A stretch of DNA of 64,000 nt from a virus. Positions within the stretch are counted from its first letter, which is position 1, and each line of letters opens with the position of its first letter. Both the position numbers and the translations under genes were made by a program. This document shows, piece by piece, positions 1 to 64,000 of this stretch. Below the pieces are notes generated by a model. That model did not search any database, was not told the origin of the DNA, and saw only the letters and a program-made list of their open reading frames with translations. The DNA is taken from positions 77,096 to 141,095 of the IMG/VR virus record IMGVR_UViG_3300032070_000613, one strand, 5' to 3'.

Positions 1-1
1 C

Positions 2-1051
2 TTTAATGAAAATGATGACATACCGGAGTTTATCCAGATCACTAATGAATCCCATACTATGCTTTTGGATACGCCCACCAGGCTGTCTCTAAAAGGTGTA
101 GATATTTCCACTATAGTGGTCGGGCCTGGGAGTGGTACGGGTCCCGCCTATTTGCTGGACGTCGATTACTCTGTGACAGTGGGCAGTGAGTCTGCCTATA
201 CGTATCTCAATTTACTCCAGCATGGTAAAATCCGTCATGGGGACACCGTCCTGGTGTCATATAAAGCCAGTGAAAATTACAGTGTCACCTATATCCACAA
301 TGGTTTGATACCGGAGGTGCAGGACGCGATAGATGTCATGAAGCATGCCTGCGCGGATACTGTCGTGAAAGAATCTGTGAGGAATCTCATAGATCTCAGT
401 TTTAGAGTAGTCCGTGAGACGGGTACTGGTAAAGGTGGTGAGACGAATTACAGTCTGCTCAAATCTCGTATACAGACGGCGGTAGCCAACTATCTGGCCA
501 ATTTAAAAATGGGAGATACGTTCACTCAGGGTGAACTCATCAGCGTCATACATGGAGTGGATGGAGTGAAAGAAATAAAGATACCCATGACGCGCATGAT
601 GAAGCGTAATGGATCTTTTATATCTCTGGATGATCTGGGTCATTTGACTTTCGAGGTATATCAGAAAACCAGCGGTAGTGGAGTCACATCGTATCGTACG
701 ATGGAAAATGTGCTCAGCTATAAGACATCGAATGGCGGGGGAGACCCCAATTTGTTTCGAGGGATATACGAGGACAATATCCTCCTCACCACAGTCACCT
801 CAGCGTCGGACGTCGCCAAAGGACAGGGCAGAGGCTATATACAGGCTGATGGGAGGATCGTGGTGAGTACGACGGACGGGTACGCTCCTCAGTCTAAATA
901 TTACAAAGCGTCCTATTACACATACTATGCCGCGGATGAGAATATTGTACAGGATCTCGTGACCAATGAGGTGGAGTATCTGGATGTGGATAGTGTCAGT
1001 ATGAGGGATATAGAGATTTTGGATGAGAGAGTAACAAAACGAGGACTATAA
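2..1051 (+). CDS. Baseplate J/wedge-like protein, C-terminal part (5' truncated by window)
   Basis: Frame is open from base 2. The segment RIQTAVANYLANLKMGDTFTQGELISVIHGVDGVKEI resembles baseplate J C-termini. First gene of the structural cluster. Confidence 0.6.
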   Translation, partial: FNENDDIPEFIQITNESHTMLLDTPTRLSLKGVDISTIVVGPGSGTGPAYLLDVDYSVTVGSESAYTYLNLLQHGKIRHGDTVLVSYKASENYSVTYIHNGLIPEVQDAIDVMKHACADTVVKESVRNLIDLSFRVVRETGTGKGGETNYSLLKSRIQTAVANYLANLKMGDTFTQGELISVIHGVDGVKEIKIPMTRMMKRNGSFISLDDLGHLTFEVYQKTSGSGVTSYRTMENVLSYKTSNGGGDPNLFRGIYEDNILLTTVTSASDVAKGQGRGYIQADGRIVVSTTDGYAPQSKYYKASYYTYYAADENIVQDLVTNEVEYLDVDSVSMRDIEILDERVTKRGL

Positions 1052-1052
1052 A

Positions 1053-4000
1053 ATGGCTATCAATCAAGGTGAAAATGTATCGACGTCCTATGAGGGTAGT
1101 GGGTATGCTTTCGATAAAGTTTATTTTCAGCCTGGGAAGCCTATTCTCAGCTCTGAATTGAATTTATCACAGGAGCAGCTCGAGACACTGACTCAGAAAT
1201 CCACGGCGCATATGCCGTCCGGATGGCTCAGCTATCGTCCTATCTATACCGCCAAAGATCTCGGGAACAGTTTCTATACGCAGGACCCTGACGCTCCCAA
1301 GCCCGAGGTGGCTCTGGTGAATGGATGGCCTGTGTATGTCACGAATACCAATACTCCTTTAAAGCATATAAATAAAATATCGTTTGATGATAATGATCTC
1401 CGCTCCGGGTCTCGTGTGGATGGAGTGTTTCTGGAGGTATGGAGATCTCTCATATCTCCTCAGGATTCATCTGAGACAGTCGATGGTACAGTAAAACCCC
1501 AGCCGATAGTGAGAGTGAGTACTCTCAATAGTGTGTGGATCTACAATGAAAACATCGGGTGGTCGGTAGGAGAGAACGGTACTATTCTGAAAACCATCGA
1601 TGGAGGCAACAACTGGAAAACCATAAACACTCCCATCAATGTCAATTTCAAAAAAGTAAAATTTCTGGATTTGGATATAGGCTATGCCGTATCTGATAAA
1701 GGGCATATCATCAAGAGTGTGGATAGTGGTGAGTCCTGGTTTTCATTAGATACTCCTATCACGGATGATCTGAATGATTTGTATATCATAGATGCTCAAC
1801 ATGTCTGCGTGGTCGGCAATAATGGTACCATACTGCTGTCGATTGATGGTACGCATTTCAATTTGGTATCTCAGACCGCGGGTAACATTGATAATCTGTA
1901 TGGAGTGACTTTTTTTGATACCTCGGTGGGATGGACGGTGGGAGACAACGGTGCCCTACTGATGACGAAAGATGGGGGAAACTCCTGGCAGAAATATATC
2001 GTCAACGATTCATCTACCAGCACGGTAATCACCGAGAAACTGCTGTCTGTAGCTTTTTACAATCTGAATGACGGTATCATAGTGGGAGCCGATGGTCTGC
2101 TGCTGCGGTCTACCGACAGTGGATTCACGTGGGCTAATATGTCATCGAGGATATGGCATGATGGGTCATATCAGACTATACAGGAGATATTCCCGGGTAG
2201 CACTATAGATTTCAACAGAGTGTTTATCAGGGAAGAGTTTCCGATACGTTTTACTATCGCGGTATATCCTGACTCTAAGAATTTTTTCAAAAATCTGCTG
2301 TATAAGATATCTCCCACGAACTATCCGAACTCTCTGGTTTTGGAGTTCACGGGGACGCAGGATAATATCAACTACGTAAAAGTCCTCGATCTGGATAGCT
2401 ACGCTACCTCAGAAGCCCTACGGGATGCTATCAACAATCTGACGAGCGCCTATAGAGCGGACGACGCCTCGCTGCCTGATGTGCAGCGTCAGAAGGTGCG
2501 CGTATTCGAGGCCTCTATAGAATATGAATCTTTCTCCAAACCGTCTGATTTCCGGCCTACGTCGGGGAGTTTCTCCAGTATCAATCCTGCGCAGATATCT
2601 TTTTCCGTAGAGGATAAAGCATGGATAGCTGGCAGCAATGGAGTAGCTCTCGTCAGCAGCAACAGTGGATCTAAATGGGAGGTCCTCGACCTCAGCACGG
2701 GATATGATTTACAGGATGCGTATTTTGTATCGGATACCAAAGGATGGTTTTCGGGGGCCCAGGGCACTATCATAGGCTATGACGGTGGACTAGTCTCCCC
2801 CATAGAGACGCAGAGTACTGATCTGATCACCAGAGTGCAGGGTAGAATTTTCCCAGAGGGTAACGTACTCTCCATGGCTGAAGATTATTTGAAAGATAAT
2901 ATCATAGATCCTCAGGTGGGTGTAGAGACTACCAAGAGAGTGCAGATACAGTATAGGATCAGGATAGTCAGCGGTATAGATCCTTTTAATCATCCTGAGG
3001 CTGGGCTGGGGCATGACTACGTGTATAGTATGGGTCCTAGCACCAGTGTGACCTCCGCAGGTAACTATACCTTTACGAATATGGGTCAGGAGAATGGGGA
3101 CTATGGTCTCTGGCGTGCCCGGTGTCGGAGTACGTATGATGGGTATAGCTGGGCCATACCGATGTTTTTTGTTTCTCGCAGGAACTCAGGTGCTTTCAAT
3201 GTCGATAACAATATCAACGGGTCCACCTATTTTGATCTGAGTGCTATACGTCCTGATGGATTGACGTACGAGCAGATCACTGATGATGATGTGACTGACA
3301 TACGCAGGCAGGTGGTCATACAATCTTATAGTCATTTTCTGCAGAAAAATCTGGAGAAGCTGCTATCGAATAATCTCAAAACTAGTCTGAGTGATAAAGA
3401 TCAACGGGGTCTGCAGTATGGTACCTCTATTTTGATGGCTGATCAATATACCGGTACTACAGATATTGAAAATCTCGTCCGAGGAGGAGTGTCTTCAGCC
3501 GCGGTCATCGTGGAGGATCAGAAACTGCTGGACCCGAATATACAGATCACGGAGGCGGAGCTGACATTCGGACCGCGGGATAACGGTCTGTATCATAATG
3601 ACCCGGCATATTATAGTGCCTATGTAGTGAGGGACGGTACGCCTACAGCGGAGCCTGTGCAAGGTACGTGGGAAGGGCTGGGCACGAATACGGTCATTTT
3701 TCATATAGCTGATAATTTCACTCCAGCGGGTGGGACTCTGGATGGGATACAGTATCAGGTGACTGCTCATTACATTGATTACTCTCGTGTAGGTCTCACG
3801 AGAGTGCCGCAGACTCCCATATCCGTGAAGTATCAAGCGGATCCTGTAAACTCTGCTCAGACCTATTATTTCAATGGTGTGGATGCTCGTGGTGATAGGC
3901 GGATACTCGAGTATCTGACTGAGAATGTGTCTGGGTATATGGATTATACGTATATCTATTCCGCCAAAACGGTACTCGATAATGTACAGGATCAGAATCT

Positions 4001-5486
4001 TTATGAGCTTTTGGGGCATACGGCTATAAATGATCCTGACGCTCAAAAGAGTTTGAGAAAATATGAGGGGCAGCAGTTTCGAGGGTCGCTGGTAGAGTAT
4101 CATTATTTCATGCAGACGACGGTCTCTACTGACGTACTCCGTATCCCGAAAAATTTAAATGGGTATGCTATTTATGGTGTGCGCTCCGTCCATAATGTGA
4201 CTGGGGCCTCATACAAAATCTCCATAGATTTCGCGGGAGATCTCTCCATGCGGGATAGAGAGATAGTGGGAGTCACTCTCGATAAAGATAACATCGTCGT
4301 CTATCTGGATGAGGCTTTTACCATACCTGCTAATGCTATCCTGGAGGTGACTCTGGAGGCGTGCGTACCGGGGAGTGCTCTCGGTGGTGCTACAGCAGAT
4401 ACAGGTATCACGGTGTCTAGCACTGGAGAGAATCAGGATGCTCTGAGGACCTCGTTTACGTCTAATTTTAATGTAGCGTCTAGAGGAGTGGGTGGGATGT
4501 ATGTAGGAGTGCTATATCCTGTTACTCTTACTGGTCTCACTACAATTTTTCCTATAGACCTCGATACTTCTGCGGTATCAGGGCTGGTCGGTGGTACTAT
4601 ACTGGGTATGATATCGTGTGAGACCAAGGAGAAAACTTATCAGCCATATTTGTGGTATCAGGCGTCGTCACTCCCTCCTCAGAATAATTATTTCACGATG
4701 GTGCCTGTGTCTTCTATTGATCAGCTGGGGACGTCATCGATTATAGTGACTATAGATCCCAGGAAAGCCGTGCAAGCTGGGACGATACTAGTGCCTCTCC
4801 TGGTGAAACTGGCGACGCTGCCGTATCTGGCCGCCTCGTCTGTAGCTACTGCGTTTTATAAGTTTGTGCCGTATCAGACAGTGGGCAATTTGCCTGCTGA
4901 GCTCACTGTAGAGATCCTGAACATGTCCGATTTCGTATATATCACTAATCTAGGTACTGGAGCCAGTGAGGTGATACGTGGGGAGCCTTATGAGATACCC
5001 GCGGAGCATATAGCAGTGAATGATGACTCCGTGCAGAATGATAATACATTCTCAAACGTGGATGATCTCGATTTTAATAATTTCAGGATAGATACCGGAT
5101 TCGTGAAAATGCCTGGTATCCTGTCTCAATATGTGGGAGAGGATATTACTTTATCGAGCCCTAATAACATAGGGGACAAAGTCGGCAGGTCTTTTTATGC
5201 GGTCAGTTCTGTGGATGTCGTAGCGCAGTCTGAGAGTATGACTATAGGTACTCCCAGGAAAGTTTTTGTGCCTATGGTCGCTAGAGTACGATCGGATGTC
5301 ACGTATCCATTCGTAAGGGGTGAGATAGTCCTGCTGATTTTCAGTAAAGTCTATAAAGCCCGTCTCGATAACAAGACAGGATATTTTGAGGATACTGATA
5401 CGGAGTATGCTCCTGGGTATATAGAAAACGCTGAGACTGCAGTTTCAGTGTATAGATTGGTTAATAGGCCTCTCGTCCGGAAATAA
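1053..5486 (+). CDS. Large virion structural protein with YCF48/BNR-type beta-propeller insert
   Basis: N-terminal FDKVYFQPGKPILSSELN motif typical of large-phage baseplate/tail proteins; repeated GWxVGxNGxILxTxDGGxxW blades; paralogous to 34084..37413. Confidence 0.7.
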   Translation: MAINQGENVSTSYEGSGYAFDKVYFQPGKPILSSELNLSQEQLETLTQKSTAHMPSGWLSYRPIYTAKDLGNSFYTQDPDAPKPEVALVNGWPVYVTNTNTPLKHINKISFDDNDLRSGSRVDGVFLEVWRSLISPQDSSETVDGTVKPQPIVRVSTLNSVWIYNENIGWSVGENGTILKTIDGGNNWKTINTPINVNFKKVKFLDLDIGYAVSDKGHIIKSVDSGESWFSLDTPITDDLNDLYIIDAQHVCVVGNNGTILLSIDGTHFNLVSQTAGNIDNLYGVTFFDTSVGWTVGDNGALLMTKDGGNSWQKYIVNDSSTSTVITEKLLSVAFYNLNDGIIVGADGLLLRSTDSGFTWANMSSRIWHDGSYQTIQEIFPGSTIDFNRVFIREEFPIRFTIAVYPDSKNFFKNLLYKISPTNYPNSLVLEFTGTQDNINYVKVLDLDSYATSEALRDAINNLTSAYRADDASLPDVQRQKVRVFEASIEYESFSKPSDFRPTSGSFSSINPAQISFSVEDKAWIAGSNGVALVSSNSGSKWEVLDLSTGYDLQDAYFVSDTKGWFSGAQGTIIGYDGGLVSPIETQSTDLITRVQGRIFPEGNVLSMAEDYLKDNIIDPQVGVETTKRVQIQYRIRIVSGIDPFNHPEAGLGHDYVYSMGPSTSVTSAGNYTFTNMGQENGDYGLWRARCRSTYDGYSWAIPMFFVSRRNSGAFNVDNNINGSTYFDLSAIRPDGLTYEQITDDDVTDIRRQVVIQSYSHFLQKNLEKLLSNNLKTSLSDKDQRGLQYGTSILMADQYTGTTDIENLVRGGVSSAAVIVEDQKLLDPNIQITEAELTFGPRDNGLYHNDPAYYSAYVVRDGTPTAEPVQGTWEGLGTNTVIFHIADNFTPAGGTLDGIQYQVTAHYIDYSRVGLTRVPQTPISVKYQADPVNSAQTYYFNGVDARGDRRILEYLTENVSGYMDYTYIYSAKTVLDNVQDQNLYELLGHTAINDPDAQKSLRKYEGQQFRGSLVEYHYFMQTTVSTDVLRIPKNLNGYAIYGVRSVHNVTGASYKISIDFAGDLSMRDREIVGVTLDKDNIVVYLDEAFTIPANAILEVTLEACVPGSALGGATADTGITVSSTGENQDALRTSFTSNFNVASRGVGGMYVGVLYPVTLTGLTTIFPIDLDTSAVSGLVGGTILGMISCETKEKTYQPYLWYQASSLPPQNNYFTMVPVSSIDQLGTSSIIVTIDPRKAVQAGTILVPLLVKLATLPYLAASSVATAFYKFVPYQTVGNLPAELTVEILNMSDFVYITNLGTGASEVIRGEPYEIPAEHIAVNDDSVQNDNTFSNVDDLDFNNFRIDTGFVKMPGILSQYVGEDITLSSPNNIGDKVGRSFYAVSSVDVVAQSESMTIGTPRKVFVPMVARVRSDVTYPFVRGEIVLLIFSKVYKARLDNKTGYFEDTDTEYAPGYIENAETAVSVYRLVNRPLVRK

Positions 5487-5494
5487 AATAGCAA

Positions 5495-6604
5495 ATGGAT
5501 AACACAAATCTCATATATGAAATCCGTAATGCGGATGGCACTATAGATTATGTAGTAAATCTGGGGGCCGTCCTTTATAATGAGCGTGTGCTGAATATCA
5601 GCAATCTGATCATTCCTCTACGCAGTCAGTCTTTTTTTACGCTCCCTGAGGATAAAGGTAAATTTGCCGCGGTCAATGTTTATTATAATCCGGATGATGG
5701 AGTGTTCGTTTTTGATCCGGTTATAAAATCAGATATTTTTATCCAGAACGTATCCTCAGATGCTCTCTCTAACTATCTCCCTATAGCTCAATTCATCATT
5801 CAGGAAGCCTATGGTAGTTTCGACGTACTCGTCGTCAATCAATTTTCTAAAATGTCGACTTTTTCCATCACCCAGCAGTTTGAGCAGGGTGATAGAGGCT
5901 CACAGGGGCCCGTAGGAGACACGGGACTCGCCGGATATGTGGGAGTGAGGGGATTGACGGGTCTCGATGGTTTGGCGGGGTTTACGGGCTTCCAGGGAGT
6001 CACTGGGATGGGGACGCAGGGTGCGAGGGGTCCTCAGGGGGAGACTGGTTTATATCCGTCTACAGAGTTACTTTATTACAGTAAATTCAAATCTGATAGT
6101 ATACAGCTCGTGGATTATTCTGTTTTTGAAAGAGATCTCGTATGGGGTTCTACGGGGGCGGGGTATACGGGGATAGGATATACGGGTGTAGGTTTAGGGG
6201 ATACAGGAGAATTTTTTGTTCCTCAGACTTTATCAGCCTATGTAGTTGAGGATGGTATCGTTGATCAGTGTCAGTCGATTACGTATAGAGGTGGGGTGTC
6301 TTCTTATACGTGTACGGGATTTATAGGGTTCACGGGGACTATTCAGGCGTGGGTGCGTTTAGACGTGCCACCGCAGGCGGATTTTTCTTATGTAGTGAGT
6401 ACGAGTAGTTCTTTGAGATATACGTTCACGGATATTTCTACGATGTCTCCTACTCGGTGGGAGTGGGATTTAGGGGATGGTGGAGGGACTGTTACGGCAT
6501 CCAGTTTTTCATATTTGTATTCGGCGCATGGGGATTATATAGTGACGCTCCGGGCGTATAATGCCGCGGGAGTTTCTGAGCGTTCTAAAGTCATTACTGT
6601 TTAG
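5495..6604 (+). CDS. Virion protein with short collagen-like segment and C-terminal PKD domain
   Basis: GxxGxx run (GDRGSQGPVGDTG...); PKD motif FTDISTMSPTRWEWDLGDG...YIVTL. Confidence 0.7.
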   Translation: MDNTNLIYEIRNADGTIDYVVNLGAVLYNERVLNISNLIIPLRSQSFFTLPEDKGKFAAVNVYYNPDDGVFVFDPVIKSDIFIQNVSSDALSNYLPIAQFIIQEAYGSFDVLVVNQFSKMSTFSITQQFEQGDRGSQGPVGDTGLAGYVGVRGLTGLDGLAGFTGFQGVTGMGTQGARGPQGETGLYPSTELLYYSKFKSDSIQLVDYSVFERDLVWGSTGAGYTGIGYTGVGLGDTGEFFVPQTLSAYVVEDGIVDQCQSITYRGGVSSYTCTGFIGFTGTIQAWVRLDVPPQADFSYVVSTSSSLRYTFTDISTMSPTRWEWDLGDGGGTVTASSFSYLYSAHGDYIVTLRAYNAAGVSERSKVITV

Positions 6605-6615
6605 TAGGTTTTTAT

Positions 6616-7272
6616 ATGGCTATTGTAGCTGATTTCACGGTATCGAGTAGAGTGGGTGACAGTTTCAACACTGTTACTTTCGCTGATGCTTCTACGGGTG
6701 TTATTACGTCCAGGAAGTGGATATTGGGTGATGGGGAGGTAGTGGAGGGGAATGAGACTACCGTAAAACACACTTATTTGGCTGCGGGTACGTATGATGT
6801 GACACTCGTTGTACAGGATAGTACGGATCAGGATAGTGAGACTAAAGTCGGGTATATCATAGTCAACGATATTAGGCCTACGCCGAATTTCATTATCATG
6901 CAATCTTTTGAGAGATCTTCTGGATCATACTGGAGGTTTTATATAGACACTGCGTTTCATCTGGTTTTTGAGACGCATCAATATATTTATCGTTCGAACG
7001 ATAGGGTGATAGATATCAGGCAGTGGGCTTTAGTGCAGTTTGATTTTCTTTCTGAGAAAATGCACTGGGGATCGTATTTGGGTCATTATAAGGAGATAGG
7101 GTCTCATAAATCAGTGAATGCGTCTCCTTTGGTTCTTTCGAGGTCGGGGACGGACATAGCTCCTGACAGTACTGTAAAGTTAGATGAGCTTAAAGTGTGG
7201 TCGGTAGAGAAAAATTTGAGTGAGTATCACAGCGCCACTCGAGGTCGAGCGGGCTATTTAGATTTGAGGTGA
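6616..7272 (+). CDS. PKD-domain protein
   Basis: ADFT...VTFADASTG...WILGDG...HTYLAAGTYDVTL. Confidence 0.75.
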   Translation: MAIVADFTVSSRVGDSFNTVTFADASTGVITSRKWILGDGEVVEGNETTVKHTYLAAGTYDVTLVVQDSTDQDSETKVGYIIVNDIRPTPNFIIMQSFERSSGSYWRFYIDTAFHLVFETHQYIYRSNDRVIDIRQWALVQFDFLSEKMHWGSYLGHYKEIGSHKSVNASPLVLSRSGTDIAPDSTVKLDELKVWSVEKNLSEYHSATRGRAGYLDLR

Positions 7273-7276
7273 GTAC

Positions 7277-7765
7277 ATGGTCACTGCAGACATTCTTTTA
7301 TACAAGAATGGGGAGACGGGGCCGAGCGGAGAGAGCGGCCTTTTTTTGTATGCTGCCCCATTATCCGCTCAGTTTAAAGTCAGTGTGACGAGCGGTATTC
7401 CCACGGCGTTTCATTGGGATTTTGGGGATGGGGGGATTAGTGATGTGCGGGAGCCTTATCATACTTTCAGTTCTTATGGGCGGCATCGGATAGTATTGAC
7501 TACGACTGATTCTGTTGGTACGGATATTTTTATTTTCGATCTTATTCTAGGCAAATTAGATTTTTATGCTGATGTTGTGAGGGGATTGAGTCCTTTGACG
7601 GTGCGGTTTGAGGATCAGAGTGTAGCGCCGCTTGGGTGTCATTTCACCGGGGCTGTCTGGAATTTTGGGGATGGTTTGACGGGTATGGCTCCTAGCATTA
7701 GTCATGTTTATACTGAGAATGGTAAATATAATGTGAGTCTGAGTGCTTTATTTACTGATGTGTGA
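7277..7765 (+). CDS. Tandem PKD-domain protein
   Basis: Two WDFGDG/WNFGDG...HxY/F motifs. Confidence 0.75.
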   Translation: MVTADILLYKNGETGPSGESGLFLYAAPLSAQFKVSVTSGIPTAFHWDFGDGGISDVREPYHTFSSYGRHRIVLTTTDSVGTDIFIFDLILGKLDFYADVVRGLSPLTVRFEDQSVAPLGCHFTGAVWNFGDGLTGMAPSISHVYTENGKYNVSLSALFTDV

Positions 7766-7788
7766 TGGATGCCTAAATGAATCAATGA

Positions 7789-10545
7789 ATGAGCTGTAGT
7801 ATGTATCGTTTTCCAATCACAATAGATAAGACAAAAGTCAAAGGTACAAATACCAATTTCGTGTATTTGTTTTCAGAACTCTGCTCTTCTATTCCTTCCG
7901 GATTCTGGTCCCATGTTGTTGATACTGTTTCAGGTTTAGATATTCGATTTTTTGATACAGATGGTCTTACAGAACTCAAACGAGAGATAGTATTTTTTGA
8001 TGTTGGTGGTCATAAAATAGAGTCATGGGTACTGGTCCCTTCCCTGAATGACGCTTCCGACAAAGTTATTTACTGTCAGTATGGGGTATTAACAAAAGCA
8101 AATGACTATGACCTCTGGACGATTATCGGGGCCGTCGCAGTATACCATTTTCAAGGAACATCCGACAGCACTCCCAATGCGAATAATGGAACAAACCACG
8201 GGGTCAATTTTCAGGCCGGAAAGATCGGAAACTGTGCGAATTTCGATAGGGTCGACAGCGATTGGATCGACGTACCGAATGCTCCGTCTCTTTTATGTCA
8301 CACTTGGAACTATGGGATCACCGCCTGGGTGAAAAATAAAGTTGGGTCGTTGGCGGGGGGAAATACGTATGCGCAGATGTGGAGTGACCCTGTTTCGATG
8401 ATGAATTTTGTAGTTTATGGAGACCCGACCTGGGCCCATATTCTATTAATGATGACGGACACCGGGTCATTTAAATGGGGAGGACACTTTGATTCTCTTA
8501 AACCCTTGACGGAGGACGTCTGGCATCACCTCACGGAGGCAAAAGCTGATGCATTAGTACGCCTTTTAATTGACGGAGAACCAAAAAACACAAATCTTGA
8601 TTACGTCGGAGTGCCGTTCCCAACAAATTTAAATCTTGAGATAGGTCGTAGTCGCGCTCCAACTTACATGGATGGAATGATTGACGAGTTACGAATATAC
8701 TCAGATGGTACAATTCCGACAGCAGACTGGACGAATACAGAATACAATAACCAAAACGATCCAGCAACATTTTCTTATTGTGGTCCGGAAGAACATGAAG
8801 ACATCAGAATTTTATCTGCTGGTGGTGCTTTTAATTTAGGACCCTACGGTGCTCACAGAAGGATAATGGTTTCTGATGATAATGGGGTAACGTGGAGTAC
8901 CATTTATATAGATGATATTGATGATAAGTTTGTAAGTATCACTAAAGGCGATGGTCAAATAGTTCTTGCTTTAACAGTATCAGGAAAAATTTTTAGATCT
9001 ACAGATAATGGAATAAGTTGGACTGATCTCGGGGATGTTACCGGACCATGCATGCCATTCTTTTTATCTAATAATCCTACAGGACAAGTAAAACATTTAA
9101 GTGGGAGTACTTTTTTAGCTGGTGGGACTCATTTATATAGAACTACTAATAATGGAGATACGTGGACACAGATTAATTTTACGATTCCTGTAGGTTTAGA
9201 TTTATTGCCTGGAATGTATATAGGAGCTATTAAGAAATTAGATAATGGTGATATTTTAATAACTTCAGATATTGACCCGTTTTCTCAATATACACCTAAG
9301 ATGTATTGTTTAAAGTCAGTGGATAATGGATTAACATTTTCCCATATTCCATTGTTAGATACAACATTCACATACCGTCTGCTTTTAAATATAACAGATT
9401 TAGGTAGTGGTAGAATTCTTATAGCTGGGCCTGTATTTGATATTGGCGATCCTAATTTTTATGCATCGGTATATTTGACTACTGATTATGGGTCTACTTG
9501 GAATAGAGTGTGTAAGGAACTTGATACATTACCTCCGGGTAGCGCTTTTACAGATATAGTTAACATAGGATCTGGGACTTTATTTGCTGTCGGATTCAAA
9601 AAATATTATTTTGGAAGCAATTATTTTTTAGTTGAGGTATCTCATGATAATGGTAGTACATGGTTAAAGGTCAGTGGATATAATAATGGAAAAATTATCT
9701 GTGCATCTTATATACCATCGATAGGGTTAACTTTTGTCGGAATTGGTGATTACTCAACATTAGGGTATCTTGCAGAGTCAGCCGATCTTGAAGATGGATA
9801 TAGTTGGATAGGACTTACCCCCACTGATAAACCAGAAAGAACAAACTCCATAATATTTTTTACTCCCACGTTTCCATCTCTTATCGCCGATTTTATAGGC
9901 ACCCCATTATCAGGTTATTCCCCTTTAACAGTTCAATTTACAGATACTTCTACCGGTTCTCCCTCTACATGGGACTGGGATTTCGGTGATGGTTCTGTAT
10001 CTACGGAGCAAAATCCTTCTCATGTCTATACAGTAGCTGGGGTCTATACCGTGACATTGTCTGTCAATGGGGGAGCTAGTACTAAAACAAGAACAGATTA
10101 TATCACTGTTAATATAGCGGCTGATTTTACAGGGTTCCCTATTGAAGGGGAAGCGCCTCTATCTGTTGTTTTTACTGATACCTCTACAGGCTCTCCGGAT
10201 ACGTGGTTGTGGGAATTTGGAGACGGTACTACATCTACTAGTCATAATCCCACCCATATCTATACGACATCTGGAGCATATACCATCAAATTGACGGCAT
10301 CTAAAGGGGCTATTTCAGATATTAAAATAAAAACTGAATATATCATAGTTCTGGTCAATTATCCTACTTTAGTCACTGAAGATTATGCTGTCTCACCGGA
10401 AAGACTTGATGTCAGGACAATGCATGCCAGTTCTGTAGGGAATTATCTGTTTATAAAAAAAGGTATAAGAATAATTCTTAAGTCTCAAGATACGGGCGAT
10501 AGCGGATTTATACGACCGAACGGACCGACGGTTGTATTTGATTAA
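7789..10545 (+). CDS. DUF2341 + LamG + BNR/sialidase-like propeller + 2 PKD domains; putative receptor-binding/decoration protein
   Basis: GLDIRFFDTDGLTELKREI (DUF2341-like), GMIDELRIY (LamG), SxDxGxTW repeats (BNR), WDWDFGDG (PKD). Confidence 0.75.
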   Translation: MSCSMYRFPITIDKTKVKGTNTNFVYLFSELCSSIPSGFWSHVVDTVSGLDIRFFDTDGLTELKREIVFFDVGGHKIESWVLVPSLNDASDKVIYCQYGVLTKANDYDLWTIIGAVAVYHFQGTSDSTPNANNGTNHGVNFQAGKIGNCANFDRVDSDWIDVPNAPSLLCHTWNYGITAWVKNKVGSLAGGNTYAQMWSDPVSMMNFVVYGDPTWAHILLMMTDTGSFKWGGHFDSLKPLTEDVWHHLTEAKADALVRLLIDGEPKNTNLDYVGVPFPTNLNLEIGRSRAPTYMDGMIDELRIYSDGTIPTADWTNTEYNNQNDPATFSYCGPEEHEDIRILSAGGAFNLGPYGAHRRIMVSDDNGVTWSTIYIDDIDDKFVSITKGDGQIVLALTVSGKIFRSTDNGISWTDLGDVTGPCMPFFLSNNPTGQVKHLSGSTFLAGGTHLYRTTNNGDTWTQINFTIPVGLDLLPGMYIGAIKKLDNGDILITSDIDPFSQYTPKMYCLKSVDNGLTFSHIPLLDTTFTYRLLLNITDLGSGRILIAGPVFDIGDPNFYASVYLTTDYGSTWNRVCKELDTLPPGSAFTDIVNIGSGTLFAVGFKKYYFGSNYFLVEVSHDNGSTWLKVSGYNNGKIICASYIPSIGLTFVGIGDYSTLGYLAESADLEDGYSWIGLTPTDKPERTNSIIFFTPTFPSLIADFIGTPLSGYSPLTVQFTDTSTGSPSTWDWDFGDGSVSTEQNPSHVYTVAGVYTVTLSVNGGASTKTRTDYITVNIAADFTGFPIEGEAPLSVVFTDTSTGSPDTWLWEFGDGTTSTSHNPTHIYTTSGAYTIKLTASKGAISDIKIKTEYIIVLVNYPTLVTEDYAVSPERLDVRTMHASSVGNYLFIKKGIRIILKSQDTGDSGFIRPNGPTVVFD

Positions 10546-10571
10546 ATAAAAATGTTAGTTTTATTTAATTT

Positions 10572-11186
10572 ATGAACAAATGTATACATGTTGTTTGTGT
10601 TAATAATTATAGACTAGATATAGTATGTAAAACTATTCCTTCTCTTCAATTTTACGCTAAAAGGATCGGTGCTAATTTTAATTTGATAACTGATCGTAAA
10701 TATCCAGAATGGCCCGTGACCTATGAAAAAATGCAGGTATATGATATAGGAAAAAAATATGACTGCAACATACTGTTAGATTGTGACATATTATTAGATC
10801 AAAAAATGTATGATATTACAGAGATAGTACCTTCAAATTGTATTGGTACCTGGATGGTATATGATCCTGCTATTACAATTAAAGAGGATGAATTTATTAA
10901 ACTGGATGGGTCTGATAGGATACCTGTGACTAATTGTATTGTTACCAGGCAGTCTCAGCATGAATTTTGGAAGCCTTTTGATAGCATATCGATGGTGACA
11001 GCTTTGTCTAGAATGAAAAGGGAATTTGTTATAGATGAGTATTGTGTAGGAAGAAATACTAAAAAAAATAATTTTTCTATAGTTGGAATTATAGAAAAAA
11101 GAGCGGAAAATAAACTGTTTTTTCATGGAAATATTACAACAGAAAGTAATTCTGAATTTTTTTCACAATTAAATAACATTAAATAG
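10572..11186 (+). CDS. Putative GT-A glycosyltransferase (GT8-like)
   Basis: YAKRIGANF, YEKMQV and DxD motif LLDCDILL; similar to the N-terminal half of the next gene. Confidence 0.65.
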   Translation: MNKCIHVVCVNNYRLDIVCKTIPSLQFYAKRIGANFNLITDRKYPEWPVTYEKMQVYDIGKKYDCNILLDCDILLDQKMYDITEIVPSNCIGTWMVYDPAITIKEDEFIKLDGSDRIPVTNCIVTRQSQHEFWKPFDSISMVTALSRMKREFVIDEYCVGRNTKKNNFSIVGIIEKRAENKLFFHGNITTESNSEFFSQLNNIK

Positions 11187-11195
11187 GATGGATTT

Positions 11196-12776
11196 ATGAA
11201 AACAGCAGTAGTTACCGTTACGATTGGTGTCAAATTTGAAGAGATGAGCAAACTAACACATCCATCTATTAAAGTTTATGCTGATAAGATTGGGGCTGAG
11301 TTTATAGTTCTTAATAAACAAAATCAGTTGTCTCCCACCCCTCATTTTGAGAAATTTCAGCTATATTATTTATTAAATAAATATGATAGGATCATTTATC
11401 TGGATACTGACCTTATATTACGAAAAGATTGTCCAAATTTATTTGATATAGTTCCAGAATCAAAATTTGGAGCTTTTAATGAAGGAGCCTTTTGTGAACG
11501 AGTTCAAGCTTTTCAAATGGCTCAGCAGCAGCACAAAATTTTTATCAGAAATTGGAATGGGAAGTATTTCAATTCCGGTGTGATGGTTATCTCGCGTATG
11601 CACAAATTTTTATTTAAGTTACCTGAAAATACTGATCTTAATTTCTACGAACAAAGTTATTTAAATCTCATGTTACATAGCAACCAAGTAGAAATGTTCG
11701 ATTTGGATTCAAATTTTAATAGAATGAGTTGTATCGATAGCAAAACAGGATTGCACAGATTAAATAGTTATATTGTTCATTATGCTGGTGCGCCGGATTC
11801 AATGGATGTAAATCAGATTATCCGAGCAGATTTTGAAGTTTGGGAGAAAGATAATTATCCACGAAAAAGAAATATTTTATATAGACCTCAAGGTGGTCTT
11901 GGAGACGTAATATGCTCTGAGCCTACTGCTAGACATTTGTTGAACACCATGTATAAAGATACAAACTTTTTAATAGAAACTTGGTTTCCTAGAGTATTTA
12001 GCCATTTACCTTGTAGAGTTTTTAAAGTAGGTCAGTTTCAACCAGAGCGGGATATTCCATATTATGTTATAGTTTCTATGACTCCGCCGGAGCATATATC
12101 GTGGCAGTTTATGTCAGTAAATTTAATGCACACTATCGATTTTTCAAGTCTTATCAGTTGTCGTAAGATTTTACCTGACAATGAAAAGAATATTAAATTA
12201 GCTGTTAGTTTAGAAGATATAAAGGAAATCACTGAGATTATTGGTATAACATCTTTGATTGATTTTGTTTTAATACATCCGGGTAAAGGTTGGCCTAGTA
12301 AAACTTTTCCGAATAATTTCTGGTCTGATATAATCGATGGATTGGTGAAAGCAAATAAAAAAGTTATTTTAATAGGAAAATACGTATCAGGTGAACAAGG
12401 AGTGACTGATATCAAATTCGATCATGAGAATGTACTCGATCTTAGAAATTTAACCAGTCTAGGTGGATTAATTGGTTTAATCAGCCAAGCTAAAATTCTT
12501 ATCTCAAATGATTCAGCCCCCATACATATTGCGGGTGCTTTTGATAATGAAATAATATTAATTCCAACGTGTAAGCATCCTGATTGGTGCTTGCCCTATC
12601 GTAATGGTAACAAATATTACAAAACTCAAGCTTTATATAAAAAAGCTTTATGGGATACATATGATTCAGCCCCTACTAATATTAATGGTGAGGCAGTAGA
12701 TCGAGTTAATGGTAATTATGAAGATTATTTACCAGATCCTCAAACTGTCATAGATGCCGTTATTAAAATAGGATAG
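11196..12776 (+). CDS. Bifunctional glycosyltransferase, GT8-like + GT9 (heptosyltransferase-like) fusion
   Basis: IIYLDTD, YFNSGVMV, EQSYLN, IVHYAG (GT8); GGLGDVI, IHPGKGWPSK, ISNDSAPIHIAGA (GT9). Confidence 0.8.
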   Translation: MKTAVVTVTIGVKFEEMSKLTHPSIKVYADKIGAEFIVLNKQNQLSPTPHFEKFQLYYLLNKYDRIIYLDTDLILRKDCPNLFDIVPESKFGAFNEGAFCERVQAFQMAQQQHKIFIRNWNGKYFNSGVMVISRMHKFLFKLPENTDLNFYEQSYLNLMLHSNQVEMFDLDSNFNRMSCIDSKTGLHRLNSYIVHYAGAPDSMDVNQIIRADFEVWEKDNYPRKRNILYRPQGGLGDVICSEPTARHLLNTMYKDTNFLIETWFPRVFSHLPCRVFKVGQFQPERDIPYYVIVSMTPPEHISWQFMSVNLMHTIDFSSLISCRKILPDNEKNIKLAVSLEDIKEITEIIGITSLIDFVLIHPGKGWPSKTFPNNFWSDIIDGLVKANKKVILIGKYVSGEQGVTDIKFDHENVLDLRNLTSLGGLIGLISQAKILISNDSAPIHIAGAFDNEIILIPTCKHPDWCLPYRNGNKYYKTQALYKKALWDTYDSAPTNINGEAVDRVNGNYEDYLPDPQTVIDAVIKIG

Positions 12777-12780
12777 TTAT

Positions 12781-15700
12781 ATGGCGTGGTCAACTCTTAC
12801 TTCTGGTGATAATACCCAAGGCGTAGTTGCTTCTGCAGCTCTCTTTTCTCATAAGGGTCTTATAGGAGAAATCCTAAAACCCGGCTCTTTCCAGCAAGCT
12901 GCTTTAAAATACAATCATGCTGCTATTATAGATAATCAAGGAATGATATGGACTTGGGGAACTAATACTTATGGTCAGATAGGAAATAATTCAGTAACAG
13001 CTGCTACGTCACCTATCTCTATAGTTAGAACAGGCTCATATATTTTTGTTAAAACAGGTTATAGTTTTAGTTTAGCTATTGATGCCTCTACAGGTAATAT
13101 ATGGTCATGGGGTTATAACAACTATGGCCAGTTAGGGGATAGTACTACAACAAATAGATCGTCATCGGTGATCATAGTCAGAACGGCATCTTATTCTCAA
13201 ATATCCGCTGGATATGATCATTCTCTGGCCATAGATGCTACCACCGGTAATATATGGGCATGGGGTTATAATAATGTTGGTCAGTTAGGTGATGGAACTA
13301 CTAATAATAAATCTTCTCCTATAGCCATAGTTCGAACTGCCTCTTTCTCACAGATATCCGCAGGTTATCAATATAGCTTAGCAATAGATGCTACTACCGG
13401 TAATATATGGGCATGGGGTTATAATAATGTTGGTCAATTTGGAGATGGAACTACTAATAATAAATCTTCTCCTATATCTATAGCTAGAACATCATCTTAT
13501 TTTAAAATATCTGCTGGATATAACCACAGTCTATCTATCGATGCCTCTACTGGGAATGTGTGGGCATGGGGTAGTAATGGGGCTAATCCAAATAGCACTA
13601 ATTATCTTGGTAAATTGGGTAATGCTCCAACAGTTTATAGTTACAAATCAATGACGTTTGGTTATTATTCTTTTATTCTTTTAGATTCAACAGGTACAAT
13701 TTGGACTGGCGGTGGTAATACTTATGGTCAAGTAGGTGATGGTACAGTTATTGATCGTTCATCTCCTGTCTTGATTTTGCGATCGGCTTCTTACTCTAGT
13801 GTCACGGCTGGAGCGTATACGGCAATGGCTATTGATGGCTCTACTGGTAATATTTGGGCATGGGGTTATAATAGTTCAGGACGATTAGGTGATAATACTA
13901 CACAAAACAGGTCTTCTCCTGTAGCTATAGCTAGAACAGCATCATATTCTGTATTAGCTCCTTTGTATAATAGTAATCATTGTTTAGCTATTGATGCTTC
14001 GACTGGAAATATCTGGGCATGGGGATACAATAATTATGGACAGCTTGGAATAAATACCACGACAAATAGGTCTTCTCCTGTAACAATAGTTAGAACTGCT
14101 TCCTATGTAGCAATAGCTGCAGGACCAGATTACAGTTTGGCCATAGATGCTACTACTGGTAATATATGGGCATGGGGCAGAAATTCGTATGGACAGCTAG
14201 GAGATAATACTACAACAACAAAATCTTCTCCAGTCGCAATAGTTCGCACAGATTCTTATATAGCTATATCTGCAGCAGGAGATAGTTCTGGGCTTGGTTA
14301 TGGTGTTAGCATGGCTTTGAATAGTTCAGGTACCGTTTACTGCTGGGGATATAATAATTATGGTCAGATAGGAGATAACACCATAACAAATAGATCTTCT
14401 CCAGTTGCTATAGCTAGTAATTTATCTTTCTCACAAATATCAGCAGGTTCTTATCAGTGTTTTGCCATAGATATTTCTACTGGTAATATATGGGGTTGGG
14501 GTGCTAATTCTGGTTCAGACTTGGGTGATGGAACATTCATAAATCGATCTTCTCCTGTTATGCTAGCAAGACAAATATCGTTTTCTGCGGTTAAAGGTGC
14601 TCCTGTTATTCCATCAGCTATTGAAGCAGAAACTGGATTTTTATGGATATGGGGACAAAATCTATATTATTATGATAGTCAATTACAATATTTAGTTTCT
14701 GGAAATTTTACAGATGTAGGTTGGTACTATACTTCATATACAGTGCCTCAGTTTATTAGTAAGAATATAGCATTAGATAACCAATCATCTCCTGTAGCTA
14801 TTACAAGAACAGCTTCTTACTCCAATATTTCAGCAGGATATCAACATAGTTTAGCCGTAGATGCTACCACCGGTTCTGTTTGGTCTTGGGGACAAAATAT
14901 TGCTGGCGAATCTGCTATTGGGTATAATAATTCATCAGTATTAGTCCCCACAGCTATAGCAGGAAGTCGTTCTTATAAAAGTTTAAAAATAGCATATCAA
15001 TCTACTTGGTTACTTGATTCATCTGATTATTTATATGAAGCTAAGGTTTTAGCTACTCCACCAAAAATTAAAAATGGTACTTTCTCTGATATGTGTTTAG
15101 GGACCTGGTGTTCCTATGTAATTGATAAAAATACAGGAAATATATTAGTGCAAGGAACTAATGAGTATGGACAATTAGGAGACAACACCACAGAGAATAG
15201 GTATGTTTTGGCATCAACTGCGAGAACAGCATCTTATTCTAAAATTGTTTGCTCGATGCAACCTCCGACTGCTACGACAATGTCAGCTATGGCTATCGAC
15301 GCCTCGACTGGAATGATTTGGAGTTGGGGATATAATAATTACGGTCAGTTAGGAGATGGCACTAGAACTGATCGTTCGTCTCCTGTAGCAATACAAAGAA
15401 CAGCTTCTTATATCAGCATAGCACGGGGATATGCTCATAGTTTAGCTATTGATGCGTCTGATGGATCAATATGGTCATGGGGACATAATGAGGAGGGTCA
15501 GTTAGGAGATAATACTACACGACATAGATCTTCTCCTGTATCTATAGTTCGATCTGGATCGTATAAAACTGTTACAGCAGGATTTACGTCTAGTTTTGCT
15601 ATTGATGCTTCGACGGGTATGGTATGGGCTTGGGGGCTTAATGTAGGTGGTCAGCTTGGCGATAATACTATAATAAATAAATCTTCTCCTGTATCTATAG

Positions 15701-17379
15701 CGAGGGTCGGGTCGTATTCAGAAGTTGTTTCAGGGTATTATACTAGTGGAGTGATCGATGCATCTACTGGTATGGTTTATATGTCTGGTAGTAATACTAA
15801 TGCTAGTCTTGGGAATGGTACAAATATTAATAGATCTTCTCCAATAGGTATCAGTCGAATAGGATCTTATAGAAATCTTACTATCAGTAATGACCAATAT
15901 ATTAATGGGGTCGGAGTAATTGATGCGGCAACAGGGTATGCTTTTGTGTGGGGTTTAGGTCTTGATGTACCTTTCCCAGGGACGTTACTTGCAAATGATT
16001 TTAGATCGGGGCTTCTATGGTTTAATATTTCTCCTCAGCAAGTTATAAATACTAATTCGTTTGCTCAAATAGCTGCCGGATCTAGTGCATCTCTCTTTTT
16101 ACCGCAGAATTATTCTGTATGGGCAAATTTTACCAAAGATACTATACATACAAATACAATGTCAGATGTTCATTTTACATCCACTTTTATTAACAATCCT
16201 GTTAGTTGGACATGGTACTTTGGAGATAGCACTTCAGTAGATGCAAACCCTACTCATGCTTTTACTATCTTTGGTTCACCTTTGCCTATTTCTTTAGTAG
16301 CACAAGGATCATTTGGAGATCCCTATACGGCTACTGATTCTATTAGTATATACTCACCTACTCAGATATCCAACAAAAACACAGTTTATATGTGTGGTTG
16401 GGGTAATGCCTGGGCTTCGAATGGCTATGGGAATATTAATTTAAATTATCTCGCCCCACTAACTGCAACAGCAATAGATATAGGATATAGACAATTTACT
16501 AATCTATTTATAGAGAAAGATACTAACTTTGTATGGGGGTTCGGTAATAATAATGCAGGTCAATTAGGAGATAATAGCTTAACTAATAGGACTATTCCTA
16601 CTTTGATTAAATCTGAATCATTTAGTAAAGTAGTTTGTGGCTATAATAATTCTGCTGTTATTGATTCTAATTATATGCTATATGTGACTGGATTAAATAC
16701 CTATGGTCAAATTGGTGATGGAACAACTATTAATAGGTCTACTCATGTAGCTGTAGTTCGCACAGGATCTTATGCTGATACTGTTCTTAGTCTGTATCAT
16801 TCGTTAGCTTTAGAAAAATCAACAGGAAATATCTGGGCGTGGGGTTATAATAACTACGGTCAGTTAGGTGATAATACTACACAAAATAGATCATCTCCTG
16901 TAGCTATAGTTAAAACAAGTTCTTTTATTAAAGTTACAGCTGGAGATTATTTCTCAGCTGTTTTGGAAGATACAGGTATAGTATGGACATGGGGTTATAA
17001 TAATTCCGGGCAATTAGGAATAAACAATGTTTCATCAATGTCATCTCCTATGAGCATAACACGATCTTCATCATACAGCGATATATCAGCTGGTAATTCG
17101 CATATGCTAGCACTGGATGGTTATACTGGAATGATTTGGACTTGGGGTCTTAATACATCGGGTCAGTTAGGAGACGGCACTATTCAGAATAGATCTTCTC
17201 CTATAGCTATAATTAGAACAGCATCATATATAGCAATTGCGGCGGGGGTATCTACATCGTATGCTGTGGATTCTACTGGTCTTGTTTTTGGATGGGGTAT
17301 TAATTCAAATAATGAAATTGGTAATTATTCTGCCATTAATTATTCATCTCCAGTTATAATAGCTAAGGTTACTTTTTAA
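12781..17379 (+). CDS. Large RCC1/BLIP-II repeat beta-propeller protein with internal PKD domain
   Basis: More than 20 repeats of WxWGxNxxGQLGDxTxxN[RK]SSP; PKD motif SWTWYFGD near residue 1150. Confidence 0.85.
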   Translation: MAWSTLTSGDNTQGVVASAALFSHKGLIGEILKPGSFQQAALKYNHAAIIDNQGMIWTWGTNTYGQIGNNSVTAATSPISIVRTGSYIFVKTGYSFSLAIDASTGNIWSWGYNNYGQLGDSTTTNRSSSVIIVRTASYSQISAGYDHSLAIDATTGNIWAWGYNNVGQLGDGTTNNKSSPIAIVRTASFSQISAGYQYSLAIDATTGNIWAWGYNNVGQFGDGTTNNKSSPISIARTSSYFKISAGYNHSLSIDASTGNVWAWGSNGANPNSTNYLGKLGNAPTVYSYKSMTFGYYSFILLDSTGTIWTGGGNTYGQVGDGTVIDRSSPVLILRSASYSSVTAGAYTAMAIDGSTGNIWAWGYNSSGRLGDNTTQNRSSPVAIARTASYSVLAPLYNSNHCLAIDASTGNIWAWGYNNYGQLGINTTTNRSSPVTIVRTASYVAIAAGPDYSLAIDATTGNIWAWGRNSYGQLGDNTTTTKSSPVAIVRTDSYIAISAAGDSSGLGYGVSMALNSSGTVYCWGYNNYGQIGDNTITNRSSPVAIASNLSFSQISAGSYQCFAIDISTGNIWGWGANSGSDLGDGTFINRSSPVMLARQISFSAVKGAPVIPSAIEAETGFLWIWGQNLYYYDSQLQYLVSGNFTDVGWYYTSYTVPQFISKNIALDNQSSPVAITRTASYSNISAGYQHSLAVDATTGSVWSWGQNIAGESAIGYNNSSVLVPTAIAGSRSYKSLKIAYQSTWLLDSSDYLYEAKVLATPPKIKNGTFSDMCLGTWCSYVIDKNTGNILVQGTNEYGQLGDNTTENRYVLASTARTASYSKIVCSMQPPTATTMSAMAIDASTGMIWSWGYNNYGQLGDGTRTDRSSPVAIQRTASYISIARGYAHSLAIDASDGSIWSWGHNEEGQLGDNTTRHRSSPVSIVRSGSYKTVTAGFTSSFAIDASTGMVWAWGLNVGGQLGDNTIINKSSPVSIARVGSYSEVVSGYYTSGVIDASTGMVYMSGSNTNASLGNGTNINRSSPIGISRIGSYRNLTISNDQYINGVGVIDAATGYAFVWGLGLDVPFPGTLLANDFRSGLLWFNISPQQVINTNSFAQIAAGSSASLFLPQNYSVWANFTKDTIHTNTMSDVHFTSTFINNPVSWTWYFGDSTSVDANPTHAFTIFGSPLPISLVAQGSFGDPYTATDSISIYSPTQISNKNTVYMCGWGNAWASNGYGNINLNYLAPLTATAIDIGYRQFTNLFIEKDTNFVWGFGNNNAGQLGDNSLTNRTIPTLIKSESFSKVVCGYNNSAVIDSNYMLYVTGLNTYGQIGDGTTINRSTHVAVVRTGSYADTVLSLYHSLALEKSTGNIWAWGYNNYGQLGDNTTQNRSSPVAIVKTSSFIKVTAGDYFSAVLEDTGIVWTWGYNNSGQLGINNVSSMSSPMSITRSSSYSDISAGNSHMLALDGYTGMIWTWGLNTSGQLGDGTIQNRSSPIAIIRTASYIAIAAGVSTSYAVDSTGLVFGWGINSNNEIGNYSAINYSSPVIIAKVTF

Positions 17380-18374
17380 TGTCTTCCTTAATATTAAGAG
17401 GTGGGCCGGGACTCAGAATTCTTTTAACAGAGAATGCTATAGCAACAGCTGATTTTTCCGGTACACCACTTTCAGGTGATGCTCCATTAACAGTTAATTT
17501 CACTGATTTGTCTACGGGATCCCCTGCTTCATGGGACTGGGATTTCGGAGATGGCTCTTCGCATTCTACAGAGCAGTATCCTACTCACATTTATACGGTA
17601 GCTGGAGTTTATACAGTAATCCTATCTATTAATGGAGGGGCCAGTACTAAGACACAAACAGACTATATTACTGTAAATTTAGTAGCTGATCTTTCCGGCA
17701 CCCCAACTACCGGTAAAGTGCTTTTAACAGTTAATTTTACGGATCTGTCTACAGGAGTCCCTACATCATGGGACTGGAATTTCGGAGACGGTAGCTCTCA
17801 CAGTACAATTAAAAATCCGCAACATATCTATTCCACAGCAGGAACATATACGGTAATTTTGACCGCATCAAAAGGGGTGATATCTTCGATAGTAACAAAA
17901 ACGAATTATGTCACTGCTCGCATTAGATCTGGATTTTCAGGATTACCTGTTATTGGTCAGCTCCCTCTTATTGCTCAGTTCACTGATGAATCTTTAGGAG
18001 GAGGAATCACTTCTTGGGCATGGGATTTTGGTGACGATACTTCTGTTATTAGATCGCAAAGTCCTCGTCATTATTATATGCGTCCCGGATCATACACCGT
18101 CAGCCTGACCGTTTCTAATGGAGTAGAATCCGACATTGAGACTAAAACAGGATATATAACCGTATCTCCATATACATTGAGTTTTTCCGGCACTCCCAGA
18201 ACCGGTAATCCCCCCATAGCAGTACAATTTATAGATACCAGTACAGGAATAACTCCTGACGAAAAACTGTGGGAGTTTGGGGATGGGGACACATCTACAG
18301 AACAAAATCCGGTGCACGTCTATCGCAGATCTCAAGTTTATTCTGTAAAAATGACTGTGCGAAAAAATCTGTAA
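17379..18374 (+). CDS. Multi-PKD protein (4 domains)
   Basis: Four FSGxP...FTDxSxG...WxFGD repeats. Confidence 0.85.
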   Translation: MSSLILRGGPGLRILLTENAIATADFSGTPLSGDAPLTVNFTDLSTGSPASWDWDFGDGSSHSTEQYPTHIYTVAGVYTVILSINGGASTKTQTDYITVNLVADLSGTPTTGKVLLTVNFTDLSTGVPTSWDWNFGDGSSHSTIKNPQHIYSTAGTYTVILTASKGVISSIVTKTNYVTARIRSGFSGLPVIGQLPLIAQFTDESLGGGITSWAWDFGDDTSVIRSQSPRHYYMRPGSYTVSLTVSNGVESDIETKTGYITVSPYTLSFSGTPRTGNPPIAVQFIDTSTGITPDEKLWEFGDGDTSTEQNPVHVYRRSQVYSVKMTVRKNL

Positions 18375-18451
18375 ATTTTTTGTGTTTTAAAAATGAATAA
18401 GAAAGTCAGAATAATCATTTAAATTAATCAGATTGATTCTATAGGTTTGAT

Positions 18452-19921
18452 ATGTATTATTTTTCTATCACTATAGATAAGACAAAAGTTCAAGGAACTA
18501 ATTCTAATTTTATATATTTATTTGATGAATCTGCTAATAATGTTCCCGTCGGTTTTTGGTCGCATGTTGTAGATTCTAATGGTCTTGACATTCGTTTTTA
18601 CGATACAGATAGTTTAACGGAGCTCAAACGTGAAATTGTGCTATATTCATCTATTACAAATACAGTTGAAGCATGGATACAGATCCCCTCTATTAGTGAT
18701 ATTGTAGACAAAGTAATTTGGTGTAAATATGGAGAAAGCGTTATATCGAATTCTTCAGAAGTTTGGACAGACTCTGGAATAACTCAAGTCAATCATTTGA
18801 AATCTGATGGTTCTAATGTTGCTGATAGTGCTCATGGTATAACAGGTACACTTTTTCCCCCTGCTACATCATGCTCCGGTGTTATCCATGAAGGAGTGGA
18901 CTGTACATCTGGGAGGATTCGTATTCCTCATAGTGTATATAGTAACCCTGGAAGTAATTCTTTTGCCGTTTCATTTTGGATGAATCTTGTAAATATTGCG
19001 GCATATGATCCAATTATTCAAAAACAGAACTTTGGAAGTGAGCAGTGGGGAGTATATCGAGGTGGTTCTGATAGCTATGGAATGCCCGGGAAAAAATTGA
19101 ATTTATTTCTTTCAGCGACATCAGGTTTTAGAGGCGGTTATACAGTCAATAATTACTCAGATGGAAACTGGCATCATGTTGTTGCTATATTTGATCAAGG
19201 TTTAGATACACTCAAATGCTATGTTGATGGGTACATAGTAGGCATGGTGATTGACCATGTTACTCCTCCGTGGCCCAATCCCGACAATACTGGGTATGAG
19301 GTGATAAATTCCAGTTTATCTTCTGATACAATAAAAGTTGATGAAATAAGATTCTATAAAACATTGCCAACTGAAGATGATATTTTAACACAATTTAATA
19401 ATCAAAATGATCCCGCTACATTTTCTTTATGCGGTCCCGAAGAATCAAATTTAGTAGCTGATTTTTCAGCTACTCCCTTGTCAGGAGTGGCTTCTTTATC
19501 AGTTCAATTCACGGATACCTCTCTAGGTACTCCTACGAGCTGGTCCTGGGACTTTGGAGATGGTATCACATCAACAGAACAGAATCCTATCCATGTTTAT
19601 GGTGCTGCGGGCGTTTATACAGTAGTCCTCAGGGCGATTCGAGGGTCTTTTGAAGACACTGAAACAAAATCTGAATATATAAAAATAGGTTTTACGGACA
19701 GCATAACAAAATATGCCTATATAATTTTAACGCCGCGTCTATCTACAGATGATGCGGCCATACCACCGAGCAGGCCTGAGCTAGGAGTCATGTATGCAGA
19801 TGGAGTAGGCAATTATCTATTTATAAAAAAAGGAATACGTGTAATCCTACCCGCTCAGAGTTCTATTGAAGAAGGTAGCGGATTCGTACGATCGAGTGGC
19901 CCTAGCGTAATTTTTGATTGA
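18452..19921 (+). CDS. DUF2341 + LamG + PKD protein
   Basis: Same N-terminal domain as 7789..10545; WHHVVAIFD and VDEIRFY (LamG); PKD; shared C-terminal tail. Confidence 0.75.
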   Translation: MYYFSITIDKTKVQGTNSNFIYLFDESANNVPVGFWSHVVDSNGLDIRFYDTDSLTELKREIVLYSSITNTVEAWIQIPSISDIVDKVIWCKYGESVISNSSEVWTDSGITQVNHLKSDGSNVADSAHGITGTLFPPATSCSGVIHEGVDCTSGRIRIPHSVYSNPGSNSFAVSFWMNLVNIAAYDPIIQKQNFGSEQWGVYRGGSDSYGMPGKKLNLFLSATSGFRGGYTVNNYSDGNWHHVVAIFDQGLDTLKCYVDGYIVGMVIDHVTPPWPNPDNTGYEVINSSLSSDTIKVDEIRFYKTLPTEDDILTQFNNQNDPATFSLCGPEESNLVADFSATPLSGVASLSVQFTDTSLGTPTSWSWDFGDGITSTEQNPIHVYGAAGVYTVVLRAIRGSFEDTETKSEYIKIGFTDSITKYAYIILTPRLSTDDAAIPPSRPELGVMYADGVGNYLFIKKGIRVILPAQSSIEEGSGFVRSSGPSVIFD

Positions 19922-19931
19922 AAGGGAAAAA

Positions 19932-20579
19932 ATGCTGCAATCAAATTCAGATAAAATAAAAGCTAGCACCGTACCGAATTTCTCGGACGACTCCGTACGG
20001 ATAAAAGCGGGATCTTTTGTCTATGACAATAAATGGATCAATTTTAGTGGTACTGTTTTTAAGGTAAGAGATTATATAACCTCCGTCCTGGTAGGCACCC
20101 GGACTCGTTTCTTTAAAGATAGAAACTACGCGGTCTATCTCCTCATAGGGCTAGACCCCACACAAGGCATCCGAGTGATAGAGGGACAGCATGTCCCTTT
20201 TTCGACGCTACAGGGAGTCCCGCCTCCAGATTCATATGATTTCCTGCCTCTGGTGGGAGTCATAAGTATCCAGGATGGTACGAGAGATCTCAATTTCGGA
20301 TATCTACCTTTGAAAAATGAAAATATCATATTGTTTTCCGGCTATGGTAATATCCTCGATAAAGACCTCAAAGGCGTACAGGGAGACGCGAATTATACAT
20401 ACGGAGAAACAGGTCTCGTAGGAGGGACTGGATTAAAGGGATCCACAGGTAATCAAGGCATTCTTGGTGTCACTGGACAGAGGGGTCATACTCCTACCCC
20501 ACAACGTGGATATACGGGTATAGTCGGGATGACTGGTATCTCTTGGAATATCCACGTACCATTTGAGGAATTTTATTAA
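19932..20579 (+). CDS. Virion protein with short collagen-like C-terminus (paralog of 20616..21254)
   Basis: GETGLVGGTGLKGSTG run; ATG at 19932 follows AAAGGGA, preferred over the TTG at 19914. Confidence 0.6.
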   Translation: MLQSNSDKIKASTVPNFSDDSVRIKAGSFVYDNKWINFSGTVFKVRDYITSVLVGTRTRFFKDRNYAVYLLIGLDPTQGIRVIEGQHVPFSTLQGVPPPDSYDFLPLVGVISIQDGTRDLNFGYLPLKNENIILFSGYGNILDKDLKGVQGDANYTYGETGLVGGTGLKGSTGNQGILGVTGQRGHTPTPQRGYTGIVGMTGISWNIHVPFEEFY

Positions 20580-20615
20580 GAGAATGATAATCTCTTAATT
20601 TATCCCTCTATTCAT

Positions 20616-21254
20616 ATGTCCCTCATAACGAAGCAGAAAAAAGATTTTACTTTAAAAACTAAAGACTCGCGTGAACATGGTGAAAATATCGTTTTCATCA
20701 AAGGCGGATCTGTAGTTTTAGAAGACAAATGGATGTTTTTCCCGGACCTCCGTATTGATGTACAGCAATTAATATTAAAGTACGTCAGCGAGACCTCGAG
20801 AAGAATATTCAATAATTTTAACGATATCCTCTATGTTTTAATAGTTTTGGATAAAACCGGTCAAGTCAAAGTCATCCCCAGCGTATCCTATAATAAAAGC
20901 TCTTTCGGTGATGTAAAAGCTTTCCCGGATCTATCTGGTAAACTCCCTCTGATTTTAGTGCGCCTGACTCAGGATGGTAGCGCCGATCTAAAGGCTTTTA
21001 AACCTATTCTGCCAGATGACATGGAACTCTATCAGGGCTACGGTAATTACACGAAGATGGGCCCTAAAGGGGAAGAAGGATATAAAGGTATTACGGGGAT
21101 GATAGGCATGACGGGTCTACAGGGCATCACGGGCTATTATGGACTGACCGGTTTCCAGGGAGCTACAGGATTACAAGGAAATGTGTTACAGGGAGTGACG
21201 GGTGTAGAGGGGTTGGTCGGAGCAAATTTATACGCTGTGGTAGTAGATCGTTAA
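20616..21254 (+). CDS. Virion protein with collagen-like C-terminus
   Basis: IKGGSVV..KW / LPL..QDG..GYGN motifs shared with the previous gene; GxTG repeats. Confidence 0.6.
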   Translation: MSLITKQKKDFTLKTKDSREHGENIVFIKGGSVVLEDKWMFFPDLRIDVQQLILKYVSETSRRIFNNFNDILYVLIVLDKTGQVKVIPSVSYNKSSFGDVKAFPDLSGKLPLILVRLTQDGSADLKAFKPILPDDMELYQGYGNYTKMGPKGEEGYKGITGMIGMTGLQGITGYYGLTGFQGATGLQGNVLQGVTGVEGLVGANLYAVVVDR

Positions 21255-21268
21255 AGGAGTTATGCCAA

Positions 21269-22969
21269 ATGAATATAGATCCTCGTCATATTAAGCAAAT
21301 ATCAGATACTAAGGCAACATTATCTGGTGCTGGTCCAAAAAGATTAAAAAAGAAGCAGATCGCTATTCAAGAAGATCTCTCTGCTAAAAGATTGTCTTTC
21401 AGAACATCTCTGAATGAATATGTCGAATGCGCAAATGTAGCTGATGCCACAGGCATTACCGGTCCTGCTGGTATACCAGGACCTACAGGGCCCTCAGCGG
21501 GTCCTCAGGGAGATACAGGATTACCAGGTCCTACGGGTATAGCAGGGACTTATGGGTTAACAGGATTGCCAGGGATACAGGGGCCTACAGGAGCTTTTGG
21601 TGGTGCTCCTGGAGAGACAGGATTGCTTGGGGCTACTGGCGTCCGCGGCATGACAGGTATTAACGGTCTTATAGGCAGTACTGGATCGCAAGGTTTAACG
21701 GGTGCGTCTGGTGTGACAGGTATTTCTGGAGTGACTGGTGATCAAGGAAATACGGGCGTCCAAGGTTTAACTGGTTCTCAAGGAGCTACTGGAGTATCTG
21801 GCGTTACAGGATTGTTTGGTGTGACTGGAGATCAGGGGAATACAGGAGTACAGGGTGCGACTGGTGTAGGTCTGCAAGGAGTCACAGGAATTGGTGTCAC
21901 AGGTCTCAGTGGGGTAACCGGCTCTCGAGGAGAGACGGGATCTCAGGGTCTCACCGGATTGATTGGAATCACAGGGCTCGAAGGGAGTACGGGTGTCCAG
22001 GGAATAACTGGTGAACCTGGTTTGACCGGTATGCCTGGAATCACTGGTCAACAAGGCGCACAAGGGCTCACAGGTATCATAGGGATTACAGGAGCTCTTG
22101 GGACTACAGGTTTTGTAGGAATTACAGGTTTTCAGGGAATAACAGGTCTGCAAGGATCCCAAGGGATAACTGGAGAACAGGGTGCTACAGGAGCTCTTGG
22201 GACTACAGGTTATATAGGAATCACGGGTCAACAGGGAGCTCAGGGGCTCACAGGTGTTATTGGGCTGACCGGATCTCAAGGCATTACGGGAGAGCCTGGT
22301 CTAACAGGAATTTTAGGCATTACAGGGATTGTTGGAGTTCAAGGTTTAACGGGAGATCAGGGATCTCAAGGATTGACTGGTACTATTGGATTAACAGGAA
22401 CTATTGGAATTACAGGACAGCAGGGAGTATTTGGATTAACGGGATATGCTGGTATCACAGGTCCTGAGGGAGCTGGTGGTAATACGGGAGCACAGGGAGT
22501 AACTGGGAATCAAGGAGAAACAGGAGCTGGAATTCAAGGATCGACGGGATTGCGGGGATCAACCGGGATGTCTGGTATTGGTAGTGCAGGAGGCGTCACA
22601 GGAATGATCAATATCACATTCAACGGTAATAGCAATCCTGTGTCTACAGGCGAAAAAACCATAATAAATCTACCGTTTAATTTACAGCTGGATGGCTGGA
22701 GATTTCTAGCGAATGCGACAGGGAGTATTTCTGTTGATATGGCCATCTCTAGCTATACTAATTATCCTTTTACAGGGCCTCTTATGCATGCCGGTTCTAC
22801 AGGTCCTTATATATCTGCTGGAATAAAAAATGAAGATACAGATCTGAGTGATTGGGTTAATGCAACGGGAGCGGCAGGAGAACTAATCAGAGTTAGTGTA
22901 GGATCCGTGACAGGGATTTCTATGGCATATCTTTCTTTAAATTATCATCAACTCTATAATGTCATTTAA
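21269..22969 (+). CDS. Collagen-like (Gly-X-Y, GxT-rich) fibre protein
   Basis: About 380 residues of Gly-X-Y triplets rich in GxT/GxQ, followed by a globular C-terminal domain. Confidence 0.85.
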   Translation: MNIDPRHIKQISDTKATLSGAGPKRLKKKQIAIQEDLSAKRLSFRTSLNEYVECANVADATGITGPAGIPGPTGPSAGPQGDTGLPGPTGIAGTYGLTGLPGIQGPTGAFGGAPGETGLLGATGVRGMTGINGLIGSTGSQGLTGASGVTGISGVTGDQGNTGVQGLTGSQGATGVSGVTGLFGVTGDQGNTGVQGATGVGLQGVTGIGVTGLSGVTGSRGETGSQGLTGLIGITGLEGSTGVQGITGEPGLTGMPGITGQQGAQGLTGIIGITGALGTTGFVGITGFQGITGLQGSQGITGEQGATGALGTTGYIGITGQQGAQGLTGVIGLTGSQGITGEPGLTGILGITGIVGVQGLTGDQGSQGLTGTIGLTGTIGITGQQGVFGLTGYAGITGPEGAGGNTGAQGVTGNQGETGAGIQGSTGLRGSTGMSGIGSAGGVTGMINITFNGNSNPVSTGEKTIINLPFNLQLDGWRFLANATGSISVDMAISSYTNYPFTGPLMHAGSTGPYISAGIKNEDTDLSDWVNATGAAGELIRVSVGSVTGISMAYLSLNYHQLYNVI

Positions 22970-23190
22970 AAATGACGTTGTGGGAGTCTAGGGAGCTTAT
23001 TCAATAAAATGAATATGCAGACGTTACAACCAAAGTTCAAGAACGTACCTACGGATGCTTCACTAGTCCGTAGCTCTACAACTCTACCATTAAACAGGAA
23101 CGAAAGCGCCAGTGTGGTAGAGAAAGTACTGAGTTGTAACAATCCCGAAGTGAATCTACGGAAACAGGTATCCGGACTTACAGTCATTGT
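22948..23190 (+). ncRNA. omegaRNA scaffold (copy 1), boundaries approximate
   Basis: Structured ~240 nt region directly upstream of the PLMP codons (CTACGGATGCTTCACTAGTCCGTAG hairpin, TAAACAG...CAGTG, AACAATCCCGAAG), conserved in three copies. Confidence 0.8.
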
Positions 23191-24367
23191 ACCTGTACTC
23201 TCTTTGGAGGGGAGTCCTCTAATGCCGTGCACTCCAGTTAAAGCACGGCACCTTTTAGAAAAAAGGAGAGCCCATGTCGTAAAACTAAATCCTTTTATTA
23301 TTAGATTGAATTTCAAGTGTGAAAGCATAGTTCAGGAAATCAGTTTCGGAATGGATGCCGGATACAAAAATATTGGATATTCAGCGATTACAGATACAAA
23401 AGAAATTTTATCAGGTGAAATAGCTCTGGATAATAAAACTAAAAGCAGAATGAACGAAAGAAAAATGTATAGAAGAAATAGAAGGTATCGTCTGAGGTAT
23501 AGAAAACCAAGATTCGATAATAGGGTAAAACCCGAGGGATGGCTCCCTCCCTCTATAAAGAGAAAATTTGATACCCATATAAATTTCATAAAAGGGCTCA
23601 AAAAAATGTTACCTATCAAAAAGGTCACAGTTGAGATAGGAAATTTTGATATTCAAAAGATAGAGAATCCCGATATCTCTGGAGTCCAGTATCAGCAGGG
23701 TGATTTATACGGGTATTATAATTTGAAACTCTATCTTTTGGAGAGGGAAAAAGGAAAGTGTCAACTCTGCGGGAAAAAATTCACTAAAGAAAATAAACCC
23801 CACATGCACCATATAAAACAAAGGAGTGAGGGTGGTACTAGTAGAGCTGAGGGTATCGCTCTTATACATAAAAGTTGTCATGAAGATTTGCATAAGAAAA
23901 AATTATTTCATAAATTGAAACCAGCTAAAGCTTATAAAGCAGAAACTTTTATGTCTATAGTTGGAGGGATGTTCAAGAAATTTTTAGATTGTGATGTTAC
24001 TTACGGATATGAGACGTGTGCTAAAAGAAAAGAGTTAGGTTTAGAGAAATCTCATGTGAATGATGCCTTTGTTATAGCCGGAGGGACTATTCAAACTAGA
24101 TGCCTACCTAGTATGATAGAGCAAAAGAGAATTAATAACAGGACTCTGCAGACGAATAGAAAAGGTTTTTCTTCTTCTATTAGGAAACAGAGGCATAAAA
24201 TACAAAATAGAGATTTTATTTGGATTAGTGGTAAAAAATATTTGAGTGGAGGCGTGGCTAGTAGAGGGACTCAGGTATATTATTTTGATGGGAGTGAGAA
24301 GAAACTCATCCCTTCTAAAAAGATTGAAAAAATTTATAATACTGATAATTTGATTTGGCTAGATTAA
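23009..24367 (+). CDS. iscB: RNA-guided endonuclease IscB
   Basis: PLMP motif, RuvC-I GMDAG, RRxRR bridge helix (RRNRRYRLRYRKPRFDNR), WLPPS, RuvC-II VEIGNFD, CxxC-HH HNH region, RuvC-III SHVNDA. Confidence 0.93.
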   Translation: MNMQTLQPKFKNVPTDASLVRSSTTLPLNRNESASVVEKVLSCNNPEVNLRKQVSGLTVIVPVLSLEGSPLMPCTPVKARHLLEKRRAHVVKLNPFIIRLNFKCESIVQEISFGMDAGYKNIGYSAITDTKEILSGEIALDNKTKSRMNERKMYRRNRRYRLRYRKPRFDNRVKPEGWLPPSIKRKFDTHINFIKGLKKMLPIKKVTVEIGNFDIQKIENPDISGVQYQQGDLYGYYNLKLYLLEREKGKCQLCGKKFTKENKPHMHHIKQRSEGGTSRAEGIALIHKSCHEDLHKKKLFHKLKPAKAYKAETFMSIVGGMFKKFLDCDVTYGYETCAKRKELGLEKSHVNDAFVIAGGTIQTRCLPSMIEQKRINNRTLQTNRKGFSSSIRKQRHKIQNRDFIWISGKKYLSGGVASRGTQVYYFDGSEKKLIPSKKIEKIYNTDNLIWLD

Positions 24368-24392
24368 ATGTCGTTATAGAGTTAAAAACAAT

Positions 24393-27053
24393 ATGTACCG
24401 TTTTCCTATAACAATTGATAAAACCAAAGTCCAGAGCGTCAATAACAGCACGAGCTTTATTGACGTATCAGGCAAAGTTTGGACTGCCGCTGGTAACGCC
24501 AAGCTGAGTACCGGAGACTATGAATTTGCTCCAGCTTCTGGTGTATTTGATGGCAATGGTGATTACATATCTACGCCAAGTCACACCGACTTTAACATGA
24601 CGGTTTCTGATTGTACGATAGATTTTTGGTTTAAAGCAAACTCATTTACTAATGGTTATCCTTTTTATACTACATCGGATACGCCAAACCCTACTTATGA
24701 TAATAATACCATGATATACCCATATAGTGATGGGCGTATTGGTATAGGTAAGCAAGGGTTAAATGAGATTGCATCTGCTGCAGGTACAATAACTACAGGA
24801 GTATGGACCCACGTAGCTGTAACAAGAACACAGGCTACAGGAGTTACTAAGATATATGTTAATGGCGTAGAGAAGGCAAGCAATACTACCGCTGTTTGGT
24901 CAAATTCATCCAAATCTACTTATATTGGCGGTATGCCAACTGTCCGATTTTTTAATGGCATGATTGATGAGTTTAGAATCTCGAAGGACATCGTTCGTTG
25001 GACTTCCGATTTTTCCGTTCCTACAGCCAGGCACACTTTAGATTCATATACAAAAGTTTTACTTCATTTTGGCGATGATATTACTAACTTTCCGTTTTTA
25101 TTCAATGAAGGATGTAGCAGTATTCCTTCCGGATTCTGGTCGCACGTCGTCGATACTGTTTCAGGTTTAGATATTCGATTTTTCGATACAGACGGAGTAG
25201 CTGAATTAAAGAGAGAGATCGTTCTATATAATTCTGGAACGAGTAAGGTTGAAGTATGGGTACAAATCCCATCACTGGGTACCGCTTCCAACAAAATTAT
25301 TTACTGCCAGTATGGGGGTGCTACTAGAGCTAGTGACTATGATTTATGGAACGTTTTCACGCCCAAAGGAATTTATCACCTACAGAGTTTATCTGATTCT
25401 TCCACGCAGAGTGTTAACCTGACCAATGTGGGCGCTTCTTCTACTACAGGAAAGATAGAAAATGGGTATAATTTTGATGGAAGCCACTATGTTTATAGGA
25501 CGGATACAGATGATAAACAAGATATAACAGGCTCATTTACCATGAGTGTTTGGGTAAATCCTACTAGTTTACCTAGTATAGTAGGAACTATCATAGCTAA
25601 AAGACTAAATGGTAGCGGAACACATAATTATATATTTGATGTTACATCCACTGGAAATGTAATTATCTATAACAACGGCCTTACTCCAGGATCTTTGACA
25701 TCAACGACAACCATATCAACTGGAATTTGGTCTTATGTAGCTGCTGTTTACAATGGCTCTACAGTAAAATTGTATATCAACGGAATTGAACGAGGGTCTC
25801 AATCTGTAACAGGAGCTCCTGTAGCCGATTCTGGACCCTTTGGGATAGGGGCAGATTATCCAGGCTCGTGGACAGATTTCTTTTCTGGAAAAATAGACGA
25901 AGCACGAGTTTTTGCATCCGCTTTTTCGGCTGATTGGATAAAAACGGAATATAACAATCAGAATGATCCCTCTACTTTTTCATTATGTAGTGCAGAAGAA
26001 GATGTTACAAGAGTATACAAATTTCCTATAACAATTGATAAGACTAAGGTCCAAGGTACAAATACAAATTTCGTGTATTTGTTTTCTGAACTCTGCTCAT
26101 CTATCCCTGCCGGTTTCTGGGCCCATGTAAAAGATTCAGGAGGATTAGACATAATATTTTTTGATACAGACGGTGTGACTGAGTTAAAAAGGGAAATAGT
26201 CCTGTATTCTACCGGCACGAATAAGGTCGAGGCATGGGTACAAATCCTATCACTGGGTACCGCTTCCAACAAAATTATTTACTGTCAGTATGGGGGCGCT
26301 ACCAGAGCCAATGATTCTACTCTATGGTCAGATGCCGAAGTAGTCAGTACATTCCACTATCAGGGAAATGCTAATGATTCTGGAGATAGCAACAACGGGA
26401 CAGTAACAGGAGCTGTACAAAATGACGGTAAAATACAGAAATGTTATAGTTTCGATGGTACAGGTAATAAAATCGCATCCGCTCATAATGCAAATCTAAT
26501 ACCAGCGAATATTTCACTATCTGCCTGGGTATATTGTAGGAGTTTTGTTGGAGCTACCGGTGGATATATGTGTGTCGTTAATAAAGGGCATGATGATGGT
26601 CTACATGGGTATGATTTTGAAGTAAAAGAAAATGGAACTAAATTTAATGTAGCTTGGTATATGGCACATAATGGAGACTACTCCACTCCACTTTCTTCTA
26701 CTAATACCTACGACAAAAATGCGTGGTACCATCTCGCTGTAACTTTTGACGGAACAGATGAAAAGATTTTTGTTAATGGAACATCGGACGGCACTAGAAC
26801 AGATGCTTTATCATCTACACAGAATACGGGGAATTTCACTGTAGGTCGATTTGCAACTGATGGCGTGGGTCTCAACAGATATTTTGATGGACTCATAGAA
26901 GAAGTAAGAGCCTATAATGTGGCTAAAACTACTGATTGGTTTAAAACAGAGTATAACAATCAAAACGATCCCGCCACATTTTCATCCTGTGGCGCAGAAT
27001 CATCTGTCATAGGAGAAGAAATTTTTACCGTATGGATACCAGGAATAATTTAA
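24393..27053 (+). CDS. Tandem LamG / DUF2341 protein (3 LamG, 2 DUF2341)
   Basis: GMIDEFRI, GKIDEARV and GLIEEVRA LamG ends; two GLDI.FFDTDGV.ELKREI domains. Confidence 0.8.
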   Translation: MYRFPITIDKTKVQSVNNSTSFIDVSGKVWTAAGNAKLSTGDYEFAPASGVFDGNGDYISTPSHTDFNMTVSDCTIDFWFKANSFTNGYPFYTTSDTPNPTYDNNTMIYPYSDGRIGIGKQGLNEIASAAGTITTGVWTHVAVTRTQATGVTKIYVNGVEKASNTTAVWSNSSKSTYIGGMPTVRFFNGMIDEFRISKDIVRWTSDFSVPTARHTLDSYTKVLLHFGDDITNFPFLFNEGCSSIPSGFWSHVVDTVSGLDIRFFDTDGVAELKREIVLYNSGTSKVEVWVQIPSLGTASNKIIYCQYGGATRASDYDLWNVFTPKGIYHLQSLSDSSTQSVNLTNVGASSTTGKIENGYNFDGSHYVYRTDTDDKQDITGSFTMSVWVNPTSLPSIVGTIIAKRLNGSGTHNYIFDVTSTGNVIIYNNGLTPGSLTSTTTISTGIWSYVAAVYNGSTVKLYINGIERGSQSVTGAPVADSGPFGIGADYPGSWTDFFSGKIDEARVFASAFSADWIKTEYNNQNDPSTFSLCSAEEDVTRVYKFPITIDKTKVQGTNTNFVYLFSELCSSIPAGFWAHVKDSGGLDIIFFDTDGVTELKREIVLYSTGTNKVEAWVQILSLGTASNKIIYCQYGGATRANDSTLWSDAEVVSTFHYQGNANDSGDSNNGTVTGAVQNDGKIQKCYSFDGTGNKIASAHNANLIPANISLSAWVYCRSFVGATGGYMCVVNKGHDDGLHGYDFEVKENGTKFNVAWYMAHNGDYSTPLSSTNTYDKNAWYHLAVTFDGTDEKIFVNGTSDGTRTDALSSTQNTGNFTVGRFATDGVGLNRYFDGLIEEVRAYNVAKTTDWFKTEYNNQNDPATFSSCGAESSVIGEEIFTVWIPGII

Positions 27054-27076
27054 TAAAATATGGATCGTGAAAAATA

Positions 27077-30000
27077 ATGGATATAAACGTTTTAAATAAA
27101 ATCAATAATAAAAAATTCAAGAGCGGTATCGAATATCAAAAGCAGCTCCTGCAGATCACACGCTCTATTCAGGATATGCTGCTGCAAGGCCTCCCCAGCA
27201 ACTACTCCAAAGATCATAATACAAACCTGGCTGAATTTTTCAGAGCAGTATCTAAAGAATTCGCCCGACTCCAAACATCATCCTCCGACGTAAATGAAGA
27301 CAAATATAATGATGAAACACGTGTAGAATATCTATATCAGATCCTGGGAGACTCGCTCTTCCTGGGAGAAAAAGCAATCAATGAAAACCTCAACGACGCA
27401 GCCTATAGAGATTTCCTGCTCAAAGTAAGAAACGCCTACTATGAAGGCAGCCGCAAACAAAACCTGGAAGACGCCGTCTCAGATATCATAGGCCTCCCCG
27501 TCACTATAAAAGAACTCTATCTGGACCTGAGAAAAAAGAACTCTTTCTATGGCCTCAAAGATACACACAAAATGTTCTTCGATATCCTCATGGATGACGT
27601 CACCGCCGCCTCATCCATAGGCCTCATACTCGAAGATATAAAATTTTTCATAGACCTCATAAAACCCGCCCACACTATCTACGACACCCGCCTGATATGG
27701 ACAGACACCCTCACTAACAGAGACGGTGAATGTAAACCGTCCTATATAAAAGAGGACATGGACTATGTAATATACGGCACGTCCCGTATCTACCAAGTCA
27801 CCTACCTCGCTAGCAAAATTTATAAATTCTCGGGCACAGACCCAGCAGAAACCTGGGTAGAAGGCACTATCCAGACCATAGACCTGAATAAAGGAATATT
27901 CTATCTAACCGACAATAGAATACTCGTCTATAACGCTGACACCCTCCTCTATTTGAGAGACGGTACCGGAGACCACGAAATACTCCCTGAGGCATTCTCT
28001 GTAGGAGACGTGATCAAATACTATGCCACTAAAGATGCCGCGGCCAGCTCTGAGATCATAGACAGCACCTGGGGATACACGGGAATAATAGATGATTTTT
28101 ATCTATCAGAAAATTTGATCACACTAACGGATGGATCAGGAATAATTTTCAATAACGATACTCTGGCCTATACGAGAGACTATAACGGAGAATATCGTAT
28201 AGAGGTAGAGGATCTGACCTCAAATCGTGAGATAGCGTATAAAGCTGAAAGAAATACTCAATCCTATAAGTTCTATAGGAAACCAGCAGCAGTACAGAGT
28301 AATTTTTTCAAACAATTCGATAGCGCCGTCATAGAAAAGCCCTCTTTTCAAGACTACGTAGAAAAAAATAAAGAGATACCCCCAGGGACTCATGAAGGAT
28401 ATGACGTCTATGTAATAGACGGCGTAGCGACAATAAAAAATATCTCTACGATGTTTTATAAGAGGGATGACTCCAAAAGTAATAAAGAAATTGAGATCAA
28501 CAAATACACACTCTATATAGACAATGAGCTCCAGAAACAATTCGAGATGGATGACGCCCCGAGGACGCTGACTCAGGATGAAGCTAAAAATGTTTTTATT
28601 ACCGCCTACGGATATACTGGGCTGCAGGAGCCCGACGTCAATTATAGAATAGACATAACAACGACCGGGGAGCTGATCCAGGACGGTCCCTCATCTACAG
28701 TGCAGACTATAGGCGATCATACTGAGATGTGCGATCGAAAAGCTGCCTGTCAGCTGGTACCCCTGTATGAGGATACCCGTAAATATTTCACATGGCCTGA
28801 TCTGCAGCTGACCTCCGGATTTTTTGATATAACATTTGGATTTACTGGCGGCGTGGGTATAGAGGACACCATAGACGATACCCTACCTATCACAGAAGAT
28901 GTCGTGGATGAAGATGTAGACACGATAGAAGACATCGTGGAATACGGTATGGGCTCGGGTGATGACGCATATGATGTACCGGGAGCCTATTATACTTTTA
29001 CGGGTATCAGTGAGCTATCCTCGAGTACTATATATTTCGGACCGAATCCTTTAAACGTACCCACATGGCATTATATATCCTCTGATCCTAATTTATACCA
29101 GATGCCCTACCTGCCTATGCTGGGGGCTGACGGACTCCCTGCAGAGGCCAGCGATGTGACAGTGTATGTCAGCGGTAAAAAGGTAGATGATGCTATATCC
29201 TCTATCGATCCCTGGAATGGTATAGTCTCTCTGAATTTTATACCGCCCTACGATACTAAACTCAGGATTGATTATTACTATTCCAAGAGATATCCGGATC
29301 CAGTTTATTATCTGAAACAGGTGATTTCTAAAACAATCCAGGCCGCGCCAAATAATATAGCAGGCATTTTTAACGTGATCAATCCAGGCGGTCTGGTATC
29401 ACACCTCACGTGGCCTTTTGCAGTGACGGATCCGGCACTCTACGGAGATGACCAGGACTATCAGATGAACAAGTTCCCGATGCTGAATAATAAAGGGGAA
29501 CTCGTCACAAAAGAAGAAATATCGGTTTTCGTGGGATCCGCTATAGTATCCGGCACAATAAAAGTCACCGAAACCGACGAAACCGGCAGCACTCTGAAAA
29601 ATATGAGTGGTGAGGACTGGACTCCCGTGGCAGATGGTGACGTGATCATCATACAGGCAGAGAACTATCTGGATAATACGCTGATCTATGTAATCGAAAG
29701 CGTAGATGCTGTAAACGACACTCTCCGCCTGCCGAATTCTCTACCAGTGCTGGACGCCAGCTATCCCTATACTATTATACGTTTCATAGAGGTACCGGAC
29801 GCCGTGGACGACGTCCGTCCTCTGCTGGGACACGTGCGACTGAATTTCATACCCCCAGTGAATAGCTATATACGGGTCAATTATTATTATACTCCGTATG
29901 AGAGAGATTATCTCATGATGCCTGATGCTCCTGTCACGGGTCTCACTCCTGGAGTGGACTATGGAGCTAGTAGCTATACGCCTGATACGTTCTATGGATC

Positions 30001-32050
30001 GAAAAACAACTATACCATGTCTGTGGATGCCTCCCCTGACCTGATGGACGTGCCCTATTGGAGTTTTGATGAGTTGCTGAAAGTGGGATATCGATACAGG
30101 GCTTTTGATCTAGCGCACTCCGCGGCACTGGACTCCGAGCAGCTCCGACTGGATGATTATGTGGCTCATAAAAACAGGGCGTCTTTTAATAACAGGCCTG
30201 GTCTGTTAGACAGATATGATTTGATGTTCAGCCCGGAATTTTTGACGGATAAAGATAAAAATGTCATCCTGAATGATAAATATCTGCAGAAGGACCTGCC
30301 CGCGGTCACGGTCCTCAATCCCGGCACGCCTGTATTTGAGAAAAGCTTTACTGATGATGCGCATCACACGAATGCTCTCTATCCCGTATCAGAGGATACC
30401 TATGATCCTGATTTGATGGATGGAAAAGATTTGAGAGCCAGTTTTACTATTATAGATCCGGATGATTCAGGGATCATCGATTATAATCCTGTCTGTCAGA
30501 TTTTAGACAATCGTCAGATAAATCTTTATTCTGATTTCAAACAGGTAGAGTACCCTAACGGAGGTTTTGACGCGCCACTGTCCACGATAGATGAGGGTGG
30601 TACCTCGATACCTTTCAAAACTACTTTCATTGATCAATACTACCCCAACCGAGAACTCCGTCTCACGGATTATATGGACTATATCAATCAGGTGCCTACT
30701 GAGTATCGTTTTGGTAGCCTGAGAGTTTTGAATGGATCTACTATTGTTAAAAATGTAATAAGTGAGACCGGACTAAAAACTTTCAAAGCTCTGAATGTCG
30801 GGGATATGGTCACGGTAAAAGGTATACCTTATGAAGAAGAGACAGGATATACCGGCTATGTAGGATATTCGAAAGCTCAAGATTTACTAGGATACGTGAT
30901 GGAGTATAGTCTTGGATATGGTGAGACAGGACTAGGAGAGACTGGTTTCAATGTAAGAAGATATAAAGATCTGGACCACACTCTGGTAGATATAATCGAT
31001 TTTGAGACCGCTCAGATCAGTCCGGTTTTTAAAGGACCGGGTGGTACGTATGATTATGAGCTGACCCGCAGCAAGACATATGCTGTTGATGTATCCCTTT
31101 TTGGTGGATATGGTGAGACTGCGCCTGAGTTTATGGTAGGTAATCTCAACAGGACTCTGGTCCTCAATGGGCTGCTCGGTTACACATACAGTCTACCAGA
31201 CGCTATCCTGCAGCATTTGCCGGGATATGGGGATACGGGTACTAATTTTGAGTTGCATTTTCCGGATCCTGATCCAGATCCCTATCCCGCGAATCCGGAT
31301 AATCCATGGATACCAAATCCTACGGGTATATCCTATTTCGATATGGGATATCAAATAGAGTACAGATTCACGGGGAGCATCACTGGTGGGTATACTGGGG
31401 TCTACTCAGTGCGGTCTAATCGTATCAATGCCACTACAGGCCTCGTGCGGACGTCTCAAATCATCGATGAAGAAGGTAATAGCTACGGATATACCGGGCT
31501 GCTATCAGGGTTTACAGGGCCTTCTGGAGCGTTAGATCTGGGGATCACAGGGCCGGTGGGGGATGTCAATCCTCGTGTGTATAAACTCAGTGACTCGTAT
31601 GTGATACCGTCTGGGGATACGGGAATTTTTATATCTTACAGTGAATCTGAGTATCGGGTGCAGTGGAGGAACTGGGACCAGGACATGATAATAGTCGGGC
31701 TCGGGACTACGGGTAGTGTGATGATTGAGGATCCTGTGAACCTCATGGATGATATAGGTGATGGTATCAAGCGTAGTTTCTGGAGTGTGTCTGGGGCTGT
31801 GTTGAGAGAGATGCGTTTCCAGGGGACTGTGATAGAGACTGCCGAGAAAATTTATGATAGTGTGCTGGCGTCGTCTTACTCGAACGGTCTGATCTTGTTG
31901 ACTCAGGATCAGGTGGATTTGATAAATGCTGGGCATCCTCCGGCTCATTTGAATGATGTCAGCTATCAGCTCAATAGGAGGATCATACGGGAGTTGCTGC
32001 ATGACGGGTCGATAAAGGTGACTGAGGTGCAGGAATTCATACCATTGTGA
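27077..32050 (+). CDS. Large virion structural protein (probable baseplate wedge/tail component)
   Basis: N-terminal YRDFLLKV...IKPAHT motif resembling baseplate wedge/tail-I proteins; 1657 aa; structural context. Confidence 0.55.
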   Translation: MDINVLNKINNKKFKSGIEYQKQLLQITRSIQDMLLQGLPSNYSKDHNTNLAEFFRAVSKEFARLQTSSSDVNEDKYNDETRVEYLYQILGDSLFLGEKAINENLNDAAYRDFLLKVRNAYYEGSRKQNLEDAVSDIIGLPVTIKELYLDLRKKNSFYGLKDTHKMFFDILMDDVTAASSIGLILEDIKFFIDLIKPAHTIYDTRLIWTDTLTNRDGECKPSYIKEDMDYVIYGTSRIYQVTYLASKIYKFSGTDPAETWVEGTIQTIDLNKGIFYLTDNRILVYNADTLLYLRDGTGDHEILPEAFSVGDVIKYYATKDAAASSEIIDSTWGYTGIIDDFYLSENLITLTDGSGIIFNNDTLAYTRDYNGEYRIEVEDLTSNREIAYKAERNTQSYKFYRKPAAVQSNFFKQFDSAVIEKPSFQDYVEKNKEIPPGTHEGYDVYVIDGVATIKNISTMFYKRDDSKSNKEIEINKYTLYIDNELQKQFEMDDAPRTLTQDEAKNVFITAYGYTGLQEPDVNYRIDITTTGELIQDGPSSTVQTIGDHTEMCDRKAACQLVPLYEDTRKYFTWPDLQLTSGFFDITFGFTGGVGIEDTIDDTLPITEDVVDEDVDTIEDIVEYGMGSGDDAYDVPGAYYTFTGISELSSSTIYFGPNPLNVPTWHYISSDPNLYQMPYLPMLGADGLPAEASDVTVYVSGKKVDDAISSIDPWNGIVSLNFIPPYDTKLRIDYYYSKRYPDPVYYLKQVISKTIQAAPNNIAGIFNVINPGGLVSHLTWPFAVTDPALYGDDQDYQMNKFPMLNNKGELVTKEEISVFVGSAIVSGTIKVTETDETGSTLKNMSGEDWTPVADGDVIIIQAENYLDNTLIYVIESVDAVNDTLRLPNSLPVLDASYPYTIIRFIEVPDAVDDVRPLLGHVRLNFIPPVNSYIRVNYYYTPYERDYLMMPDAPVTGLTPGVDYGASSYTPDTFYGSKNNYTMSVDASPDLMDVPYWSFDELLKVGYRYRAFDLAHSAALDSEQLRLDDYVAHKNRASFNNRPGLLDRYDLMFSPEFLTDKDKNVILNDKYLQKDLPAVTVLNPGTPVFEKSFTDDAHHTNALYPVSEDTYDPDLMDGKDLRASFTIIDPDDSGIIDYNPVCQILDNRQINLYSDFKQVEYPNGGFDAPLSTIDEGGTSIPFKTTFIDQYYPNRELRLTDYMDYINQVPTEYRFGSLRVLNGSTIVKNVISETGLKTFKALNVGDMVTVKGIPYEEETGYTGYVGYSKAQDLLGYVMEYSLGYGETGLGETGFNVRRYKDLDHTLVDIIDFETAQISPVFKGPGGTYDYELTRSKTYAVDVSLFGGYGETAPEFMVGNLNRTLVLNGLLGYTYSLPDAILQHLPGYGDTGTNFELHFPDPDPDPYPANPDNPWIPNPTGISYFDMGYQIEYRFTGSITGGYTGVYSVRSNRINATTGLVRTSQIIDEEGNSYGYTGLLSGFTGPSGALDLGITGPVGDVNPRVYKLSDSYVIPSGDTGIFISYSESEYRVQWRNWDQDMIIVGLGTTGSVMIEDPVNLMDDIGDGIKRSFWSVSGAVLREMRFQGTVIETAEKIYDSVLASSYSNGLILLTQDQVDLINAGHPPAHLNDVSYQLNRRIIRELLHDGSIKVTEVQEFIPL

Positions 32051-32063
32051 GAAGGATATTTTT

Positions 32064-32429
32064 ATGATACAGGTTTCTGAAAAGATAAAGAAAATGGCCA
32101 TGAAAATAGTTTCGGGTTGGTTGGATGTTGAGGCTAATACTGATATGGCATGGGTGGAATATGTAAAAGGGGATCCTAAAGGAATGAAGACACAGATATG
32201 CAAAAGCTGCAGAGAGGGCAAGCACATGTCGTACGGGAGTCATCATTTACCTACAAATTTTAAAGTAGAGTTGCAAAAAGTAAAAAATAATCCAGAAGAT
32301 TTAGAAGAATATATTTATGATGTCGGGAGATATAGCTGTAAAAATGTAGGCATGCTAGATGGAAAACAAGTACAATGTATGTGCAGTGCATCGTCATTAG
32401 CTGAAGGGACACTAACTTTACCATTTTAA
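32064..32429 (+). CDS. Hypothetical Cys-containing protein
   Basis: ORF with upstream AGAAGGA; CKSC and CxC motifs. Confidence 0.5.
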   Translation: MIQVSEKIKKMAMKIVSGWLDVEANTDMAWVEYVKGDPKGMKTQICKSCREGKHMSYGSHHLPTNFKVELQKVKNNPEDLEEYIYDVGRYSCKNVGMLDGKQVQCMCSASSLAEGTLTLPF

Positions 32430-32527
32430 TACAAAAATAAACATTGTTTCTATTTTAGTTTAATAATCTCTTGATAATTAATGCTTATTATGTAGCATAT
32501 AAAAAACCAAATTAAAAGGAATGTCGT

Positions 32528-33106
32528 ATGAGTTTTTTTAAAGAGAGCGTAAAAAAGATGGGTAATCTTTTTCACATGGGATCTATTATGAAAGAACGAG
32601 AGACTTTCAGATGTATGAAAGGTCAACTCTTTTTAAAAGCCTACGAGAATGGAGTGCTGGTACATGAGTATACCAGCTCCAATATCATTGTTAATACGGC
32701 TTCTATTCTGATCGCCCGTCTTTTGAAAGACAGCTCGGAGCCCACGTGGGGTATATCCTATTTGGGGATCGGTAGCGGTAGTGGTGAATGGGACCCGTTT
32801 GATCCTCCTGCTCCTACGACTTCTCAGACTCGCCTCGAGAATGAATTTTACAGAAAAGCTATTGATCTAGCCACATTCGTGCATCCAGAGACTGGAGAGC
32901 CTACCACTGTTTTCACGAACATCGTGGATTATTCCGTATCGTTTGGGGAAGGTGAAGCTGTAGGGCCTCTGCTGGAGATGGGGCTGTTTGGAGGAGATGC
33001 TACATCTGAGCTCGGATCGGGTACGATGGTGAACTGGAGGACATTCCCGGTGATCAATAAAACGAGTACGATGACGCTGACGATTATTTTCCGTATTACC
33101 GCGTAA
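32528..33106 (+). CDS. Tail-collar/baseplate fibre-attachment-like protein
   Basis: NIIVN...LGIGSG...PTTSQTRLENEFYRK...EMGLF...INKTSTMTLTIIFRIT pattern typical of phage tail-fibre base proteins. Confidence 0.65.
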   Translation: MSFFKESVKKMGNLFHMGSIMKERETFRCMKGQLFLKAYENGVLVHEYTSSNIIVNTASILIARLLKDSSEPTWGISYLGIGSGSGEWDPFDPPAPTTSQTRLENEFYRKAIDLATFVHPETGEPTTVFTNIVDYSVSFGEGEAVGPLLEMGLFGGDATSELGSGTMVNWRTFPVINKTSTMTLTIIFRITA

Positions 33107-33109
33107 TCA

Positions 33110-34075
33110 ATGAAGCATCTACTCAAAAAAATTTCCGCGTCGAAATCCAATATCATCGCTCATATAAAAATGGGCGATGATACTTTTAATTTGACTACTC
33201 GAGAGGATAAGGTACAGGCCACCTATAACGGCTGTGATGTGCTGAGTGCTTCCAAAACGAAGGAGTCTACTGAGAAAATAACGCATGTCGTTCAGGATTT
33301 TATAGGATATTATTTAAAAGATTCTAAAAATGCTAGTGTATCTGTTTTTAAGAATAAAGAGAGTGGAGATTTTGACTCGTTGATGGAGCAGCTGAAAGAT
33401 ATCCCGGGTATCAAAAAAATAGTCATTAAAACGCTCCCTGATAATGCTCGTGATATAGAGAAGACTTTGCATCCTGATTTTAGTCCTGAAAAAGGTATAA
33501 GAAACAGTGCTATCATAAAATGTTTAGAGGATTTTTCTAACATCGTAGGGGAGATATGCACGCTGCTTAATGTGTCTCGAAATGATGCCCTGACGATCAC
33601 TCAGGGCAGGCTAGTGGGTACGATGTGGGGCGCGAAGCCGATGCAGGAGATGCTCGAATCGATACATCAGGAGATAGCTGATAACGATAAATGGGACCGT
33701 ATAGAATTTTTTTCTAATATTATTATCAAGTCTATTGATAGGCTCATACACAAGCTGGCGACTGAGTTGAGTAGCGTGTGTATGGAGGAGAAGAAAGTCA
33801 TTTACAATATTCTTATCCCTAACATACTTGATGGTTATGAGCAATTTAAGCAGGTAGTCGGCAGCGCTCTGATGTCTTTATCTTCTTTAGTTTATATAGA
33901 TGTTATTTTCAAAAAGATGACTAGTTACCCGGCCACGTTGTTTATGAGTAGCAGTATGCTGGGAGATTTGAATCAGGATTATCAGAAGCTTTTGGGATTG
34001 CTCAAGGACATGCCTCGGATAGAGCGGCAGGTCATTTATCCGCTCGATATGATGAGACTGCAAAATTTTAAATAG
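33110..34075 (+). CDS. Hypothetical protein
   Basis: 321 aa ORF tightly packed in the operon; no recognised motif. Confidence 0.6.
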   Translation: MKHLLKKISASKSNIIAHIKMGDDTFNLTTREDKVQATYNGCDVLSASKTKESTEKITHVVQDFIGYYLKDSKNASVSVFKNKESGDFDSLMEQLKDIPGIKKIVIKTLPDNARDIEKTLHPDFSPEKGIRNSAIIKCLEDFSNIVGEICTLLNVSRNDALTITQGRLVGTMWGAKPMQEMLESIHQEIADNDKWDRIEFFSNIIIKSIDRLIHKLATELSSVCMEEKKVIYNILIPNILDGYEQFKQVVGSALMSLSSLVYIDVIFKKMTSYPATLFMSSSMLGDLNQDYQKLLGLLKDMPRIERQVIYPLDMMRLQNFK

Positions 34076-34083
34076 GATCATAT

Positions 34084-37000
34084 ATGGCAGATTATTTTGG
34101 TGATCAGCAAAACAGGGTGCTCAGCGTTACTCAGCGTAGTCTGGATAACGTGGTTTTTCAATATCGAAAGCCTCCGCTGACTTCCGAATGGAATCTCATT
34201 AATCAGATCAGCAATGAAAAAATACAGGAGATCACTAAAGCTTCATATCCATCGGGATGGATGACGGTCGGTGAAATTTTACAGGATTGGTCTGAGAGTG
34301 ACGTACAGACAGGACAGGTCAATTGTTCCGCGACATATACGGCTAATAGTTTTAAATTGTTCTCTAAAAAAGATAACGTGGCTATCGTAAATGGATGGCC
34401 TCTCCTGATAGAGGGGACGAATTCGCCGGATTCGAATAATATTATTACGCTGGGGACTCCTGCGGGGCAGCTTTATGATTTTGTATTTCTAGAGGTATGG
34501 AGAAAACTAGTAGGGAAAGATGATCCGATATATCCCTGCGGCAATGTTTTGTCAAATCCTTATTCTGATAATGAAATAGAATGGCCTGCCATAGGTACTG
34601 AGACTACAAAGAGAGTGCAGCTCCAATATCGGATTCGAGTAACGGGTATAAATAGTCCGGTAAATCCTACTCATGACGGTTTTGATATAGAAGATATCCA
34701 TCCTGTAGGTGGTAGGACAGATGGAGAATATACACCATATAAATTTGCAAAATATGGCGCATCTGATATTGGTCTGTATATCTCTGGTGATGGGTCGAGT
34801 ACGAGTCAAACTGTTTTGAATACTGTCGATGGCTATGTGTATGCTATCCCGATGCTCATGGTGTGCCGTCGTCAGAAATGGGATGATATTTTTACAGCGT
34901 CTACGATGCGTCGGACATTTGTAGATAAAGCGGGGCTAGTAGATGGATATGTCCCTGACCGTCCTGACGGTGCCCTAGCGGATGTGATCTATAAAGATGA
35001 TATCGTAGATTTCAGACATAAAGTTTTGAGCTCCGGTAAAGATGTGGAGATGCTGCTGGATCAGACAGTATCCAAACTGGTAGCTGGAGAGCTCACTACG
35101 GCTGTGAAAAGAGGTTTTGGTACTGATGGTGATACGAATATTACTGCTAGTATAGGTGGTGGGACTCTCACTAAAGTAGAATGCTTAAATGCTAGCTCTG
35201 GGATACCTACTATAGGTACTGGTAGTGGGACTACTGATTATGATTTTAAGCGTAGAGTTTTCTCTAATGCGGAATATACACACGATCATAATGTGATCAG
35301 AGTCCCTGTAAATGGATCTGGTGTGTGGGCTGTCGGTACTTTTTCAGTAGCATCTGTTTTGTCTACCGCTCCTACAGGGACAGTGGTGTCTGTTGATGGT
35401 TTTTATATGCCTGATGAGAGCAGTCCTATTCCTACGGGGGTCACTGCTACTGCAACTACTATCACTATAGCGAATACCGGTATAAACCCCATTGTGGGTT
35501 CTTCTAAGAAACTCATGATGGAATTTACGTTTAAATATGACTCATCGAGTGCAGGATTTAAAGATGTACCGCGGGAGTTTTTGGAGGCGGGTAAAGGTAC
35601 CCTCCTCCCGATAGCTACATGGGATAATGACGTCCCGCTGCGTTTCAATAATGGTGGATATCTCCTGAATTACGGTCTCAATCCTGGGCTGCATCTCCCG
35701 GGTAAAACAGATCCGAGAGATTTTTTGAGATATAAAGGCGGTAACTACACTGAAAATTCCGCATTTGGTCATGAGATGGTAGTATATCGTACTACAAACG
35801 GGTCCGGTATAGTCATTATTAATTTGTCTGATAGTAAATATAATGGCTATCATATTTTGGGTGTGAAATCCATAGAGCCGGAGAACACGCCAGGCACCTA
35901 CTATCTACCAGTAGATTTCACAGTACAGAGGGTCCTTACTACCAGTAGCCCATATGTGATCGAATTGTATAGTATCGCTACGGTATTATACCCTAATAGA
36001 AATGTAAGAATTGTACTTTATGTTGGTAGCAAAATCCCTGATGATTATGATTTCGACAAAGTTACTCGAATACCTCATACTGACTCTTTAAAATTTTTCG
36101 AACTGTCTAAACAAGGTAAAGGAGTGATCGATACTTATGAAGTGATAGAAGCTGTAGGCTCTGAGAATCCTTTATCCTCAGGTGTTTTCTGGATAGATAC
36201 GGGAGATAAACCCATAATCGCGCTGCTCACAAAGGCAGTAGCATCAACTCCGACTACGCAGCCTATTGTTGGATCTCCTTTTGTTTGGAAATATGATAGC
36301 ACAGCTTTTTCCGTATCTATAAATAATCCTATGATTAATCAGGAAATACCAGTGTTGGTTTCCTCGGTTTATACATCCTCGTTGATGCCTACAAAGATGG
36401 CGATTACAATTTCTACAGAAGCCGGTAATCCGTCCGGAAGAATACGTGTACCTTTATTGGTACATAGCTATGTCACTCAGACTGAGACCCCCTATAATTT
36501 CTTTTATAAGACGAATGCTTATCAGGGGCTACTCGATAGCGGCACGGCGTACTATGGTAAAGTCATAAAAGAGGGTCCTGCGATAATAACGACGTTGGGA
36601 TCTGGTGCGGTGTCTAATTATACCTATGCGACAGTGGGTAAAGCAATTTTTCAATCATCTAGTAGGACTGTAGCGGGAGTCATATATAGCGGTAGTCTGC
36701 CTAAGTGGACAGCTTATGTAAGAGCCGGTGACTATATCCATCAAGCGGCTAGCAGTCAATACTATCGTATTTTGTCTGTGGACAGCGATATTCAATTGAC
36801 TCTGGCAGAAACATTTGTAGGTAGTGGCGGGACGCCGGTAAATTATGAAATAATACGGATAGATGTCCCCCACGATAACATTTCGAACGTAGTCGATCGT
36901 CTGCCTGCATTGAATATAACAGCTTTGACCACTGATGACTTGGTAGACTACCGGTGCTATTCGGATAATTTTTTCACTAGCCCTTTTTTCTTTCATGGTA

Positions 37001-37413
37001 TATATCTCACTCAACCAAAACAGAAAATGCAGGACCCTCTGAATACTCTGACTAATGATTTTGTTTTGGGATCCAGTAGTACGAGTAAGAGGGGTAGAAA
37101 TAATTTCCTTTTGACTAACGGCCAGAATAGTATATTCAAATTATCTGATACGCCTCGACCTCAGATACTGTACGAATATGCAATAAATTTGCCGGAGTCG
37201 GGTCACAACAGAAAAGTCTATCAGATATATCTATTCAATCAATCTGCGAAAGATACTGGGGAGTCTGATCTAACGGGTAGACTCTATCTCATGGTAATCA
37301 GCGGTGAGACAAAACCCGTAGATCCGACCGAGACATCCCTGAATGGATTTTTTAATAGAGATACTGTAGATATTTATGAACTCGTGGGCAGACCGATCAT
37401 TAAAATGGGATGA
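34084..37413 (+). CDS. Large virion structural protein (paralog of 1053..5486)
   Basis: Shared VNGWP, FLEVWR, ETTKRVQxQYRIR, DGYxxAIPM and RPDG motifs. Confidence 0.7.
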   Translation: MADYFGDQQNRVLSVTQRSLDNVVFQYRKPPLTSEWNLINQISNEKIQEITKASYPSGWMTVGEILQDWSESDVQTGQVNCSATYTANSFKLFSKKDNVAIVNGWPLLIEGTNSPDSNNIITLGTPAGQLYDFVFLEVWRKLVGKDDPIYPCGNVLSNPYSDNEIEWPAIGTETTKRVQLQYRIRVTGINSPVNPTHDGFDIEDIHPVGGRTDGEYTPYKFAKYGASDIGLYISGDGSSTSQTVLNTVDGYVYAIPMLMVCRRQKWDDIFTASTMRRTFVDKAGLVDGYVPDRPDGALADVIYKDDIVDFRHKVLSSGKDVEMLLDQTVSKLVAGELTTAVKRGFGTDGDTNITASIGGGTLTKVECLNASSGIPTIGTGSGTTDYDFKRRVFSNAEYTHDHNVIRVPVNGSGVWAVGTFSVASVLSTAPTGTVVSVDGFYMPDESSPIPTGVTATATTITIANTGINPIVGSSKKLMMEFTFKYDSSSAGFKDVPREFLEAGKGTLLPIATWDNDVPLRFNNGGYLLNYGLNPGLHLPGKTDPRDFLRYKGGNYTENSAFGHEMVVYRTTNGSGIVIINLSDSKYNGYHILGVKSIEPENTPGTYYLPVDFTVQRVLTTSSPYVIELYSIATVLYPNRNVRIVLYVGSKIPDDYDFDKVTRIPHTDSLKFFELSKQGKGVIDTYEVIEAVGSENPLSSGVFWIDTGDKPIIALLTKAVASTPTTQPIVGSPFVWKYDSTAFSVSINNPMINQEIPVLVSSVYTSSLMPTKMAITISTEAGNPSGRIRVPLLVHSYVTQTETPYNFFYKTNAYQGLLDSGTAYYGKVIKEGPAIITTLGSGAVSNYTYATVGKAIFQSSSRTVAGVIYSGSLPKWTAYVRAGDYIHQAASSQYYRILSVDSDIQLTLAETFVGSGGTPVNYEIIRIDVPHDNISNVVDRLPALNITALTTDDLVDYRCYSDNFFTSPFFFHGIYLTQPKQKMQDPLNTLTNDFVLGSSSTSKRGRNNFLLTNGQNSIFKLSDTPRPQILYEYAINLPESGHNRKVYQIYLFNQSAKDTGESDLTGRLYLMVISGETKPVDPTETSLNGFFNRDTVDIYELVGRPIIKMG

Positions 37414-37416
37414 AAA

Positions 37417-38565
37417 ATGATATCAACAAAAAATGTATGCAATGTTTTGAGAATGGTGTCTGCTGGAAAAGATCCTGCCGATCCAGGGCAAGCTCCGGGG
37501 ATCCTTTCTGTCTCAAGGCCTATAGAGAAAAGCTATGTCCTCTATATGTATTATGCTCCAGAGGATAAAGCTATTGATTTCAAAAACATTTCAAATGATC
37601 TAGAAAATTCTGCGAAAAGCGATGCTCTTGTACAGAAACTTGAGAGCAAAGGTGAAAAAGGTATAACGGAGTTTAGCGCGGGATATTTCTCTTGGAGAAA
37701 AGTAGTCGTAGTAACGAATAAATACGACCAAACTAAAAAAAATTACATAGTTTACTCAGCGGATGTAGATAATATGGGTAAAATTATACCAGGCAAAGAA
37801 GAAATAACCCCGGACACTAAATATCCTACGACAGATGAAATCAAAAACACGTTTAACATTTTTAAAGATGGTGTTCTGAACATACAGACTGATTCTCCAG
37901 GCAGCTATGAGGTCTATTATTTCAATGGAGATCCTCAGGCAAATATCGTACAGCGTCTATTGGCGAAACCTGAGGAGGCTACCAGGGGTGAGCGTTACAA
38001 TGATTTTGTGAAGAAAATGGATCAGTTTAGGATTTGGACGGGAAATGGACTTATTAGACCTGATTTCCGTAAATCTAGAAATGATGGAGTAAAAGGGAAT
38101 TATTACCCAGGCGGTAAGGATGCTTTTAACGAAATGATTCTATCGCAGGTTAAAAATAAAAAGAAGAAAACTCTTTTTAAACCCTATGAGCCTGAAAATC
38201 CGTCTCTGGGTGAAAAGGTGGAGGAGAAAGAAGAGAAATCTATTTTCGAGCCTGTGACGAGAAGTACCGAACCCGTAAAGGGGGATTATCTGGATACGCC
38301 CTCGCAAGGAGTAAAAATGGCCAATAAAAAATCCGTACGTAATGTGATGTTCGCCTATCTGAAAGACGCCGCCTATAGTACAGTGACTCCTGGTACGACT
38401 ACTCAAATGCAAGGTATGCCAAAACCGGGTGAGATGGTATCACCAATGACTACGGATACTGTTAAAAATAAAAGAGAATTTGAAAAAAGGAATAAGGCTA
38501 TCGAGGATATGAAGAAAAGAATGAGTCCGACGACTACCGGAACCGGCACTCCTGGCAAATATTAA
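37417..38565 (+). CDS. Hypothetical protein (possible internal virion protein)
   Basis: 382 aa, charged low-complexity C-terminus; last gene of the structural block. Confidence 0.55.
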   Translation: MISTKNVCNVLRMVSAGKDPADPGQAPGILSVSRPIEKSYVLYMYYAPEDKAIDFKNISNDLENSAKSDALVQKLESKGEKGITEFSAGYFSWRKVVVVTNKYDQTKKNYIVYSADVDNMGKIIPGKEEITPDTKYPTTDEIKNTFNIFKDGVLNIQTDSPGSYEVYYFNGDPQANIVQRLLAKPEEATRGERYNDFVKKMDQFRIWTGNGLIRPDFRKSRNDGVKGNYYPGGKDAFNEMILSQVKNKKKKTLFKPYEPENPSLGEKVEEKEEKSIFEPVTRSTEPVKGDYLDTPSQGVKMANKKSVRNVMFAYLKDAAYSTVTPGTTTQMQGMPKPGEMVSPMTTDTVKNKREFEKRNKAIEDMKKRMSPTTTGTGTPGKY

Positions 38566-38744
38566 TGGGAAAACTTCGATTTTTGGAAAAATAAATTTAT
38601 TTGAAAAACGTATAGCATTTTTTGAAAAAATTACTTTATTTTTGGCGTCCACGATAGTATATTGAAAAAACGCCGAGCGGTCGCCGACCTATTCCGAGTA
38701 GGGCTGCGGCTGAAGTTTTTGGAACTATACCCAGGGATTTCCTG

Positions 38745-40493
38745 ATGGGATTTGCTGAAAAGCCCTCCAATGCTGCTTTTCTGCTACAGTTGCGGCAGAG
38801 TAAAAAAGCGGCCCTCAAACCCTGCCCTCTCCTGAAATCCTCCACGGTACTGCGTACCTATCAGGTTGTCGGATGCATACATCTCATATCTCTGTCCAGG
38901 ATGGTCCTGGGAGACGGAACCGGACTCGGAAAAACGATTTGCGGAATCGCTGCCTATGCATATCTCCTACAGAAAGACCCTACATTAAAATTACTCGTAG
39001 TCACCCCCAAATCCGCTATGGATCAATGGGCTGAAGAATTCGATAAATTTTCGTCAGGTATCACTACCCACGTACTATCCAACGTGTACGGTAAAATAAA
39101 GGGCAAGGATGAATACGGGCATGTGAAGCTACTCGAGGAGAGGGGCACTCCCTACACGATCCTACGGGGCTTCCAGGCGCGTCAGGCGCAATACAATACG
39201 GTCTCAGCTCACGTGCTGATCTGCAACTACAATGCCGTCATGGATGATTACGTTTTTCTGATACAAAACCGTATGCCGAATTATATGGTGATCCTGGATG
39301 AAATACAGGCTATAAAAAACCATAAATCCCAAACTCATTTTGGCGCGAATGAAATAGCCCAGTCCGCTAAACGTGTGTATGGCCTCAGCGCTACTCTGAT
39401 AAAAAATAAACTGGAAGAAGCCTATAACATATACAACGTCGTAGTGCCAGGACTTTTCGGGGGAAGAAATAAATTTCTGGCTGAGTATACCGTCCGTAAA
39501 AAGATGGTGATTTTCAGAAAGGGTAAAAGAAGACGATTTAATAAAATTGTGGGATACCAAAATCTTAAAAAATTCAAAGACGTCATAGAGCCTTTTTTCC
39601 TCATTCGACGCACCCGTGAGGTCGCGGATGAACTCCCTCGCCTCATATCGAAAAAACTCATATTGGAATGCACCAAAGAGCAGGACGCTCTCTATAAACT
39701 GGCCCTGAGTGGAGAGCTCTATAAACGTCTGATCAAGGACAAGTTTTTCAAATACGACAAGTATATGTCAGGCAACAGCTCCCCTACGACAAAAGAACTG
39801 GAAACTCTGGAAAAACTCCGTGAGAAATATGATGAGTCCCTGACGAAAGATGGGATGCAGAAAAATAAAATAGCGGGGCTGTCCTACTGTCAGATGGTGA
39901 GTAACGGACCGGGATGGATACATGAACCGGGAGAGAGTTCGAAAGAGACTGAGTTCTCAAGACTTTTCGAGCAGGAACTGATGGGGGAGAAAGTCATAGT
40001 ATTCAGCAGGTTTAAATCCGGCATCCCCCGTCTGGAAAAAATATTGGACGGACTGGACGAACCAGCTAAACACGTGAAAATCACTGGGGATGACACGTCA
40101 GACGAACGTAATATCGCCAAAAAAATATTCCAGGACACGGAGAGCGGCGTCAATGTGATTTTTATCACGCAGGCAGGATCCGCGGCTATCAATCTGCAGG
40201 CCGCTAAAATAATCCTGTTCTATGACACTCCATGGTCCTATGGAGACCTGTATCAAACCATAGGACGTGCCCAACGCATAGGCAGCGTGTATGAGCACAT
40301 ATGTCTCATGCACATGATAAATAGAGATACTATAGACGAGCATGTTTTAAGGATCCTGGAATCAAAAAAGAGCCTGATCAATGAAGTCATGGGAGATATC
40401 GCTGAGGGTGCTATCGAGTTTAAAGATGATGCAATATTGTTTAAGGACGAAGAAAGTTCTATAGACGCTTTATATTCTTCGGTTTTTGGATAG
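38745..40493 (+). CDS. SNF2-family (SF2) helicase/ATPase
   Basis: GDGTGLGKT (motif I), ILDEIQ (II), LSAT (III), VIVFS, AINLQAA, QTIGRAQRIG (VI). Confidence 0.9.
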   Translation: MGFAEKPSNAAFLLQLRQSKKAALKPCPLLKSSTVLRTYQVVGCIHLISLSRMVLGDGTGLGKTICGIAAYAYLLQKDPTLKLLVVTPKSAMDQWAEEFDKFSSGITTHVLSNVYGKIKGKDEYGHVKLLEERGTPYTILRGFQARQAQYNTVSAHVLICNYNAVMDDYVFLIQNRMPNYMVILDEIQAIKNHKSQTHFGANEIAQSAKRVYGLSATLIKNKLEEAYNIYNVVVPGLFGGRNKFLAEYTVRKKMVIFRKGKRRRFNKIVGYQNLKKFKDVIEPFFLIRRTREVADELPRLISKKLILECTKEQDALYKLALSGELYKRLIKDKFFKYDKYMSGNSSPTTKELETLEKLREKYDESLTKDGMQKNKIAGLSYCQMVSNGPGWIHEPGESSKETEFSRLFEQELMGEKVIVFSRFKSGIPRLEKILDGLDEPAKHVKITGDDTSDERNIAKKIFQDTESGVNVIFITQAGSAAINLQAAKIILFYDTPWSYGDLYQTIGRAQRIGSVYEHICLMHMINRDTIDEHVLRILESKKSLINEVMGDIAEGAIEFKDDAILFKDEESSIDALYSSVFG

Positions 40494-40515
40494 TTTGCAA
40501 TAGTTTGAGGAAAAA

Positions 40516-41229
40516 ATGTCCGCTGAAAAGATACCGTGTCCCTACTGCAAAGGGGCGTTATTTATAAATACGGGATATACAGAGAAAATCCAAAATGGAC
40601 GACTCACTCTTTATCCATTTGCCCAACCCTGCTACTGTGAGCTGAATCATTCTATAGGTAAAAAATTCGGGATGCTCTATGCACTCCCAGACGCTACTCC
40701 TGAGGACTCCGAGGCAGTCCACAAAAAATATAATGAGAAAGGTAAAAATAAAGGCAATTTTATTTTTTACGGTGATGAGCCTGCTTTTCGATATACTGTC
40801 AAGAGCTATTTCTTGAAAGGGTTCACGCATAGCAGCTATGAACTGCTCGAGGGCGTGAATATCGTAGATAAATATAATCGCCCCGACTCCGACACCGGCG
40901 CACGTTTATCCATAGGGCTACTAGATCAGTATGATCTGGTCGTCATACTTTTCACGTCGAGGTCAGAGCCCCCTACCCTGAAAGCCTGCGTAGCGGATGT
41001 CGTGAAAAACAGGCTGAGGATAGAGCGTCCCACGTGGATATATGCTCCGGATAAAACTTTAGATACTACAAAGGAGTACAGCAAAGATCTGGCACCTTTT
41101 CTGGAAACGTTTTTGTATGTGGAGATAGGATCGACGACCTATGCTGGTTTTTCCAACGGTGACTCTGAAAAAGTAAAGAACCAGAAAGCCCGTGAATTAC
41201 AGGACGCTCTGGGGAGTTTAAAACGATGA
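40516..41229 (+). CDS. Zn-finger protein, possible degenerate helicase loader (DnaC/IstB-like)
   Basis: CPYC...CYC N-terminus; DLVVI...VKNRLRIERPTWI resembles the loader C-terminal region without a Walker A; directly before the helicase. Confidence 0.45.
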   Translation: MSAEKIPCPYCKGALFINTGYTEKIQNGRLTLYPFAQPCYCELNHSIGKKFGMLYALPDATPEDSEAVHKKYNEKGKNKGNFIFYGDEPAFRYTVKSYFLKGFTHSSYELLEGVNIVDKYNRPDSDTGARLSIGLLDQYDLVVILFTSRSEPPTLKACVADVVKNRLRIERPTWIYAPDKTLDTTKEYSKDLAPFLETFLYVEIGSTTYAGFSNGDSEKVKNQKARELQDALGSLKR

Positions 41230-42773
41230 CAGAACTAGATACCATTTTCAGATCTATAGTAAATTTCCGTAACGCTAAAAATGAAGAGACGGTCTCTCAA
41301 AAAGATCTGCTCAAGAATTTCAGGGCACTCCAGCAGATAGTGCCGGAGCCCCCGGAGGAGAACGTCTATAAAATCCTGTATTATTTCATATGGGACTATG
41401 TAAAATCCAGTGACACTGAAGAGACCGAGCTGCCCTCATATGAATTTATCAGGAATCATTTTCAGGTCAAAGAAGGGAACGAAGCTGTCGTAGGAGTGCT
41501 GGATAGGATCAAAAGCCAGCAGCCCTATGTAGGTCAGGACTATAGAAAAATATTACGGTCATATAATAAAGATCAGAATGCCCTGAAATTAGAAAGAGTG
41601 CTGAGTAACTCAGGGAAAATAGCTTCGACAGGGATGGAAATAGGGCACGGCAAAAACAAAGTCAGATTAGAAGGGGTCCTGGATGCGATAAGCTATTTCG
41701 CCCGAGAGACGAAGGACCTCCAAAGGAGTATCACTCATATAAAGACTGAGTCTCAGATAGTCAGTGATGAGGACTCCAATGAGGTCATAGCTGAATATAA
41801 AAAAGCGGAGGCGGATCCCACTGAAGGTATCGGTATCAATACGTGGCTCAGAGAAATAGATGATGATACCAACGGTTTAAAAAATAACGAACTCATGATG
41901 GTCATGGCATATACGGGTCACTGTAAAACCACTTTTTCGATGAATATGGCCTATAGGGCTCTCTATGGTGGCTGGAATACCGCCTATGTGACATTAGAGA
42001 TGTCGTTTGATGAAATACGCAGGCATATGTTTACTCTGCACTCCTGTAACCCCCGGTTTAAAGAAAAATATCCAATATATAAAGACCTAGTAGGTAATAT
42101 CTCCTATAATGATGTGCTATACGGCCATCTGCATGATGATGAAAGAAAATATTGGTATGAGATATGCAAAGATTTTAATAAAGCCTATAGTGAAGAAGCT
42201 GATAAATACGGCAGGCTTTTTGTCTGGAGGCCTGAAAAAACGATCACTACCGTATCTGATATAGAGTTTAAACTCAGGACCTATCAGCAAGAGTTGCAGA
42301 TGATGGGTCGGAATCTGGAGTTTGTGATCATCGATTATATCAGCCTGATGGGAGCTGATAAAGAGGAGCGTACGAGGGACCCGAATGAAACTACAAATAA
42401 TATCATAAAGTCCCTCAAGCAGCTGTGCCTCACGTTTAATAATGGTAAAGGTATCCGTATTCTGTCTCCCCACCAGGCGAATCGTGAGAGCTACAAAGAG
42501 GCCAGGAAAAATGAGGGACTATATAATCTGACCGGTATGTCCAATGCTCATGAGGCTGAGCGCTCCTGCGATATAGTCATATCCATTTACAAATTTGATG
42601 AGGATGGAGATAATAATCGTTTGAAATTCTGCTGTCTGAAAAACCGCAGGAACAAACATTTCAGGCCCTTTGATGCGTGCATAGATTTTGAGTCCGGGTT
42701 CATTTACAACTATGCTCATGCTATAGAGCAGTCGGACAGCCTGGTAGATGTCAGCGCGGTGGTGAAAGCATGA
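41226..42773 (+). CDS. DnaB-like replicative helicase
   Basis: GLKNNELMMVMAYTGHCKTT (Walker A), VTLEMS, IIDY, HQANR, AERSCD, LKNR. Confidence 0.85.
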   Translation: MTELDTIFRSIVNFRNAKNEETVSQKDLLKNFRALQQIVPEPPEENVYKILYYFIWDYVKSSDTEETELPSYEFIRNHFQVKEGNEAVVGVLDRIKSQQPYVGQDYRKILRSYNKDQNALKLERVLSNSGKIASTGMEIGHGKNKVRLEGVLDAISYFARETKDLQRSITHIKTESQIVSDEDSNEVIAEYKKAEADPTEGIGINTWLREIDDDTNGLKNNELMMVMAYTGHCKTTFSMNMAYRALYGGWNTAYVTLEMSFDEIRRHMFTLHSCNPRFKEKYPIYKDLVGNISYNDVLYGHLHDDERKYWYEICKDFNKAYSEEADKYGRLFVWRPEKTITTVSDIEFKLRTYQQELQMMGRNLEFVIIDYISLMGADKEERTRDPNETTNNIIKSLKQLCLTFNNGKGIRILSPHQANRESYKEARKNEGLYNLTGMSNAHEAERSCDIVISIYKFDEDGDNNRLKFCCLKNRRNKHFRPFDACIDFESGFIYNYAHAIEQSDSLVDVSAVVKA

Positions 42774-43315
42774 AAGACTTATCGAGTCTCATAGAGCATA
42801 TAAAAAATAACGTGTCCCTGCGGGACATGCTGGTCGCTAAAAATCGTATACGAGGCGGTCTCTCGGAGGAGCAGTTTTCGTGTCCGTTCCATGGAGCGGA
42901 TAGAAAGAAAAGCGCCAGATATTACAAGCATACTGATACGGCGTATTGCTGGGTGTGCAAAGAGAAATGGGACGTCATATCCTACACCCAAAAAGATGAG
43001 GAGATGTCTTTTGCTCAGGCTATAAATTATCTGATCAGAGAGTATAGGATAGATATCTCGAAGCTACCTGACGCCCCGGAGGCTGAGGCAGAGAGGATAA
43101 AAGCTAAAGATGTAATAAAGATAGATGCCAGGAAATTGAGTGTGGAAAAATTGTCTCAGGCTATACAGGCGGTGCGGGATGAGGTCCCCGCAGTCACCTA
43201 TGATAAATTTGTTTATACGTATATGATGCTCAAATATATAGTGCCTGATGAGAAATTTACGGAGACGTTCGGGAAATTTAAAGAGGCGATGCTGCGGATT
43301 TTTAATAAAAAATAA
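42770..43315 (+). CDS. Stand-alone CHC2 zinc-finger (DnaG primase N-terminal-like) protein
   Basis: CPFH...YCWVC...DVISY...MSFAQAINYL; no TOPRIM domain. Confidence 0.8.
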   Translation: MKDLSSLIEHIKNNVSLRDMLVAKNRIRGGLSEEQFSCPFHGADRKKSARYYKHTDTAYCWVCKEKWDVISYTQKDEEMSFAQAINYLIREYRIDISKLPDAPEAEAERIKAKDVIKIDARKLSVEKLSQAIQAVRDEVPAVTYDKFVYTYMMLKYIVPDEKFTETFGKFKEAMLRIFNKK

Positions 43316-43330
43316 CATGGGGATCAAATT

Positions 43331-45958
43331 ATGTCTGGAATAGCGATAGCCACTGGATTACTGAGCGATTTTACTGAAATAAAAGTAAAAGAGCTTTTGG
43401 AAAAAAGAAAATGGATGGAGGGTAAGAAATTTATTCTCCTCACTAAAATAGCGGATATAGAGCAGTATATAGATCACTGTATTGAAAAAGGGCTGTGTGT
43501 ACTGGACCTCGAGACTACCGGCCTCAATACTCGTATCAATAAAGATGGGGAGTCCTGTTCTAAAATAGTGGGTATGTGTCTGGCGACGAATGCAGACGAG
43601 GGAGTATATATCCCTGTAGCTCATGAGGACAAAGAATTCAATGTACCCCTGAAGTTGGTCCTCAGAGAGATCGCCCGTCTCTGTGCCAACTGCCGGTGTA
43701 TCTTTCATAATTTTAAATTTGATGGTCAGATGCTCAGGAATTACGGGATAGTTATAGAGGATGATGATAAATATGAGGATACGTATCTGATGGCTGCTAT
43801 CTGGGATGCCTCATTGAAACCTCAAGAGAGAGGTTTAAAATTCCTGGTAGAAAAATTTATAGGTCGTGAGATGATAGAGATAAACGAGCTGGGTATCGAG
43901 GGGAGTAAAAAAAATACTGTAGCATTCGATATGGTACCACCTCAGAAAGCCGTATACTACGGGGCTAGTGATGGTATGTGTACGTTCGCTCTTTATGAAT
44001 TTTTAAAAGCTAAAATAGATGAGCAGGATCCCACCGGTAAAAAGGGCCCCTGGGCTATTTATGGGATAGAGAAGCGCTGCATGTTTGTTACGATGGAGAT
44101 GGAGCGTAGTCTGGCTAAAATTGATCGTGTTTATTTTGAGAAATGCAAAGAAGATGTGATCGATCGCATGAATAAACTCGTGACTGGTATCTATAATATA
44201 GCTGGTAGGGAGTTCGATGTAAATAGCCCCAAGCAGCTGGGTACACTGCTGTTTGAAGAGTTGAAAATACCGTATCCTATTAAAGAGATGACAAAAACCG
44301 GTCTCTATATCACCAGTGAGAAGATTCTAGAATTGCTGGAGGGAAAATATCCGATCATCGATATGATATTGACCTATCGTGGATATGGAAAAGTAATGGG
44401 TACCTATATTGAAAATTTTCTTAAAAATGCGGATGAGAATGAAGAGGTGAAATTCAGTCTGAATCAAATAGGGGCTGACACAGGGCGCTATAGTGCGTCG
44501 GGAGGTCAGGGACTCAATGAGGACGGCTATAGTGGAGTAAACTGTGAAAATATCCCGAACTATGATCCTGATAATCCTAACTCTGTAAATTTAAGAAGAG
44601 GTGTGATAGCGCGTCCCGGCTATAAAATGGTCTCCATTGACTACAGTGGAGAAGAGCTGAGGATCGCGGCGAACTATTCCAGAGAGCCAAAATGGATAGA
44701 TGAATTTTTAAACGGCACTGGAGATTTACATACAAAAACAGCTCAGGCTGTGACGGGTAAACAAAAAGTATCTAAAATGGAGCGTAGGAATTCGAAGACC
44801 TTAAACTTCCACATTCTGTACGGGGGCGGGGCTGGAGGATTCGCGGCGAGGGCGAAACTCCCCTATCATGTAGCTAAAAAAATGCTGATAGATTTCTTTA
44901 GAGAATATTCCTCTTTGAAAAGATGGATAGATAAAGAAGCCAAAGCAGCCAAACTGCGGGGATACAGCCTGACAGCACTAGGCAGGAGACGTCCTCTGGG
45001 AGAATTCTATAATAATCCTGATCCTAAAATAGCTGCTAAAGGAGACCGCTGCGCAATTAACAGCGCTGTCCAAGGTGCAGCGGCGGATCTCATAAAAATT
45101 GCTCTTTATAGAGTTTGGAAATGGATACGAGATAGTGGCCTACAAAATGATATACGTATACTCGCTCCGATCCATGATGAGATATTGTTCGAGGTAAAAG
45201 AGGATAAGCTCGATGCTCTGATACCTGAGATGTGTAATATAATGCGTCTACCGGATATCACGAAAGCATTAAAATGGCCCGTGCCTTTAGATGTGGATGC
45301 GGAGTATGGGGACAGTTTCTATGTCGATCATAATTTCTGGGAAGAACAGAAAGAAAAACAAAAAATGACGCCAGCGGAAACTCCTAAACCAGATAGCACG
45401 GAGACTCCGGTGGATAGGCCCCCAGTAGCTCCACCTGTAGAAACTATACCACAGCCTGAACCGGATCCCGTGGAGGAAATAAAACCTGCAATCATTAAGG
45501 AGGCCCAAGAGAAAAAAAATGATAATGTTTCTGTAATCTCTGTGGTAATGCCTGATAAAATGCCGAGTACGGTCACAGCCAGTGACATGATGCCGTATTT
45601 TTATAATGTCACGGTAAAGAAGTCTGTGACTGAGGGGGTCGATAAAAAGAAGGATATACAGGATATTTTGAATCAGACAGGGGTATCAAAAGACTCCAAG
45701 CCTGCTTTTCAAGACGCCCATATAAAAGATAGGATCGATGAAAGAGGGTATTTTAACTATCCTCTCGAGATCGACTCCATATCGGCACGGAAACTGAAAT
45801 TTATTTTTGACACGCTCGTATCGGCTGGAGACAACGTCTTTATAGGTCCGAAGTATAAAGTTTGTCTCTTAAGCAAGGAAGGAGAGGTCTATTTCAGGTC
45901 GTCCGAGATCGTGGCCATAGACGCTTTTGTAGCGCTGTGTCTCGCGTTTAACATATAA
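43331..45958 (+). CDS. polA: Family A DNA polymerase with 3'-5' exonuclease and C-terminal extension
   Basis: LDLETTG, HNFKFD (exonuclease); TGRYS, IDYSGEELR (A), KTLNFHILYG (B), NSAVQGAAAD, IHDEI (C). Confidence 0.93.
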   Translation: MSGIAIATGLLSDFTEIKVKELLEKRKWMEGKKFILLTKIADIEQYIDHCIEKGLCVLDLETTGLNTRINKDGESCSKIVGMCLATNADEGVYIPVAHEDKEFNVPLKLVLREIARLCANCRCIFHNFKFDGQMLRNYGIVIEDDDKYEDTYLMAAIWDASLKPQERGLKFLVEKFIGREMIEINELGIEGSKKNTVAFDMVPPQKAVYYGASDGMCTFALYEFLKAKIDEQDPTGKKGPWAIYGIEKRCMFVTMEMERSLAKIDRVYFEKCKEDVIDRMNKLVTGIYNIAGREFDVNSPKQLGTLLFEELKIPYPIKEMTKTGLYITSEKILELLEGKYPIIDMILTYRGYGKVMGTYIENFLKNADENEEVKFSLNQIGADTGRYSASGGQGLNEDGYSGVNCENIPNYDPDNPNSVNLRRGVIARPGYKMVSIDYSGEELRIAANYSREPKWIDEFLNGTGDLHTKTAQAVTGKQKVSKMERRNSKTLNFHILYGGGAGGFAARAKLPYHVAKKMLIDFFREYSSLKRWIDKEAKAAKLRGYSLTALGRRRPLGEFYNNPDPKIAAKGDRCAINSAVQGAAADLIKIALYRVWKWIRDSGLQNDIRILAPIHDEILFEVKEDKLDALIPEMCNIMRLPDITKALKWPVPLDVDAEYGDSFYVDHNFWEEQKEKQKMTPAETPKPDSTETPVDRPPVAPPVETIPQPEPDPVEEIKPAIIKEAQEKKNDNVSVISVVMPDKMPSTVTASDMMPYFYNVTVKKSVTEGVDKKKDIQDILNQTGVSKDSKPAFQDAHIKDRIDERGYFNYPLEIDSISARKLKFIFDTLVSAGDNVFIGPKYKVCLLSKEGEVYFRSSEIVAIDAFVALCLAFNI

Positions 45959-45988
45959 ATACAAATTCATACCCGGGGAGACTAGTGT

Positions 45989-46684
45989 ATGATAATCGTT
46001 AAAACTGTTAAAGAGTTCGTGAAACAAAATGAGAAACATCTCATATGGTTTTTGCAATATAAAACGGGTATCAACGATAGAGAAATGATCGATGATACTC
46101 TGCAGGAATTTTATATGCGTCTGTACCAGACAAAAGCTCTGGAGTCCTATGATGAAAAACGAGGTACTTTTGATACCTATATCGGCAATCTTTTCTGCTG
46201 GATGCTACCTTTCTTATCCAGGAAAAATTTCAAATACAGGCACACTCTGATGCCTAAACGGTATCGGGATAAATATCTGGATAAAAATGAGAAAGGCATT
46301 AGTAATAATCATATGTATGATTATAGGATGATGTCCTATGTGAATAAGGATAACAGCAAAATGTGGGTGGATGGGGATGATGTTTTTAACTACGTCCACG
46401 AGAATAGTGCCACATTTAAAATCAGCAAAGCATACGAAACATCTTATTTTGATACAGATGAAGATCCAGCCCTATCCGGATATCTGGAGAGTTTTAAAAC
46501 ATATATCCGTGAGACAGAGTCCCCCAGGAGTGCGGAGAAAATGATACTGTTTTTGGAGCAGAGGGTGGCGGGATGCAAAGGCGTCGAGATAGCAGGTATG
46601 ATGAAAGTATCAAATAACATGGTAAAAATCATCAAACATACTCTAAAAAGGAAATATGATACATGGCAGACGATAGACGCATAG
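45989..46684 (+). CDS. Putative phage RNA polymerase sigma factor (ECF-like)
   Basis: DDTLQEFYMRL...YDEKRGTFDTYI (region 2-like); EIAGMMKVSNNMV (region 4 HTH). Confidence 0.65.
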   Translation: MIIVKTVKEFVKQNEKHLIWFLQYKTGINDREMIDDTLQEFYMRLYQTKALESYDEKRGTFDTYIGNLFCWMLPFLSRKNFKYRHTLMPKRYRDKYLDKNEKGISNNHMYDYRMMSYVNKDNSKMWVDGDDVFNYVHENSATFKISKAYETSYFDTDEDPALSGYLESFKTYIRETESPRSAEKMILFLEQRVAGCKGVEIAGMMKVSNNMVKIIKHTLKRKYDTWQTIDA

Positions 46685-46857
46685 ATAAAAATCTGACACG
46701 AGAGGCTATCGTAGCTGAGATAGCCGTACTCCAGGATATCATTAAAAAATATCAGGCTGGAGAGCCTGTGATTGGAGTATACTCATATCCAGCTGCTCTC
46801 CAACGTTTGATGTATTTACGCCATAAACTGACACAGATCAAAAAGAAAATAAAATGA
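46663..46857 (+). CDS. Small hypothetical protein
   Basis: 64 aa ORF overlapping both neighbours in operon fashion. Confidence 0.5.
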   Translation: MADDRRIDKNLTREAIVAEIAVLQDIIKKYQAGEPVIGVYSYPAALQRLMYLRHKLTQIKKKIK

Positions 46858-47369
46858 CATACTATACCGGGGTCGGCTCTCGTCAAACGCCTACAGATAT
46901 CTCAACCCTAATGACCGACATCGCTAAATTTCTTAGCGAGACTGGTTATGTTTTGAGATCGGGTGGAGCGAAGGGGGCCGATTCTTTTTTTGAAGCGGGC
47001 GTATCAGACCCGACAAAGAAAGAGATTTATCTCCCGTGGAAAGATTTTAATGGCAATAAATCCCCTCTGTTCAGAGTCACGGATGAAGCCCTCAAACTGG
47101 CTAGCAAATACCATCCTGCATGGAATAAATTATCCTACGGAGCTCGCAAGCTCATGGGCCGTAATGGCTATCAGGTCCTGGGATCTAATTTGAAAACTCC
47201 GAGTAATTTTTTGATAGTCTGGACAGAGGATGGAAAAGAAATAGGCGGGACCGCTCAGGCTATGAGAATAGCTAAAGACTATAAAATACCTGTGTATAAT
47301 TTATTTTTTGAAGAATGCAGAAATTTAATGAATTATTGGATAGCCAATAAAAAAGTAAAAATAGTATGA
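46854..47369 (+). CDS. SLOG-superfamily (DprA/YspA-like) nucleotide-binding protein
   Basis: YTGVGSRQTP, LRSGGAKGAD, GRN, GGTAQAMRIA. Confidence 0.8.
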   Translation: MTYYTGVGSRQTPTDISTLMTDIAKFLSETGYVLRSGGAKGADSFFEAGVSDPTKKEIYLPWKDFNGNKSPLFRVTDEALKLASKYHPAWNKLSYGARKLMGRNGYQVLGSNLKTPSNFLIVWTEDGKEIGGTAQAMRIAKDYKIPVYNLFFEECRNLMNYWIANKKVKIV

Positions 47370-48532
47370 CCGATGAAATAGACATCAGTGACATCCTGGA
47401 AGATGAGGTGGAGGAGAGTCCCGCTCAATCCCAAGTGACTCCGGCTATCCCCGACTCTCCAGACAGCCCCGCCCGGAAAGAAATAGCGCAGCTGAGAGAT
47501 CGTCTGAGAGTATCTCACGAGCACTGCCGTGATCTTTTCGTGGATATGAGGACTGTGGACTACATAGCTACTCCCGATGACTCCTATATCGAATTTCTGG
47601 ATAAAAATTATTACGACAAAAGGCTGTATTTTAAAGTGGACCCTCAGAGACCGAATGATCCTAAAATCATAATAGCCCAGCAGCAATTTTGCAAGCTGCT
47701 AGGTATCCCCTATAAATTTTTTGCCGCTAACAGGCCCTCCCTGAAAATGAACATCGTGAAGACCTGGCAGGCAGGCCTGACCGCGGATGAGAGTAAAGCC
47801 CAGAGCGTCCTCAAAATTCGGGAGTCTAAAGATTGCTCTATCATCAGAGCATTCATACCAGTAACTAAATGCTGCGTACCTCTCTATGAACTCATAGACA
47901 TAATCCTGAATGGCGTGACTATCCCTCTCACAATGGAGTTCGTGTACGGGGATGAAAGGGATGATTTGATATTACACGCCCGTTTTCTTTTTAACAAAGA
48001 ATATACGGTACTGGGATCTAAGGTGTGCGTGGGATTTTCTTTGATAGCGTCTGAGCTGGATGCCTCCCCATTCATAATAGAAATCTTTTTACATGATAAA
48101 GAGTTTGCAACTTCGTATATTAGTACATATGGCGGGGACCCCTTTTTCAAGTCTAAATATGACGGTATCAAAGCGGATCAAATTAAAGATCTGATCCCTA
48201 AAATGTTAAACAGAATCGATAGTGAAGCTCCCGAAATGATAGAAAGGGTAGAGAAGAAAGTATCCGATACTATGCAGAGCGGATTTTTTTGTGCGGAAAC
48301 TGAGTGCGTATCGCTACTGAAAGCTAAGGGTATCAACGGCAAAGTGAAAAAAGCGGTATATCATCAGATTACTGAGTGCCAGGATAAAATCAAAACTCCC
48401 TGGGATATTGCTCGTCACGTGGGTCTGGTGGCTAAAGATTTAGATTCGATAAAGAGGCTCGCTGTAGAGCGGGCTATAGGTCAATATTTGCGACTAACTT
48501 TTTCTAACCCTACAACGTCATATAAAAAATGA
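47366..48532 (+). CDS. Hypothetical protein (DUF932-like); last 8 residues supplied by the IscB element
   Basis: QQFCKLLGIPYKF motif; C-terminal NPTTSYKK is encoded inside the element's left end. Confidence 0.5.
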   Translation: MTDEIDISDILEDEVEESPAQSQVTPAIPDSPDSPARKEIAQLRDRLRVSHEHCRDLFVDMRTVDYIATPDDSYIEFLDKNYYDKRLYFKVDPQRPNDPKIIIAQQQFCKLLGIPYKFFAANRPSLKMNIVKTWQAGLTADESKAQSVLKIRESKDCSIIRAFIPVTKCCVPLYELIDIILNGVTIPLTMEFVYGDERDDLILHARFLFNKEYTVLGSKVCVGFSLIASELDASPFIIEIFLHDKEFATSYISTYGGDPFFKSKYDGIKADQIKDLIPKMLNRIDSEAPEMIERVEKKVSDTMQSGFFCAETECVSLLKAKGINGKVKKAVYHQITECQDKIKTPWDIARHVGLVAKDLDSIKRLAVERAIGQYLRLTFSNPTTSYKK

Positions 48533-48750
48533 CGATGTAGGAGTCTAGGGAGCTTATTCAGTAACATGAATATGCAGACGTTACAACCAAAGTTCAAGAA
48601 CGTACCTACGGATGCTTCACTAGTCTGTAGCTCTACAACTCTACCATTAAACAGGAACGAAAGCGCCAGTGTGGTAGAGAAAGTACTGAGTTGTAACAAT
48701 CCCGAAGTGAATCTTCACTGGAAACGGGTATCCGGACTTAAAGTCATTGT
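48504..48750 (+). ncRNA. omegaRNA scaffold (copy 2), boundaries approximate
   Basis: Near-identical to the 22948-23190 scaffold; directly upstream of PLMP. Confidence 0.8.
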
Positions 48751-49927
48751 ACCCGTACTCTCTTTAAAAAGGAGTCCTTTAATGCCTTGCGGTTTGATCA
48801 AAGCTCGTCACTTAATTAAAGGAGGTAAAGCAAAAGTAGTTAAACTGAACCCACTAGTCATTCAGCTTAAATTTGACTGTGAAAACCAGATCCAAGATGT
48901 TTCTTTAGGTATTGATTCAGGCTATAAAACTATTGGATTCTCGGCTGTTTCTGAAATAAGAGAAGTTAGCGCTGGTGAGCTGAATCTAGATAATGGAACA
49001 TCAAAAAAGTTAATAGAAAAGAAAATGTATCGAAGGCATAGAAGAAACAGGCTGAGATACAGAAAACCAAGATTTAATAACAGAAAAAAATCTTCTGGGT
49101 GGCTTCCTCCTTCTATTCAGAGAAAATTTGATACGCACCTCAATCTGATAAAAAAGATAAAAGCTATAGTACCGGTTAAGAAGCTAACCATAGAGATAGG
49201 GGAATTTGATATTCAAAAGATAATGAACCCTGAGATTTCAGGCAAAAAATATCAGCAAGGTAATTTATTTGGGTATAATAATATGAGGTCTTTTTTGATA
49301 GCTCGTGAGAAAGGGAAATGTCAGTTATGTGGAAAAAAGTTCAGTAGAGATGATCCCTCTCATATGCATCATATAAAACCAAGGATTATGGGAGGTACTG
49401 ATAGACCCGATGATTTAGCTTTGGTACATAAAAGCTGTCATGATAAGATTCACAAGGAAAAACTTTTTAACAAACTCAAAAAAGCCAAGGAGTATAAAGC
49501 TGAGACTTTTATGGCTATTGTAGGGGCTAAATTTAAAAAAGTTTTGGATTGTGATATTACATATGGGTATGAGACTAAGACTAAAAGAGATTTATTGGAG
49601 ATAGATAAAAGCCATATCAATGATGCATTTGTAATAGCTGGTGGATCTACGCAGAAAAGATGCAAGCCTTATAAAATAGAACAGAAAAGGATCAACAACC
49701 GGACTCTGCAGACTAATAGGAAAGGTTTTTCAAAATCTATTAGGAAACAGAGGCATAAAATACAAAACAGGGATTTCATTTGGATTGATAGTAAAAAATA
49801 TTTGAGCGGGGGCGTGGCTTGTAGAGGGACTCAGGTATATTATTTTGATGCGAATGAGAAGAGGCTTATATCTTCAAAAAAGATAGAAAAAGTTTATCAT
49901 ACAGGGAGTTTAGTGTGGCTAAATTAA
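48566..49927 (+). CDS. iscB: RNA-guided endonuclease IscB
   Basis: PLMP, LGIDSG, RRHRRNRLRYRKPRFNNR, WLPPS, IEIGEFD, CQLC..HH, SHINDA. Confidence 0.93.
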   Translation: MNMQTLQPKFKNVPTDASLVCSSTTLPLNRNESASVVEKVLSCNNPEVNLHWKRVSGLKVIVPVLSLKRSPLMPCGLIKARHLIKGGKAKVVKLNPLVIQLKFDCENQIQDVSLGIDSGYKTIGFSAVSEIREVSAGELNLDNGTSKKLIEKKMYRRHRRNRLRYRKPRFNNRKKSSGWLPPSIQRKFDTHLNLIKKIKAIVPVKKLTIEIGEFDIQKIMNPEISGKKYQQGNLFGYNNMRSFLIAREKGKCQLCGKKFSRDDPSHMHHIKPRIMGGTDRPDDLALVHKSCHDKIHKEKLFNKLKKAKEYKAETFMAIVGAKFKKVLDCDITYGYETKTKRDLLEIDKSHINDAFVIAGGSTQKRCKPYKIEQKRINNRTLQTNRKGFSKSIRKQRHKIQNRDFIWIDSKKYLSGGVACRGTQVYYFDANEKRLISSKKIEKVYHTGSLVWLN

Positions 49928-50001
49928 ATGACGTTGTAGAGCTAAAAAAAATTGAAGAAATTTTTGATGCTATTATCCTCAAACACATAATAAATGATAT
50001 T

Positions 50002-50424
50002 ATGAAGAGTAGAAAGGTGTCCCCTCAGGATGAAGTCACCTATCAGCTCGTAGAGAAGGAATATAAGGGTACGACGTATGTAATAAAAGCAGAGCACGTA
50101 CCGATAGAGCATCTGATCAAATATTCGTCATCGAACTGTAAGAAATGTAATAGTAAAGGGTACAGCATCATCTATGTGAGTAAATCCAAAATAGCTAACC
50201 CTCAGGATTTCGTAGTGCTGGCGGATAGATCCGTAGAAAAAATGTCAGATGAGGAGAAAAAGCTCTGGCTCGAAGTGGAAAAGAAAAAGCCTACGTGGAG
50301 GGTCATGCTCCCCTGTAAGTGTACCATAAAAAATATATCTAAAAAAGAGCACACGATCGTGGCCAATGATATGGGGAATATCGTGGCTAGACTATCGTAT
50401 GAAATAAAACAGGAGCAACTATGA
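50002..50424 (+). CDS. Hypothetical Zn-binding protein
   Basis: CKKC...CKC. ATG at 50002 preferred because the GTG at 49915 lies inside the IscB element. Confidence 0.55.
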   Translation: MKSRKVSPQDEVTYQLVEKEYKGTTYVIKAEHVPIEHLIKYSSSNCKKCNSKGYSIIYVSKSKIANPQDFVVLADRSVEKMSDEEKKLWLEVEKKKPTWRVMLPCKCTIKNISKKEHTIVANDMGNIVARLSYEIKQEQL

Positions 50425-50624
50425 AAATAGATTTTCTTTTGGCTCTCCTATCAGGAGCTCAAATGATTTTTACGGTAAGGATGCTCACAGTCTGCGAGCA
50501 GCGCCCATCAATATCTGTTGCTATAATGTTGTTTGTACCTCCTATAGTGTTAGTGCTGTGTTCAGTGAGTCTGCTCCGTAGAATACTTATTCTTTTTAAC
50601 AAAAAATATTTACATATTAACTAA
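50421..50624 (+). CDS. Small membrane protein
   Basis: AGGAG RBS; two hydrophobic segments. Confidence 0.55.
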   Translation: MKIDFLLALLSGAQMIFTVRMLTVCEQRPSISVAIMLFVPPIVLVLCSVSLLRRILILFNKKYLHIN

Positions 50625-50632
50625 GGATCCCT

Positions 50633-52618
50633 ATGAGCATCTCAGTTGAATTACAGAAGAAATTGGATCAGCTGGATAGGTATGATGATGCCTACTATAA
50701 TAAAGAAGTCATCATCTCTGATGATGGCTATGATCTATTTAAGGAGAGTGTCCTCAAACAGCTCCCACCAGACCATCCTCGTCTGGATAAAATAGGGCAC
50801 GCTCCCAGTAGCGCGTGGCCTAAGGTAAAACATTTCATTTTCATGGGGTCCCAGAATAAAGTAGATACTGAGGACAAAATACGGGACTACGTGAAAAAGA
50901 GTCTCCTGGCTCTCGGGATGAAAAAAGCTCGGTACGTGCTACAGCATAAAATCGATGGATTTTCTCTCGCTATACGATATAAAAATAAAAAACTGGATAT
51001 GGCACTCACACGTGGAAAAGGCATCTACGGAGAAAACATCAAACCTAATGCCCTGCTATTCAGGAACCTCCCCAATGTCATACCAGTAGATAAAAAAGAA
51101 GTCCAGTGCCGCGGGGAAGGTGTGCTGTTTAAAGAAGATGTCCCTACTATCCAGAAAGCCAGGATCAAAGAGGGTGAAAAACCGTTTAAAAACCTCCGCA
51201 ATGCCGCTAGCGGTATCAGCAGAAAATTTGACGGGGCCCTCAGCAAATATATCCATTTTATACCCTATGATATCAATGCCACAGTAAAAACCGAGACGGA
51301 GAAAATAAAAGTCCTGAAGCAGATGGGTTTTTCGCCGGTGACTACCTATACCTGCGAAGATGTGGATGAGATCATCGCTATCTATAAAAAAATAAAGGAA
51401 AAAGAAAGAAATACCTATCCATATGAGATCGACGGTCTGGTCCTCAAATTTGATGAGATAGAGCTACAGGAAAAATTAGGGATAGAGCATCAGAAACCGG
51501 TCGGTCAGATAGCCCTGAAATTTGAGTCTGAAAAAGCTCTCACGACGATCGAAAGTATCTTGCTGCAGGTAGGACGTACTGGAGTGATCACACCGGTGGC
51601 TATTTTGGAGCCGGTAGACCTCATGGGGTCTACTATCACGAAAGCGTCCCTGCATAACATAGGACGTGTCATAGAGGATAGTATAGGAGAGGGCGCAGAA
51701 GTTACCATTTGTAAACGCGGAGATATAATCCCTCAGGTAGATGAAGTCCTCAATATAGGGGACATTTATGAAAAACCTACTAAATGTCCGTCCTGTGGGG
51801 GGCCCCTCGTAGATGATAGCGTGAATATGTGGTGTCGCAATAAAATATGCAAAGAGAGGGATATCAACCGTATCGTCTACTGGATTGAGACCCTCGACAT
51901 GAAAGGATTCTCAGGAAAATTTGTAGAGAAGCTATGGGATCTCGGTAAGCTGAGGAAAATATCCGATCTCTATAAGCTCAAAGAGGATGATTTTCTGGCT
52001 GTGGAGGGTATAGGTGAGAAAACGATTAAAAGTTTTTTCAGTATATTGGAAGAGTCCTCCGAGATATATTTAGATATTCTTATAACTGGCCTAGGGATCG
52101 AATCCTGTTCCAAGTCGACCGCGGCGGTCCTCGTAGAGAATTTTGGTACCTGGGATAAGATAGCCTCAATAAAACCTGCTGATCTAGAGCGTCTGCCGGG
52201 CTTTGCAGAGACCTCCTCCGCCACGATATGTCAGGGGATAGCTGAGGCCTCAGACATGGCTACAGAGCTCCTGAAGGTCATCAGGATCAAAAAGAAGAAG
52301 GCGGGGCCGCTGACGGGTATGTCGTTCTGTGTAACGGGATCTTTATCGTCCATGGGACGCAAGGAATTTTATGATCTCGTGGTGGAGAAAGGTGGGATAG
52401 CGAAGAATTCAGTGTCGGAGGGGCTGTCGTATCTCGTGTCGAATGAGGACCCGAACTCCGGTAAGGGTCTGAAGGCTAAGAAATACGGGGTAAAGATCAT
52501 CAACGAGGATCAGTTTTTTAAGATCCTGGGAGAGAAACCGGTGGCGAATAAATCTGAAGATAAAAGTGAAAATAAAAAAGAGAGTATCCAGATAGTGTCT
52601 GAAAACCTTTTTGAGTAA
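50633..52618 (+). CDS. ligA: NAD-dependent DNA ligase
   Basis: KIDG adenylation motif, TRGKG, RGE, RNAASG, DGLVLK, QVGRTG, GDIIP, C4 Zn finger, HhH, BRCT (FCVTGSL). Confidence 0.95.
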   Translation: MSISVELQKKLDQLDRYDDAYYNKEVIISDDGYDLFKESVLKQLPPDHPRLDKIGHAPSSAWPKVKHFIFMGSQNKVDTEDKIRDYVKKSLLALGMKKARYVLQHKIDGFSLAIRYKNKKLDMALTRGKGIYGENIKPNALLFRNLPNVIPVDKKEVQCRGEGVLFKEDVPTIQKARIKEGEKPFKNLRNAASGISRKFDGALSKYIHFIPYDINATVKTETEKIKVLKQMGFSPVTTYTCEDVDEIIAIYKKIKEKERNTYPYEIDGLVLKFDEIELQEKLGIEHQKPVGQIALKFESEKALTTIESILLQVGRTGVITPVAILEPVDLMGSTITKASLHNIGRVIEDSIGEGAEVTICKRGDIIPQVDEVLNIGDIYEKPTKCPSCGGPLVDDSVNMWCRNKICKERDINRIVYWIETLDMKGFSGKFVEKLWDLGKLRKISDLYKLKEDDFLAVEGIGEKTIKSFFSILEESSEIYLDILITGLGIESCSKSTAAVLVENFGTWDKIASIKPADLERLPGFAETSSATICQGIAEASDMATELLKVIRIKKKKAGPLTGMSFCVTGSLSSMGRKEFYDLVVEKGGIAKNSVSEGLSYLVSNEDPNSGKGLKAKKYGVKIINEDQFFKILGEKPVANKSEDKSENKKESIQIVSENLFE

Positions 52619-52635
52619 AATAGATAGGAATTTTT

Positions 52636-53538
52636 ATGCTACTAAAAGATTTAGTGATCTCTCCGTGTAATGCTAGAGACAGTAAGGCTGAGGATGATGG
52701 TATCGAGGCTCTCAAGCAATCGATAAAAGAGCATTCTTTGATCAGCAAAATTATATTGAGGCCTGGTAAGGGCAGTAAGTTTGAGATAGTGGCGGGGCAG
52801 CGTCGGTATAAAGCTCTTCTGGAGTTGTTAGGGGAGGATAAGGAGCTGCCAGAGGAGGACTATATTTTGATAAAAGATTTGGATGATGAGAAGGCGTATA
52901 TCCTCTCTATAACTGAGAATCAGATGCGTCGGGATCTCTCCCCCATGGATCTCAATAAAATTATTCTCAAGCTGAATGGTTTTGGGTACAAAGAAAAGGA
53001 AATCGCCAAGATCCTGAATGTGACGCCACACCGATTGAAGAGGCTGTCGACGCTGGCGCAGGATGAGCGTAGGATGCCGGAGGCGGCTAAAGTGGAGCTT
53101 CATAAGCCTATTGAGGAGTCAAAACTAAACGATGGTCACTGGCAAAAGATACGGGATGTCGAAAATGAGGATGTGATAAAGGATGTCGTGGATTATGTCA
53201 TTGATAAGGAGTCTCCTCCTCGGGATGTGCCTACCATCATAAAAGCTATTGAGAAGCAGTATAATGAAGAGAACCCTCCGTTGGGGGATGAGACTACTGC
53301 GAAAAAAGGTACTGAGGAGTCTGCTGAGCCCTCGGCGGATGGGCCTATTGAGTATGCTCATAAAGGTGAATTGAAGCTGGAGCTGCATGGGGATGAGCGG
53401 GTGCTCAAAGTGATGGGGAAAGGGACTGAGAATGAGTCTGAGGAGGTGCCTGTAGCGCATTATATGGAGTATCTCCAGCATCCGGAGAAATTCAGGTGTT
53501 TTGTGACTTTTAAACTCAAGGTGAAGCCTGTGGATTAA
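52636..53538 (+). CDS. ParB/Srx-like protein with HTH
   Basis: LKQSIKEHSLI...FEIVAGQRRYKA...ENQMRRDLSP; EIAKILNV. Confidence 0.8.
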   Translation: MLLKDLVISPCNARDSKAEDDGIEALKQSIKEHSLISKIILRPGKGSKFEIVAGQRRYKALLELLGEDKELPEEDYILIKDLDDEKAYILSITENQMRRDLSPMDLNKIILKLNGFGYKEKEIAKILNVTPHRLKRLSTLAQDERRMPEAAKVELHKPIEESKLNDGHWQKIRDVENEDVIKDVVDYVIDKESPPRDVPTIIKAIEKQYNEENPPLGDETTAKKGTEESAEPSADGPIEYAHKGELKLELHGDERVLKVMGKGTENESEEVPVAHYMEYLQHPEKFRCFVTFKLKVKPVD

Positions 53539-53633
53539 TGGCTGGGTTTTTATTGTGCCGTTGGTTTAATAATCTATCAATAATGCTGATAAATTATATA
53601 GACGGATCAAACCCGGCATAAGGAGTTTGTTAT

Positions 53634-54881
53634 ATGGCTGACTATCCACAATTCATGTCTGATAGTGTGACTGAATTTTCCAAGGGTCCTAAGAGTATTT
53701 ATGTACCTTCAGGGATTAGTTCTCGTAATATTATCAGTGGAGTTGTTCTTAATGTGCCTCAGACAGATGAGGATGATGAATGGGGTAGGACGGAGCGTAT
53801 TGCCTGGGAAAGTTTAATAGATAAACTGAGTGTACTTGAGCGTGAAGTCGAATCTCCGTATAATCCTATTAGTGGCCTTAATTGGAAAATGGATTCTTTA
53901 TTAACTATTATTGATTTGACCGTGCCTAGTTTGCAGATGGGCAGTATAAATATAGATGGTCTTACGAATACAATTACGGCATCAACATTAAATGTTAATA
54001 CCGGAATTTTTACTGGGGCTGTTACGGCAGTTGGAGCGACTATTACAGGTACTGTAACTTTAAGCGGTGCTTTTAACAACACAGCTATTTTAGGATCTCT
54101 TACTGTTGCAGGATCAGTCACTATTACTGGATCAACCGTTATTAACAATACCGTTACTTTTGGTAATACTATTGCTACACAAGATTTATATCCTAATTTA
54201 GGAAATACTTATAATTTAGGTGATAGCTCTGTAAAGTATAAAAATCTTTATTTATCGGGTAGCGTTAATGCTAGTGCAGGTATTTTTTCAGGGTCCATTA
54301 CGGCGGATAGTCTTACTTTAATAGGAAATATTAGCGCAGTTAATCTCATTTTATCAGGGTCTGTCACAGTGGATAGTCTCACTGTTGCAGGTACCGCTGT
54401 TACTACTATCGCAGGCAGCACGTTTCAAATTTTATCTGGTAATATCATTTTTAATAGTGGTTTTGTAGGTATTACGAACGCACTTACATGTGCTTCTAGT
54501 TCTTTAGTTACTTTTAATAGCTCCATAAATACTAAAGCTATATATCCAATATCTGGTTTTACTACTGCTGATATAGGGACTATTTCCCTGAAGTATCAAA
54601 ATCTTTATTTATCTGGTAGCGTAAATGCGGCGACTGCGACATTTACTGGTGGCATTTCAATTGGGGGTGATATAATTCCTATTTCAGCATCATGTAGTTT
54701 AGGATCTTCTGTAGCTCCTATGAACAATTTGTTTGTAAGAACTGCTATTATTCCAAATAGTAGCGATACGTGCAATTTAGGATCTTCTACAATAGGATTT
54801 AAATTTTTATATATGACAGATCAAACTACTTATGCTATAGTAAGATGTAGGGTATTGAGTGGAGCGTGGCAAATTACATAA
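53634..54881 (+). CDS. Beta-rich fibre-like virion protein
   Basis: Gly/Thr/Ser-rich, repeated YxNLYLSGSVNA and (N/S)LGSS motifs as in phage tail fibres. Confidence 0.55.
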   Translation: MADYPQFMSDSVTEFSKGPKSIYVPSGISSRNIISGVVLNVPQTDEDDEWGRTERIAWESLIDKLSVLEREVESPYNPISGLNWKMDSLLTIIDLTVPSLQMGSINIDGLTNTITASTLNVNTGIFTGAVTAVGATITGTVTLSGAFNNTAILGSLTVAGSVTITGSTVINNTVTFGNTIATQDLYPNLGNTYNLGDSSVKYKNLYLSGSVNASAGIFSGSITADSLTLIGNISAVNLILSGSVTVDSLTVAGTAVTTIAGSTFQILSGNIIFNSGFVGITNALTCASSSLVTFNSSINTKAIYPISGFTTADIGTISLKYQNLYLSGSVNAATATFTGGISIGGDIIPISASCSLGSSVAPMNNLFVRTAIIPNSSDTCNLGSSTIGFKFLYMTDQTTYAIVRCRVLSGAWQIT

Positions 54882-54904
54882 CATTATATAAAAGGTAAAT
54901 TTAG

Positions 54905-55324
54905 ATGAAAATACAAAATTCATATGTGGCGGAGGATGATTTTATTTCGGCTTTCGATGAACTTTTGAAGAAAGACATGCCCGCCAAACAGTGCCTGGAA
55001 ATGATAAAAAGCGAAGAGATCCTCATAAGCCATTTCAATAATTTAAAAAGGACTCAGAGGACTATCGTCGAAAAATATGCCAAGAAAAAAGATAATGGGG
55101 AGATAGTGCTCGACGATAAAAATAACATAGTGTTTAAAAGCAAATCCGATGAAGAAAAATGTAAAAAAGAGATAAGTGAAATACGTGAGGAGTTTATCGA
55201 AATCCCTCTGACGAATAAAGTAAAAATTTATGAAGATGATATTTTCACCGCTCGCAAACTGGTCCTTTTAAAAGAAATTGTGGATGTGATAAAAAGAGAT
55301 ACGCCGGAAGAACCAAAAAAATAA
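54905..55324 (+). CDS. Hypothetical protein (possible fibre chaperone)
   Basis: Helical, charged, IVEKYAKK.DNGE motif; follows the fibre gene. Confidence 0.45.
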   Translation: MKIQNSYVAEDDFISAFDELLKKDMPAKQCLEMIKSEEILISHFNNLKRTQRTIVEKYAKKKDNGEIVLDDKNNIVFKSKSDEEKCKKEISEIREEFIEIPLTNKVKIYEDDIFTARKLVLLKEIVDVIKRDTPEEPKK

Positions 55325-55327
55325 ATC

Positions 55328-55356
55328 TTGACTTTGTTCTGCGATCGTTATATATT
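55328..55356 (+). promoter_or_regulatory. Sigma70-type promoter
   Basis: TTGACT-17 nt-TATATT. Confidence 0.7.
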
Positions 55357-55478
55357 GATTGGTAGATAAGATTTAAAATCCGAACATGCAGGATAAAGCG
55401 CATGTACAGGCGGGCCGCTGTTTTCGAGATGCCCAAGACCGATGACCGTGACACGTCATCACTTCATAGGAGTAACCT

Positions 55479-56531
55479 ATGTCTACGCAAGACAATGCCT
55501 CTGCAATTGCCCCCAGTGTCGATGTCTCTCAGATCCAGCCCTCATCAGGAAACAGTGTCTACCTCAGCAAAGACGGCGCGATCTCGTCTATTGGCGAGCG
55601 TGTGAAAAAGGCCTCGGAGTTCACGGGTGTAACAGAGAAAGATCTTTTTGAATGTCTCAAAAAGATCGGTATCGATGACACTCCCCAGGGCCTGCAGATG
55701 TTGGATTCGGATATCGCATCCGCAGATGTCCTGGAGAAAGAGATCACAGTATTTTCTCTGATCCCTACCCTGAAACGTAAAGCCGCGGTTGCTATTCTGA
55801 AAGGAACAGACCCCTTTAAAAAAGACCCGCCTGAGAAGAAACCCTCAATGCCGGTAGTATCTGTGGAAGGAAATGCTCTGTCTGAGGTTGTAAAAGCTCT
55901 CCGTGATATCTATAAAATGAAAGATAAAGAATTATTGGAGCTTTACAATAAGGAACGAGATCAGTTGGATGTTGAACAGGAATTAGACCGTAGAGTAAAG
56001 CATCAGCCTTTTATAATTTTACGAGGCGATAAATGCGAGCTTGGTAAAGAAACGCCAGATCTAGATATTGAAGCTAGCTTGGATCAACTTCGACGAGCAC
56101 GCCGCGGCTATACTGTCCCGTCAATGGTGCCGATAGGTGAAAACAAAGTTGCACGCGTGTATCGTATTACTGAGCTCAATCCTGATGACCGCATAGTAGA
56201 GATGTGCCCTATCTGTGGAGAGATCCTCTATAAGGGATACTGTCCTAAATGTGAACTTGATTTCTCCGGTGTCGATGATGATTCGAGGGCCTATGTGAAG
56301 CTGGTGGTAAATTGCGAGAAATTCGACGTTAAGTGTCACTCTGACCGCAAAGCCGTCCATGCGAGTGCGTCAAAAAACCTGGCGAATTTGAGGACTACGT
56401 GGCCTTCAATATCTCCTACGTTTGACGACCTCAAAGCAACGAATAGCCTGCCGAAACTGCGGATGATAAAAAATATGCCCGCGGTGCAGGTAGCAGATCC
56501 GTTTCATGTGAGCGGTAATAGAAATTTCTAA
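55479..56531 (+). CDS. Hypothetical protein with Zn ribbon
   Basis: AGGAG RBS; CPICG...YCPKC. Confidence 0.65.
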   Translation: MSTQDNASAIAPSVDVSQIQPSSGNSVYLSKDGAISSIGERVKKASEFTGVTEKDLFECLKKIGIDDTPQGLQMLDSDIASADVLEKEITVFSLIPTLKRKAAVAILKGTDPFKKDPPEKKPSMPVVSVEGNALSEVVKALRDIYKMKDKELLELYNKERDQLDVEQELDRRVKHQPFIILRGDKCELGKETPDLDIEASLDQLRRARRGYTVPSMVPIGENKVARVYRITELNPDDRIVEMCPICGEILYKGYCPKCELDFSGVDDDSRAYVKLVVNCEKFDVKCHSDRKAVHASASKNLANLRTTWPSISPTFDDLKATNSLPKLRMIKNMPAVQVADPFHVSGNRNF

Positions 56532-56542
56532 TTTTAACAATA

Positions 56543-56575
56543 GGGAGCTCCTTTTTGTAGGAGCTCCTCTTTTTT
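56543..56575 (+). terminator. Intrinsic terminator
   Basis: GGAGCTCCT/AGGAGCTCC stem followed by a T-tract. Confidence 0.7.
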
Positions 56576-56589
56576 AGAAAGGATTTTTT

Positions 56590-57675
56590 ATGCGGTCAGA
56601 AACTATAATGGAACACAAAGGCTATAAAGCTCGGATCATGGAAGCGGAAAGGCTGACGGGGGATCATGTACATGGATTACCTCCGGGTACTCCTCTGCCT
56701 GCATATCCCTCAGATATGTTTCTCAATTTCCCGAAAAACTGGATAAAAAATTCTTACGTAGTACCAGTCAGACCTAACAAAGGTCTCTGGTTCGATTGGA
56801 CTTTTTGTGATGCTGCTAATACTGCGATATTACCTACAGTGAAAGGATGTAATCCTATTACGGGCATGCAGACATCTGGGTTTCATCTGGAACGATATGA
56901 TGCAAAATGTCCAAAGCACGGCTGTGATTTTATGGCAGACCGATATTGCCCAGAGTGCGATTACAGATGGCCTTTTGGCAACTACGTTGCTTCACCTAAC
57001 ACTCTCTGGTGGGACGGTTTCGCAAATGTCAAGGACGGTACCGTGCGTCAGTTCTTTTTTACAGAAGAAGAAATGCGTGACATAGCCACGCGACTCATAG
57101 GAAAAGATCAAACAGTACCTGCATTTGGTTTCGCATTTTACAGGCCTAAAGAATTACGGCAACCCCAGGTCTCTTTGTATCGAGGGATTTTTAAATCATT
57201 TCCTATAAATGATGACTCGGATATTGACTCAGATTCTACAATATATTGTGATAGCGTATTGAATGAAAATTATACTTCAGGAACTCTGAGTATTCAGAAT
57301 GCACCGGGAGATCCGACTTCCAGCGTGTATTTATGTGCTACACCCTCTGCGGGAGCGCCGGTTAAAAGCGCATGTTATGCAGCATCGACAGATCACACAG
57401 AAGTTAAGGGAGTCGCTTCGTTAAAACATCTGCAGACTAGACGGTATAGGAGTTTTTCCGATACTGTGAAGGAAGTGTCCGTCGGAGCAGGGGCAAAAAT
57501 TTCACAAAATTTAATACCAGATCCATATGGGCTGGATACCTGGTGTGATACCCCGGCAGCAGTCATGACAATTTATTTCGTGTTTCAGGAGAAACTCGAG
57601 GAGCTGATAGCCGGAGGAGTCCGCGATCTAGAGGGAAAACCAGAGGGGATGCTCGCCGGGCTGCCGGTCGGATAA
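56590..57675 (+). CDS. Uncharacterised conserved protein with inserted Zn ribbon
   Basis: LWFDW, WWDGF...GTVRQF, GAGAKISQ.L.PDPY motifs; CPKH...CPEC. Confidence 0.6.
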   Translation: MRSETIMEHKGYKARIMEAERLTGDHVHGLPPGTPLPAYPSDMFLNFPKNWIKNSYVVPVRPNKGLWFDWTFCDAANTAILPTVKGCNPITGMQTSGFHLERYDAKCPKHGCDFMADRYCPECDYRWPFGNYVASPNTLWWDGFANVKDGTVRQFFFTEEEMRDIATRLIGKDQTVPAFGFAFYRPKELRQPQVSLYRGIFKSFPINDDSDIDSDSTIYCDSVLNENYTSGTLSIQNAPGDPTSSVYLCATPSAGAPVKSACYAASTDHTEVKGVASLKHLQTRRYRSFSDTVKEVSVGAGAKISQNLIPDPYGLDTWCDTPAAVMTIYFVFQEKLEELIAGGVRDLEGKPEGMLAGLPVG

Positions 57676-57761
57676 TTTTTTTCATAATATCCTGTTTATT
57701 TTTTTGGTCCTGTGTATATTATATGCATGGGACCTTTTTTATTTTGAAAGGGGGTCCTTTT

Positions 57762-58058
57762 ATGAATGCCTTAGAAATGAATTTATGCTATGATCGTATA
57801 GAGCTGATAAATCGTGAGCAGCGCAGACAGATTGAAATACATAAGTGGATCCAGTCAGAAAAGTCGGGCTATGATCTCAAAGACGAGGCTACCCTCGAAT
57901 GGATAGAGAAATACGCACCTCTTTTCAGAAAATGGGCGGAGTCCCTACCCTATACCTGTATGCATTGCGGGGCCTGTAAAGGTCCTAATGCTGCGGGTAT
58001 GTGCCCTACTCCATTCGATCAGAAACGCATAGATTTTATTGAGAAAGATAAAAATTGA
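57762..58058 (+). CDS. Small protein, DUF4032 C-terminal-like, with Cys cluster
   Basis: IEIHKWIQSEKSGYDL...EWIEKYA; CxxCxxC...C; GAAAGGGGG RBS before ATG 57762. Confidence 0.5.
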   Translation: MNALEMNLCYDRIELINREQRRQIEIHKWIQSEKSGYDLKDEATLEWIEKYAPLFRKWAESLPYTCMHCGACKGPNAAGMCPTPFDQKRIDFIEKDKN

Positions 58059-58111
58059 TATTCTTTTAATATAAAATTTCTTTTAATATGTATTAAACGA
58101 AAGGATTGTAT

Positions 58112-58537
58112 ATGCAGAGAGTAATAGTATATCTCGGTAAAATAGCAACTGCTCTAGAGCAGAAAGGTAGGACTGACTATGCGGACTATATCAATCAGGT
58201 GTCTGCTTCTTTAGATGTAGATGCCTCGTTGGATAAATCCGCTCAGGAGCTGGTCGCCGCGGAGGAAATCTATATCCAGGAAGCGGTGGATGCATGTGAT
58301 GATGCTAATCGTGACATCACGGCAGCGACGCAGATTATAGAGGCCGCTCGGAAAAGGAAGAAGAAATGGGTGCAGAAAATAGATCTTAAAAAAGGTCGTT
58401 TTACTTCATATTGCAAAGCTCAAGGATTTAAAGGTCCTTGTCAGGCATGTGCTGAAAAAGCCCTGGCTTCCCCGGATAAGTCTGTTAGGGGTATGGCGGG
58501 ATTCTACAAAGCTACCAAAAAGTTTAAGAAGAAATAA
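58112..58537 (+). CDS. Hypothetical protein with basic C-terminus
   Basis: AAGGA RBS; KKKWVQK..KKGRFTSYC. Confidence 0.55.
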   Translation: MQRVIVYLGKIATALEQKGRTDYADYINQVSASLDVDASLDKSAQELVAAEEIYIQEAVDACDDANRDITAATQIIEAARKRKKKWVQKIDLKKGRFTSYCKAQGFKGPCQACAEKALASPDKSVRGMAGFYKATKKFKKK

Positions 58538-58632
58538 TAACAAGAATACAGGATAGGGTAGCTCCCGAAAGGAGGCTCTCCAGGCCTCTTTCCTGTACAC
58601 TCTAACTGGAGAAACGTATACTGGAGGTACGT

Positions 58633-59580
58633 ATGAAGAAGAGATCTGATTTTAACGATTTAACAGGAAAAGTTTTTGGTGATCTTACTGTAGTATCTTT
58701 GGCGTTCACAAAAAATAGAGTTTCTCACTGGAACTGTTTGTGTAAATGTGGTAGAAATAGGATAGTAAGATCTAGGTATTTAACACAGGGTATTCACACT
58801 TCTTGTGTAGTATGCTCAAAAATTAAAAATGTCGGGCATCACTATGTGGATCTGACTGGGAAACGCTTTCACCGGTTAATAGTTCAGCATATATCCCATT
58901 ATGACTTATTAAAAAGGACATACTATTGGAAATGTCTGTGCGATTGTGGTAAAGAAGTAATTATTATTGGTAATAGTTTAAAAACGAATAGAACAAAGTC
59001 GTGTGGGTGCCTTGTTTCCGAGAAAGCTAAGAATAGACTTTTTACAAATCTTATAGGAAAGCGCTTCGGTAGATTGTTTGTTATTGGTCATGATGGTATG
59101 AAAAAAACTTTTAGATATTGGGAGTGTGTTTGTGATTGTGGAAATAAGACAAAAGTAAAAGCAAGGGATTTAAGGTCAGGGCATACACAGTCTTGTGGGT
59201 GTTTAAGAAAAGAAAGATCTTCAGAAGGCTGTAGAAATAGAAGATTACCGGATAACGAAGCTGGCTTTAATAGGGTATATCGGGAATACCGTAACAAAAA
59301 TGCAGAAAGGCGAGATCTGTCGTTTGAGTTAACAAAAGAACAGTTTAGAGAATTGACTCAAAAGCCCTGTCACTATTGTGGTTTTATGCATTCAAAAAAC
59401 CAGTTAGGTTTTTTATATAATGGTTTAGATAGAGTAGACAATAAAAAAGGTTATACAATAGATAACGTAGTTCCTTGCTGCTTTACCTGTAACATATCAA
59501 AAGCTCGTATGACAGTAGAAGAATTCTTATCTTGGATAGATCGAGTGCACGTGTATCAGAGCCAAAAACAGAACAAATAG
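58633..59580 (+). CDS. HNH (homing-type) endonuclease with three N-terminal Cys-rich repeats
   Basis: Three (D/N)LxGKxFxxL.V...WxCxCxCG...SC repeats; CHYCG...NGLDRVDNKKGYTIDNVVPCCFTCN. Confidence 0.8.
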   Translation: MKKRSDFNDLTGKVFGDLTVVSLAFTKNRVSHWNCLCKCGRNRIVRSRYLTQGIHTSCVVCSKIKNVGHHYVDLTGKRFHRLIVQHISHYDLLKRTYYWKCLCDCGKEVIIIGNSLKTNRTKSCGCLVSEKAKNRLFTNLIGKRFGRLFVIGHDGMKKTFRYWECVCDCGNKTKVKARDLRSGHTQSCGCLRKERSSEGCRNRRLPDNEAGFNRVYREYRNKNAERRDLSFELTKEQFRELTQKPCHYCGFMHSKNQLGFLYNGLDRVDNKKGYTIDNVVPCCFTCNISKARMTVEEFLSWIDRVHVYQSQKQNK

Positions 59581-59585
59581 CTATT

Positions 59586-60128
59586 TCATTTGACTGACCG
59601 ACATCCATAGATACATTCTGCCTGGTTCGTCAGCTCCAATATTATATCTTTAGCTTTATTCTCTTCTTCCCACTGACTAGAAGCTACGTTGTAGAAGAAA
59701 AAATGTAGGCGATATGTTTTAATGCTCGGGCATCCTCTGCCCTGGATATAGCTCTCGACACCGACCTGTATATTGTCTTTTCCCATGGCGTCTTTAGTCC
59801 TGAATACACTATAGCTAACATTGTAGATATATATAACGTCAGTTTTCTTGCTAGGGACAACATCTACGCAGAATAGTGGGTATAGCGTGATAGGTATGAT
59901 TTTAAAAACATATGTAGAGCCTACATGATCTCTGTTATAAACAAATTGCTGCTTTTTATACATTTTGATGAGGGTGTCTATTATCGGACGAAATTTAGTT
60001 TCATCATATGTTTTCTGGGTATCGTTGGAGAGCTCAGATTTAATCGTAGTTTTAGATAGTATGGGGGCAGACTGGGCGCAGGCATTGATGGATAGCATCA
60101 ATATCATTAAAATAGCTGTTTTTAACAT
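59586..60128 (-). CDS. Secreted/lipoprotein-like hypothetical protein
   Basis: N-terminal MLKTAILMILMLSINAC; GGGGA RBS on the minus strand; the only convincing minus-strand gene. Confidence 0.6.
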   Translation of the reverse strand: MLKTAILMILMLSINACAQSAPILSKTTIKSELSNDTQKTYDETKFRPIIDTLIKMYKKQQFVYNRDHVGSTYVFKIIPITLYPLFCVDVVPSKKTDVIYIYNVSYSVFRTKDAMGKDNIQVGVESYIQGRGCPSIKTYRLHFFFYNVASSQWEEENKAKDIILELTNQAECIYGCRSVK

Positions 60129-60261
60129 AGGATCCCCCTTTCTATATCATGGATTTTCCTATAAATAGATTATCATTTTTATGCGTCAAAAAGATATTTA
60201 ATATAGATCGTCAAATTTTACTGCTAAAAATAATAATATTTTTGATAAATAAAGAAAAAAC

Positions 60262-60290
60262 TTGACATTTATTTGAAAATGTCGTATATT
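60262..60290 (+). promoter_or_regulatory. Sigma70-type promoter driving the ncRNA cluster
   Basis: TTGACA-17 nt-TATATT with an A/T-rich upstream element. Confidence 0.8.
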
Positions 60291-60295
60291 AGAGT

Positions 60296-60307
60296 AGCTC
60301 TTTGAAA
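60296..60307 (+). promoter_or_regulatory. boxA-like antitermination site
   Basis: AGCTCTTTGAAA matches rrn-type boxA (GYTCTTTRAMA) just after the predicted TSS; a second copy GTTCTTTGATAA lies at 60917-60928. Confidence 0.55.
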
Positions 60308-60331
60308 TAGTTATTTTAGTAAGCACAAGCA

Positions 60332-60593
60332 GTAACCCTACAACGTCACTTAATAAATGACGCTGTGGGAGTCTAGGGAGCTTATTCAGTAAAATGAATA
60401 TGCAGACGTTACAACCAGAGTTCAAGAACGTACCTACGGATGCTTCACTAGTCCGTAGCTCTACAAATCTCTCTTTAAACAGACTGGAAACGGTCAGTGA
60501 GAGAGGTATAGTACTGGGCTGTAACAATCCCGAAGTGAATCTACGGAAACAGGTATCCGGACTTATAGTCACTGTACCTGTATATGAGTCCTT
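60332..60593 (+). ncRNA. Orphan omegaRNA (no IscB ORF)
   Basis: Homologous to the other two scaffolds; homology stops just before the PLMP codons; no right end. Confidence 0.8.
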
Positions 60594-60623
60594 ATTTTAA
60601 AATAAAGATTCATTTTAAAATTT

Positions 60624-60737
60624 GATAGTCTAATCTTTTATCGTAATGTGCCTACATCAGGCACACACCCCATGAGCCTTAGTTTAAAGCCGGGTTCATG
60701 GGGGTGTGCCGCACCTTAAAGCACACACAACTCGGAT
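60624..60737 (+). ncRNA. Y-RNA-like unit 1 (box A 60633-60657, long hairpin 60660-60710, box B 60719-60737)
   Basis: Shared box A/box B scaffold; ~19 bp GC-rich hairpin cargo. Confidence 0.6.
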
Positions 60738-60767
60738 AAAGTCATCATCCGTAAAAACGGATGATCC

Positions 60768-60902
60768 ACATCCTTTACCGCAAGGGCTTACATGATCTCA
60801 TAAATCATCGCCGGGCCTTAGAGCCCGGCACCCAGAGAGGCGACCGCCCTCAGTGGCGGAAACGTGCTCTGGAAAGCACTCGCAACTTGGATGTAGATTA
60901 TC
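60768..60902 (+). ncRNA. Y-RNA-like unit 2 (CAU anticodon arm plus GC-rich hairpins)
   Basis: Box A 60770-60793, box B 60874-60892; ATGAT-CTCATAA-ATCAT arm. Confidence 0.65.
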
Positions 60903-60941
60903 TTTTCGAATATGTCGTTCTTTGATAATATGAATAGAAGT

Positions 60942-61079
60942 TAAAAATTTTCATCCTTTATCGTATGGGCTTACATGGATAATGTTTTTATCTCATAAAT
61001 AAAAGCTAGATCGTTCAAACCGATCAAATCCCGTAAGGGATGGTTACTCAAGCACTTACAACTCGGATGAAAATTTTTA
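60942..61079 (+). ncRNA. Y-RNA-like unit 3 (CAU anticodon arm, T-arm, GNRA hairpin)
   Basis: Perfect 15 bp closing stem; box A 60953-60976, box B 61050-61068. Confidence 0.7.
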
Positions 61080-61084
61080 TATAG

Positions 61085-61252
61085 GTCGCTCTTTGATAGA
61101 GCGTGGATTGAAACAAGTCCAGCAAAGCGAACCAAAAACTGCAGCCGAGACTCGCGCATGTTCTTTTTGTCACTCTTTTAGAGAGCGTGGATTGAAACAA
61201 ATCAAGAAGAAAGCACCAAAAGTTGCATCTGAGATTTGCACACGTTTTTTAA
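61085..61252 (+). CRISPR. Two type I-C-like repeats (61085-61114, 61169-61198), each followed by a related ~54 nt sequence; no cas genes in window
   Basis: GTCGCTCTTTGATAGAGCGTGGATTGAAAC and GTCACTCTTTTAGAGAGCGTGGATTGAAAC; internal hairpin and GGATTGAAAC end typical of I-C repeats. Confidence 0.7.
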
Positions 61253-61257
61253 ATCGA

Positions 61258-61411
61258 AATTAAAAATGTATCTTTTACAGTGTGAACTTACATTTAGTCT
61301 TGGTTCGACTCCAAGTTAGCCCACGAAAGTAGGCTAGTAGTTCAACGGTAGAACAGTTGCCTATTAAGCAATCAAAAAAATAGTACGCACGACTCAGATA
61401 CATTTTTAATT
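61258..61411 (+). ncRNA. YrlA-like Y RNA unit 4 with circularly permuted tRNA domain
   Basis: Perfect 16 bp closing stem; T arm, GAAA-capped acceptor, D arm and anticodon arm in permuted order; near a Ro60-like gene. Confidence 0.8.
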
Positions 61412-61414
61412 CAT

Positions 61415-61450
61415 AAGCCGAGGAAGTTTAGCAGCTCTCTCGGCTTTTTT
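61415..61450 (+). terminator. Intrinsic terminator of the ncRNA cluster
   Basis: AAGCCGAG...CTCGGCTT stem plus T-tract. Confidence 0.7.
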
Positions 61451-61456
61451 ATTTGC

Positions 61457-61485
61457 TTGATAAGTTTATTATAAAAAAGTATATT
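61457..61485 (+). promoter_or_regulatory. Sigma70-type promoter (probably leaderless mRNA starting near ATG 61492)
   Basis: TTGATA-17 nt-TATATT, 6 nt before the ATG. Confidence 0.55.
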
Positions 61486-61491
61486 GAAGGC

Positions 61492-61827
61492 ATGGAAATA
61501 AGATATACCATAGGTGATTTGATAGCTTTAGGAAAAATTATTTCTAAAAAACCATGGGTTTTGAATAATACCTCATATGCGGATGAATATGATCTCATGC
61601 TGATGGATCTTAAAAAATCTTTACAAATGTCAGAAACAGCGAATAGAATTGCTAATGATAAGTTAGCACGTTGGATACAAAAAAATTTTCAATGGCACGG
61701 TCCGAATAATTTTAAAAGTCAAATAGTGCTTTTTATATTTCATACGTCGTTAGAGGAAGTGCCCTTGAATATCAATGACGAGCTATTGGCACCTTTCGCT
61801 AACTGGCGTCTCCGGATAGCCAAATAA
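61492..61827 (+). CDS. Hypothetical protein
   Basis: ORF ending SLEEVPLNINDE...WRLRIAK; own promoter. Confidence 0.55.
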   Translation: MEIRYTIGDLIALGKIISKKPWVLNNTSYADEYDLMLMDLKKSLQMSETANRIANDKLARWIQKNFQWHGPNNFKSQIVLFIFHTSLEEVPLNINDELLAPFANWRLRIAK

Positions 61828-61904
61828 TTTTTTTAAGATATGCTTTAAAAAGGTATAACGAAATAGTATATTGTATAACCGACAACCAAAAACAGGAGGT
61901 ATGT

Positions 61905-62162
61905 ATGGCAGGCGTACATGTAGTTTATAACGGTCGTAACGAGGACATCGCATTCGAGCAGCTCTTCACGCCCGAGCGCCGTGCCGGAGTTGGCATCGCG
62001 GATGGGATTGTACTCTCGTCCTCAAACGTGACTGAGGACCAGGTGAAACGCGCCTTGTCTCAGTATTATGATGTCGGTGTGGGAGAATTTGACGATCATT
62101 TCGTCGAACTCAACCCAAACGGTAACGTGACCGTCCGTCCGAATACTCCTTTCGGTGGGTAA
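61905..62162 (+). CDS. Small putative ubiquitin-like (beta-grasp) protein ending in Gly-Gly
   Basis: Strong AGGAGG RBS; 85 aa; beta-beta-alpha-beta-beta-like pattern; C-terminus RPNTPFGG. Confidence 0.55.
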   Translation: MAGVHVVYNGRNEDIAFEQLFTPERRAGVGIADGIVLSSSNVTEDQVKRALSQYYDVGVGEFDDHFVELNPNGNVTVRPNTPFGG

Positions 62163-62166
62163 ACTC

Positions 62167-62193
62167 GGGCGCTCTATAAAAAGAGCGCCCTTT
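62167..62193 (+). terminator. Hairpin / weak terminator between the Ubl-like and Ro60-like genes
   Basis: GGGCGCTCT/AGAGCGCCC 9 bp stem plus TTT. Confidence 0.5.
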
Positions 62194-62223
62194 ACTAAAT
62201 AATATTTATATTGGAGGCTTGAA

Positions 62224-63810
62224 ATGGCTACCGCTACTCAGAAAAATACAGCCGCTCCGGAAAAAGAAGAAGACCTGCGGGTAAAAATCCTCAACACCTT
62301 CATGACGTGTGACCACCGAAATACCGAAATGTCAATGAAAGTGCACCAAGAGGTCCAGACGAAGGATCCCCTGTTCTATGCGCACCTCGCATGCTGGTAC
62401 CGTAAGAACGGCGAACTCCGAGATGTCAATGAGGTATTCTCGGCGCTGCTCAGTGTGGATCCATATCTCCCTAACCGTGAGGTAGGCCTGGCGCTTTTCC
62501 GGGAGCAGGCCCCATTCATGAAACGGCGCATCCTGGGTTTCATTAAGGGCAAGAAAGTCAAAGTCCGTGAGAAGACTGGTAAAAAAATCAAAATCGGTAA
62601 GAAGACCGTGGATGAAGTCAAAATCACCGAGAAAAAGGTAGGTCTCGATAAATCCCTGCCGACTGCGTTCAAGACGGAGGTCACGCGATATCTACGCTGG
62701 CTGGAGTCCAATACGGAGAAGTTTGATACGGTCGCTATCCGTAATGCTAAAGATCTAAAGGCACTCTATGCCTCTAACGGTCTGCAGATCAAACCATCGC
62801 CGCGGGCGCAGGCTATCCTATTCGATAAGGAGTATCCGAAAGATAGTAAGCTGAATATTTTCGAGAAAATCAGCACAGCAAAAACTCCCGAAGAAGCTGC
62901 GAAGCTCATTGTGGAGAACAAAGTCCCGTATACCGTCGCTGTGGGTTTGGTGGAAAAAATCACTCCATCTATCCTGGTGGCGCTCATCGATGCTATGAGT
63001 CCTCAGGAGTTGATCAACAATGTCGCCTCTCTGGAAGAAAAGGGAGCGATGGACAATCCGGACGTCAAAAAGCTGATCCAGGCTAAACTGGGGAAAGCTG
63101 AGAAATCCAAAACAGTCGCCACTTTGAAATCCAAAACAGCGAAAGCTACTGGTCGTATCAAGGATGAAGAAGTCCTCAAGCAGCTTGATAAGGTAGCTGA
63201 TGAGCAGGTCAAAAAGAGTGGTACTATTAAAGTCCCTACTGCGATCTTTATTGATCAGTCTGGTTCTATGGATAAAGCGATCGATGTAGGTAAGCGGTGT
63301 GCGGCGCTGGTGTCTGGTGTCACTACCGCCGATCTACATGTAGTTTGTTTTAATACGGCGGCTACCCCGATCACGTCTACGGAGAAGACTCTGACTGGTT
63401 GGGAGAGGGCGTTTGCGCCTATTCATGCCAATGGGGGTACGTCTATTGGGTGTGCCCTGGATTATCTGATGCGGCGTGGGCATGCGGTGGAGCAGCTCGT
63501 GGTTATTACGGATGAGCTAGAGAATAGCGCTCCGTTTTTCACAGATGTTTTTGCTAAGTATAAGGAGCAGGCCAAAGCCACTCCGCACGTTGTGATCATC
63601 AATGTCAGTGCGACGGCGCATAGCTATAGTGATCAGATTCTTCATGAGAGTTTGGATAAAGCGAAGATTACATATGATGTATATAAGCCCGCGAATTCAG
63701 ATTATTACGGGCTGCCGGGTTTAGTGACGTTACTATCTCGTAAGTCCAAACTGGATCTTGTGTATGAAATTCTGGATACGCCTTTGCTGGTCCGGAGGGA
63801 TTTTCGATAG
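62224..63810 (+). CDS. Ro60/TROVE-like RNA-binding protein with C-terminal vWA (MIDAS) domain
   Basis: N-terminal DPLFYAHLACWYRKNGELRD (TROVE-like), helical basic middle, IDQSGSM / GGTSIG / VITDELEN MIDAS motifs; GGAGG RBS. Confidence 0.75.
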   Translation: MATATQKNTAAPEKEEDLRVKILNTFMTCDHRNTEMSMKVHQEVQTKDPLFYAHLACWYRKNGELRDVNEVFSALLSVDPYLPNREVGLALFREQAPFMKRRILGFIKGKKVKVREKTGKKIKIGKKTVDEVKITEKKVGLDKSLPTAFKTEVTRYLRWLESNTEKFDTVAIRNAKDLKALYASNGLQIKPSPRAQAILFDKEYPKDSKLNIFEKISTAKTPEEAAKLIVENKVPYTVAVGLVEKITPSILVALIDAMSPQELINNVASLEEKGAMDNPDVKKLIQAKLGKAEKSKTVATLKSKTAKATGRIKDEEVLKQLDKVADEQVKKSGTIKVPTAIFIDQSGSMDKAIDVGKRCAALVSGVTTADLHVVCFNTAATPITSTEKTLTGWERAFAPIHANGGTSIGCALDYLMRRGHAVEQLVVITDELENSAPFFTDVFAKYKEQAKATPHVVIINVSATAHSYSDQILHESLDKAKITYDVYKPANSDYYGLPGLVTLLSRKSKLDLVYEILDTPLLVRRDFR

Positions 63811-63930
63811 TCGTGCCAGTAATGTGAGTGGCTGTATGTGTTTATTAAGAAAAAAGTTAGACAAGCGTATTACGTACAATCATACGTACAATCAGTAGTT
63901 GGTGGAAATAAACTTTTCTTTGGAGGTTAT

Positions 63931-64000
63931 ATGTTTGCCGAATTTGACAAGGTGATTAGGTGCCTTGCGTTGGAGTTACCCGAGTCCGTACATGCCGATG
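63931..64000 (+). CDS. Start of an ORF running off the window
   Basis: GGAGG RBS then ATG TTT GCC..., open to the window end. Confidence 0.45.
   Translation, partial: MFAEFDKVIRCLALELPESVHAD

What the first reader, a model, noticed from the sequence alone, without database searches (positions are those of the whole stretch)
60262..61450. A ~1.15 kb all-RNA operon combining an omegaRNA, Y-like RNAs and CRISPR repeats
Seen: near-consensus promoter (60262-60290), boxA-like site at the TSS (60296) and again internally (60917), no credible protein gene, terminator at 61415-61450. Established: boxA/Nus antitermination protects long untranslated transcripts such as rRNA operons and some CRISPR arrays from Rho. 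Inference: one early, host-polymerase-driven transcript delivers several RNA effectors or decoys, released through long A/U-rich closing stems (RNase III-like) and possibly Cas5d cleavage. This would be an RNA-only counter-defence island.
Basis: partly seen in the sequence, partly recalled or inferred. Interest (0 to 1): 0.75.

Follow-up and report, generated by a model that had tools for sequence, protein, structure and literature searches.

The report
Phage small-RNA operon with boxA signals
A giant sediment phage appears to transcribe about 1.2 kb of protein-free DNA as one unit laid out like a ribosomal-RNA operon, carrying four folded partner RNAs for its Ro60 protein, two CRISPR-repeat look-alikes and a stray guide RNA for its IscB nucleases; the parts are known kinds but the assembly and its repeated anti-termination signals are new.

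Summary
These are the promoter (60262-60290, 11/12, the only perfect TTGACA promoter in the 141-kb contig), boxA-like motifs (60297, 60917), a terminator (61415-61450, -15.9 kcal/mol), and no credible ORF. The RNA contents are also real:
- a HEARO/omegaRNA above the Rfam cut-off;
- four stem-closed modules with strong covariation;
- two type I-C-type repeats.

The next long gene downstream folds as Ro60.

Related phages keep the same frame (promoter, boxA just after the -10, modules, terminator) with different cargo, which supports one transcription unit. No expression data could be obtained.

The boxA reading is strengthened. The motif matches the B. subtilis-type boxA (GAUCUUUGAAA). In other relatives it matches the E. 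coli type (UGCUCUUUAACA). It is about 50-fold enriched in these clusters and usually precedes each module.

- The omegaRNA is absent from every relative examined (the four closest included), so it is an insertion (or sole retention) in this lineage.
- The repeat "spacers" are remnants of a deleted tRNA module.
- "Counter-defence island" has a precedent only for the repeat mimics (RacrIC1).

"Early" timing, RNase III cleavage and Cas5d cleavage remain inference. Earlier notes of this scan report similar Ro60/tRNA-mimic/I-C-repeat operons on other DNA.

The parts
60262..60290 (+). Sigma70-type promoter (TTGACA-N17-TATATT) with an A-rich upstream tract
   Evidence: 11/12; only perfect -35 promoter in 141 kb; the -35 and GTATATT are invariant in 6 phages while the spacer varies.
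60297..60309 (+). boxA-like motif 1 (GCTCTTTGAAATA), starting about at the predicted transcription start
   Evidence: It has the same position as GATCTTTGAAATA in L139/L140. The consensus comes from PMC13753749.
60317..60332 (+). Guide segment of the orphan omegaRNA (16 nt directly 5' of the scaffold)
   Evidence: the three omegaRNA copies differ upstream of 60333; no second match in the 141-kb contig.
60333..60591 (+). Orphan HEARO/omegaRNA scaffold with no IscB ORF behind it
   Evidence: 90.2 bits, GA 83; close sequence match to the two IscB-linked copies (mean column identity 80% over the 361-381-nt stretches aligned, flanks included) up to the IscB start codon; 7 compensatory pairs among the three copies.
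60624..60746 (+). Module 1: Y-like scaffold holding a long GC-rich hairpin
   Evidence: -44.3 kcal/mol, z -5.2. Scaffold motifs.
60760..60902 (+). Module 2: Y-like scaffold with three-hairpin cargo; homologues in L140, L139, L137
   Evidence: z -3.9; 10 of 37 pairs have compensatory changes.
60917..60929 (+). boxA-like motif 2 (GTTCTTTGATAAT), 13 nt before module 3
60942..61079 (+). Module 3: Y-like scaffold closed by a perfect 15-bp A/U-rich stem
   Evidence: I3. (z -5.0).
61085..61168 (+). Repeat unit 1: type I-C-type repeat (61085-61114) plus a 54-nt remnant of a tRNA module
   Evidence: the same repeat ends occur in a real I-C array next to cas5d-csd1-cas7-cas4-cas1-cas2. (remnant homology). 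(repeat hairpin).
61169..61252 (+). Repeat unit 2: diverged duplicate (77% identity over 82 nt; repeat 27/30)
   Evidence: (D1).
61258..61411 (+). Module 4: YrlA-like tRNA mimic closed by a perfect 16-bp A/U-rich stem
   Evidence: YrlA 26.3 bits, below GA 69. (I1); 97.8% of cells paired, 17 pairs changed on both sides against 6.3 in shuffles.
61415..61450 (+). Intrinsic terminator of the RNA operon
   Evidence: Homologous terminators in L140 (-22.7) and L139 (-24.8) sit at the same place.
61457..61485 (+). Separate promoter for the downstream protein genes (124 aa, 85 aa, Ro60); context only
   Evidence: 10/12. Conserved in L139 and L137.
62224..63810 (+). Ro60 (TROVE + vWA) orthologue, the likely protein partner of the modules; context only
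   Evidence: AF2 pLDDT 80; full-length Foldseek matches to Ro60/Rsr/phiLo Ro60, E about 1e-10, TM 0.6.
23009..24367 (+). IscB gene 1 (RRXRR + HNH) with its own omegaRNA; possible user of the orphan guide RNA
48566..49927 (+). IscB gene 2 (RRXRR + HNH) with its own omegaRNA

Best explanation
Window 60262-61450 is one protein-free, polycistronic small-RNA operon of a huge phage. It lies directly upstream of the phage's Ro60 gene cassette and is laid out like a bacterial rRNA operon. Host sigma70 RNA polymerase starts at about 60296. The first bases transcribed are a boxA, inferred to recruit host NusB/S10. That would make the elongation complex resistant to Rho and to the weak internal hairpin-plus-U tracts, and would help each module's distant 5' and 3' strands to pair. 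The transcript carries, in order: an orphan omegaRNA; modules 1 and 2; a second boxA; module 3; two I-C repeat units; module 4 (a YrlA-like tRNA mimic). It ends at the terminator 61415-61450. Processing at the long closing stems, by RNase III or a similar enzyme, is inferred to release the modules, and the modules are inferred to bind the phage Ro60. The repeat units are inferred to act like RNA anti-CRISPRs on a host type I-C system, or to serve as Cas5d cleavage sites. The omegaRNA is a PATE-like insertion found only in this phage lineage. It gains strong expression from the operon promoter and can only work with the two IscB proteins encoded elsewhere on the contig. Shown here: the anatomy, the homology, the covariation and the motif matches. 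Inferred: all protein binding, all processing and the timing.
For: Frame conserved in relatives: L139, L140, L012 and L009 each show one consensus promoter, then modules, then a terminator. In L139 and L140 GATCTTTGAAATA follows the -10 by 7 nt (in L012 the first motif lies 47 nt after the -10; L009 has the variant GTTCTTTCT there). The -35 and -10 are invariant while the spacer is free. Terminators are homologous. Only one strong promoter lies in the window's cluster. Internal hairpin-plus-T tracts are weak, -5.5 and -3.1 kcal/mol, no better than shuffles. boxA: the published B. subtilis consensus is AUGAUCUUUGAAA and the E. coli consensus UGCUCUUUAACA (PMC13753749). The phage motifs match these exactly in L012/L008/L139/L140 and in L007/L004 respectively. 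Motif density is 2.1 per kb in the clusters against 0.04 per kb elsewhere, Poisson P about 1e-33. RNA reality and strand: HEARO is above the cut-off, and modules 2 and 4 covary. Ro60 fold. The repeats are of I-C type and recur in the clusters of L010, L139 and L140. RacrIC1 is the experimental precedent (PMC10651486). OmegaRNA: it is absent from all relatives examined, and its stems are kept by compensatory changes. Protein-less elements carrying omegaRNAs that act in trans are described in Meers et al..
Against: L008 has three promoter-like sites inside its cluster, so per-module transcription exists in at least one relative. The boxA motif is partly or wholly base-paired in some modules. In L140 module 4 it pairs perfectly with a 3' complement, and in L007 GCTC pairs with GAGC. 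BoxA is bound as a single strand, so there it would act only co-transcriptionally, or the motif is a structural or processing element instead. Modules 1, 2 and 4 of the window have no good boxA in front of them. YrlA scores far below the Rfam cut-off, and the published Ro60-binding motif (GNCGAA, CGAA) is present only with a one-base insertion (CGUAA, CGCAA). No Cas5d, RNase III or NusB gene is found on the 141-kb fragment, which is about 30% of the genome. The host is unknown, so a host I-C system is assumed.
Confidence: 0.62

Rival explanations
1. The region is not one operon but a row of independent small-RNA genes. Each would use its own weak promoter and its closing stem plus U-run as terminator. 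The GNTCTTTGA motif would then be part of a promoter or start-site context rather than boxA.
For: L008 has three TTGATC-N17-TATATT sites, each followed by the motif. Several modules end in T-runs.
Against: Inside the window cluster the only promoter-like site is a 9/12 match within the omegaRNA. L012 has six to seven modules behind a single promoter. The closing stems enclose 100-nt structured loops, and the local hairpins before the T-runs are weak. The TTGAAA inside the motif has no -10 at a workable spacing.
Confidence: 0.12
2. The recurring GNTCTTTGA(A) motif is not a Nus-factor site. It would instead be a processing or folding element of each module (the foot of the closing stem), or a relic of the I-C repeat's 5' half. 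Its likeness to boxA would be coincidental.
For: GAAAT pairs with GTTTC of the 3' tail in L012 modules. The motif is fully paired in L140 module 4. In the window the motif sits in the repeat-1 hairpin (61088), and D5/D6 link 60294, 60903 and 61074. In L137 a boxA-like string replaces the repeat of L140.
Against: Twelve- to thirteen-base identity to two different published boxA consensus forms in different phage lineages is hard to get by chance. Its place directly after the start site in L139, L140, L008 and the window, where nothing pairs with it, fits a leader boxA. The repeats of L010 and L140 lack the motif. rRNA boxA also lies next to leader-trailer helices (PMC13753749).
Confidence: 0.22
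3. The omegaRNA is only a selfish passenger. It would be a protein-less (PATE-like) IscB-element remnant that landed behind a strong promoter. It would guard its own insertion site and add nothing to the operon's function.
For: It is absent from all 19 related loci scanned with Rfam, including four with 82-83% Ro60 identity. L137 has an unrelated insert in the same slot. Its guide has no target in the 141-kb contig. PATEs carrying omegaRNAs are known.
Against: Its stems are kept by compensatory changes relative to the IscB-linked copies. It retains a distinct guide and sits behind the strongest promoter, so it is expressed if the operon is.
Confidence: 0.45
4. The cluster is a decaying tRNA array with no present function: pseudo-tRNAs plus debris.
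For: More distant relatives have ordinary tRNA arrays upstream of Ro60 (L015). ARAGORN finds no tRNA in the window or the contig. The repeat 'spacers' are deletion remnants.
Against: Strong compensatory covariation occurs in closing stems and cargo arms. The promoter, boxA and terminator are conserved.
Confidence: 0.04

Closest known systems
Bacterial rRNA (rrn) operons with boxA/Nus antitermination and leader-trailer processing helices
   Same: Both have a strong sigma70 promoter and a boxA at the start that recurs before later units. Both make a long untranslated, highly structured transcript in which each product is enclosed by a long-range helix formed by its flanks. The boxA sequences are identical to the B. 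subtilis or E. coli consensus.
   Different: The cargo is 120-155-nt Ro60-type or tRNA-mimic RNAs, CRISPR-repeat mimics and an omegaRNA, not rRNA. A boxA stands before nearly every module in relatives. The operon is phage-encoded. Nus-factor dependence has not been tested.
Ro60 (Rsr) with Y RNAs, especially YrlA of bacteria and phages (Chen et al. 2014, PMC4201824; Thermus phage phiLo Yrl1/Yrl2, PMC12135203)
   Same: The non-coding RNAs are encoded just upstream of a Ro60 gene on the same strand. Each has a long 5'-3' stem and a large internal loop. At least one has a tRNA-like domain (T arm, D arm), and it gives a partial YrlA covariance-model hit.
   Different: Scores are far below the Rfam cut-off (26 against 69 bits). 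A different conserved inner helix is used (GCNUACAU / ACRACUYG). The CGAA motif is present only with an inserted base. There are four or more modules with interchangeable cargo, and two small conserved genes lie between the RNAs and Ro60.
RNA anti-CRISPRs / viral solitary repeat units, RacrIC1 (Camara-Wilpert et al. 2023, PMC10651486)
   Same: These are type I-C repeat look-alikes in a viral genome without cas genes. They are co-transcribed with other anti-defence or accessory elements.
   Different: They are embedded in a Ro60/Y-RNA operon about 820 nt from the promoter. They form a two-copy tandem in which the 'spacer' is a remnant of a tRNA module. In relatives the repeat directly abuts a tRNA-bearing module. 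No inhibition has been tested.
HEARO/omegaRNA of IscB (OMEGA) elements, and protein-less PATE-like elements carrying omegaRNAs (Meers et al., bioRxiv 10.1101/2023.03.14.532601)
   Same: It is a full-length match to RF02033 and closely matches (80% mean column identity over stretches that include the flanks) the omegaRNAs of two intact IscB genes on the same contig. It has a distinct 5' guide segment.
   Different: No IscB ORF follows it. It sits inside a non-coding operon behind a boxA. Its transposon ends were not identified.
boxA-led CRISPR arrays (Stringer et al. 2020, as cited in PMC7862264 and PMC13753749)
   Same: A boxA stands upstream of CRISPR-type repeats on an untranslated transcript.
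   Different: This is not an array: there are two repeats, no cas genes and no acquired spacers.

Membership tests
HEARO / IscB omegaRNA (RF02033) | Covariance-model score at or above the Rfam gathering score over the full model | tested here: met
   90.2 bits against 83, model positions 1-211.
HEARO / IscB omegaRNA (RF02033) | Lies directly upstream of, or overlaps, an IscB (RRXRR + HNH) ORF | tested here: not met
   No such ORF follows 60544, and homology to the IscB-linked copies stops at the IscB start codon. Two IscB genes lie elsewhere on the contig.
boxA (NusB/S10 site) | Sequence match to a lineage's boxA consensus | tested here: met
   The window has GCUCUUUGAAA, one mismatch to the B. 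subtilis consensus GAUCUUUGAAA. Relatives match the B. subtilis or E. coli consensus exactly.
boxA (NusB/S10 site) | Location in the leader of a long untranslated transcript, downstream of the promoter | tested here: met
   It lies 7 nt after the -10 in the window, L139 and L140, and 6 nt after in L008.
boxA (NusB/S10 site) | Binds NusB:S10 and confers antitermination | not testable with these tools
   This needs EMSA or NMR and reporter assays. The host is unknown.
Type I-C CRISPR repeat | 5' GTCGC, a hairpin, and the 3' handle GTGGATTGAAAC shared with repeats of arrays next to cas5d-csd1-cas7 | tested here: met
   (L024 array plus cas genes). Repeat 1 forms a 6-bp hairpin.
CRISPR array | Regular repeat-spacer units with unrelated spacers of about 34 nt, usually next to cas genes | tested here: not met
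   There are two repeats with an 84-nt period. The 'spacers' are homologous to each other and to a tRNA-module 3' end. No Cas5d is found on the contig.
Racr / viral solitary repeat unit | Repeat mimic in a virus without cas genes, and expressed (promoter upstream) | tested here: inconclusive
   The mimic and the absence of cas genes are met. The promoter is 820 nt upstream rather than within the 250 nt used in PMC10651486. Expression is untested.
Racr / viral solitary repeat unit | Inhibits the cognate CRISPR-Cas system | not testable with these tools
   This needs plaque or conjugation assays as in PMC10651486.
Y RNA / YrlA (RF02553) | Covariance-model score at or above the gathering score | tested here: not met
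   26.3 bits against 69, covering only the tRNA-like core of module 4.
Y RNA / YrlA (RF02553) | Encoded next to a Ro60 orthologue | tested here: met
   The Ro60 fold of 62224-63810 is confirmed. The cluster ends 774 nt upstream on the same strand.
Y RNA / YrlA (RF02553) | 5'-3' stem with an internal loop carrying the GNCGAA / CGAA Ro60-binding motif | tested here: inconclusive
   The stem and loop are present. The motif reads CGUAA, CGCAA or CGUAU, that is, with an extra base (motif).

The most novel reading that the evidence does not exclude
Huge phages may have copied the logic of the rRNA operon into a plug-in RNA expression platform. In this reading, a boxA in front of each module tethers that module's 5' strand to the Nus-modified polymerase until the distant 3' strand appears. 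This would guarantee both read-through and correct closure of the long-range stem. Any RNA cargo could then be dropped into a slot and delivered at high dose from one host-recognised promoter: real tRNAs, tRNA decoys for Ro60, CRISPR-repeat mimics or an omegaRNA. The boxA version (Bacillus type or E. coli type) would track the host lineage.
Probability: 0.3. Interest if true: 0.8.

Novelty: new variant of a known kind. Interest (0 to 1): 0.62.

Why it matters
If the operon works as inferred, it shows that phages exploit the host's rRNA antitermination machinery to mass-produce structured non-coding RNAs. It also shows that three RNA-guided or RNA-decoy systems normally studied apart are physically combined on one transcript: Ro60/Y RNA, CRISPR-repeat mimics and OMEGA guide RNAs. 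This gives a concrete, testable case for how long untranslated phage transcripts escape Rho, and for a per-module use of boxA that has not been described. It is also a natural context in which an omegaRNA is expressed separately from its nuclease. The conserved frame with exchangeable cargo could serve as a natural design for multiplexed small-RNA expression in bacteria.

Tried and rejected
- DNA similarity to deposited phages: none.
- A single-protein search for relatives in IMG/VR found none; an alignment query was needed.
- The exact window repeat in 185,579 genomes: no match, so no host could be named. The looser pattern hits I-C arrays in many phyla and does not narrow the host.
- tRNA genes: ARAGORN finds none in the window or the contig, so the cargo elements are mimics or fragments, not standard tRNAs.
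- Internal terminators: the hairpin-plus-T tracts at 61150-61168 and 61233-61250, and the one after the omegaRNA, are no more stable than shuffled sequence. They were rejected as efficient stops.
- Internal promoters: only a 9/12 site lies inside the omegaRNA.
- The motif as the -35 of internal promoters: rejected, because no -10 lies at a usable spacing.
- The motif as a relic of the I-C repeat: rejected as a general explanation, because relatives with many motifs have no repeat and the repeats of L010 and L140 lack the motif. The overlap is real only in window repeat 1.
- Self-targeting by the orphan guide: no other match in the contig.
- One 18-nt match in IMG/VR (L150) is within chance expectation.
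- Phage-encoded Cas5d, RNase III and NusB: none on the 141-kb fragment. The genome is only about 30% complete, so absence is not shown.
- ORFs in the region: no Pfam family.
Full report
**Setting**

The window is the last 64 kb of a 141-kb IMG/VR virus contig that CheckV rates about 30% complete, so the phage is probably several hundred kb. The neighbourhood encodes DNA polymerase A, an NAD-dependent ligase, a ParB-like protein and an HNH endonuclease. Two IscB genes, each with its own omegaRNA, also lie in the window.

The gene just upstream of the finding (59586-60128) is on the minus strand, so the finding starts in a divergent intergenic region. Downstream lie a separate promoter (61457-61485), two small conserved genes and a 528-aa protein. 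Pfam barely recognises that protein. Its AlphaFold model (pLDDT 80) matches Ro60, Rsr and phage phiLo Ro60 over its full length (Foldseek E about 1e-10, TM 0.6).

**Observation check**

All listed features are present.

- **Promoter.** TTGACA-N17-TATATT at 60262-60290 scores 11/12. It is the only perfect -35 site among five promoters of this class on both strands of the 141-kb contig.
- **boxA-like motifs.** GCTCTTTGAAATA starts 7 nt after the -10 (60297), and GTTCTTTGATAAT lies at 60917.
- **Terminator.** 61415-61450 folds at -15.9 kcal/mol with a U-run.
- **ORFs.** The short ORFs on both strands have no Pfam family, and the one inside module 2 is frameshifted in a close relative.
- **OmegaRNA.** A HEARO hit lies above the Rfam cut-off (60359-60544, 90.2 bits).
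- **Modules.** Four modules are closed by long stems, two of them perfect 15- and 16-bp A/U-rich inverted repeats. They share a 5' GCNTACAT and a 3' ACRACTYGG element.
- **Repeats.** Two repeats have the ends of type I-C repeats.

**Are the parts real RNAs on the + strand?**

*OmegaRNA.* It closely matches the two IscB-linked copies from 60333 to the point where their IscB start codon lies (mean column identity 80% over the aligned stretches, flanks included). It differs from them in the 16 nt upstream, which is the guide position. The alignment of the three copies shows seven compensatory base-pair changes.

*Modules 2 and 4.* Both have homologues in phages whose Ro60 is 82-83% identical (L137-L140).
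- In module 4, 97.8% of cells pair.
- In module 4, 17 of 46 pairs changed on both sides, against 6.3 in shuffles and 1-2 when the partners are slid.
- Module 2 has 10 of 37 such pairs.

*Repeats.* The repeat ends GTCGCTC...GAGCGTGGATTGAAAC occur in genuine arrays of more than 120 genomes. One array that I checked sits next to cas5d-csd1-cas7-cas4-cas1-cas2.

**One operon?**

No read data could be obtained, so the case rests on comparative anatomy.

L139, L140, L012 and L009 show the same frame:
- an A-rich tract;
- an invariant cTTGACA and GTATATT with a free spacer;
- then modules, a terminator homologous to the window's, and a second promoter for the protein genes.

In L139 and L140 the motif GATCTTTGAAATA follows the -10 by 7 nt, as in the window. 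In L012 the first motif lies 47 nt after the -10, and L009 has the variant GTTCTTTCT at that place.

L012 has six or seven modules behind one promoter. Inside the window cluster there is no further credible promoter, and the internal hairpin-plus-T tracts are no more stable than shuffled sequence. One relative (L008) has three promoter-like sites, so multiple starts are possible in this family.

**boxA**

A 2026 paper gives the B. subtilis rrn boxA consensus as AUGAUCUUUGAAA. It shows that this sequence binds BsNusB, and it gives the E. coli consensus as UGCUCUUUAACA (PMC13753749).

- The phage motif is GATCTTTGAAA in L012, L008, L139 and L140.
- It is TGCTCTTTAACA in L007 and L004.
- It is GCTCTTTGAAA in the window, one mismatch from the Bacillus form.

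The core G-N-TCTTT-R-A occurs 25 times in 11.7 kb of cluster sequence against 13 times in 315 kb elsewhere. That is about 50-fold enrichment, Poisson P about 1e-33.

The motif is not just a leader element. In relatives it precedes almost every module, at the foot of the closing stem. In L012 its GAAAT pairs with GTTTC of the 3' tail. In L140 module 4 it pairs fully with a 3' complement. In L007 its GCTC is the last part of the closing stem.

This is the arrangement of rRNA operons, where boxA precedes the leader-trailer helices of 16S and 23S. I therefore favour a co-transcriptional role: Nus loading, read-through and help in closing long-range stems. A purely structural or processing role cannot be excluded. 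In the window only the leader, module 3 and repeat 1 have a good copy.

1. *The omegaRNA is a local insertion.* None of the 19 related loci scanned with Rfam has a HEARO. In L139 and L140 the first module follows boxA directly. L137 carries an unrelated 400-nt insert with its own promoter and motif at the same slot. Protein-less elements that carry omegaRNAs and depend on nucleases encoded elsewhere are described. Its guide has no second match on the contig, and the single 18-nt match in IMG/VR is within chance.

2. *The repeat "spacers" are module remnants.* L140, L139 and L010 have I-C-type repeats that directly abut a module. The window's 54-nt segments align with the T-arm 3' strand, the acceptor 3' strand, CCA and the 3' scaffold strand of that module. 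So a deletion fused the repeat to the module's tail, and the unit then duplicated. The repeat (27/30) is better kept than the remnant. In L137 the repeat slot holds a boxA-like string instead.

3. *"Counter-defence" is only partly grounded.* An experimental precedent exists only for the repeat mimics (RacrIC1, PMC10651486). The modules fit the Ro60/Y-RNA pattern (Chen et al. 2014; phiLo Ro60), but they fail the YrlA model cut-off and carry the CGAA motif only with an inserted base.

**What is not shown**

- Transcription itself and its timing.
- Nus-factor binding.
- RNase III or Cas5d cleavage.
- Ro60 binding.
- IscB use of the orphan guide.
- The host. No Cas5d, RNase III or NusB gene is on the available fragment.

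**Novelty**

Each component belongs to a known kind. New here are:
- their assembly on one boxA-punctuated, rRNA-operon-like transcript;
- the per-module boxA in two lineage-specific forms;
- the evidence that the frame is a slot system with exchangeable cargo.

Earlier notes of this scan describe similar Ro60/tRNA-mimic/I-C-repeat transcripts and a boxA-framed phage tRNA array on other DNA. These are unchecked AI notes and were not used as evidence.

Noticed in passing
window 60315-60332; L150 6399-6416: The orphan omegaRNA's guide plus two bases has one exact 18-nt match in IMG/VR. It lies 22 nt into an ORF (MFDYIKNLFSKHKQEQ...) of an unrelated 25.7-kb viral contig. My rough estimate (collection size assumed, not given by the tool) is that one to three such hits are expected by chance, so this is only a lead for inter-phage targeting.
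   Followed up: partly
L137 1596-1990 (same in L138): A close relative carries a different insert of about 400 nt at the exact slot where the window has the omegaRNA. The insert has its own promoter (TTGACT-N17-TATACT), a GTTCTTTGACA motif and a folded RNA (z -2.6) that matches no Rfam family.
   Followed up: partly
window 61115-61168 and 61199-61252; L140 3400-3470; L137 2415-2475: The 'spacers' behind the two I-C-type repeats are homologous to the 3' end (T-arm 3' strand, acceptor 3' strand, CCA, 3' scaffold strand) of the tRNA-bearing module that follows the single repeat in relatives.
   Followed up: yes
L137 2300-2335 versus L140 3296-3330: In otherwise homologous clusters, the I-C-type repeat of L140 is replaced in L137 by TTAAAATTAACGATCTTTTC, a boxA-like string. 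Repeat and boxA therefore occupy the same slot.
   Followed up: no
window 61356-61372; also L139, L137, L012, L009, L007 cargo: The anticodon-like loop CUAUUAA (which would read anticodon AUU) recurs in the tRNA-like cargo of many modules across phages. This suggests a decoy or ligand role rather than decoding.
   Followed up: no
window 60198-60572 (-) and 22966-23328 (-): An antisense ORF of 120-124 aa runs across two of the three omegaRNA copies. It has no Pfam hit and is probably a by-product of the close sequence match between the copies.
   Followed up: partly
window 61453-61827 and 61905-62162: Two small genes lie between the RNA operon and Ro60: one of 124 aa, and one of 85 aa ending in GG. 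The 85-aa gene has clear homologues at this place in L010, L008, L009 and L012, and a 124-aa-like ORF also precedes it in L010. Neither has a Pfam or PHROG family.
   Followed up: no
L015 700-2100; L014: In phages whose Ro60 is only 39% identical, the gene is preceded by an ordinary array of about 11 tRNA genes, without the scaffold or boxA motifs. This hints that the module scaffold evolved from tRNA-array flanks.
   Followed up: no

Follow-up and report, generated by a model that had tools for sequence, protein, structure and literature searches.

A solo omegaRNA from an IscB element heads a Ro60-linked RNA operon in a sediment phage: a probable insertion remnant with possible use in trans

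The closest described relatives of the RNA considered here are the HEARO/IscB omegaRNAs (RF02033), such as those of OgeuIscB and GstIscB, which contain a pseudoknot, a long stem, and covarying hairpins and carry the guide 5′ of the scaffold at the end of the element. In these relatives the iscB gene follows the omegaRNA, and in most of them the P1 stem is branched. Meers et al. located the HEARO upstream of iscB at the right end of the transposon and remarked that RF02033 lacks the 3′ elements (PMC10055086). According to the same work, protein-less PATE-like elements encode omegaRNAs that need to be used in trans (PMC10055086). Such PATE-like elements (Meers et al. 2023) are mini-transposons derived from IS200/IS605 that carry a guide-RNA gene without a nuclease and keep both ends, their cognate nucleases being encoded elsewhere in the genome and their guide being set by the flank.

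Free-standing homing endonucleases of T-even phages cut the insertion-less allele in a co-infecting relative. Viral solitary CRISPR-repeat units are said to act as RNA anti-CRISPRs, that is, as promoter-driven phage guide scaffolds without an effector gene that mimic the scaffold of a host defence effector. Stand-alone omegaRNAs with guides of their own have reportedly been described as well. A nuclease-less omegaRNA is an already known kind; what makes the present one interesting is its setting in a Ro60-linked RNA operon with CRISPR-repeat mimics.

The window analyzed here comprises the last 64 kb of a 141-kb IMG/VR record that is estimated to be about 30% complete. Its source is a very large sediment phage, and the public DNA runs containing the window stretch are sediment and freshwater-sediment metagenomes; no RNA run was listed among the public runs with this stretch. 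Nearly all genes of the window are on the + strand. The Rfam search of the window gave three RF02033 (HEARO) matches above the gathering score, at 22974-23159, 48492-48717, and 60359-60544, and a search of the whole 141-kb record returned the same three and no more. The top-scoring copy was the third (90.2 bits against a cut-off of 83, model positions 1-211, E 5.5e-17). In contrast to its RF02033 relatives, this copy, the orphan, has no IscB-like ORF on its 3′ side and neither overlaps nor precedes an iscB ORF. The features of the orphan and its surroundings are as follows:

60262-60290, + strand: sigma-70-type promoter with TTGACA (60262-60267), a 17-nt spacer, and TATATT (60285-60290); predicted start at about 60296-60298
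60297-60335, + strand: leader of 39 nt; the putative guide is formed by its last 16-20 nt (60316-60335), which also flanked the proposed former insertion on the left
60336-60594, + strand: HEARO-type scaffold of the orphan omegaRNA, from Rfam, alignment, fold, and covariation
60336-60349: 5′ arm of the scaffold P1 hairpin, doubling as the left inverted repeat of the element
60467-60507: variable hairpin of the scaffold, which further contains a pseudoknot and a long stem
60549-60555 / 60575-60581: 3′ hairpin of the scaffold
60559-60563 / 60587-60591: crossing pair GGACT / AGTCC of the scaffold
60535-60600, + strand: iscB frame stub of 21 codons from an in-frame GTG to TAA (60598-60600), breaking at PLMP
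60595-60632, + strand: AT-rich spacer between the orphan and the first Y-RNA-like unit, lacking a right inverted repeat and a strong terminator
61416-61451, + strand: likely terminator of the RNA operon, a hairpin with a T-run, read directly, its loop exceeding the limit of the terminator scanner

In the alignment with the two IscB-linked copies, homology was unbroken from 60336 to 60582. The 14-nt Shine-Dalgarno hairpin of the linked copies is reduced to 3 nt in the orphan (60583-60585), and homology picks up again at 60586 and ends at about 60594, on the S-P-L codons preceding the M-P of PLMP. The initial annotation had described a complete protein-less omegaRNA behind a predicted promoter, with a scaffold stopping at the PLMP boundary. 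The first part was borne out by the full-model Rfam match, the unbroken alignment, and the 21-codon frame stub, and the second by the end of homology on S-P-L, where the iscB frame is cut.

The orphan scaffold is 87-88% identical to those of the two linked copies (BLAST), the differences lying mostly within one hairpin. Of 86 columns without variation in 11 IscB-linked scaffolds, it retains 84; the two departures are position 60519 and the first column of the 14-nt deletion. The change at 60519 is specific to the orphan and creates an A-C mismatch in the long stem, breaking an otherwise invariant A-U pair. RNAalifold applied to 12 scaffolds yielded 49 consensus pairs, 28 of them with compensatory changes, and the orphan keeps the covariation-supported pairs except at this A-C. 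Its MFE fold matches the family architecture (z = -4.7), with the pseudoknot, long stem, and covarying hairpins of the RF02033 omegaRNAs and the guide in the same 5′ position. The RNA reaches 3′ beyond the Rfam model, as Meers et al. remark for RF02033 (PMC10055086), and its P1 is a simple long hairpin that is also an inverted repeat, whereas P1 is branched in most HEARO relatives.

The two other copies belong to complete IscB elements, whose proteins are candidate trans partners of the orphan:

22952-24381, + strand: IscB element 1, omegaRNA and IscB1, inverted repeats at 22952-22965 and 24368-24381; candidate trans partner
48508-49941, + strand: IscB element 2, omegaRNA and IscB2, inverted repeats at 48508-48521 and 49928-49941; candidate trans partner

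IscB1 and IscB2, nucleases of the type ancestral to Cas9, are 381 aa each as annotated from ATG, contain RRXRR and HNH domains, and are 67% identical to each other, with TbaIscB and OgeuIscB as the nearest solved relatives. The claim of two IscBs in the same genome stands, with the RuvC-I GxDxG, RuvC-II E, HNH histidine, and RuvC-III HxxDA motifs intact in both. The reading frames are conserved 5′ of the ATG (...V-L-S-L-E-G-S-P-L ahead of M-P; windows 23150-23224 and 48566-48784). When the frames were extended upstream, the Pfam RRXRR match reached profile position 1 and gained about 14-15 bits. Consequently, translation starts at least 11 codons 5′ of the annotated ATG, within the omegaRNA. 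Candidates for the true start are an in-frame GTG at 23150 and a non-canonical codon near 23186; the proteins as called from ATG lack 11 residues or more.

The element boundaries could be read from a metagenome contig, L019, which also holds the orphan junction and represents a variant strain (65 SNPs over 5820 aligned bases). Its IscB-less junction is identical to that of the orphan, and the junction is present in DNA runs from at least three studies. On its reverse strand (433-1857), L019 carries an additional 1.4-kb IscB element, the corresponding site of which is empty in the source phage (52624-52627), between genes ending at 52618 and starting at 52636 (window 52616-52638). The comparison of the occupied and the empty site showed that the element is bounded by the CCCTAC inverted repeat and the right inverted repeat, with a copy of the duplicated ATAG, an ATG-free 4-mer, on either side. 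With its inverted repeats and 4-bp duplication, the parent element type of the orphan differs from IS200/IS605 elements, which have hairpin ends. The guide of the L019 element matches the empty site of the source phage only across a 2-nt AA indel.

The L019 insertion and element 1 both place the start of the scaffold at the CCCTAC/CTCTAT inverted repeat. The TAAC preceding the repeat occurs in copy 2, the orphan, and L006 and is missing in the L019 element and element 1; therefore, 60335 is the last base of the guide and 60336 the first of the scaffold. This moved by four bases the guide end first proposed, which lay at 60331 with the scaffold counted from TAAC. A short leader is indeed present as had been stated, with a length of 39 nt (about 60297-60335) rather than about 35 nt. 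The strain SNP at 60311 falls outside its final 20 nt. In contigs of other copies from runs X4 and X5, the match to the orphan begins at 60333-60336 and stops at 60582. A low-depth contig from run X3 tracks the orphan locus over 59961-60582 and continues with 98 nt unlike the source phage, and at 60502, 60517, and 60519 it has the states typical for IscB-linked copies; it may be a third allele still with iscB or an assembly chimera through the scaffold repeat.

The six bases 3′ of the right inverted repeat fit NWRRNA in all three elements (24382-24387, 49942-49947, and L019), and NWRRNA is the TAM of OgeuIscB (PMC12660989). This fit sits awkwardly with the model of a 4-bp target duplication. 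If the duplication is real, the base after the target differs in the empty site, so that the flanks fix no TAM. The TAM YTAAA proposed in the initial annotation is not supported, since it rests on two copies, the right flank of the third element begins with ATAGGA, and a 4-bp duplication shifts the TAM position.

In the variable hairpin, both strands of the stem 60467-60475 / 60499-60507 are altered relative to copies 1 and 2, and all nine pairs are retained. The compensatory nature of the CTCTC/GAGAG stem is thus real, but the selection on the orphan that had been read from it is not supported, because the same allele is present in the IscB-linked L019 element. The scaffold of that element is a mosaic of an orphan-type stem with two further changes, an orphan-like P1, and a 3′ part resembling element 1, and its IscB is 90% identical to IscB1. 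A contig from run X5 holds another IscB-linked copy with eight differences from the orphan. The occurrence of the orphan-type stem in an IscB-linked element means that the compensatory changes were inherited and are no evidence of selection on the orphan. As judged from sequence, the allele circulates among active elements and evolved outside the orphan, and it supports the fold. The apparent native pairing of an IscB1-type protein with an orphan-type scaffold is the best argument for possible trans use, which keeps the earlier suggestion that the IscBs could use the orphan in trans plausible.

The promoter at 60262 matches 11 of 12 consensus positions and is the top site in the 59.5-62.3 kb region. 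In the 64-kb window, TTGACA-N16-18-TATAWT occurs once, at this site, with 0.15 occurrences expected. The operon headed by the orphan contains only RNA genes over a predicted extent of 1.15 kb, the orphan omegaRNA coming first, followed by tRNA-like Y-RNA-like units and candidate type I-C CRISPR-repeat mimics. No strong terminator lies in 60595-60632, and read-through into the RNA operon is therefore expected. The promoter probably drives the entire predicted operon, and the scaffold would be transcribed as its first segment. Promoters of one class (TTGAYN, 17 nt, TATATT) were seen on the + strand in intergenic positions at 55328-55356, 60262-60290, and 61457-61485.

Although the orphan had been credited with its own promoter, the RNA units of the sister phage L024 each have an upstream promoter of the same type (TTGATC-17-TATATT, at 4115, 4330, and 4782), and the sister loci contain no omegaRNA. 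It is more likely that the 60262 promoter belongs to the Ro60-linked RNA operon, which an IscB element entered. Being in a phage, behind a consensus promoter, and the first unit of a multi-RNA operon, the orphan differs from PATE-like elements. Downstream of the operon lies the gene of a Ro60-like vWA protein (62224-63810), for which 577 homologues were found. Many of these are on contigs of 200-512 kb, and some NCBI homologues are filed under Nanoarchaeia MAGs, probably as mis-binned phage. A host call via the type I-C-like repeat had a single match, in one Bacillota MAG, and was not used.

The locus itself bears traces of an insertion. The left inverted repeat (60336-60349) is present, and no right-end match was found downstream of the orphan, whereas elements 1 and 2 both have one. 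A left repeat without a right repeat marks the orphan as a truncated insertion and not as a PATE-like mini-element. The orphan resembles PATE-like elements in that its guide-RNA gene comes without a nuclease gene, its cognate nucleases are encoded at other loci of the genome, and the flank sets its guide; with its left end alone, however, it is immobile. As a possible 3′ remnant of iscB, a 9-nt stretch shared by 60622-60630 and the end of the L019 iscB gene was considered and rejected as within chance.

No HEARO was found within 6 kb at 11 sister Ro60 loci (56-62% identical, against 74-84% for the closest homologues), while tRNA-like RNA genes upstream of Ro60 were present there. Five whole sister records, four of them 91-100% complete, also contained no HEARO, whereas the same search finds three in the record of the source phage. 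The omegaRNA is thus specific to this lineage and a newcomer to an RNA island that is itself conserved. With 60336-60594 excised, the distance from the -10 box to the first Y-like unit is about 85 nt; in L024, 66-74 nt separate the -10 box from the tRNA-like gene.

These data give good support to an origin by insertion and subsequent deletion. An IscB element with the same type of inverted repeats as elements 1 and 2 would have entered the leader of a pre-existing Ro60-linked RNA operon, directly 3′ of its promoter, and a later loss would have taken the nuclease gene together with the translation-start hairpin and the right end. The deletion that removed iscB cannot be reconstructed, and we counted this against the reading as an insertion remnant. 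No empty-site allele of the operon leader was found in the loci and records searched, and exact searches of viral contigs with the leader and with the 3′ flank gave no match.

The remark in the initial annotation that no target was seen in the window holds, since within the own 141-kb record the 16- or 20-nt guide matches nowhere else with up to 3-5 mismatches. The wider check for guide targets, which it called for in related phages and candidate hosts, gave nothing above chance in sister phages, viral contigs, or prokaryote genomes. Ten sister-phage records, four of them near-complete, had no guide match with two or fewer mismatches, and the exact guide 20-mer was absent from prokaryotes represented by one genome for each of 185,579 species. 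In all fetched loci, guide matches were the orphan's own copies plus chance-level matches in viral contigs. The guide 18-mer had five matches in viral contigs, representing three distinct sequences, where about two are expected by chance according to a rough estimate from collection size. These matches were rejected as targets; they lie in ORFs of unrelated viruses without protein similarity, extend by at most one base, and have neither NWRRNA nor YTAAA next to them.

Strain comparison was likewise considered as a measure of selection. The source strain and L019 show no SNPs in 60312-60724. The SNPs are distributed as a mosaic over 54905-60724, with 53 in 54913-56120, none for 3.6 kb, and 10 in 59748-60311, a pattern that suggests a recent exchange between the strains by recombination. 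Given this clustering and the adjoining 3.6-kb tract free of SNPs, the SNP-free orphan is uninformative on constraint, and a reading of selection from this comparison was rejected. There is no evidence of selection on the orphan, and a tidy promoter-linked orphan need not have been selected.

We consider it slightly more probable than an even chance that the orphan is a solo omegaRNA from an IscB element, an insertion remnant that heads the RNA operon and is co-transcribed with it, with about even prospects of being used in trans. Its intact scaffold and a stem allele native to a protein 90% identical to IscB1 make it probable that IscB1, and perhaps also IscB2, can be loaded with this RNA, both proteins being encoded at other places in the genome. 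Once loaded, it would give the IscBs a third guide of 16-20 nt ending at 60335; whether this happens and matters is, in our estimate, about an even question. Since the insertion flank supplies the guide, the target would be expected to be the uninserted leader allele in close co-infecting relatives. Cutting that leader could shut out a competitor or, as in the homing of transposons or homing endonucleases, lead to the insertion being copied into it, and a host gene would not be expected as the target. Non-restorative homing against co-infecting phages, intronless homing, and marker exclusion have been reviewed (PMC13565253). The proposed outcome is the same as for the free-standing homing endonucleases of T-even phages, except that the specificity would come from an RNA guide supplied apart from the nuclease.

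A rather unlikely alternative is that the orphan is a young fossil of an IscB element, carried in the operon transcript, used by no IscB, and destined to decay. Its lineage-specific occurrence, the loss of the right end and with it of mobility, the broken invariant pair at 60519, the inherited rather than locally evolved stem allele, a guide without a target in any search, and a constraint that cannot be measured from strain SNPs would all suit such an inert remnant. What speaks against inertness is the tidiness of the loss, which removed the ORF and the Shine-Dalgarno hairpin alone and left the whole scaffold including the 3′ hairpin and GGACT/AGTCC, together with the strongest promoter of the window directly upstream and compatible nucleases encoded by the phage; an IscB could hardly ignore an abundant intact omegaRNA. 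We think it very improbable that the over-expressed scaffold is instead a decoy that soaks up the IscBs of invading elements, of co-infecting phages, or of the phage itself and aims at nothing. The operon is shared with candidate CRISPR-repeat decoys, the guide has no target in everything searched, and an IscB element in the sister strain at a site empty here makes IscB attacks plausible, but the idea is drawn from analogy, such a decoy would also disarm the two IscBs of the phage, and a precedent for an anti-OMEGA RNA was neither found in the literature nor is known to us. The orphan does resemble the RNA anti-CRISPRs in being a promoter-driven phage guide scaffold without an effector gene and shares its operon with type I-C repeat mimics; those RNAs, however, mimic the scaffold of a host defence effector, whereas the effector of the orphan, IscB, is the phage's own, and in the present case the likeness is known from sequence only. 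The least probable reading is that of a dedicated trans-guide against a host or unrelated competitor locus, with a guide selected for a target beyond its own insertion site. Stand-alone omegaRNAs with their own guides reportedly exist, the promoter is strong, and the final 20 nt are the same in both strains, yet the exact 20-mer is missing from the genomes of all those prokaryote species, and the viral 18-mer matches are about as frequent as chance predicts, come from unrelated viruses, and lack an NWRRNA or YTAAA flank.

It is doubtful, if somewhat less so than either of the last two readings, that the orphan is a domesticated transposon guide RNA in an RNA-only warfare operon, acting as a phage-exclusion trans-guide or as an anti-IscB decoy; if true, such domestication would be a viral step toward a CRISPR-like split of guide and effector. 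As an insertion remnant heading the RNA operon, the orphan documents IscB elements invading and decaying in huge phages, and together with L019 it shows how strain polymorphism reveals where such elements begin and end. Should the orphan be used in trans, a virus would here, in nature, be re-aiming transposon-derived nucleases by means of a separately expressed guide, which would tie OMEGA elements to competition between phages and to the way in which detached CRISPR guides arose.

What the first reader, a model, noticed from the sequence alone, without database searches (positions are those of the whole stretch)
60792..61041. CAU anticodon arms and a T-arm displayed as cargo: possible decoys for anticodon nucleases
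Seen: the loop CTCATAA caps two different stems: ATGAT/ATCAT (60792-60808, 5 bp plus 7 nt) and GTTTTTAT/ATAAAAGC (60984-61006). Unit 3 continues with GATCG-TTCAAAC-CGATC (61009-61025, T-arm consensus) and ATCCC-GTAA-GGGAT. Established: CUCAUAA is the anticodon loop of bacterial tRNA-fMet/Met/Ile2, and enteric VapC toxins and other defence nucleases cut tRNA anticodon loops. Inference: loop conservation on unrelated stems implies selection for tRNA-Met mimicry, for example titrating a host anticodon nuclease, MetRS or TilS.
Basis: partly seen in the sequence, partly recalled or inferred. Interest (0 to 1): 0.8.

Follow-up and report, generated by a model that had tools for sequence, protein, structure and literature searches.

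The report
Phage tRNA-mimic cargo on Ro60 handles
These hairpins are tRNA parts carried on a shared RNA "handle" beside a phage Ro60-like protein gene; across related phages the anticodon changes freely, so they look like a swappable set of tRNA look-alikes rather than decoys made for methionine tRNA.

Summary
The hairpins are real and not chance (0/20,000 shuffles). They are cargo in units 2 and 3 of a four-unit RNA array upstream of a Gly-Gly-ending ORF and a protein that folds like Ro60. All units share a covarying two-helix handle (474 units, 132 loci). Unit 3 is more than an arm plus T-arm: it is an eroded whole tRNA(CAU), circularly permuted with the handle in the D-loop, its acceptor sealed by GUAA and no CCA. 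Homologues keep the arms by compensatory changes. Unit 2 carries a bare anticodon-like hairpin.

CAU specificity is weak. 110 loops from 49 arrays use 36 anticodons (CAU 7). Unit 3's nearest relatives read AAU, though CAU is the commonest loop in its class (4/11). A sister phage with 98% identical Ro60 has no CAU in its array, and one sediment population holds both unit-2 alleles. The two stems are also related, sharing 11 identical bases. The loop frame (U33, R37, A38) is conserved while the triplet varies.

Best reading: non-decoding tRNA-shaped bait or tether modules of an undescribed Ro60/Y-RNA-type particle; binding and protection are untested. This scan has found the family before in many other genomes.

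The parts
60262..60290 (+). Sigma70-like promoter (11/12) heading the RNA operon
   Evidence: similar promoters at the head of homologous arrays
60629..60746 (+). Unit 1: handle plus one long hairpin cargo
60763..60899 (+). Unit 2 (class D): handle (60763-60793 / 60874-60899) enclosing three hairpins
60792..60808 (+). Unit 2 hairpin 1: bare anticodon-like arm, loop CTCATAA 60797-60803; hypervariable in homologues, polymorphic in run X2
60810..60871 (+). Unit 2 hairpins 2 (60810-60829) and 3 (60833-60871, internal loop); conserved class-D modules, hairpin 3 absent from the alternative allele
60942..61079 (+). Unit 3 (class C): handle (60942-60976 / 61050-61079) grafted into the D-loop of a circularly permuted tRNA(CAU)
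60977..60986 (+). Unit 3: D-loop G18G19 (60977-60978) and eroded 3' D-stem strand
   Evidence: alignment to L088, L191, L046
60987..61003 (+). Unit 3 anticodon arm, loop 60992-60998, anticodon CAU; can extend to 8 bp (60984-61006)
61009..61025 (+). Unit 3 T-arm (T54-U55-C56, A58 kept)
61026..61049 (+). Unit 3 truncated acceptor stem (5 of 7 pairs) sealed by a GTAA tetraloop, no CCA, followed by the eroded 5' D-stem strand
61085..61252 (+). Two type I-C-like CRISPR repeats (61085-61114, 61169-61198); the first is followed by sequence matching the 3' half of a class-A handle unit
   Evidence: read by eye, not modelled
61258..61411 (+). Unit 4 (class B): handle plus tRNA permuted at the variable loop (T, closed acceptor, D, anticodon arm CTATTAA); YrlA-like
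   Evidence: (YrlA 26 bits, below gathering 69)
61415..61450 (+). Terminator-like hairpin plus T run ending the array
   Evidence: seen in sequence and in homologues; not listed by the scan
61905..62162 (+). 85-aa protein ending in Gly-Gly, candidate ubiquitin-like protein, syntenic in the close relatives
   Evidence: fold not tested
62224..63810 (+). 528-aa Ro60-like protein (helical ring plus vWA domain with DxSxS motif)

Best explanation
The array is transcribed as a series of Y-RNA-like units, each a conserved handle plus an exchangeable cargo. The handle is inferred to dock on the adjacent Ro60-like ring. The cargo displays tRNA surfaces that cannot decode or be charged as transcribed: in unit 3 an eroded tRNA(CAU) opened in the D-loop with a sealed acceptor, in unit 2 a bare anticodon-like hairpin. 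The cargo acts as bait or tether for host proteins that read tRNA shape (anticodon nucleases, modification enzymes, synthetases, RNases) and holds them on the ring, perhaps near the Ubl/JAB/E1 proteins encoded in related loci. The loop frame is selected; the triplet is one entry of a changing repertoire, swapped between handles by recombination. CAU in unit 3 is inherited from, or reverted to, a Met/Ile2-type ancestor of class C; CAU in unit 2 is a recent allele, possibly copied from unit 3. SHOWN: handle structure and covariation, permuted-tRNA anatomy, Ro60 fold, linkage, anticodon diversity, allele polymorphism. INFERRED: expression, Ro60 binding, bait function, recombination mechanism, link to Ubl chemistry.
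For: Ro60/Rsr structures are the top fold hits (E 1e-11 to 1e-9, TM about 0.6). Handle units recur in 132 loci, 474 distinct units; they were sought in loci fetched by the Ro60-like gene, so linkage was not tested against loci without it. Handle helices pair in one register with mutual information up to 0.85, and slid registers collapse. Class C: anticodon stem 5/5, T stem 5/5, acceptor 5/7 pairs with two-sided changes, 0/500 shuffles. De-permuted class C cargos are called tRNA by ARAGORN in 13/15 cases against 2/15 in native order, at a relaxed threshold. In classes A-C (93 loops) U33 75, R37 91, A38 87 are kept, while 36 anticodons occur over all 110 loops and 33 of the 93 have A34; by general knowledge A34 is very rare in bacterial decoding tRNAs. 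Two unit-2 alleles coexist in run X2 at depths 16.7 and 22.5 and both lead into the same unit 3. Cyanobacterial units carry a 23S rRNA-like piece as cargo (19 units; best match in all 5426 E. coli genomes is 23S rRNA, though only 26-27 nt at E 2-5). JAB and ThiF genes follow the Ro60-like gene in L007 and L191.
Against: No binding or protection data. The handle lacks the GNCGAAN0-1G motif of known bacterial Y RNAs (5/474). Free variation of the triplet is also expected if it is simply neutral. Unit 3's D-stem is eroded (2 of 4 pairs in the homologous register) and its de-permuted form scores below ARAGORN's default threshold. In class D only 8/17 seven-base loops keep U33. Loop classes were partly curated by hand, and related phages are not independent samples.
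Confidence: 0.55

Rival explanations
1. Structural gate or tether with a neutral triplet: the cargo only supplies a stable tRNA-like fold that gates the Ro60 ring or tethers a general nuclease such as PNPase, as in RYPER. The anticodon drifts because nothing reads it, and the two CAU loops reflect ancestry plus one copying event.
For: 36 anticodons, many with A34; within-array sharing of anticodons is not above chance (5 vs 3.7, p 0.31). Class D loops decay to 5-6 nt. Phage phiLo Ro60 and its Yrls bind host PNPase (PMC12135203).
Against: U33, R37 and A38 and the 7-nt length are kept in classes A-C, more than a plain hairpin needs. 54/110 anticodons end in U36 (counted). Whole cargos are swapped within one population.
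Confidence: 0.22
2. One reading: units 2 and 3 are dedicated CAU decoys that titrate a Met/Ile2-specific anticodon nuclease, MetRS or TilS.
For: CAU is the commonest class C loop (4/11, against 1/82 in classes A and B) and sits on different stems. L193 also has two CAU units, one of them in the unit-2 position. Both class-D CAU cases fall in arrays with a second CAU unit (2 of about 27 arrays, 4 of which have another CAU; p about 0.02 by hand, not phylogeny-corrected).
Against: Nearest class C relatives read AAU. The sister L011 has no CAU in its array. A non-CAU allele is at least as abundant in run X2. The stems lack the initiator 3 G-C signature, and unit 3 has no intact acceptor end. The shared 11-mer allows a single copying event.
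Confidence: 0.14
3. Unit 3 is a permuted pre-tRNA: the handle is excised, the D-loop ligated and the acceptor opened, giving a working tRNA-Met/Ile2, as in red algae and Thermofilum.
For: Several class C homologues have 7-bp acceptors followed by an internal NCCA (L046, L035, L007). M. smegmatis YrlA is cut by RNase P and gets CCA (PMC4201824).
Against: Window unit 3 has only 5 acceptor pairs, no CCA and an eroded D-stem. Many family loops are A34 or non-canonical. No bacterial splicing endonuclease is reported (10.1101/312249).
Confidence: 0.07
4. Chance hairpins in AT-rich intergenic DNA.
For: About 0.28 anticodon-type hairpins per kb occur anywhere in this genome.
Against: 0/20,000 shuffles; covariation in homologues.
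Confidence: 0.01

Closest known systems
YrlA Y RNAs with Ro60/Rsr (Rfam RF02553; PMC4201824; structure 10.1101/312249)
   Same: Encoded within 4 kb of a Ro60-fold gene on the same strand; a terminal stem plus a circularly permuted tRNA-like domain with a closed acceptor; present in phages.
   Different: The handle has no GNCGAAN0-1G motif. YrlA lacks the anticodon loop, whereas these units keep it. At least three tRNA layouts occur (unpermuted, opened at the variable loop, opened at the D-loop) plus non-tRNA cargo, in arrays of up to 11 units. Best Rfam score is 26 bits against a gathering score of 69.
Thermus phage phiLo Ro60 with Yrl1/Yrl2 (PMC12135203; PDB 9KOP, 9L5Y)
   Same: Phage Ro60 with several RNAs directly upstream; fold hit E 5e-11, weak profile hit E 0.023.
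   Different: Yrl1/2 use a CGAA motif, and no anticodon arm is mentioned; 15% protein identity.
Permuted tRNA genes of Cyanidioschyzon and Thermofilum (as cited in 10.1101/312249)
   Same: 3' half before 5' half, acceptor initially closed by a loop.
   Different: Those mature into working tRNAs by splicing endonuclease; here the ends form a long conserved handle and unit 3 is eroded.
Phage tRNAs that evade anticodon nucleases (PMC10264068; PARIS, PMC10802454)
   Same: Phage RNAs with altered anticodon loops in a conflict with tRNA-cutting defences.
   Different: Those are working, cleavage-resistant replacement tRNAs; these cannot decode as transcribed and would act as bait.
Dictyostelid Class I RNAs (PMC7919456)
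   Same: A terminal stem, a conserved single-stranded motif next to its 5' strand, and a variable interior.
   Different: Eukaryotic, 42-65 nt, bound by an RRM protein; no Rfam hit here. A resemblance raised by an earlier scan note, not tested by model.

Membership tests
Bacterial Y RNA (YrlA/YrlB) | Within 4 kb of a Ro60 orthologue, same strand | tested here: met
   array ends 0.8 kb upstream of 62224; fold hits
Bacterial Y RNA (YrlA/YrlB) | GNCGAAN0-1G motif in the 5' strand | tested here: not met
   5 of 474 units; handle consensus shows no such motif
Bacterial Y RNA (YrlA/YrlB) | Score above the RF02553 gathering threshold | tested here: not met
   26.3 bits for unit 4, nothing for units 2 and 3; none in 13 homologous loci
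Bacterial Y RNA (YrlA/YrlB) | tRNA-like domain with D/T elbow and closed acceptor | tested here: met
   unit 4 fully, unit 3 in eroded form; not unit 2
Bacterial Y RNA (YrlA/YrlB) | Bound by Ro60 | not testable with these tools
   needs EMSA or immunoprecipitation
Ro60/Rsr (TROVE) | Helical ring plus vWA domain with MIDAS | tested here: met
   model pLDDT 80.7; top Foldseek hits are all Ro60/Rsr; D344-x-S346-x-S348 invariant. Pfam TROVE not hit, vWA_Ro60 below cut-off
Functional tRNA gene | Colinear cloverleaf with 7-bp acceptor and free 3' end | tested here: not met
   ARAGORN finds 0 genes in the window and contig; acceptor 5/7 pairs, sealed, no CCA
Initiator tRNA mimic (enteric VapC target) | Three consecutive G-C pairs in the anticodon stem | tested here: not met
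   unit 2 has one G-C, unit 3 none in the five inner pairs; feature per PMC3017606
CAU-specific decoy | CAU loop conserved in orthologous units | tested here: inconclusive
   class C 4/11, class D 2/17 of 7-nt loops; nearest relatives differ
CAU-specific decoy | Binds or protects against a tRNA-targeting enzyme | not testable with these tools
   needs cleavage or protection assays
Processed permuted pre-tRNA | Circular intermediate and mature charged tRNA | not testable with these tools
   no RNA reads available for this stretch

The most novel reading that the evidence does not exclude
The array is a reprogrammable bait library: handle-flanked cassettes mimicking tRNA anticodon arms (and, in cyanobacteria, a 23S rRNA helix) are swapped within phage populations to match whichever tRNA-cutting defence the host carries. 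The Ro60-like ring holds the captured enzyme and acts as an RNA-guided substrate adaptor for the linked Ubl/E1/JAB proteins. The doubled CAU here would mark a host with a Met/Ile2-directed nuclease.
Probability: 0.1. Interest if true: 0.9.

Novelty: new variant of a known kind. Interest (0 to 1): 0.5.

Why it matters
What the tRNA-like domain of bacterial Y RNAs is for has been open since 2014. This family keeps the anticodon loop that YrlA lacks and offers natural variants on one handle: CAU versus AAU in unit 3, and CAU versus a non-canonical loop in unit 2 within one population. These are ready-made controls for asking whether Y-RNA cargo is read as a specific tRNA, as a generic tRNA shape, or not at all. 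If it is bait, it would be an RNA-based counter-defence against tRNA-cutting immunity, distinct from resistant phage tRNAs and RNA ligases.

Tried and rejected
ARAGORN at default found nothing in window or contig; at 70% threshold it gave 395 noise calls. Rfam gave no family for units 2 and 3 and no LSU hit for the 23S-like cargo. A single-protein viral scan found nothing; the alignment scan worked. A DNA pattern for class C in viral contigs returned mostly ordinary initiator tRNAs and one true class C unit, L213. MAFFT misaligned the outer handle helix (58% paired), so the handle was retested in fixed register. The first tree run timed out; FastTree was used instead, with weak support at several nodes near the window. 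Within-array anticodon sharing is not significant overall. No RNA holder listed. The Atlas search for the 85-aa protein gave only unnamed clusters. A ribozyme reading (twister, pistol, hammerhead) was considered by eye and dropped: no catalytic consensus, no Rfam hit. The paper on VapC stem requirements and two Y-RNA reviews were not held. The Bub paper mentions no Ro60 or vWA. Ten literature searches found no description of this RNA family; the library lacks most subscription journals.

Full report
Observation. Only these two of 33 CTCATAA heptamers in the contig cap a stem of 4 bp or more, and no shuffle in 20,000 gave two. Independent sediment runs carry the same letters. The stems are less unrelated than claimed: 11 bases are identical and three of five inner pairs are shared, so one copying event could explain the repeat.

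Setting. The window is the end of a 141-kb contig with phage-type ligase, helicases and polymerase; its Ro60-like protein has relatives on IMG/VR contigs of 130-470 kb. A strong promoter at 60262-60290 precedes an orphan HEARO RNA, four structured units, a terminator-like hairpin, a 124-aa ORF, an 85-aa ORF ending in Gly-Gly and a 528-aa protein. That protein's model matches Deinococcus, human, Xenopus and phage phiLo Ro60 best. The five closest homologues fetched by protein id all have a 0.9-1.3 kb non-coding array upstream. JAB and ThiF genes follow in L007 and L191; the window's contig ends before this could be checked, but the sister L011 has a JAB-like ORF there (by motif).

The handle. 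All units share a two-helix stem with an internal loop (5' YYWAC against 3' RACUY), an almost invariant GC/GC pair of pairs and a following single-stranded UACA. Profile scans found 474 distinct units in 132 loci, including cyanobacterial, planctomycete and Chloroflexi chromosomes. In 184 phage-clade units the helices pair in one register with mutual information up to 0.85; the internal loop does not pair, and slid registers fail. The GNCGAAN0-1G motif of known Y RNAs (PMC4201824) is absent, so these work like Y RNAs by position and architecture but are not YrlA members.

Unit 3. Better-preserved homologues (L088, L191, L046, L058) show what it is. After the handle come the D-loop GG and the 3' D-strand, then anticodon arm, variable loop, T-arm, an acceptor closed by a loop, and finally the 5' D-strand. 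It is a tRNA opened in the D-loop with the handle inserted there. On 14 sequences the anticodon and T stems vary on both sides at 5/5 pairs and the acceptor at 5/7. Rearranged into normal order, 13 of 15 are called tRNA by ARAGORN against 2 of 15 as written (relaxed threshold, ACCA added, so this is a generous test). The window's copy is called Met(CAU) but below the default score: its acceptor has five pairs, is sealed by a GNRA loop and has no CCA, and its D-stem has two of four homologous pairs. It cannot be charged as transcribed. Unlike YrlA, which lacks the anticodon loop (10.1101/312249), it keeps one.

Unit 2. This class has a first hairpin, a GC-rich second hairpin and an internal-loop third hairpin. 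The first loop is hypervariable: canonical anticodon loops in some (CTCATAA in L193, CTCGTAA, CTGCAAA, CTGTAAA), 5-6-nt loops in most close relatives. L011, with a 98% identical Ro60-like protein, has a GTGGA loop, no third hairpin and no unit 3. Run X2 holds both unit-2 alleles, at depths 16.7 and 22.5, each leading into an identical unit 3 at depth 35.8. Cargo is thus polymorphic within one population; exchange by recombination in the handles is inferred.

Is CAU special? In 49 non-redundant arrays, 110 seven-base loops use 36 anticodons: AUU 13, CAU 7, AAU 7. In classes A-C the frame is kept (U33 75/93, R37 91/93, A38 87/93) while a third have A34, which by general knowledge decoding bacterial tRNAs almost never have. 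CAU is enriched in class C (4/11 against 1/82 in A and B), but these are relatives. On the Ro60 tree the window sits between L007 and L005, both AAU, while CAU appears in L088/L191 and L046; CAU is either ancestral and lost twice or regained once. L193 also doubles CAU, a small hint of coupling, but sharing within arrays is not above chance overall (p 0.31). Neither stem has the three G-C pairs of initiator tRNA (PMC3017606), so tRNA-fMet, the enteric VapC target (PMC10264068), is a poor match; elongator Met or Ile2 fits better.

Mechanism. Most likely (0.55) the units are non-decoding tRNA look-alikes docked on the Ro60-like ring, presenting anticodon and elbow surfaces as bait or tether for host tRNA-reading proteins, with a changing repertoire. 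The 23S rRNA-like cargo of cyanobacterial units fits a theme of mimicking the translation machinery. A neutral triplet on a structural gate (0.22), a dedicated CAU decoy (0.14), a processed pre-tRNA (0.07) and chance (0.01) are the rivals. Expression, binding and protection are all untested.

Novelty. I found no paper on this handle family in ten searches. It is a new variant of the Ro60/Y-RNA kind. This scan has noted the family in many other genomes, including D-loop-opened tRNAs and bare anticodon arms; those notes are unchecked and are not counted as support. What this finding adds is the count of anticodon diversity, the AAU/CAU pair of orthologues and the population polymorphism, which together weaken the CAU-decoy claim and supply controls for testing it. 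Interest 0.5.

Noticed in passing
window 61085-61252; L011 340-730; L043 4420-4599: Type I-C-like CRISPR repeats are followed by what look like 3' halves of handle units; the first window 'spacer' matches the T-arm end, acceptor and 3' handle strand of class A units. Repeats seem to have replaced the 5' halves, giving repeat/Y-RNA chimeras.
   Followed up: partly
L129 3163-3346, L134 3567-3762 and 17 other cyanobacterial units: Handle units whose cargo starts with a 23S rRNA-like piece (helix 69-70 region by memory) and ends with what looks like its upstream strand, i.e. a permuted rRNA mimic. Best E. coli match is 23S rRNA in all genomes, but short and weak.
   Followed up: partly
window 60359-60544: Orphan HEARO/omega RNA (90 bits) without a complete IscB, at the head of the operon; absent from sister L011. 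Two full IscB-like ORFs with the same N-terminus lie at 23009-24367 and 48566-49927.
   Followed up: no
L005, L009, L010 linkers; 5' handle strands of L021, L029, L041, L091: Linkers TTCTTTGAAA and handle strands TGCTCTTTAACA resemble rrn boxA antitermination sites (from memory).
   Followed up: no
window 61357-61371 versus L011 833-847: Unit 4 is otherwise identical in the sister phage but differs at one anticodon base (AUU versus AUC).
   Followed up: yes
family-wide: 54 of 110 anticodons end in U36, mostly followed by AA, the t6A37 signal; may mark what reads these loops or reflect AT bias.
   Followed up: partly
L112-L190: A further layout in cellular loci: opened between D-arm and anticodon stem (anticodon arm, T, closed acceptor, D), about 40-90 units by rough classification.
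   Followed up: no
L009 11328-12989, L005 from 12746; L192 17381-18793: Ser/Thr kinase genes and a PARP gene lie downstream of the Ro60-like gene in some relatives.
   Followed up: no
window 58633-59580: 315-aa cysteine-rich repeat protein, HNH-homing-endonuclease-like by eye; a truncated copy sits just before the array in L009.
   Followed up: no

What the first reader, a model, noticed from the sequence alone, without database searches (positions are those of the whole stretch)
61085..61252. Two type I-C-like repeats whose 'spacers' are homologous to each other: candidate RNA anti-CRISPR or regulatory crRNA mimics
Seen: 30 nt repeats with an 84 nt period. The sequences after each repeat align without gaps at 36 of 52 positions, are longer (54 nt) than typical I-C spacers, and both end in a TGC..GAGA..GCA segment plus a T-tract. 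No cas genes are in the window. Established: I-C repeats are processed by Cas5d, and phages carry solitary repeat units (Racrs) and mini-arrays that exploit host Cascade. Inference: a duplicated, diverged repeat-plus-tail unit that sequesters or redirects host I-C Cascade, or that borrows Cas5d to process the RNA operon. It also points to a host with type I-C CRISPR.
Basis: partly seen in the sequence, partly recalled or inferred. Interest (0 to 1): 0.8.

Follow-up and report, generated by a model that had tools for sequence, protein, structure and literature searches.

The report
Tandem CRISPR-repeat decoys in phage RNA operon
A very large sediment phage carries two copies of a bacterial type I-C CRISPR repeat inside its Ro60-linked small-RNA operon, each joined to the leftover end of a tRNA-like RNA, most likely as RNA decoys against host CRISPR immunity, a known trick in an unreported setting.

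Summary
Two 30-nt repeats (61085-61114, 61169-61198; 27/30 identical) lie 84 nt apart, and their 54-nt tails are 36/54 identical (0 of 100,000 shuffles reach this).

The repeats have genuine type I-C architecture: GT, a 6-bp stem, a pentaloop and the exact 11-nt handle UGGAUUGAAAC.

The tails are not spacers. They are the 3' remnant of a tRNA-bearing, Y-RNA-like module that is intact at the same place in related phages. Each tail starts at tRNA position 57, directly after the T-loop TTC, which is the I-C PAM.

The units lie on the sense strand of a promoter-to-terminator ncRNA operon (HEARO RNA plus four Y-like modules), upstream of a gene whose model has the Ro60 fold.

Lone I-C units with different, compensated stems occur in the same operon in 11 of 56 related phage lineages. 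No Cas5d or Cas7 gene was found in the available phage fragments.

Best reading (about 0.45): Racr-like decoy RNAs that load host Cas5c/Cas7. Rivals are guides against repeat-free sister alleles, Cas5c-dependent RNA processing, and a recombination scar.

This scan has already reported lone I-C repeats in Ro60 RNA arrays of other phages. No activity has been shown and the host is unknown.

The parts
60262..60290 (+). Sigma-70-like promoter of the ncRNA operon (TTGACA-17-TATATT)
   Evidence: 11 of 12 consensus matches, the best in the region. Equivalent promoters head the operon in relatives. A consensus match only.
60359..60544 (+). HEARO (IscB omega-RNA-type) RNA with no IscB ORF behind it; first RNA of the operon
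   Evidence: Rfam RF02033, 90.2 bits against a gathering score of 83. No long ORF follows it.
60624..61079 (+). Three Y-RNA-like scaffold modules (about 60624-60742, 60769-60895, 60942-61079) with shared 5' (TTTAYCG..GGCTTACAT) and 3' (AAGCAC..ACAACTCGGAT) strands and different cargo
   Evidence: Repeat families D2 and D3 and closing inverted repeat I5. The same scaffolds occur in relatives.
61085..61114 (+). Type I-C-like repeat 1: GT, 6-bp stem CGCTCT/AGAGCG, loop TTGAT, 11-nt handle TGGATTGAAAC. The predicted Cas5c cut lies between 61103 and 61104.
   Evidence: The architecture follows PMC8524198. The handle and the GTCGC..GCG frame are identical to repeats of arrays next to cas8c-cas7-cas4-cas1-cas2. 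Weak Rfam CRISPR-DR9 hit.
61115..61168 (+). Tail 1: remnant of a tRNA-bearing scaffold module = T-loop 57-60 (AAGT), T-stem 3' strand (CCAGC), acceptor 3' strand (AAAGCGA), ACCA, linker, 3' scaffold strand (CTGCAGCCGAGACTCGCGCA), T-run
   Evidence: Alignment A3 with intact modules of L014, L018, L021, L163 and L169. ARAGORN calls tRNAs in those modules. The best repeat-free allele, L169, has TTC followed by a 31/35 match.
61169..61198 (+). Type I-C-like repeat 2 (3 differences from repeat 1; one stem pair is an A.C mismatch; handle identical). The predicted Cas5c cut lies between 61187 and 61188.
61199..61252 (+). Tail 2: diverged copy of the same remnant (AAAT, CAAGA, AGAAAGC, A, CCA, linker, TTGCATCTGAGATTTGCACA, T-run)
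   Evidence: It shares its first 8 nt (AAATCAAG) with the tail of the second unit of L147.
61258..61411 (+). Fourth scaffold module with a YrlA-like, permuted tRNA-like cargo
   Evidence: Sub-threshold Rfam YrlA hit (26.3 bits, E 0.009). Closing 16-nt inverted repeat I3. 100% identical in L161.
61415..61451 (+). Hairpin plus T-run that ends the RNA operon
   Evidence: Read from the sequence. Conserved in relatives. Not called by the simple scan.
62224..63810 (+). Ro60/Rsr-like gene (TROVE-type HEAT ring plus vWA), the conserved partner of the RNA operon
   Evidence: Weak Pfam vWA_Ro60 and VWA_CoxE hits. AF2 model pLDDT 80.4. Full-length Foldseek matches to Ro60 structures 9nfa, 1yvp, 2nvo and 9l5y at E 3e-11 to 3e-9.

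Best explanation
The two units are phage-borne type I-C repeat units of the solitary-repeat / RNA anti-CRISPR (Racr) kind. They are transcribed as part of the phage's Ro60-associated small-RNA operon.

Inferred mechanism:
- In a host with a type I-C system, Cas5c recognises the hairpin base and the UGG...handle and cuts at 61103/61104 and 61187/61188.
- Cas5c then stays on the 11-nt 5' handle.
- Cas7 (and Cas8c) assemble along the 54-nt tails, which act as non-targeting pseudo-spacers.
- This draws Cas subunits away from phage-targeting crRNAs.

Origin of the tails: they are what remains of a tRNA-bearing Y-like module after a repeat replaced everything 5' of tRNA position 57. The 84-nt unit then duplicated, and selection kept the repeats while the tails drifted.

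Shown: the anatomy, the homologies, strand and operon context, and recurrence across related phages.
Inferred: transcription, Cas5c cleavage, Cas sequestration and any benefit to the phage.
For: 1. I-C architecture. The units have a 2-nt 5' overhang, a 6-bp stem, a pentaloop and an 11-nt 3' overhang identical to the I-C handle. Biochemistry in PMC8524198 says Cas5c reads the cut site and the handle (UGG) rather than the loop, and sits on the 5' handle in Cascade.
2. The repeat family is I-C. Arrays with it lie next to cas8c-cas7-cas4-cas1-cas2.
3. Not an array. Tails are 54 nt, against 32-37 nt for 98% of 1,856 genuine spacers. The repeat is 30 nt, against 31-34 nt.
4. Selection acts on the repeat and not the tail.
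   - Differences are 3/30 in the repeats against 18/54 in the tails (Fisher p 0.015).
   - In L161 (98% identical Ro60) the orthologous repeat is 29/30 identical while its tail has decayed to A-rich sequence.
5. Recurrence. Eleven of 56 distinct related lineages carry 1-3 such units in the same operon, all on the sense strand. The handle is invariant, and stems differ through compensatory changes.
6. Turnover. Patchy presence and fast turnover between near-identical phages fit an arms-race element.
7. No phage cas genes. No Cas5d or Cas7 was found in the 141-kb and 210-kb phage records, so a host enzyme is the likely partner.
8. Precedent. Lone repeats, including RacrIC1, and even a non-targeting crRNA, inhibit interference experimentally (PMC10651486).
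Against: - No expression or processing data exist; no RNA run holds the region.
- The host is unknown, and no host array with this exact repeat was found; the closest differ by 4 or more edits.
- The nearest consensus promoter is about 800 nt upstream, so expression depends on read-through of several modules that end in T-runs.
- The phage records are only 30-45% complete, so a phage-encoded Cas5/Cas6-type enzyme cannot be excluded.
- The stems are shorter and weaker than in genuine repeats, and repeat 2 has a mismatch.
- The junction right after a TTC PAM is not predicted by a pure decoy model.
Confidence: 0.45

Rival explanations
1. Guide against repeat-free sister alleles (inter-phage exclusion or protein-free 'homing'). 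The repeat sits exactly where a TTC PAM lies in related phages. After Cas5c cutting, the resident downstream sequence therefore becomes a crRNA-like guide. It would direct the host's I-C Cascade-Cas3 at co-infecting relatives that still carry the intact tRNA module. The phage's own copy is protected because its PAM has been replaced by the repeat.
For: - Both tails begin at tRNA position 57, directly after the T-loop TTC.
- Repeat-free alleles read TTC followed by a 31/35 match (L169) or a 28/35 match (L163), and seed positions 1-7 are perfect in L169.
- At an independent site, the L165 unit replaces a 20-nt linker that ends in TTC in L163 and L014, and the next 25 nt are identical.
- Two of 5 testable junctions have TTC, against a 1.8% background (p about 0.003).
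- L014-type alleles occur in two other sediment runs that also hold parts of this region (X5, X3).
- Cas5c binds the 5' handle, so a lone repeat could suffice in type I-C.
Against: - No perfect or near-perfect target for either tail was found in IMG/VR or in the fetched loci. Tail 2 has no match above 23/35.
- Three of 5 testable junctions have TTT or TTA, not TTC.
- The L161 tail is low-complexity and could guide nothing.
- The distance to the next repeat is 54 nt, not about 35 nt.
- The match to relatives is expected from common descent alone.
Confidence: 0.2
2. RNA punctuation. The units are cleavage sites that let a Cas5c-type endoribonuclease cut the polycistronic operon into individual Y-like RNAs. 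The enzyme could be the host's, or a phage enzyme in the unsequenced part of the genome.
For: - Units always lie on the sense strand at module boundaries. They sit directly 5' of complete modules in L149, L165, L198, L202, L204 and L224, and immediately before M4 in L161.
Against: - Forty-five of 56 related lineages run the same operon without any unit, so units are dispensable for processing.
- Number and position change between 98%-identical phages.
- No Cas5d or Cas7 was found in the available records.
- In the window the units flank only module remnants, not a functional module.
Confidence: 0.15
3. Mostly a scar. A host I-C spacer that targeted the phage's tRNA module next to the T-loop TTC recombined with its protospacer. 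This left a repeat in place of the PAM and destroyed the target, so the phage escaped. The unit then duplicated and has no further function.
For: - The PAM-adjacent junction and the loss of the module's 5' two-thirds.
- Spacer-protospacer recombination between phages and CRISPR loci is documented (Varble et al. 2019, from my own knowledge; not read here).
Against: - Repeats are conserved better than tails. The handle is invariant and the stems are compensated across 17 units in 11 lineages. Both argue for selection on the RNA.
- No host-array sequence lies upstream of repeat 1.
Confidence: 0.12
4. A genuine mini-CRISPR array with two acquired spacers.
For: Two repeats lie in tandem in crRNA orientation.
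Against: - Tails are 54 nt, against 32-37 nt in genuine arrays.
- There is no terminal repeat.
- Each tail is homologous over its whole length, T-run included, to the resident module of sister phages at the same operon position.
- No protospacers were found.
Confidence: 0.03

Closest known systems
Viral solitary repeat units / RNA anti-CRISPRs, especially RacrIC1 (Camara-Wilpert et al. 2023, PMC10651486)
   Same: A CRISPR-repeat mimic in the intergenic DNA of a virus without cas genes, of I-C type and transcribed in the crRNA orientation. It is expected to bind the processing nuclease and Cas7 and so compete with crRNAs.
   Different: - Two units in tandem; SRUFinder discards hits that lie near other repeats.
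- No promoter of its own within 250 bp.
- Embedded in a Ro60-associated Y-RNA operon rather than beside acr genes.
- The downstream part is a remnant of a tRNA-like module that starts at a PAM-adjacent position.
- Activity untested.
Viral crRNA-like regulatory RNAs (Cracr; Liu et al. preprint 10.1101/2024.10.29.618823)
   Same: Phage-borne repeat-plus-pseudo-spacer units, sometimes multiplexed like small arrays, that reprogram host Cas proteins.
   Different: Cracr spacers are partly complementary to host cas or toxin promoters. Here the tails derive from the phage's own tRNA-like module, and no host target can be named because the host is unknown.
Virus-borne mini-CRISPR arrays aimed at related viruses
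   Same: Repeat units in a virus whose downstream sequence matches related viruses next to a PAM.
   Different: The 'spacer' here is resident sequence of non-canonical length that was never acquired, and the known matches are imperfect (31/35 at best).
Type I-C CRISPR arrays (e.g. L090: cas8c-cas7-cas4-cas1-cas2 plus array)
   Same: The same repeat frame, GTCGC-stem-loop-stem-GCGTGGATTGAAAC, and the same strand logic.
   Different: - 30-nt repeat with a 6-bp A/T-rich stem, against 31-34 nt with a 7-bp stem.
- 54-nt intervals, against 32-37 nt.
- Only two repeats, with no cas genes and no leader.
Bacterial and phage Ro60 with Y RNAs / YrlA (Chen et al. 2014, PMC4201824; phiLo Ro60, PMC12135203)
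   Same: Context only. A Ro60 gene is preceded by Y-like RNAs with tRNA-like domains, as here.
   Different: The one Ro60 paper I read (phiLo, PMC12135203) mentions no CRISPR repeats in its Y-RNA locus, and a full-text search turned up no such report.

Membership tests
Type I-C CRISPR repeat | Hairpin with a 2-nt 5' overhang, a stem of about 7 bp, a pentaloop and an 11-nt 3' overhang (PMC8524198) | tested here: met
   Repeat 1 has GT, a 6-bp stem, loop TTGAT and an 11-nt overhang. Repeat 2 is the same with one A.C mismatch. The stem is one pair shorter than the canonical one.
Type I-C CRISPR repeat | Handle UGGAUUGAAAC, shared with repeats of arrays adjacent to I-C cas genes | tested here: met
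   The 11-nt handle (within an exact 12-nt match, GTGGATTGAAAC) is identical in both units. The same frame forms arrays in at least 120 genome loci. L090 has cas8c (Csd1), cas7, cas4, cas1 and cas2 beside such an array.
Type I-C CRISPR repeat | Member of an array with spacers of 32-37 nt | tested here: not met
   There are only two repeats, with 54-nt intervals and no terminal repeat. Of 1,856 genuine spacers, 98% are 32-37 nt.
Type I-C CRISPR repeat | [quoted passage not shown] | not testable with these tools
   Needs an RNA cleavage assay or RNA-seq. No RNA run holds the region.
Solitary repeat unit / Racr | Repeat mimic in an intergenic region of a virus or plasmid that lacks the cognate cas genes | tested here: met
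   The record is an IMG/VR virus record. The region is noncoding and lies in an RNA operon. No Cas5d or Cas7 is present in 141 kb, but the record is only about 30% complete.
Solitary repeat unit / Racr | Not associated with other (partial) repeats | tested here: not met
   Two units lie 84 nt apart. In sister phages the units are single or up to three, and are spaced irregularly.
Solitary repeat unit / Racr | Promoter within 250 bp upstream (selection criterion in PMC10651486) | tested here: inconclusive
   The only strong consensus promoter on the + strand is at 60262-60290, about 800 nt upstream, at the head of the operon. Phage-specific promoters are not covered by the scan.
Solitary repeat unit / Racr | Host carries the matching CRISPR subtype | not testable with these tools
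   The host is unknown. The repeat family occurs in many phyla, and none of 1,874 I-C spacers gave a convincing match to the phage.
Solitary repeat unit / Racr | Inhibits CRISPR interference | not testable with these tools
   Needs a phage or plasmid targeting assay.
Cracr / crRNA-like regulatory RNA | Pseudo-spacer partly complementary to a host cas or toxin promoter | not testable with these tools
   The host is unknown. The tails are explained by homology to a phage tRNA-like module, which makes this reading unlikely.
Virus-borne mini-array against related viruses | Spacer matches a related virus next to the correct PAM | tested here: inconclusive
   Tail 1 against L169 gives TTC followed by 31/35, and against L163 gives TTC followed by 28/35. 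No exact target was found, and tail 2 has no match.

The most novel reading that the evidence does not exclude
Lone type I-C repeats in these Ro60-operon phages may be protein-free selfish or exclusion cassettes. A repeat lands exactly on a TTC PAM, either the T-loop of a tRNA-like module or a linker. This protects the phage's own copy and turns the resident downstream RNA into a guide. The host's Cascade-Cas3 would then be directed against co-infecting sister phages that keep the intact allele. In type I-C a single repeat could be enough, because Cas5c both cuts the RNA and nucleates Cascade on the 5' handle.
Probability: 0.15. Interest if true: 0.8.

Novelty: new variant of a known kind. Interest (0 to 1): 0.5.

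Why it matters
If the units act on host type I-C systems, they extend RNA anti-CRISPRs to a large clade of huge environmental phages. They would also show that such elements are recruited repeatedly into one specific, highly structured RNA operon (Ro60 with Y-like and tRNA-like RNAs). That operon could then serve as a predictable place to look for RNA-based counter-defence.

The PAM-adjacent junctions bear on two further questions. They hint at how phages acquire lone repeats, by recombination with host spacers or by PAM-directed insertion. They also raise the testable idea that a single I-C repeat can convert resident phage sequence into a guide.

Tried and rejected
- **Self-targets.** No site in the 141-kb record matches either tail at 70% or more, apart from the tails themselves.
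- **Protospacers or sister copies in IMG/VR.** The degenerate full-tail pattern gave 0 hits. TTC plus tail start gave 0 hits. A 19-nt T-arm plus tail-1 seed gave 3 unrelated hits, 21-22/35.
- **Exact repeat 3' part in IMG/VR.** Eleven loci matched. Most hits are in coding DNA; two or three are unrelated I-C-type repeat units (lone in L010 and L013, two repeats in L011); none is a homologue of the unit with its tail.
- **Host search.** The closest repeat differs by 4 edits. None of 1,874 spacers from those arrays gave a convincing hit on the phage or its relatives.
- **Structure in the tails.** Folding z-scores are not significant, so there is no terminator-type hairpin.
- **RNA evidence.** No RNA holder is listed among public runs. 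Only DNA contigs could be laid, and they show no structural variants of the unit pair.
- **Protein-based search for relatives.** A single-protein query found nothing in IMG/VR. A profile was needed.
- **Sequence searches for the 528-aa protein.** NCBIfam and PDB sequence searches gave nothing. Only a fold comparison showed Ro60.
- **First cas-context check.** L022 showed cas2-cas1-cas4 and a Cas3-like helicase but no cas8c or cas7 in the 8 kb held. L090 was used instead.
- **Alignment of the units.** MAFFT does not keep the stems in register. I therefore used an anchored pair table and built no covariance model.
- **Coding reading.** ORF 61093-61263 was considered. The frame that makes the two tails look similar as peptides contains stops in the repeats, so this reading was dropped.
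- **Chance or tRNA-derived origin of the repeat.** The first 19 nt resemble the module's 5' scaffold strand (L021), and GTCGC recurs in tRNA variable-loop/T-stem sequence. This was rejected as the sole explanation. The exact 12-nt GTGGATTGAAAC match, the hairpin placement, and the recurrence with compensated stems in 11 lineages all argue against it.

Full report
**1. What is there**

The window is the last 64 kb of a 141-kb IMG/VR virus record that CheckV rates about 30% complete, so it comes from a very large phage.

- At 61085-61252 there are two direct copies of an 84-nt unit.
- Each unit is a 30-nt repeat (61085-61114 and 61169-61198; 27/30 identical, last 11 nt identical) followed by a 54-nt tail.
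- The tails match at 36 of 54 positions without gaps. None of 100,000 shuffles exceeded 28.
- Contigs from a second sediment run carry the identical arrangement.

**2. The repeats are of type I-C**

- Repeat 1 reads GT, a 6-bp stem (CGCTCT/AGAGCG), a TTGAT loop, then TGGATTGAAAC.
- Biochemical work on Cas5c describes I-C repeats as a 2-nt 5' overhang, a 7-bp stem, a pentaloop and an 11-nt 3' overhang.
  - Recognition centres on the cut site and the first handle bases (UGG), not on the loop.
  - Cas5c ends up on the 5' handle in Cascade (PMC8524198).
Most are multi-repeat arrays, from many phyla.
- One of these, L090, has cas8c(Csd1)-cas7-cas4-cas1-cas2 directly upstream.
- In those arrays the repeats are 31-34 nt, and 98% of 1,856 spacers are 32-37 nt.
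- The phage repeat is a shortened, A/T-rich version. The nearest genomic repeat differs by 4 edits, so the host cannot be named from it.

**3. Context**

The units lie on the + strand inside a noncoding stretch. It runs from a near-consensus promoter (60262-60290) to a hairpin plus T-run (61415-61451). In order it contains:

- a HEARO / omega-type RNA with no IscB ORF behind it (60359-60544; Rfam 90 bits);
- three modules that share 5' and 3' scaffold strands and closing stems;
- the two repeat units;
- a fourth module whose cargo gives a sub-threshold YrlA match.

Two small ORFs follow, and then a 528-aa protein.

- Its AlphaFold model (pLDDT 80) matches Ro60/Rsr structures over its full length, at Foldseek E 3e-11 to 3e-9. 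The matches include the Deinococcus and Thermus-phage proteins.
- The setting is therefore a phage Ro60 gene with a cluster of Y-like RNAs.
- That arrangement is known in outline for bacteria and one Thermus phage (PMC4201824; PMC12135203).

**4. The tails are module remnants, not spacers**

- Relatives were fetched through the Ro60-like protein.
- Phages 79-84% identical in that protein (L014, L018, L021) have the same operon but no I-C repeat.
- At the position just before the last, YrlA-like module they carry a scaffold module that encloses a complete tRNA. ARAGORN calls it, with odd and variable anticodons.
- Alignment A3 shows that each window tail is the 3' third of this module:

| Element | Tail 1 | Tail 2 |
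|---|---|---|
| T-loop nt 57-60 | AAGT | AAAT |
| T-stem 3' strand | CCAGC | CAAGA |
| Acceptor 3' strand | AAAGCGA | AGAAAGC |
| Discriminator + CCA | ACCA | ACCA |

- That is why the two 'spacers' resemble each other.
- Folding gives them no significant structure of their own.
- Neither tail has a match elsewhere in the record or an exact match in IMG/VR.

**5. The same kind of unit recurs in the clade**

- Among 79 related loci with enough upstream sequence, grouped into 56 distinct lineages, 11 lineages carry one to three I-C-like units within the operon. All are on the sense strand.
- Across 17 units the handle is (nearly) invariant.
- The stems differ: GCTCT/AGAGC, GCGCCC/GGGTGC, ATGCC/GGCGT, ATACTTTT/AAAAGTAT, CACACTTAT/ATAAGTGTG, CAGGAA/TTCCTG, GCT/AGC.
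- Pairing is kept at the first six stem positions through many pair types.
- L161 has a Ro60 protein 98% identical and a last module 100% identical.
  - It carries three units with three different stems.
  - Its copy of repeat 1 is 29/30 identical, while the tail behind it has decayed to A-rich sequence.
- Within the window the repeats differ at 3/30 positions and the tails at 18/54 (Fisher p 0.015).
- Together these show selection on the repeat RNA and little on the tail, with quick gain and loss.
- No Cas5d or Cas7 (Csd2) match was found in this record or in the 210-kb record of L149. Both records are incomplete.

**6. Junctions**

- Both window tails, and the second unit of L147, start exactly at tRNA position 57. 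That is the base after the T-loop TTC, which is the I-C PAM.
- In repeat-free alleles the homologous point is indeed preceded by TTC. L169 gives TTC then 31/35 identical with positions 1-7 perfect. L163 gives TTC then 28/35.
- At an unrelated site, the L165 unit replaces a 20-nt linker that ends in TTC in L163 and L014. The following 25 nt are identical.
- Three other testable junctions have TTT or TTA.
- Two of five with TTC, against a 1.8% background, gives p of about 0.003. This is suggestive, but the counts are small.
- L014-type alleles occur in two other sediment runs that also hold parts of this region (X5, X3).

**7. Interpretation**

- The simplest reading is that these are solitary-repeat / Racr-type elements.
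  - Lone repeats in viruses are widespread. RacrIC1 and even a non-targeting crRNA relieve targeting (PMC10651486).
  - In type I-C, Cas5c both cuts the RNA and nucleates Cascade on the 5' handle. A handle plus a 54-nt unstructured tail would therefore be a good sink for Cas5c, Cas7 and Cas8c.
  - I put this at about 0.45.
- The PAM-adjacent junctions keep a second reading alive (about 0.2). The resident downstream sequence may serve as a guide against sister phages that retain the intact allele.
  - The lack of exact targets, the decayed L161 tail and the non-TTC junctions weigh against it.
- A role as Cas5c-dependent punctuation of the operon (about 0.15) fits the placement at module boundaries. 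However, the units are dispensable in 45 of 56 lineages.
- A pure recombination scar (about 0.12) explains the origin but not the conservation.
- A genuine mini-array is excluded by tail length and by full-length homology to the syntenic module.

**8. Novelty**

- The kind of element (viral lone repeats, Racr) is known.
- This scan has already reported lone I-C repeats in Ro60-associated RNA arrays of other phages (e1-5867136, e1-5867154, e1-5766120).
- New here:
  - the tandem form;
  - the demonstration that the 'spacers' are tRNA-module remnants starting at the T-loop PAM;
  - the census showing recurrence in about a fifth of related lineages, with compensated stems.
- I found no paper that describes CRISPR repeats within Ro60/Y-RNA operons. 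That search covers open-access text only.
- No activity, expression or host is shown.

Noticed in passing
window 60359-60544 (also 22974-23159 and 48492-48717): Three HEARO / IscB omega-type RNAs pass the Rfam gathering score. The one at 60359 sits right after the operon promoter and has no IscB ORF behind it. It may be a stand-alone extra guide RNA for the two IscB elements elsewhere in the window.
   Followed up: no
window 60294-60310, 60914-60927, 61085-61098; L014, L018, L021 and L147 just after their promoters: A short motif, GT(N)G(Y)TCTTTGA(W)A, recurs right after the operon promoters of several phages and between modules. It overlaps the 5' half of repeat 1. Its meaning is unknown; it could be a transcript-start or processing signal, or chance.
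   Followed up: partly
L014:2247-2321, L018:2635-2711, L021:2332-2404, 2493-2566 and 2844-2918, and others: Complete tRNAs are embedded between the Y-like scaffold strands in sister phages. They have unusual and rapidly changing anticodons (AAU, AUC, UGG-like, UCA) on otherwise conserved bodies, so they look like displayed tRNA cargo or decoys rather than decoding tRNAs. The window itself has no ARAGORN tRNA.
   Followed up: partly
L161:339-726: A phage with a 98% identical Ro60 protein and a 100% identical last module carries three I-C-like units with three different stems, and different modules upstream. The region 5' of the last module is a recombination hotspot.
   Followed up: partly
L147:2884-3100: Here two I-C units bracket a mini-module (5' scaffold, T-arm, 3' scaffold). 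A second copy of the 3' scaffold strand, with the same closing sequence GACACC, follows the second unit.
   Followed up: partly
window 61905-62162 and orthologues (L014:3096-3353, L018:3465-3722, L021:3652-3909): An 85-aa ORF of unknown family is conserved in length and position between the RNA operon and the Ro60-like gene in all close relatives. It may be a third component of the Ro60 module.
   Followed up: no
L172:2036-2100 and L186:3109-3165: Some units are followed within 6-20 nt by a partial second handle (TTTGGATTGATGC; GTAGATTGAAAT), which suggests local slippage or decay of repeat copies.
   Followed up: no
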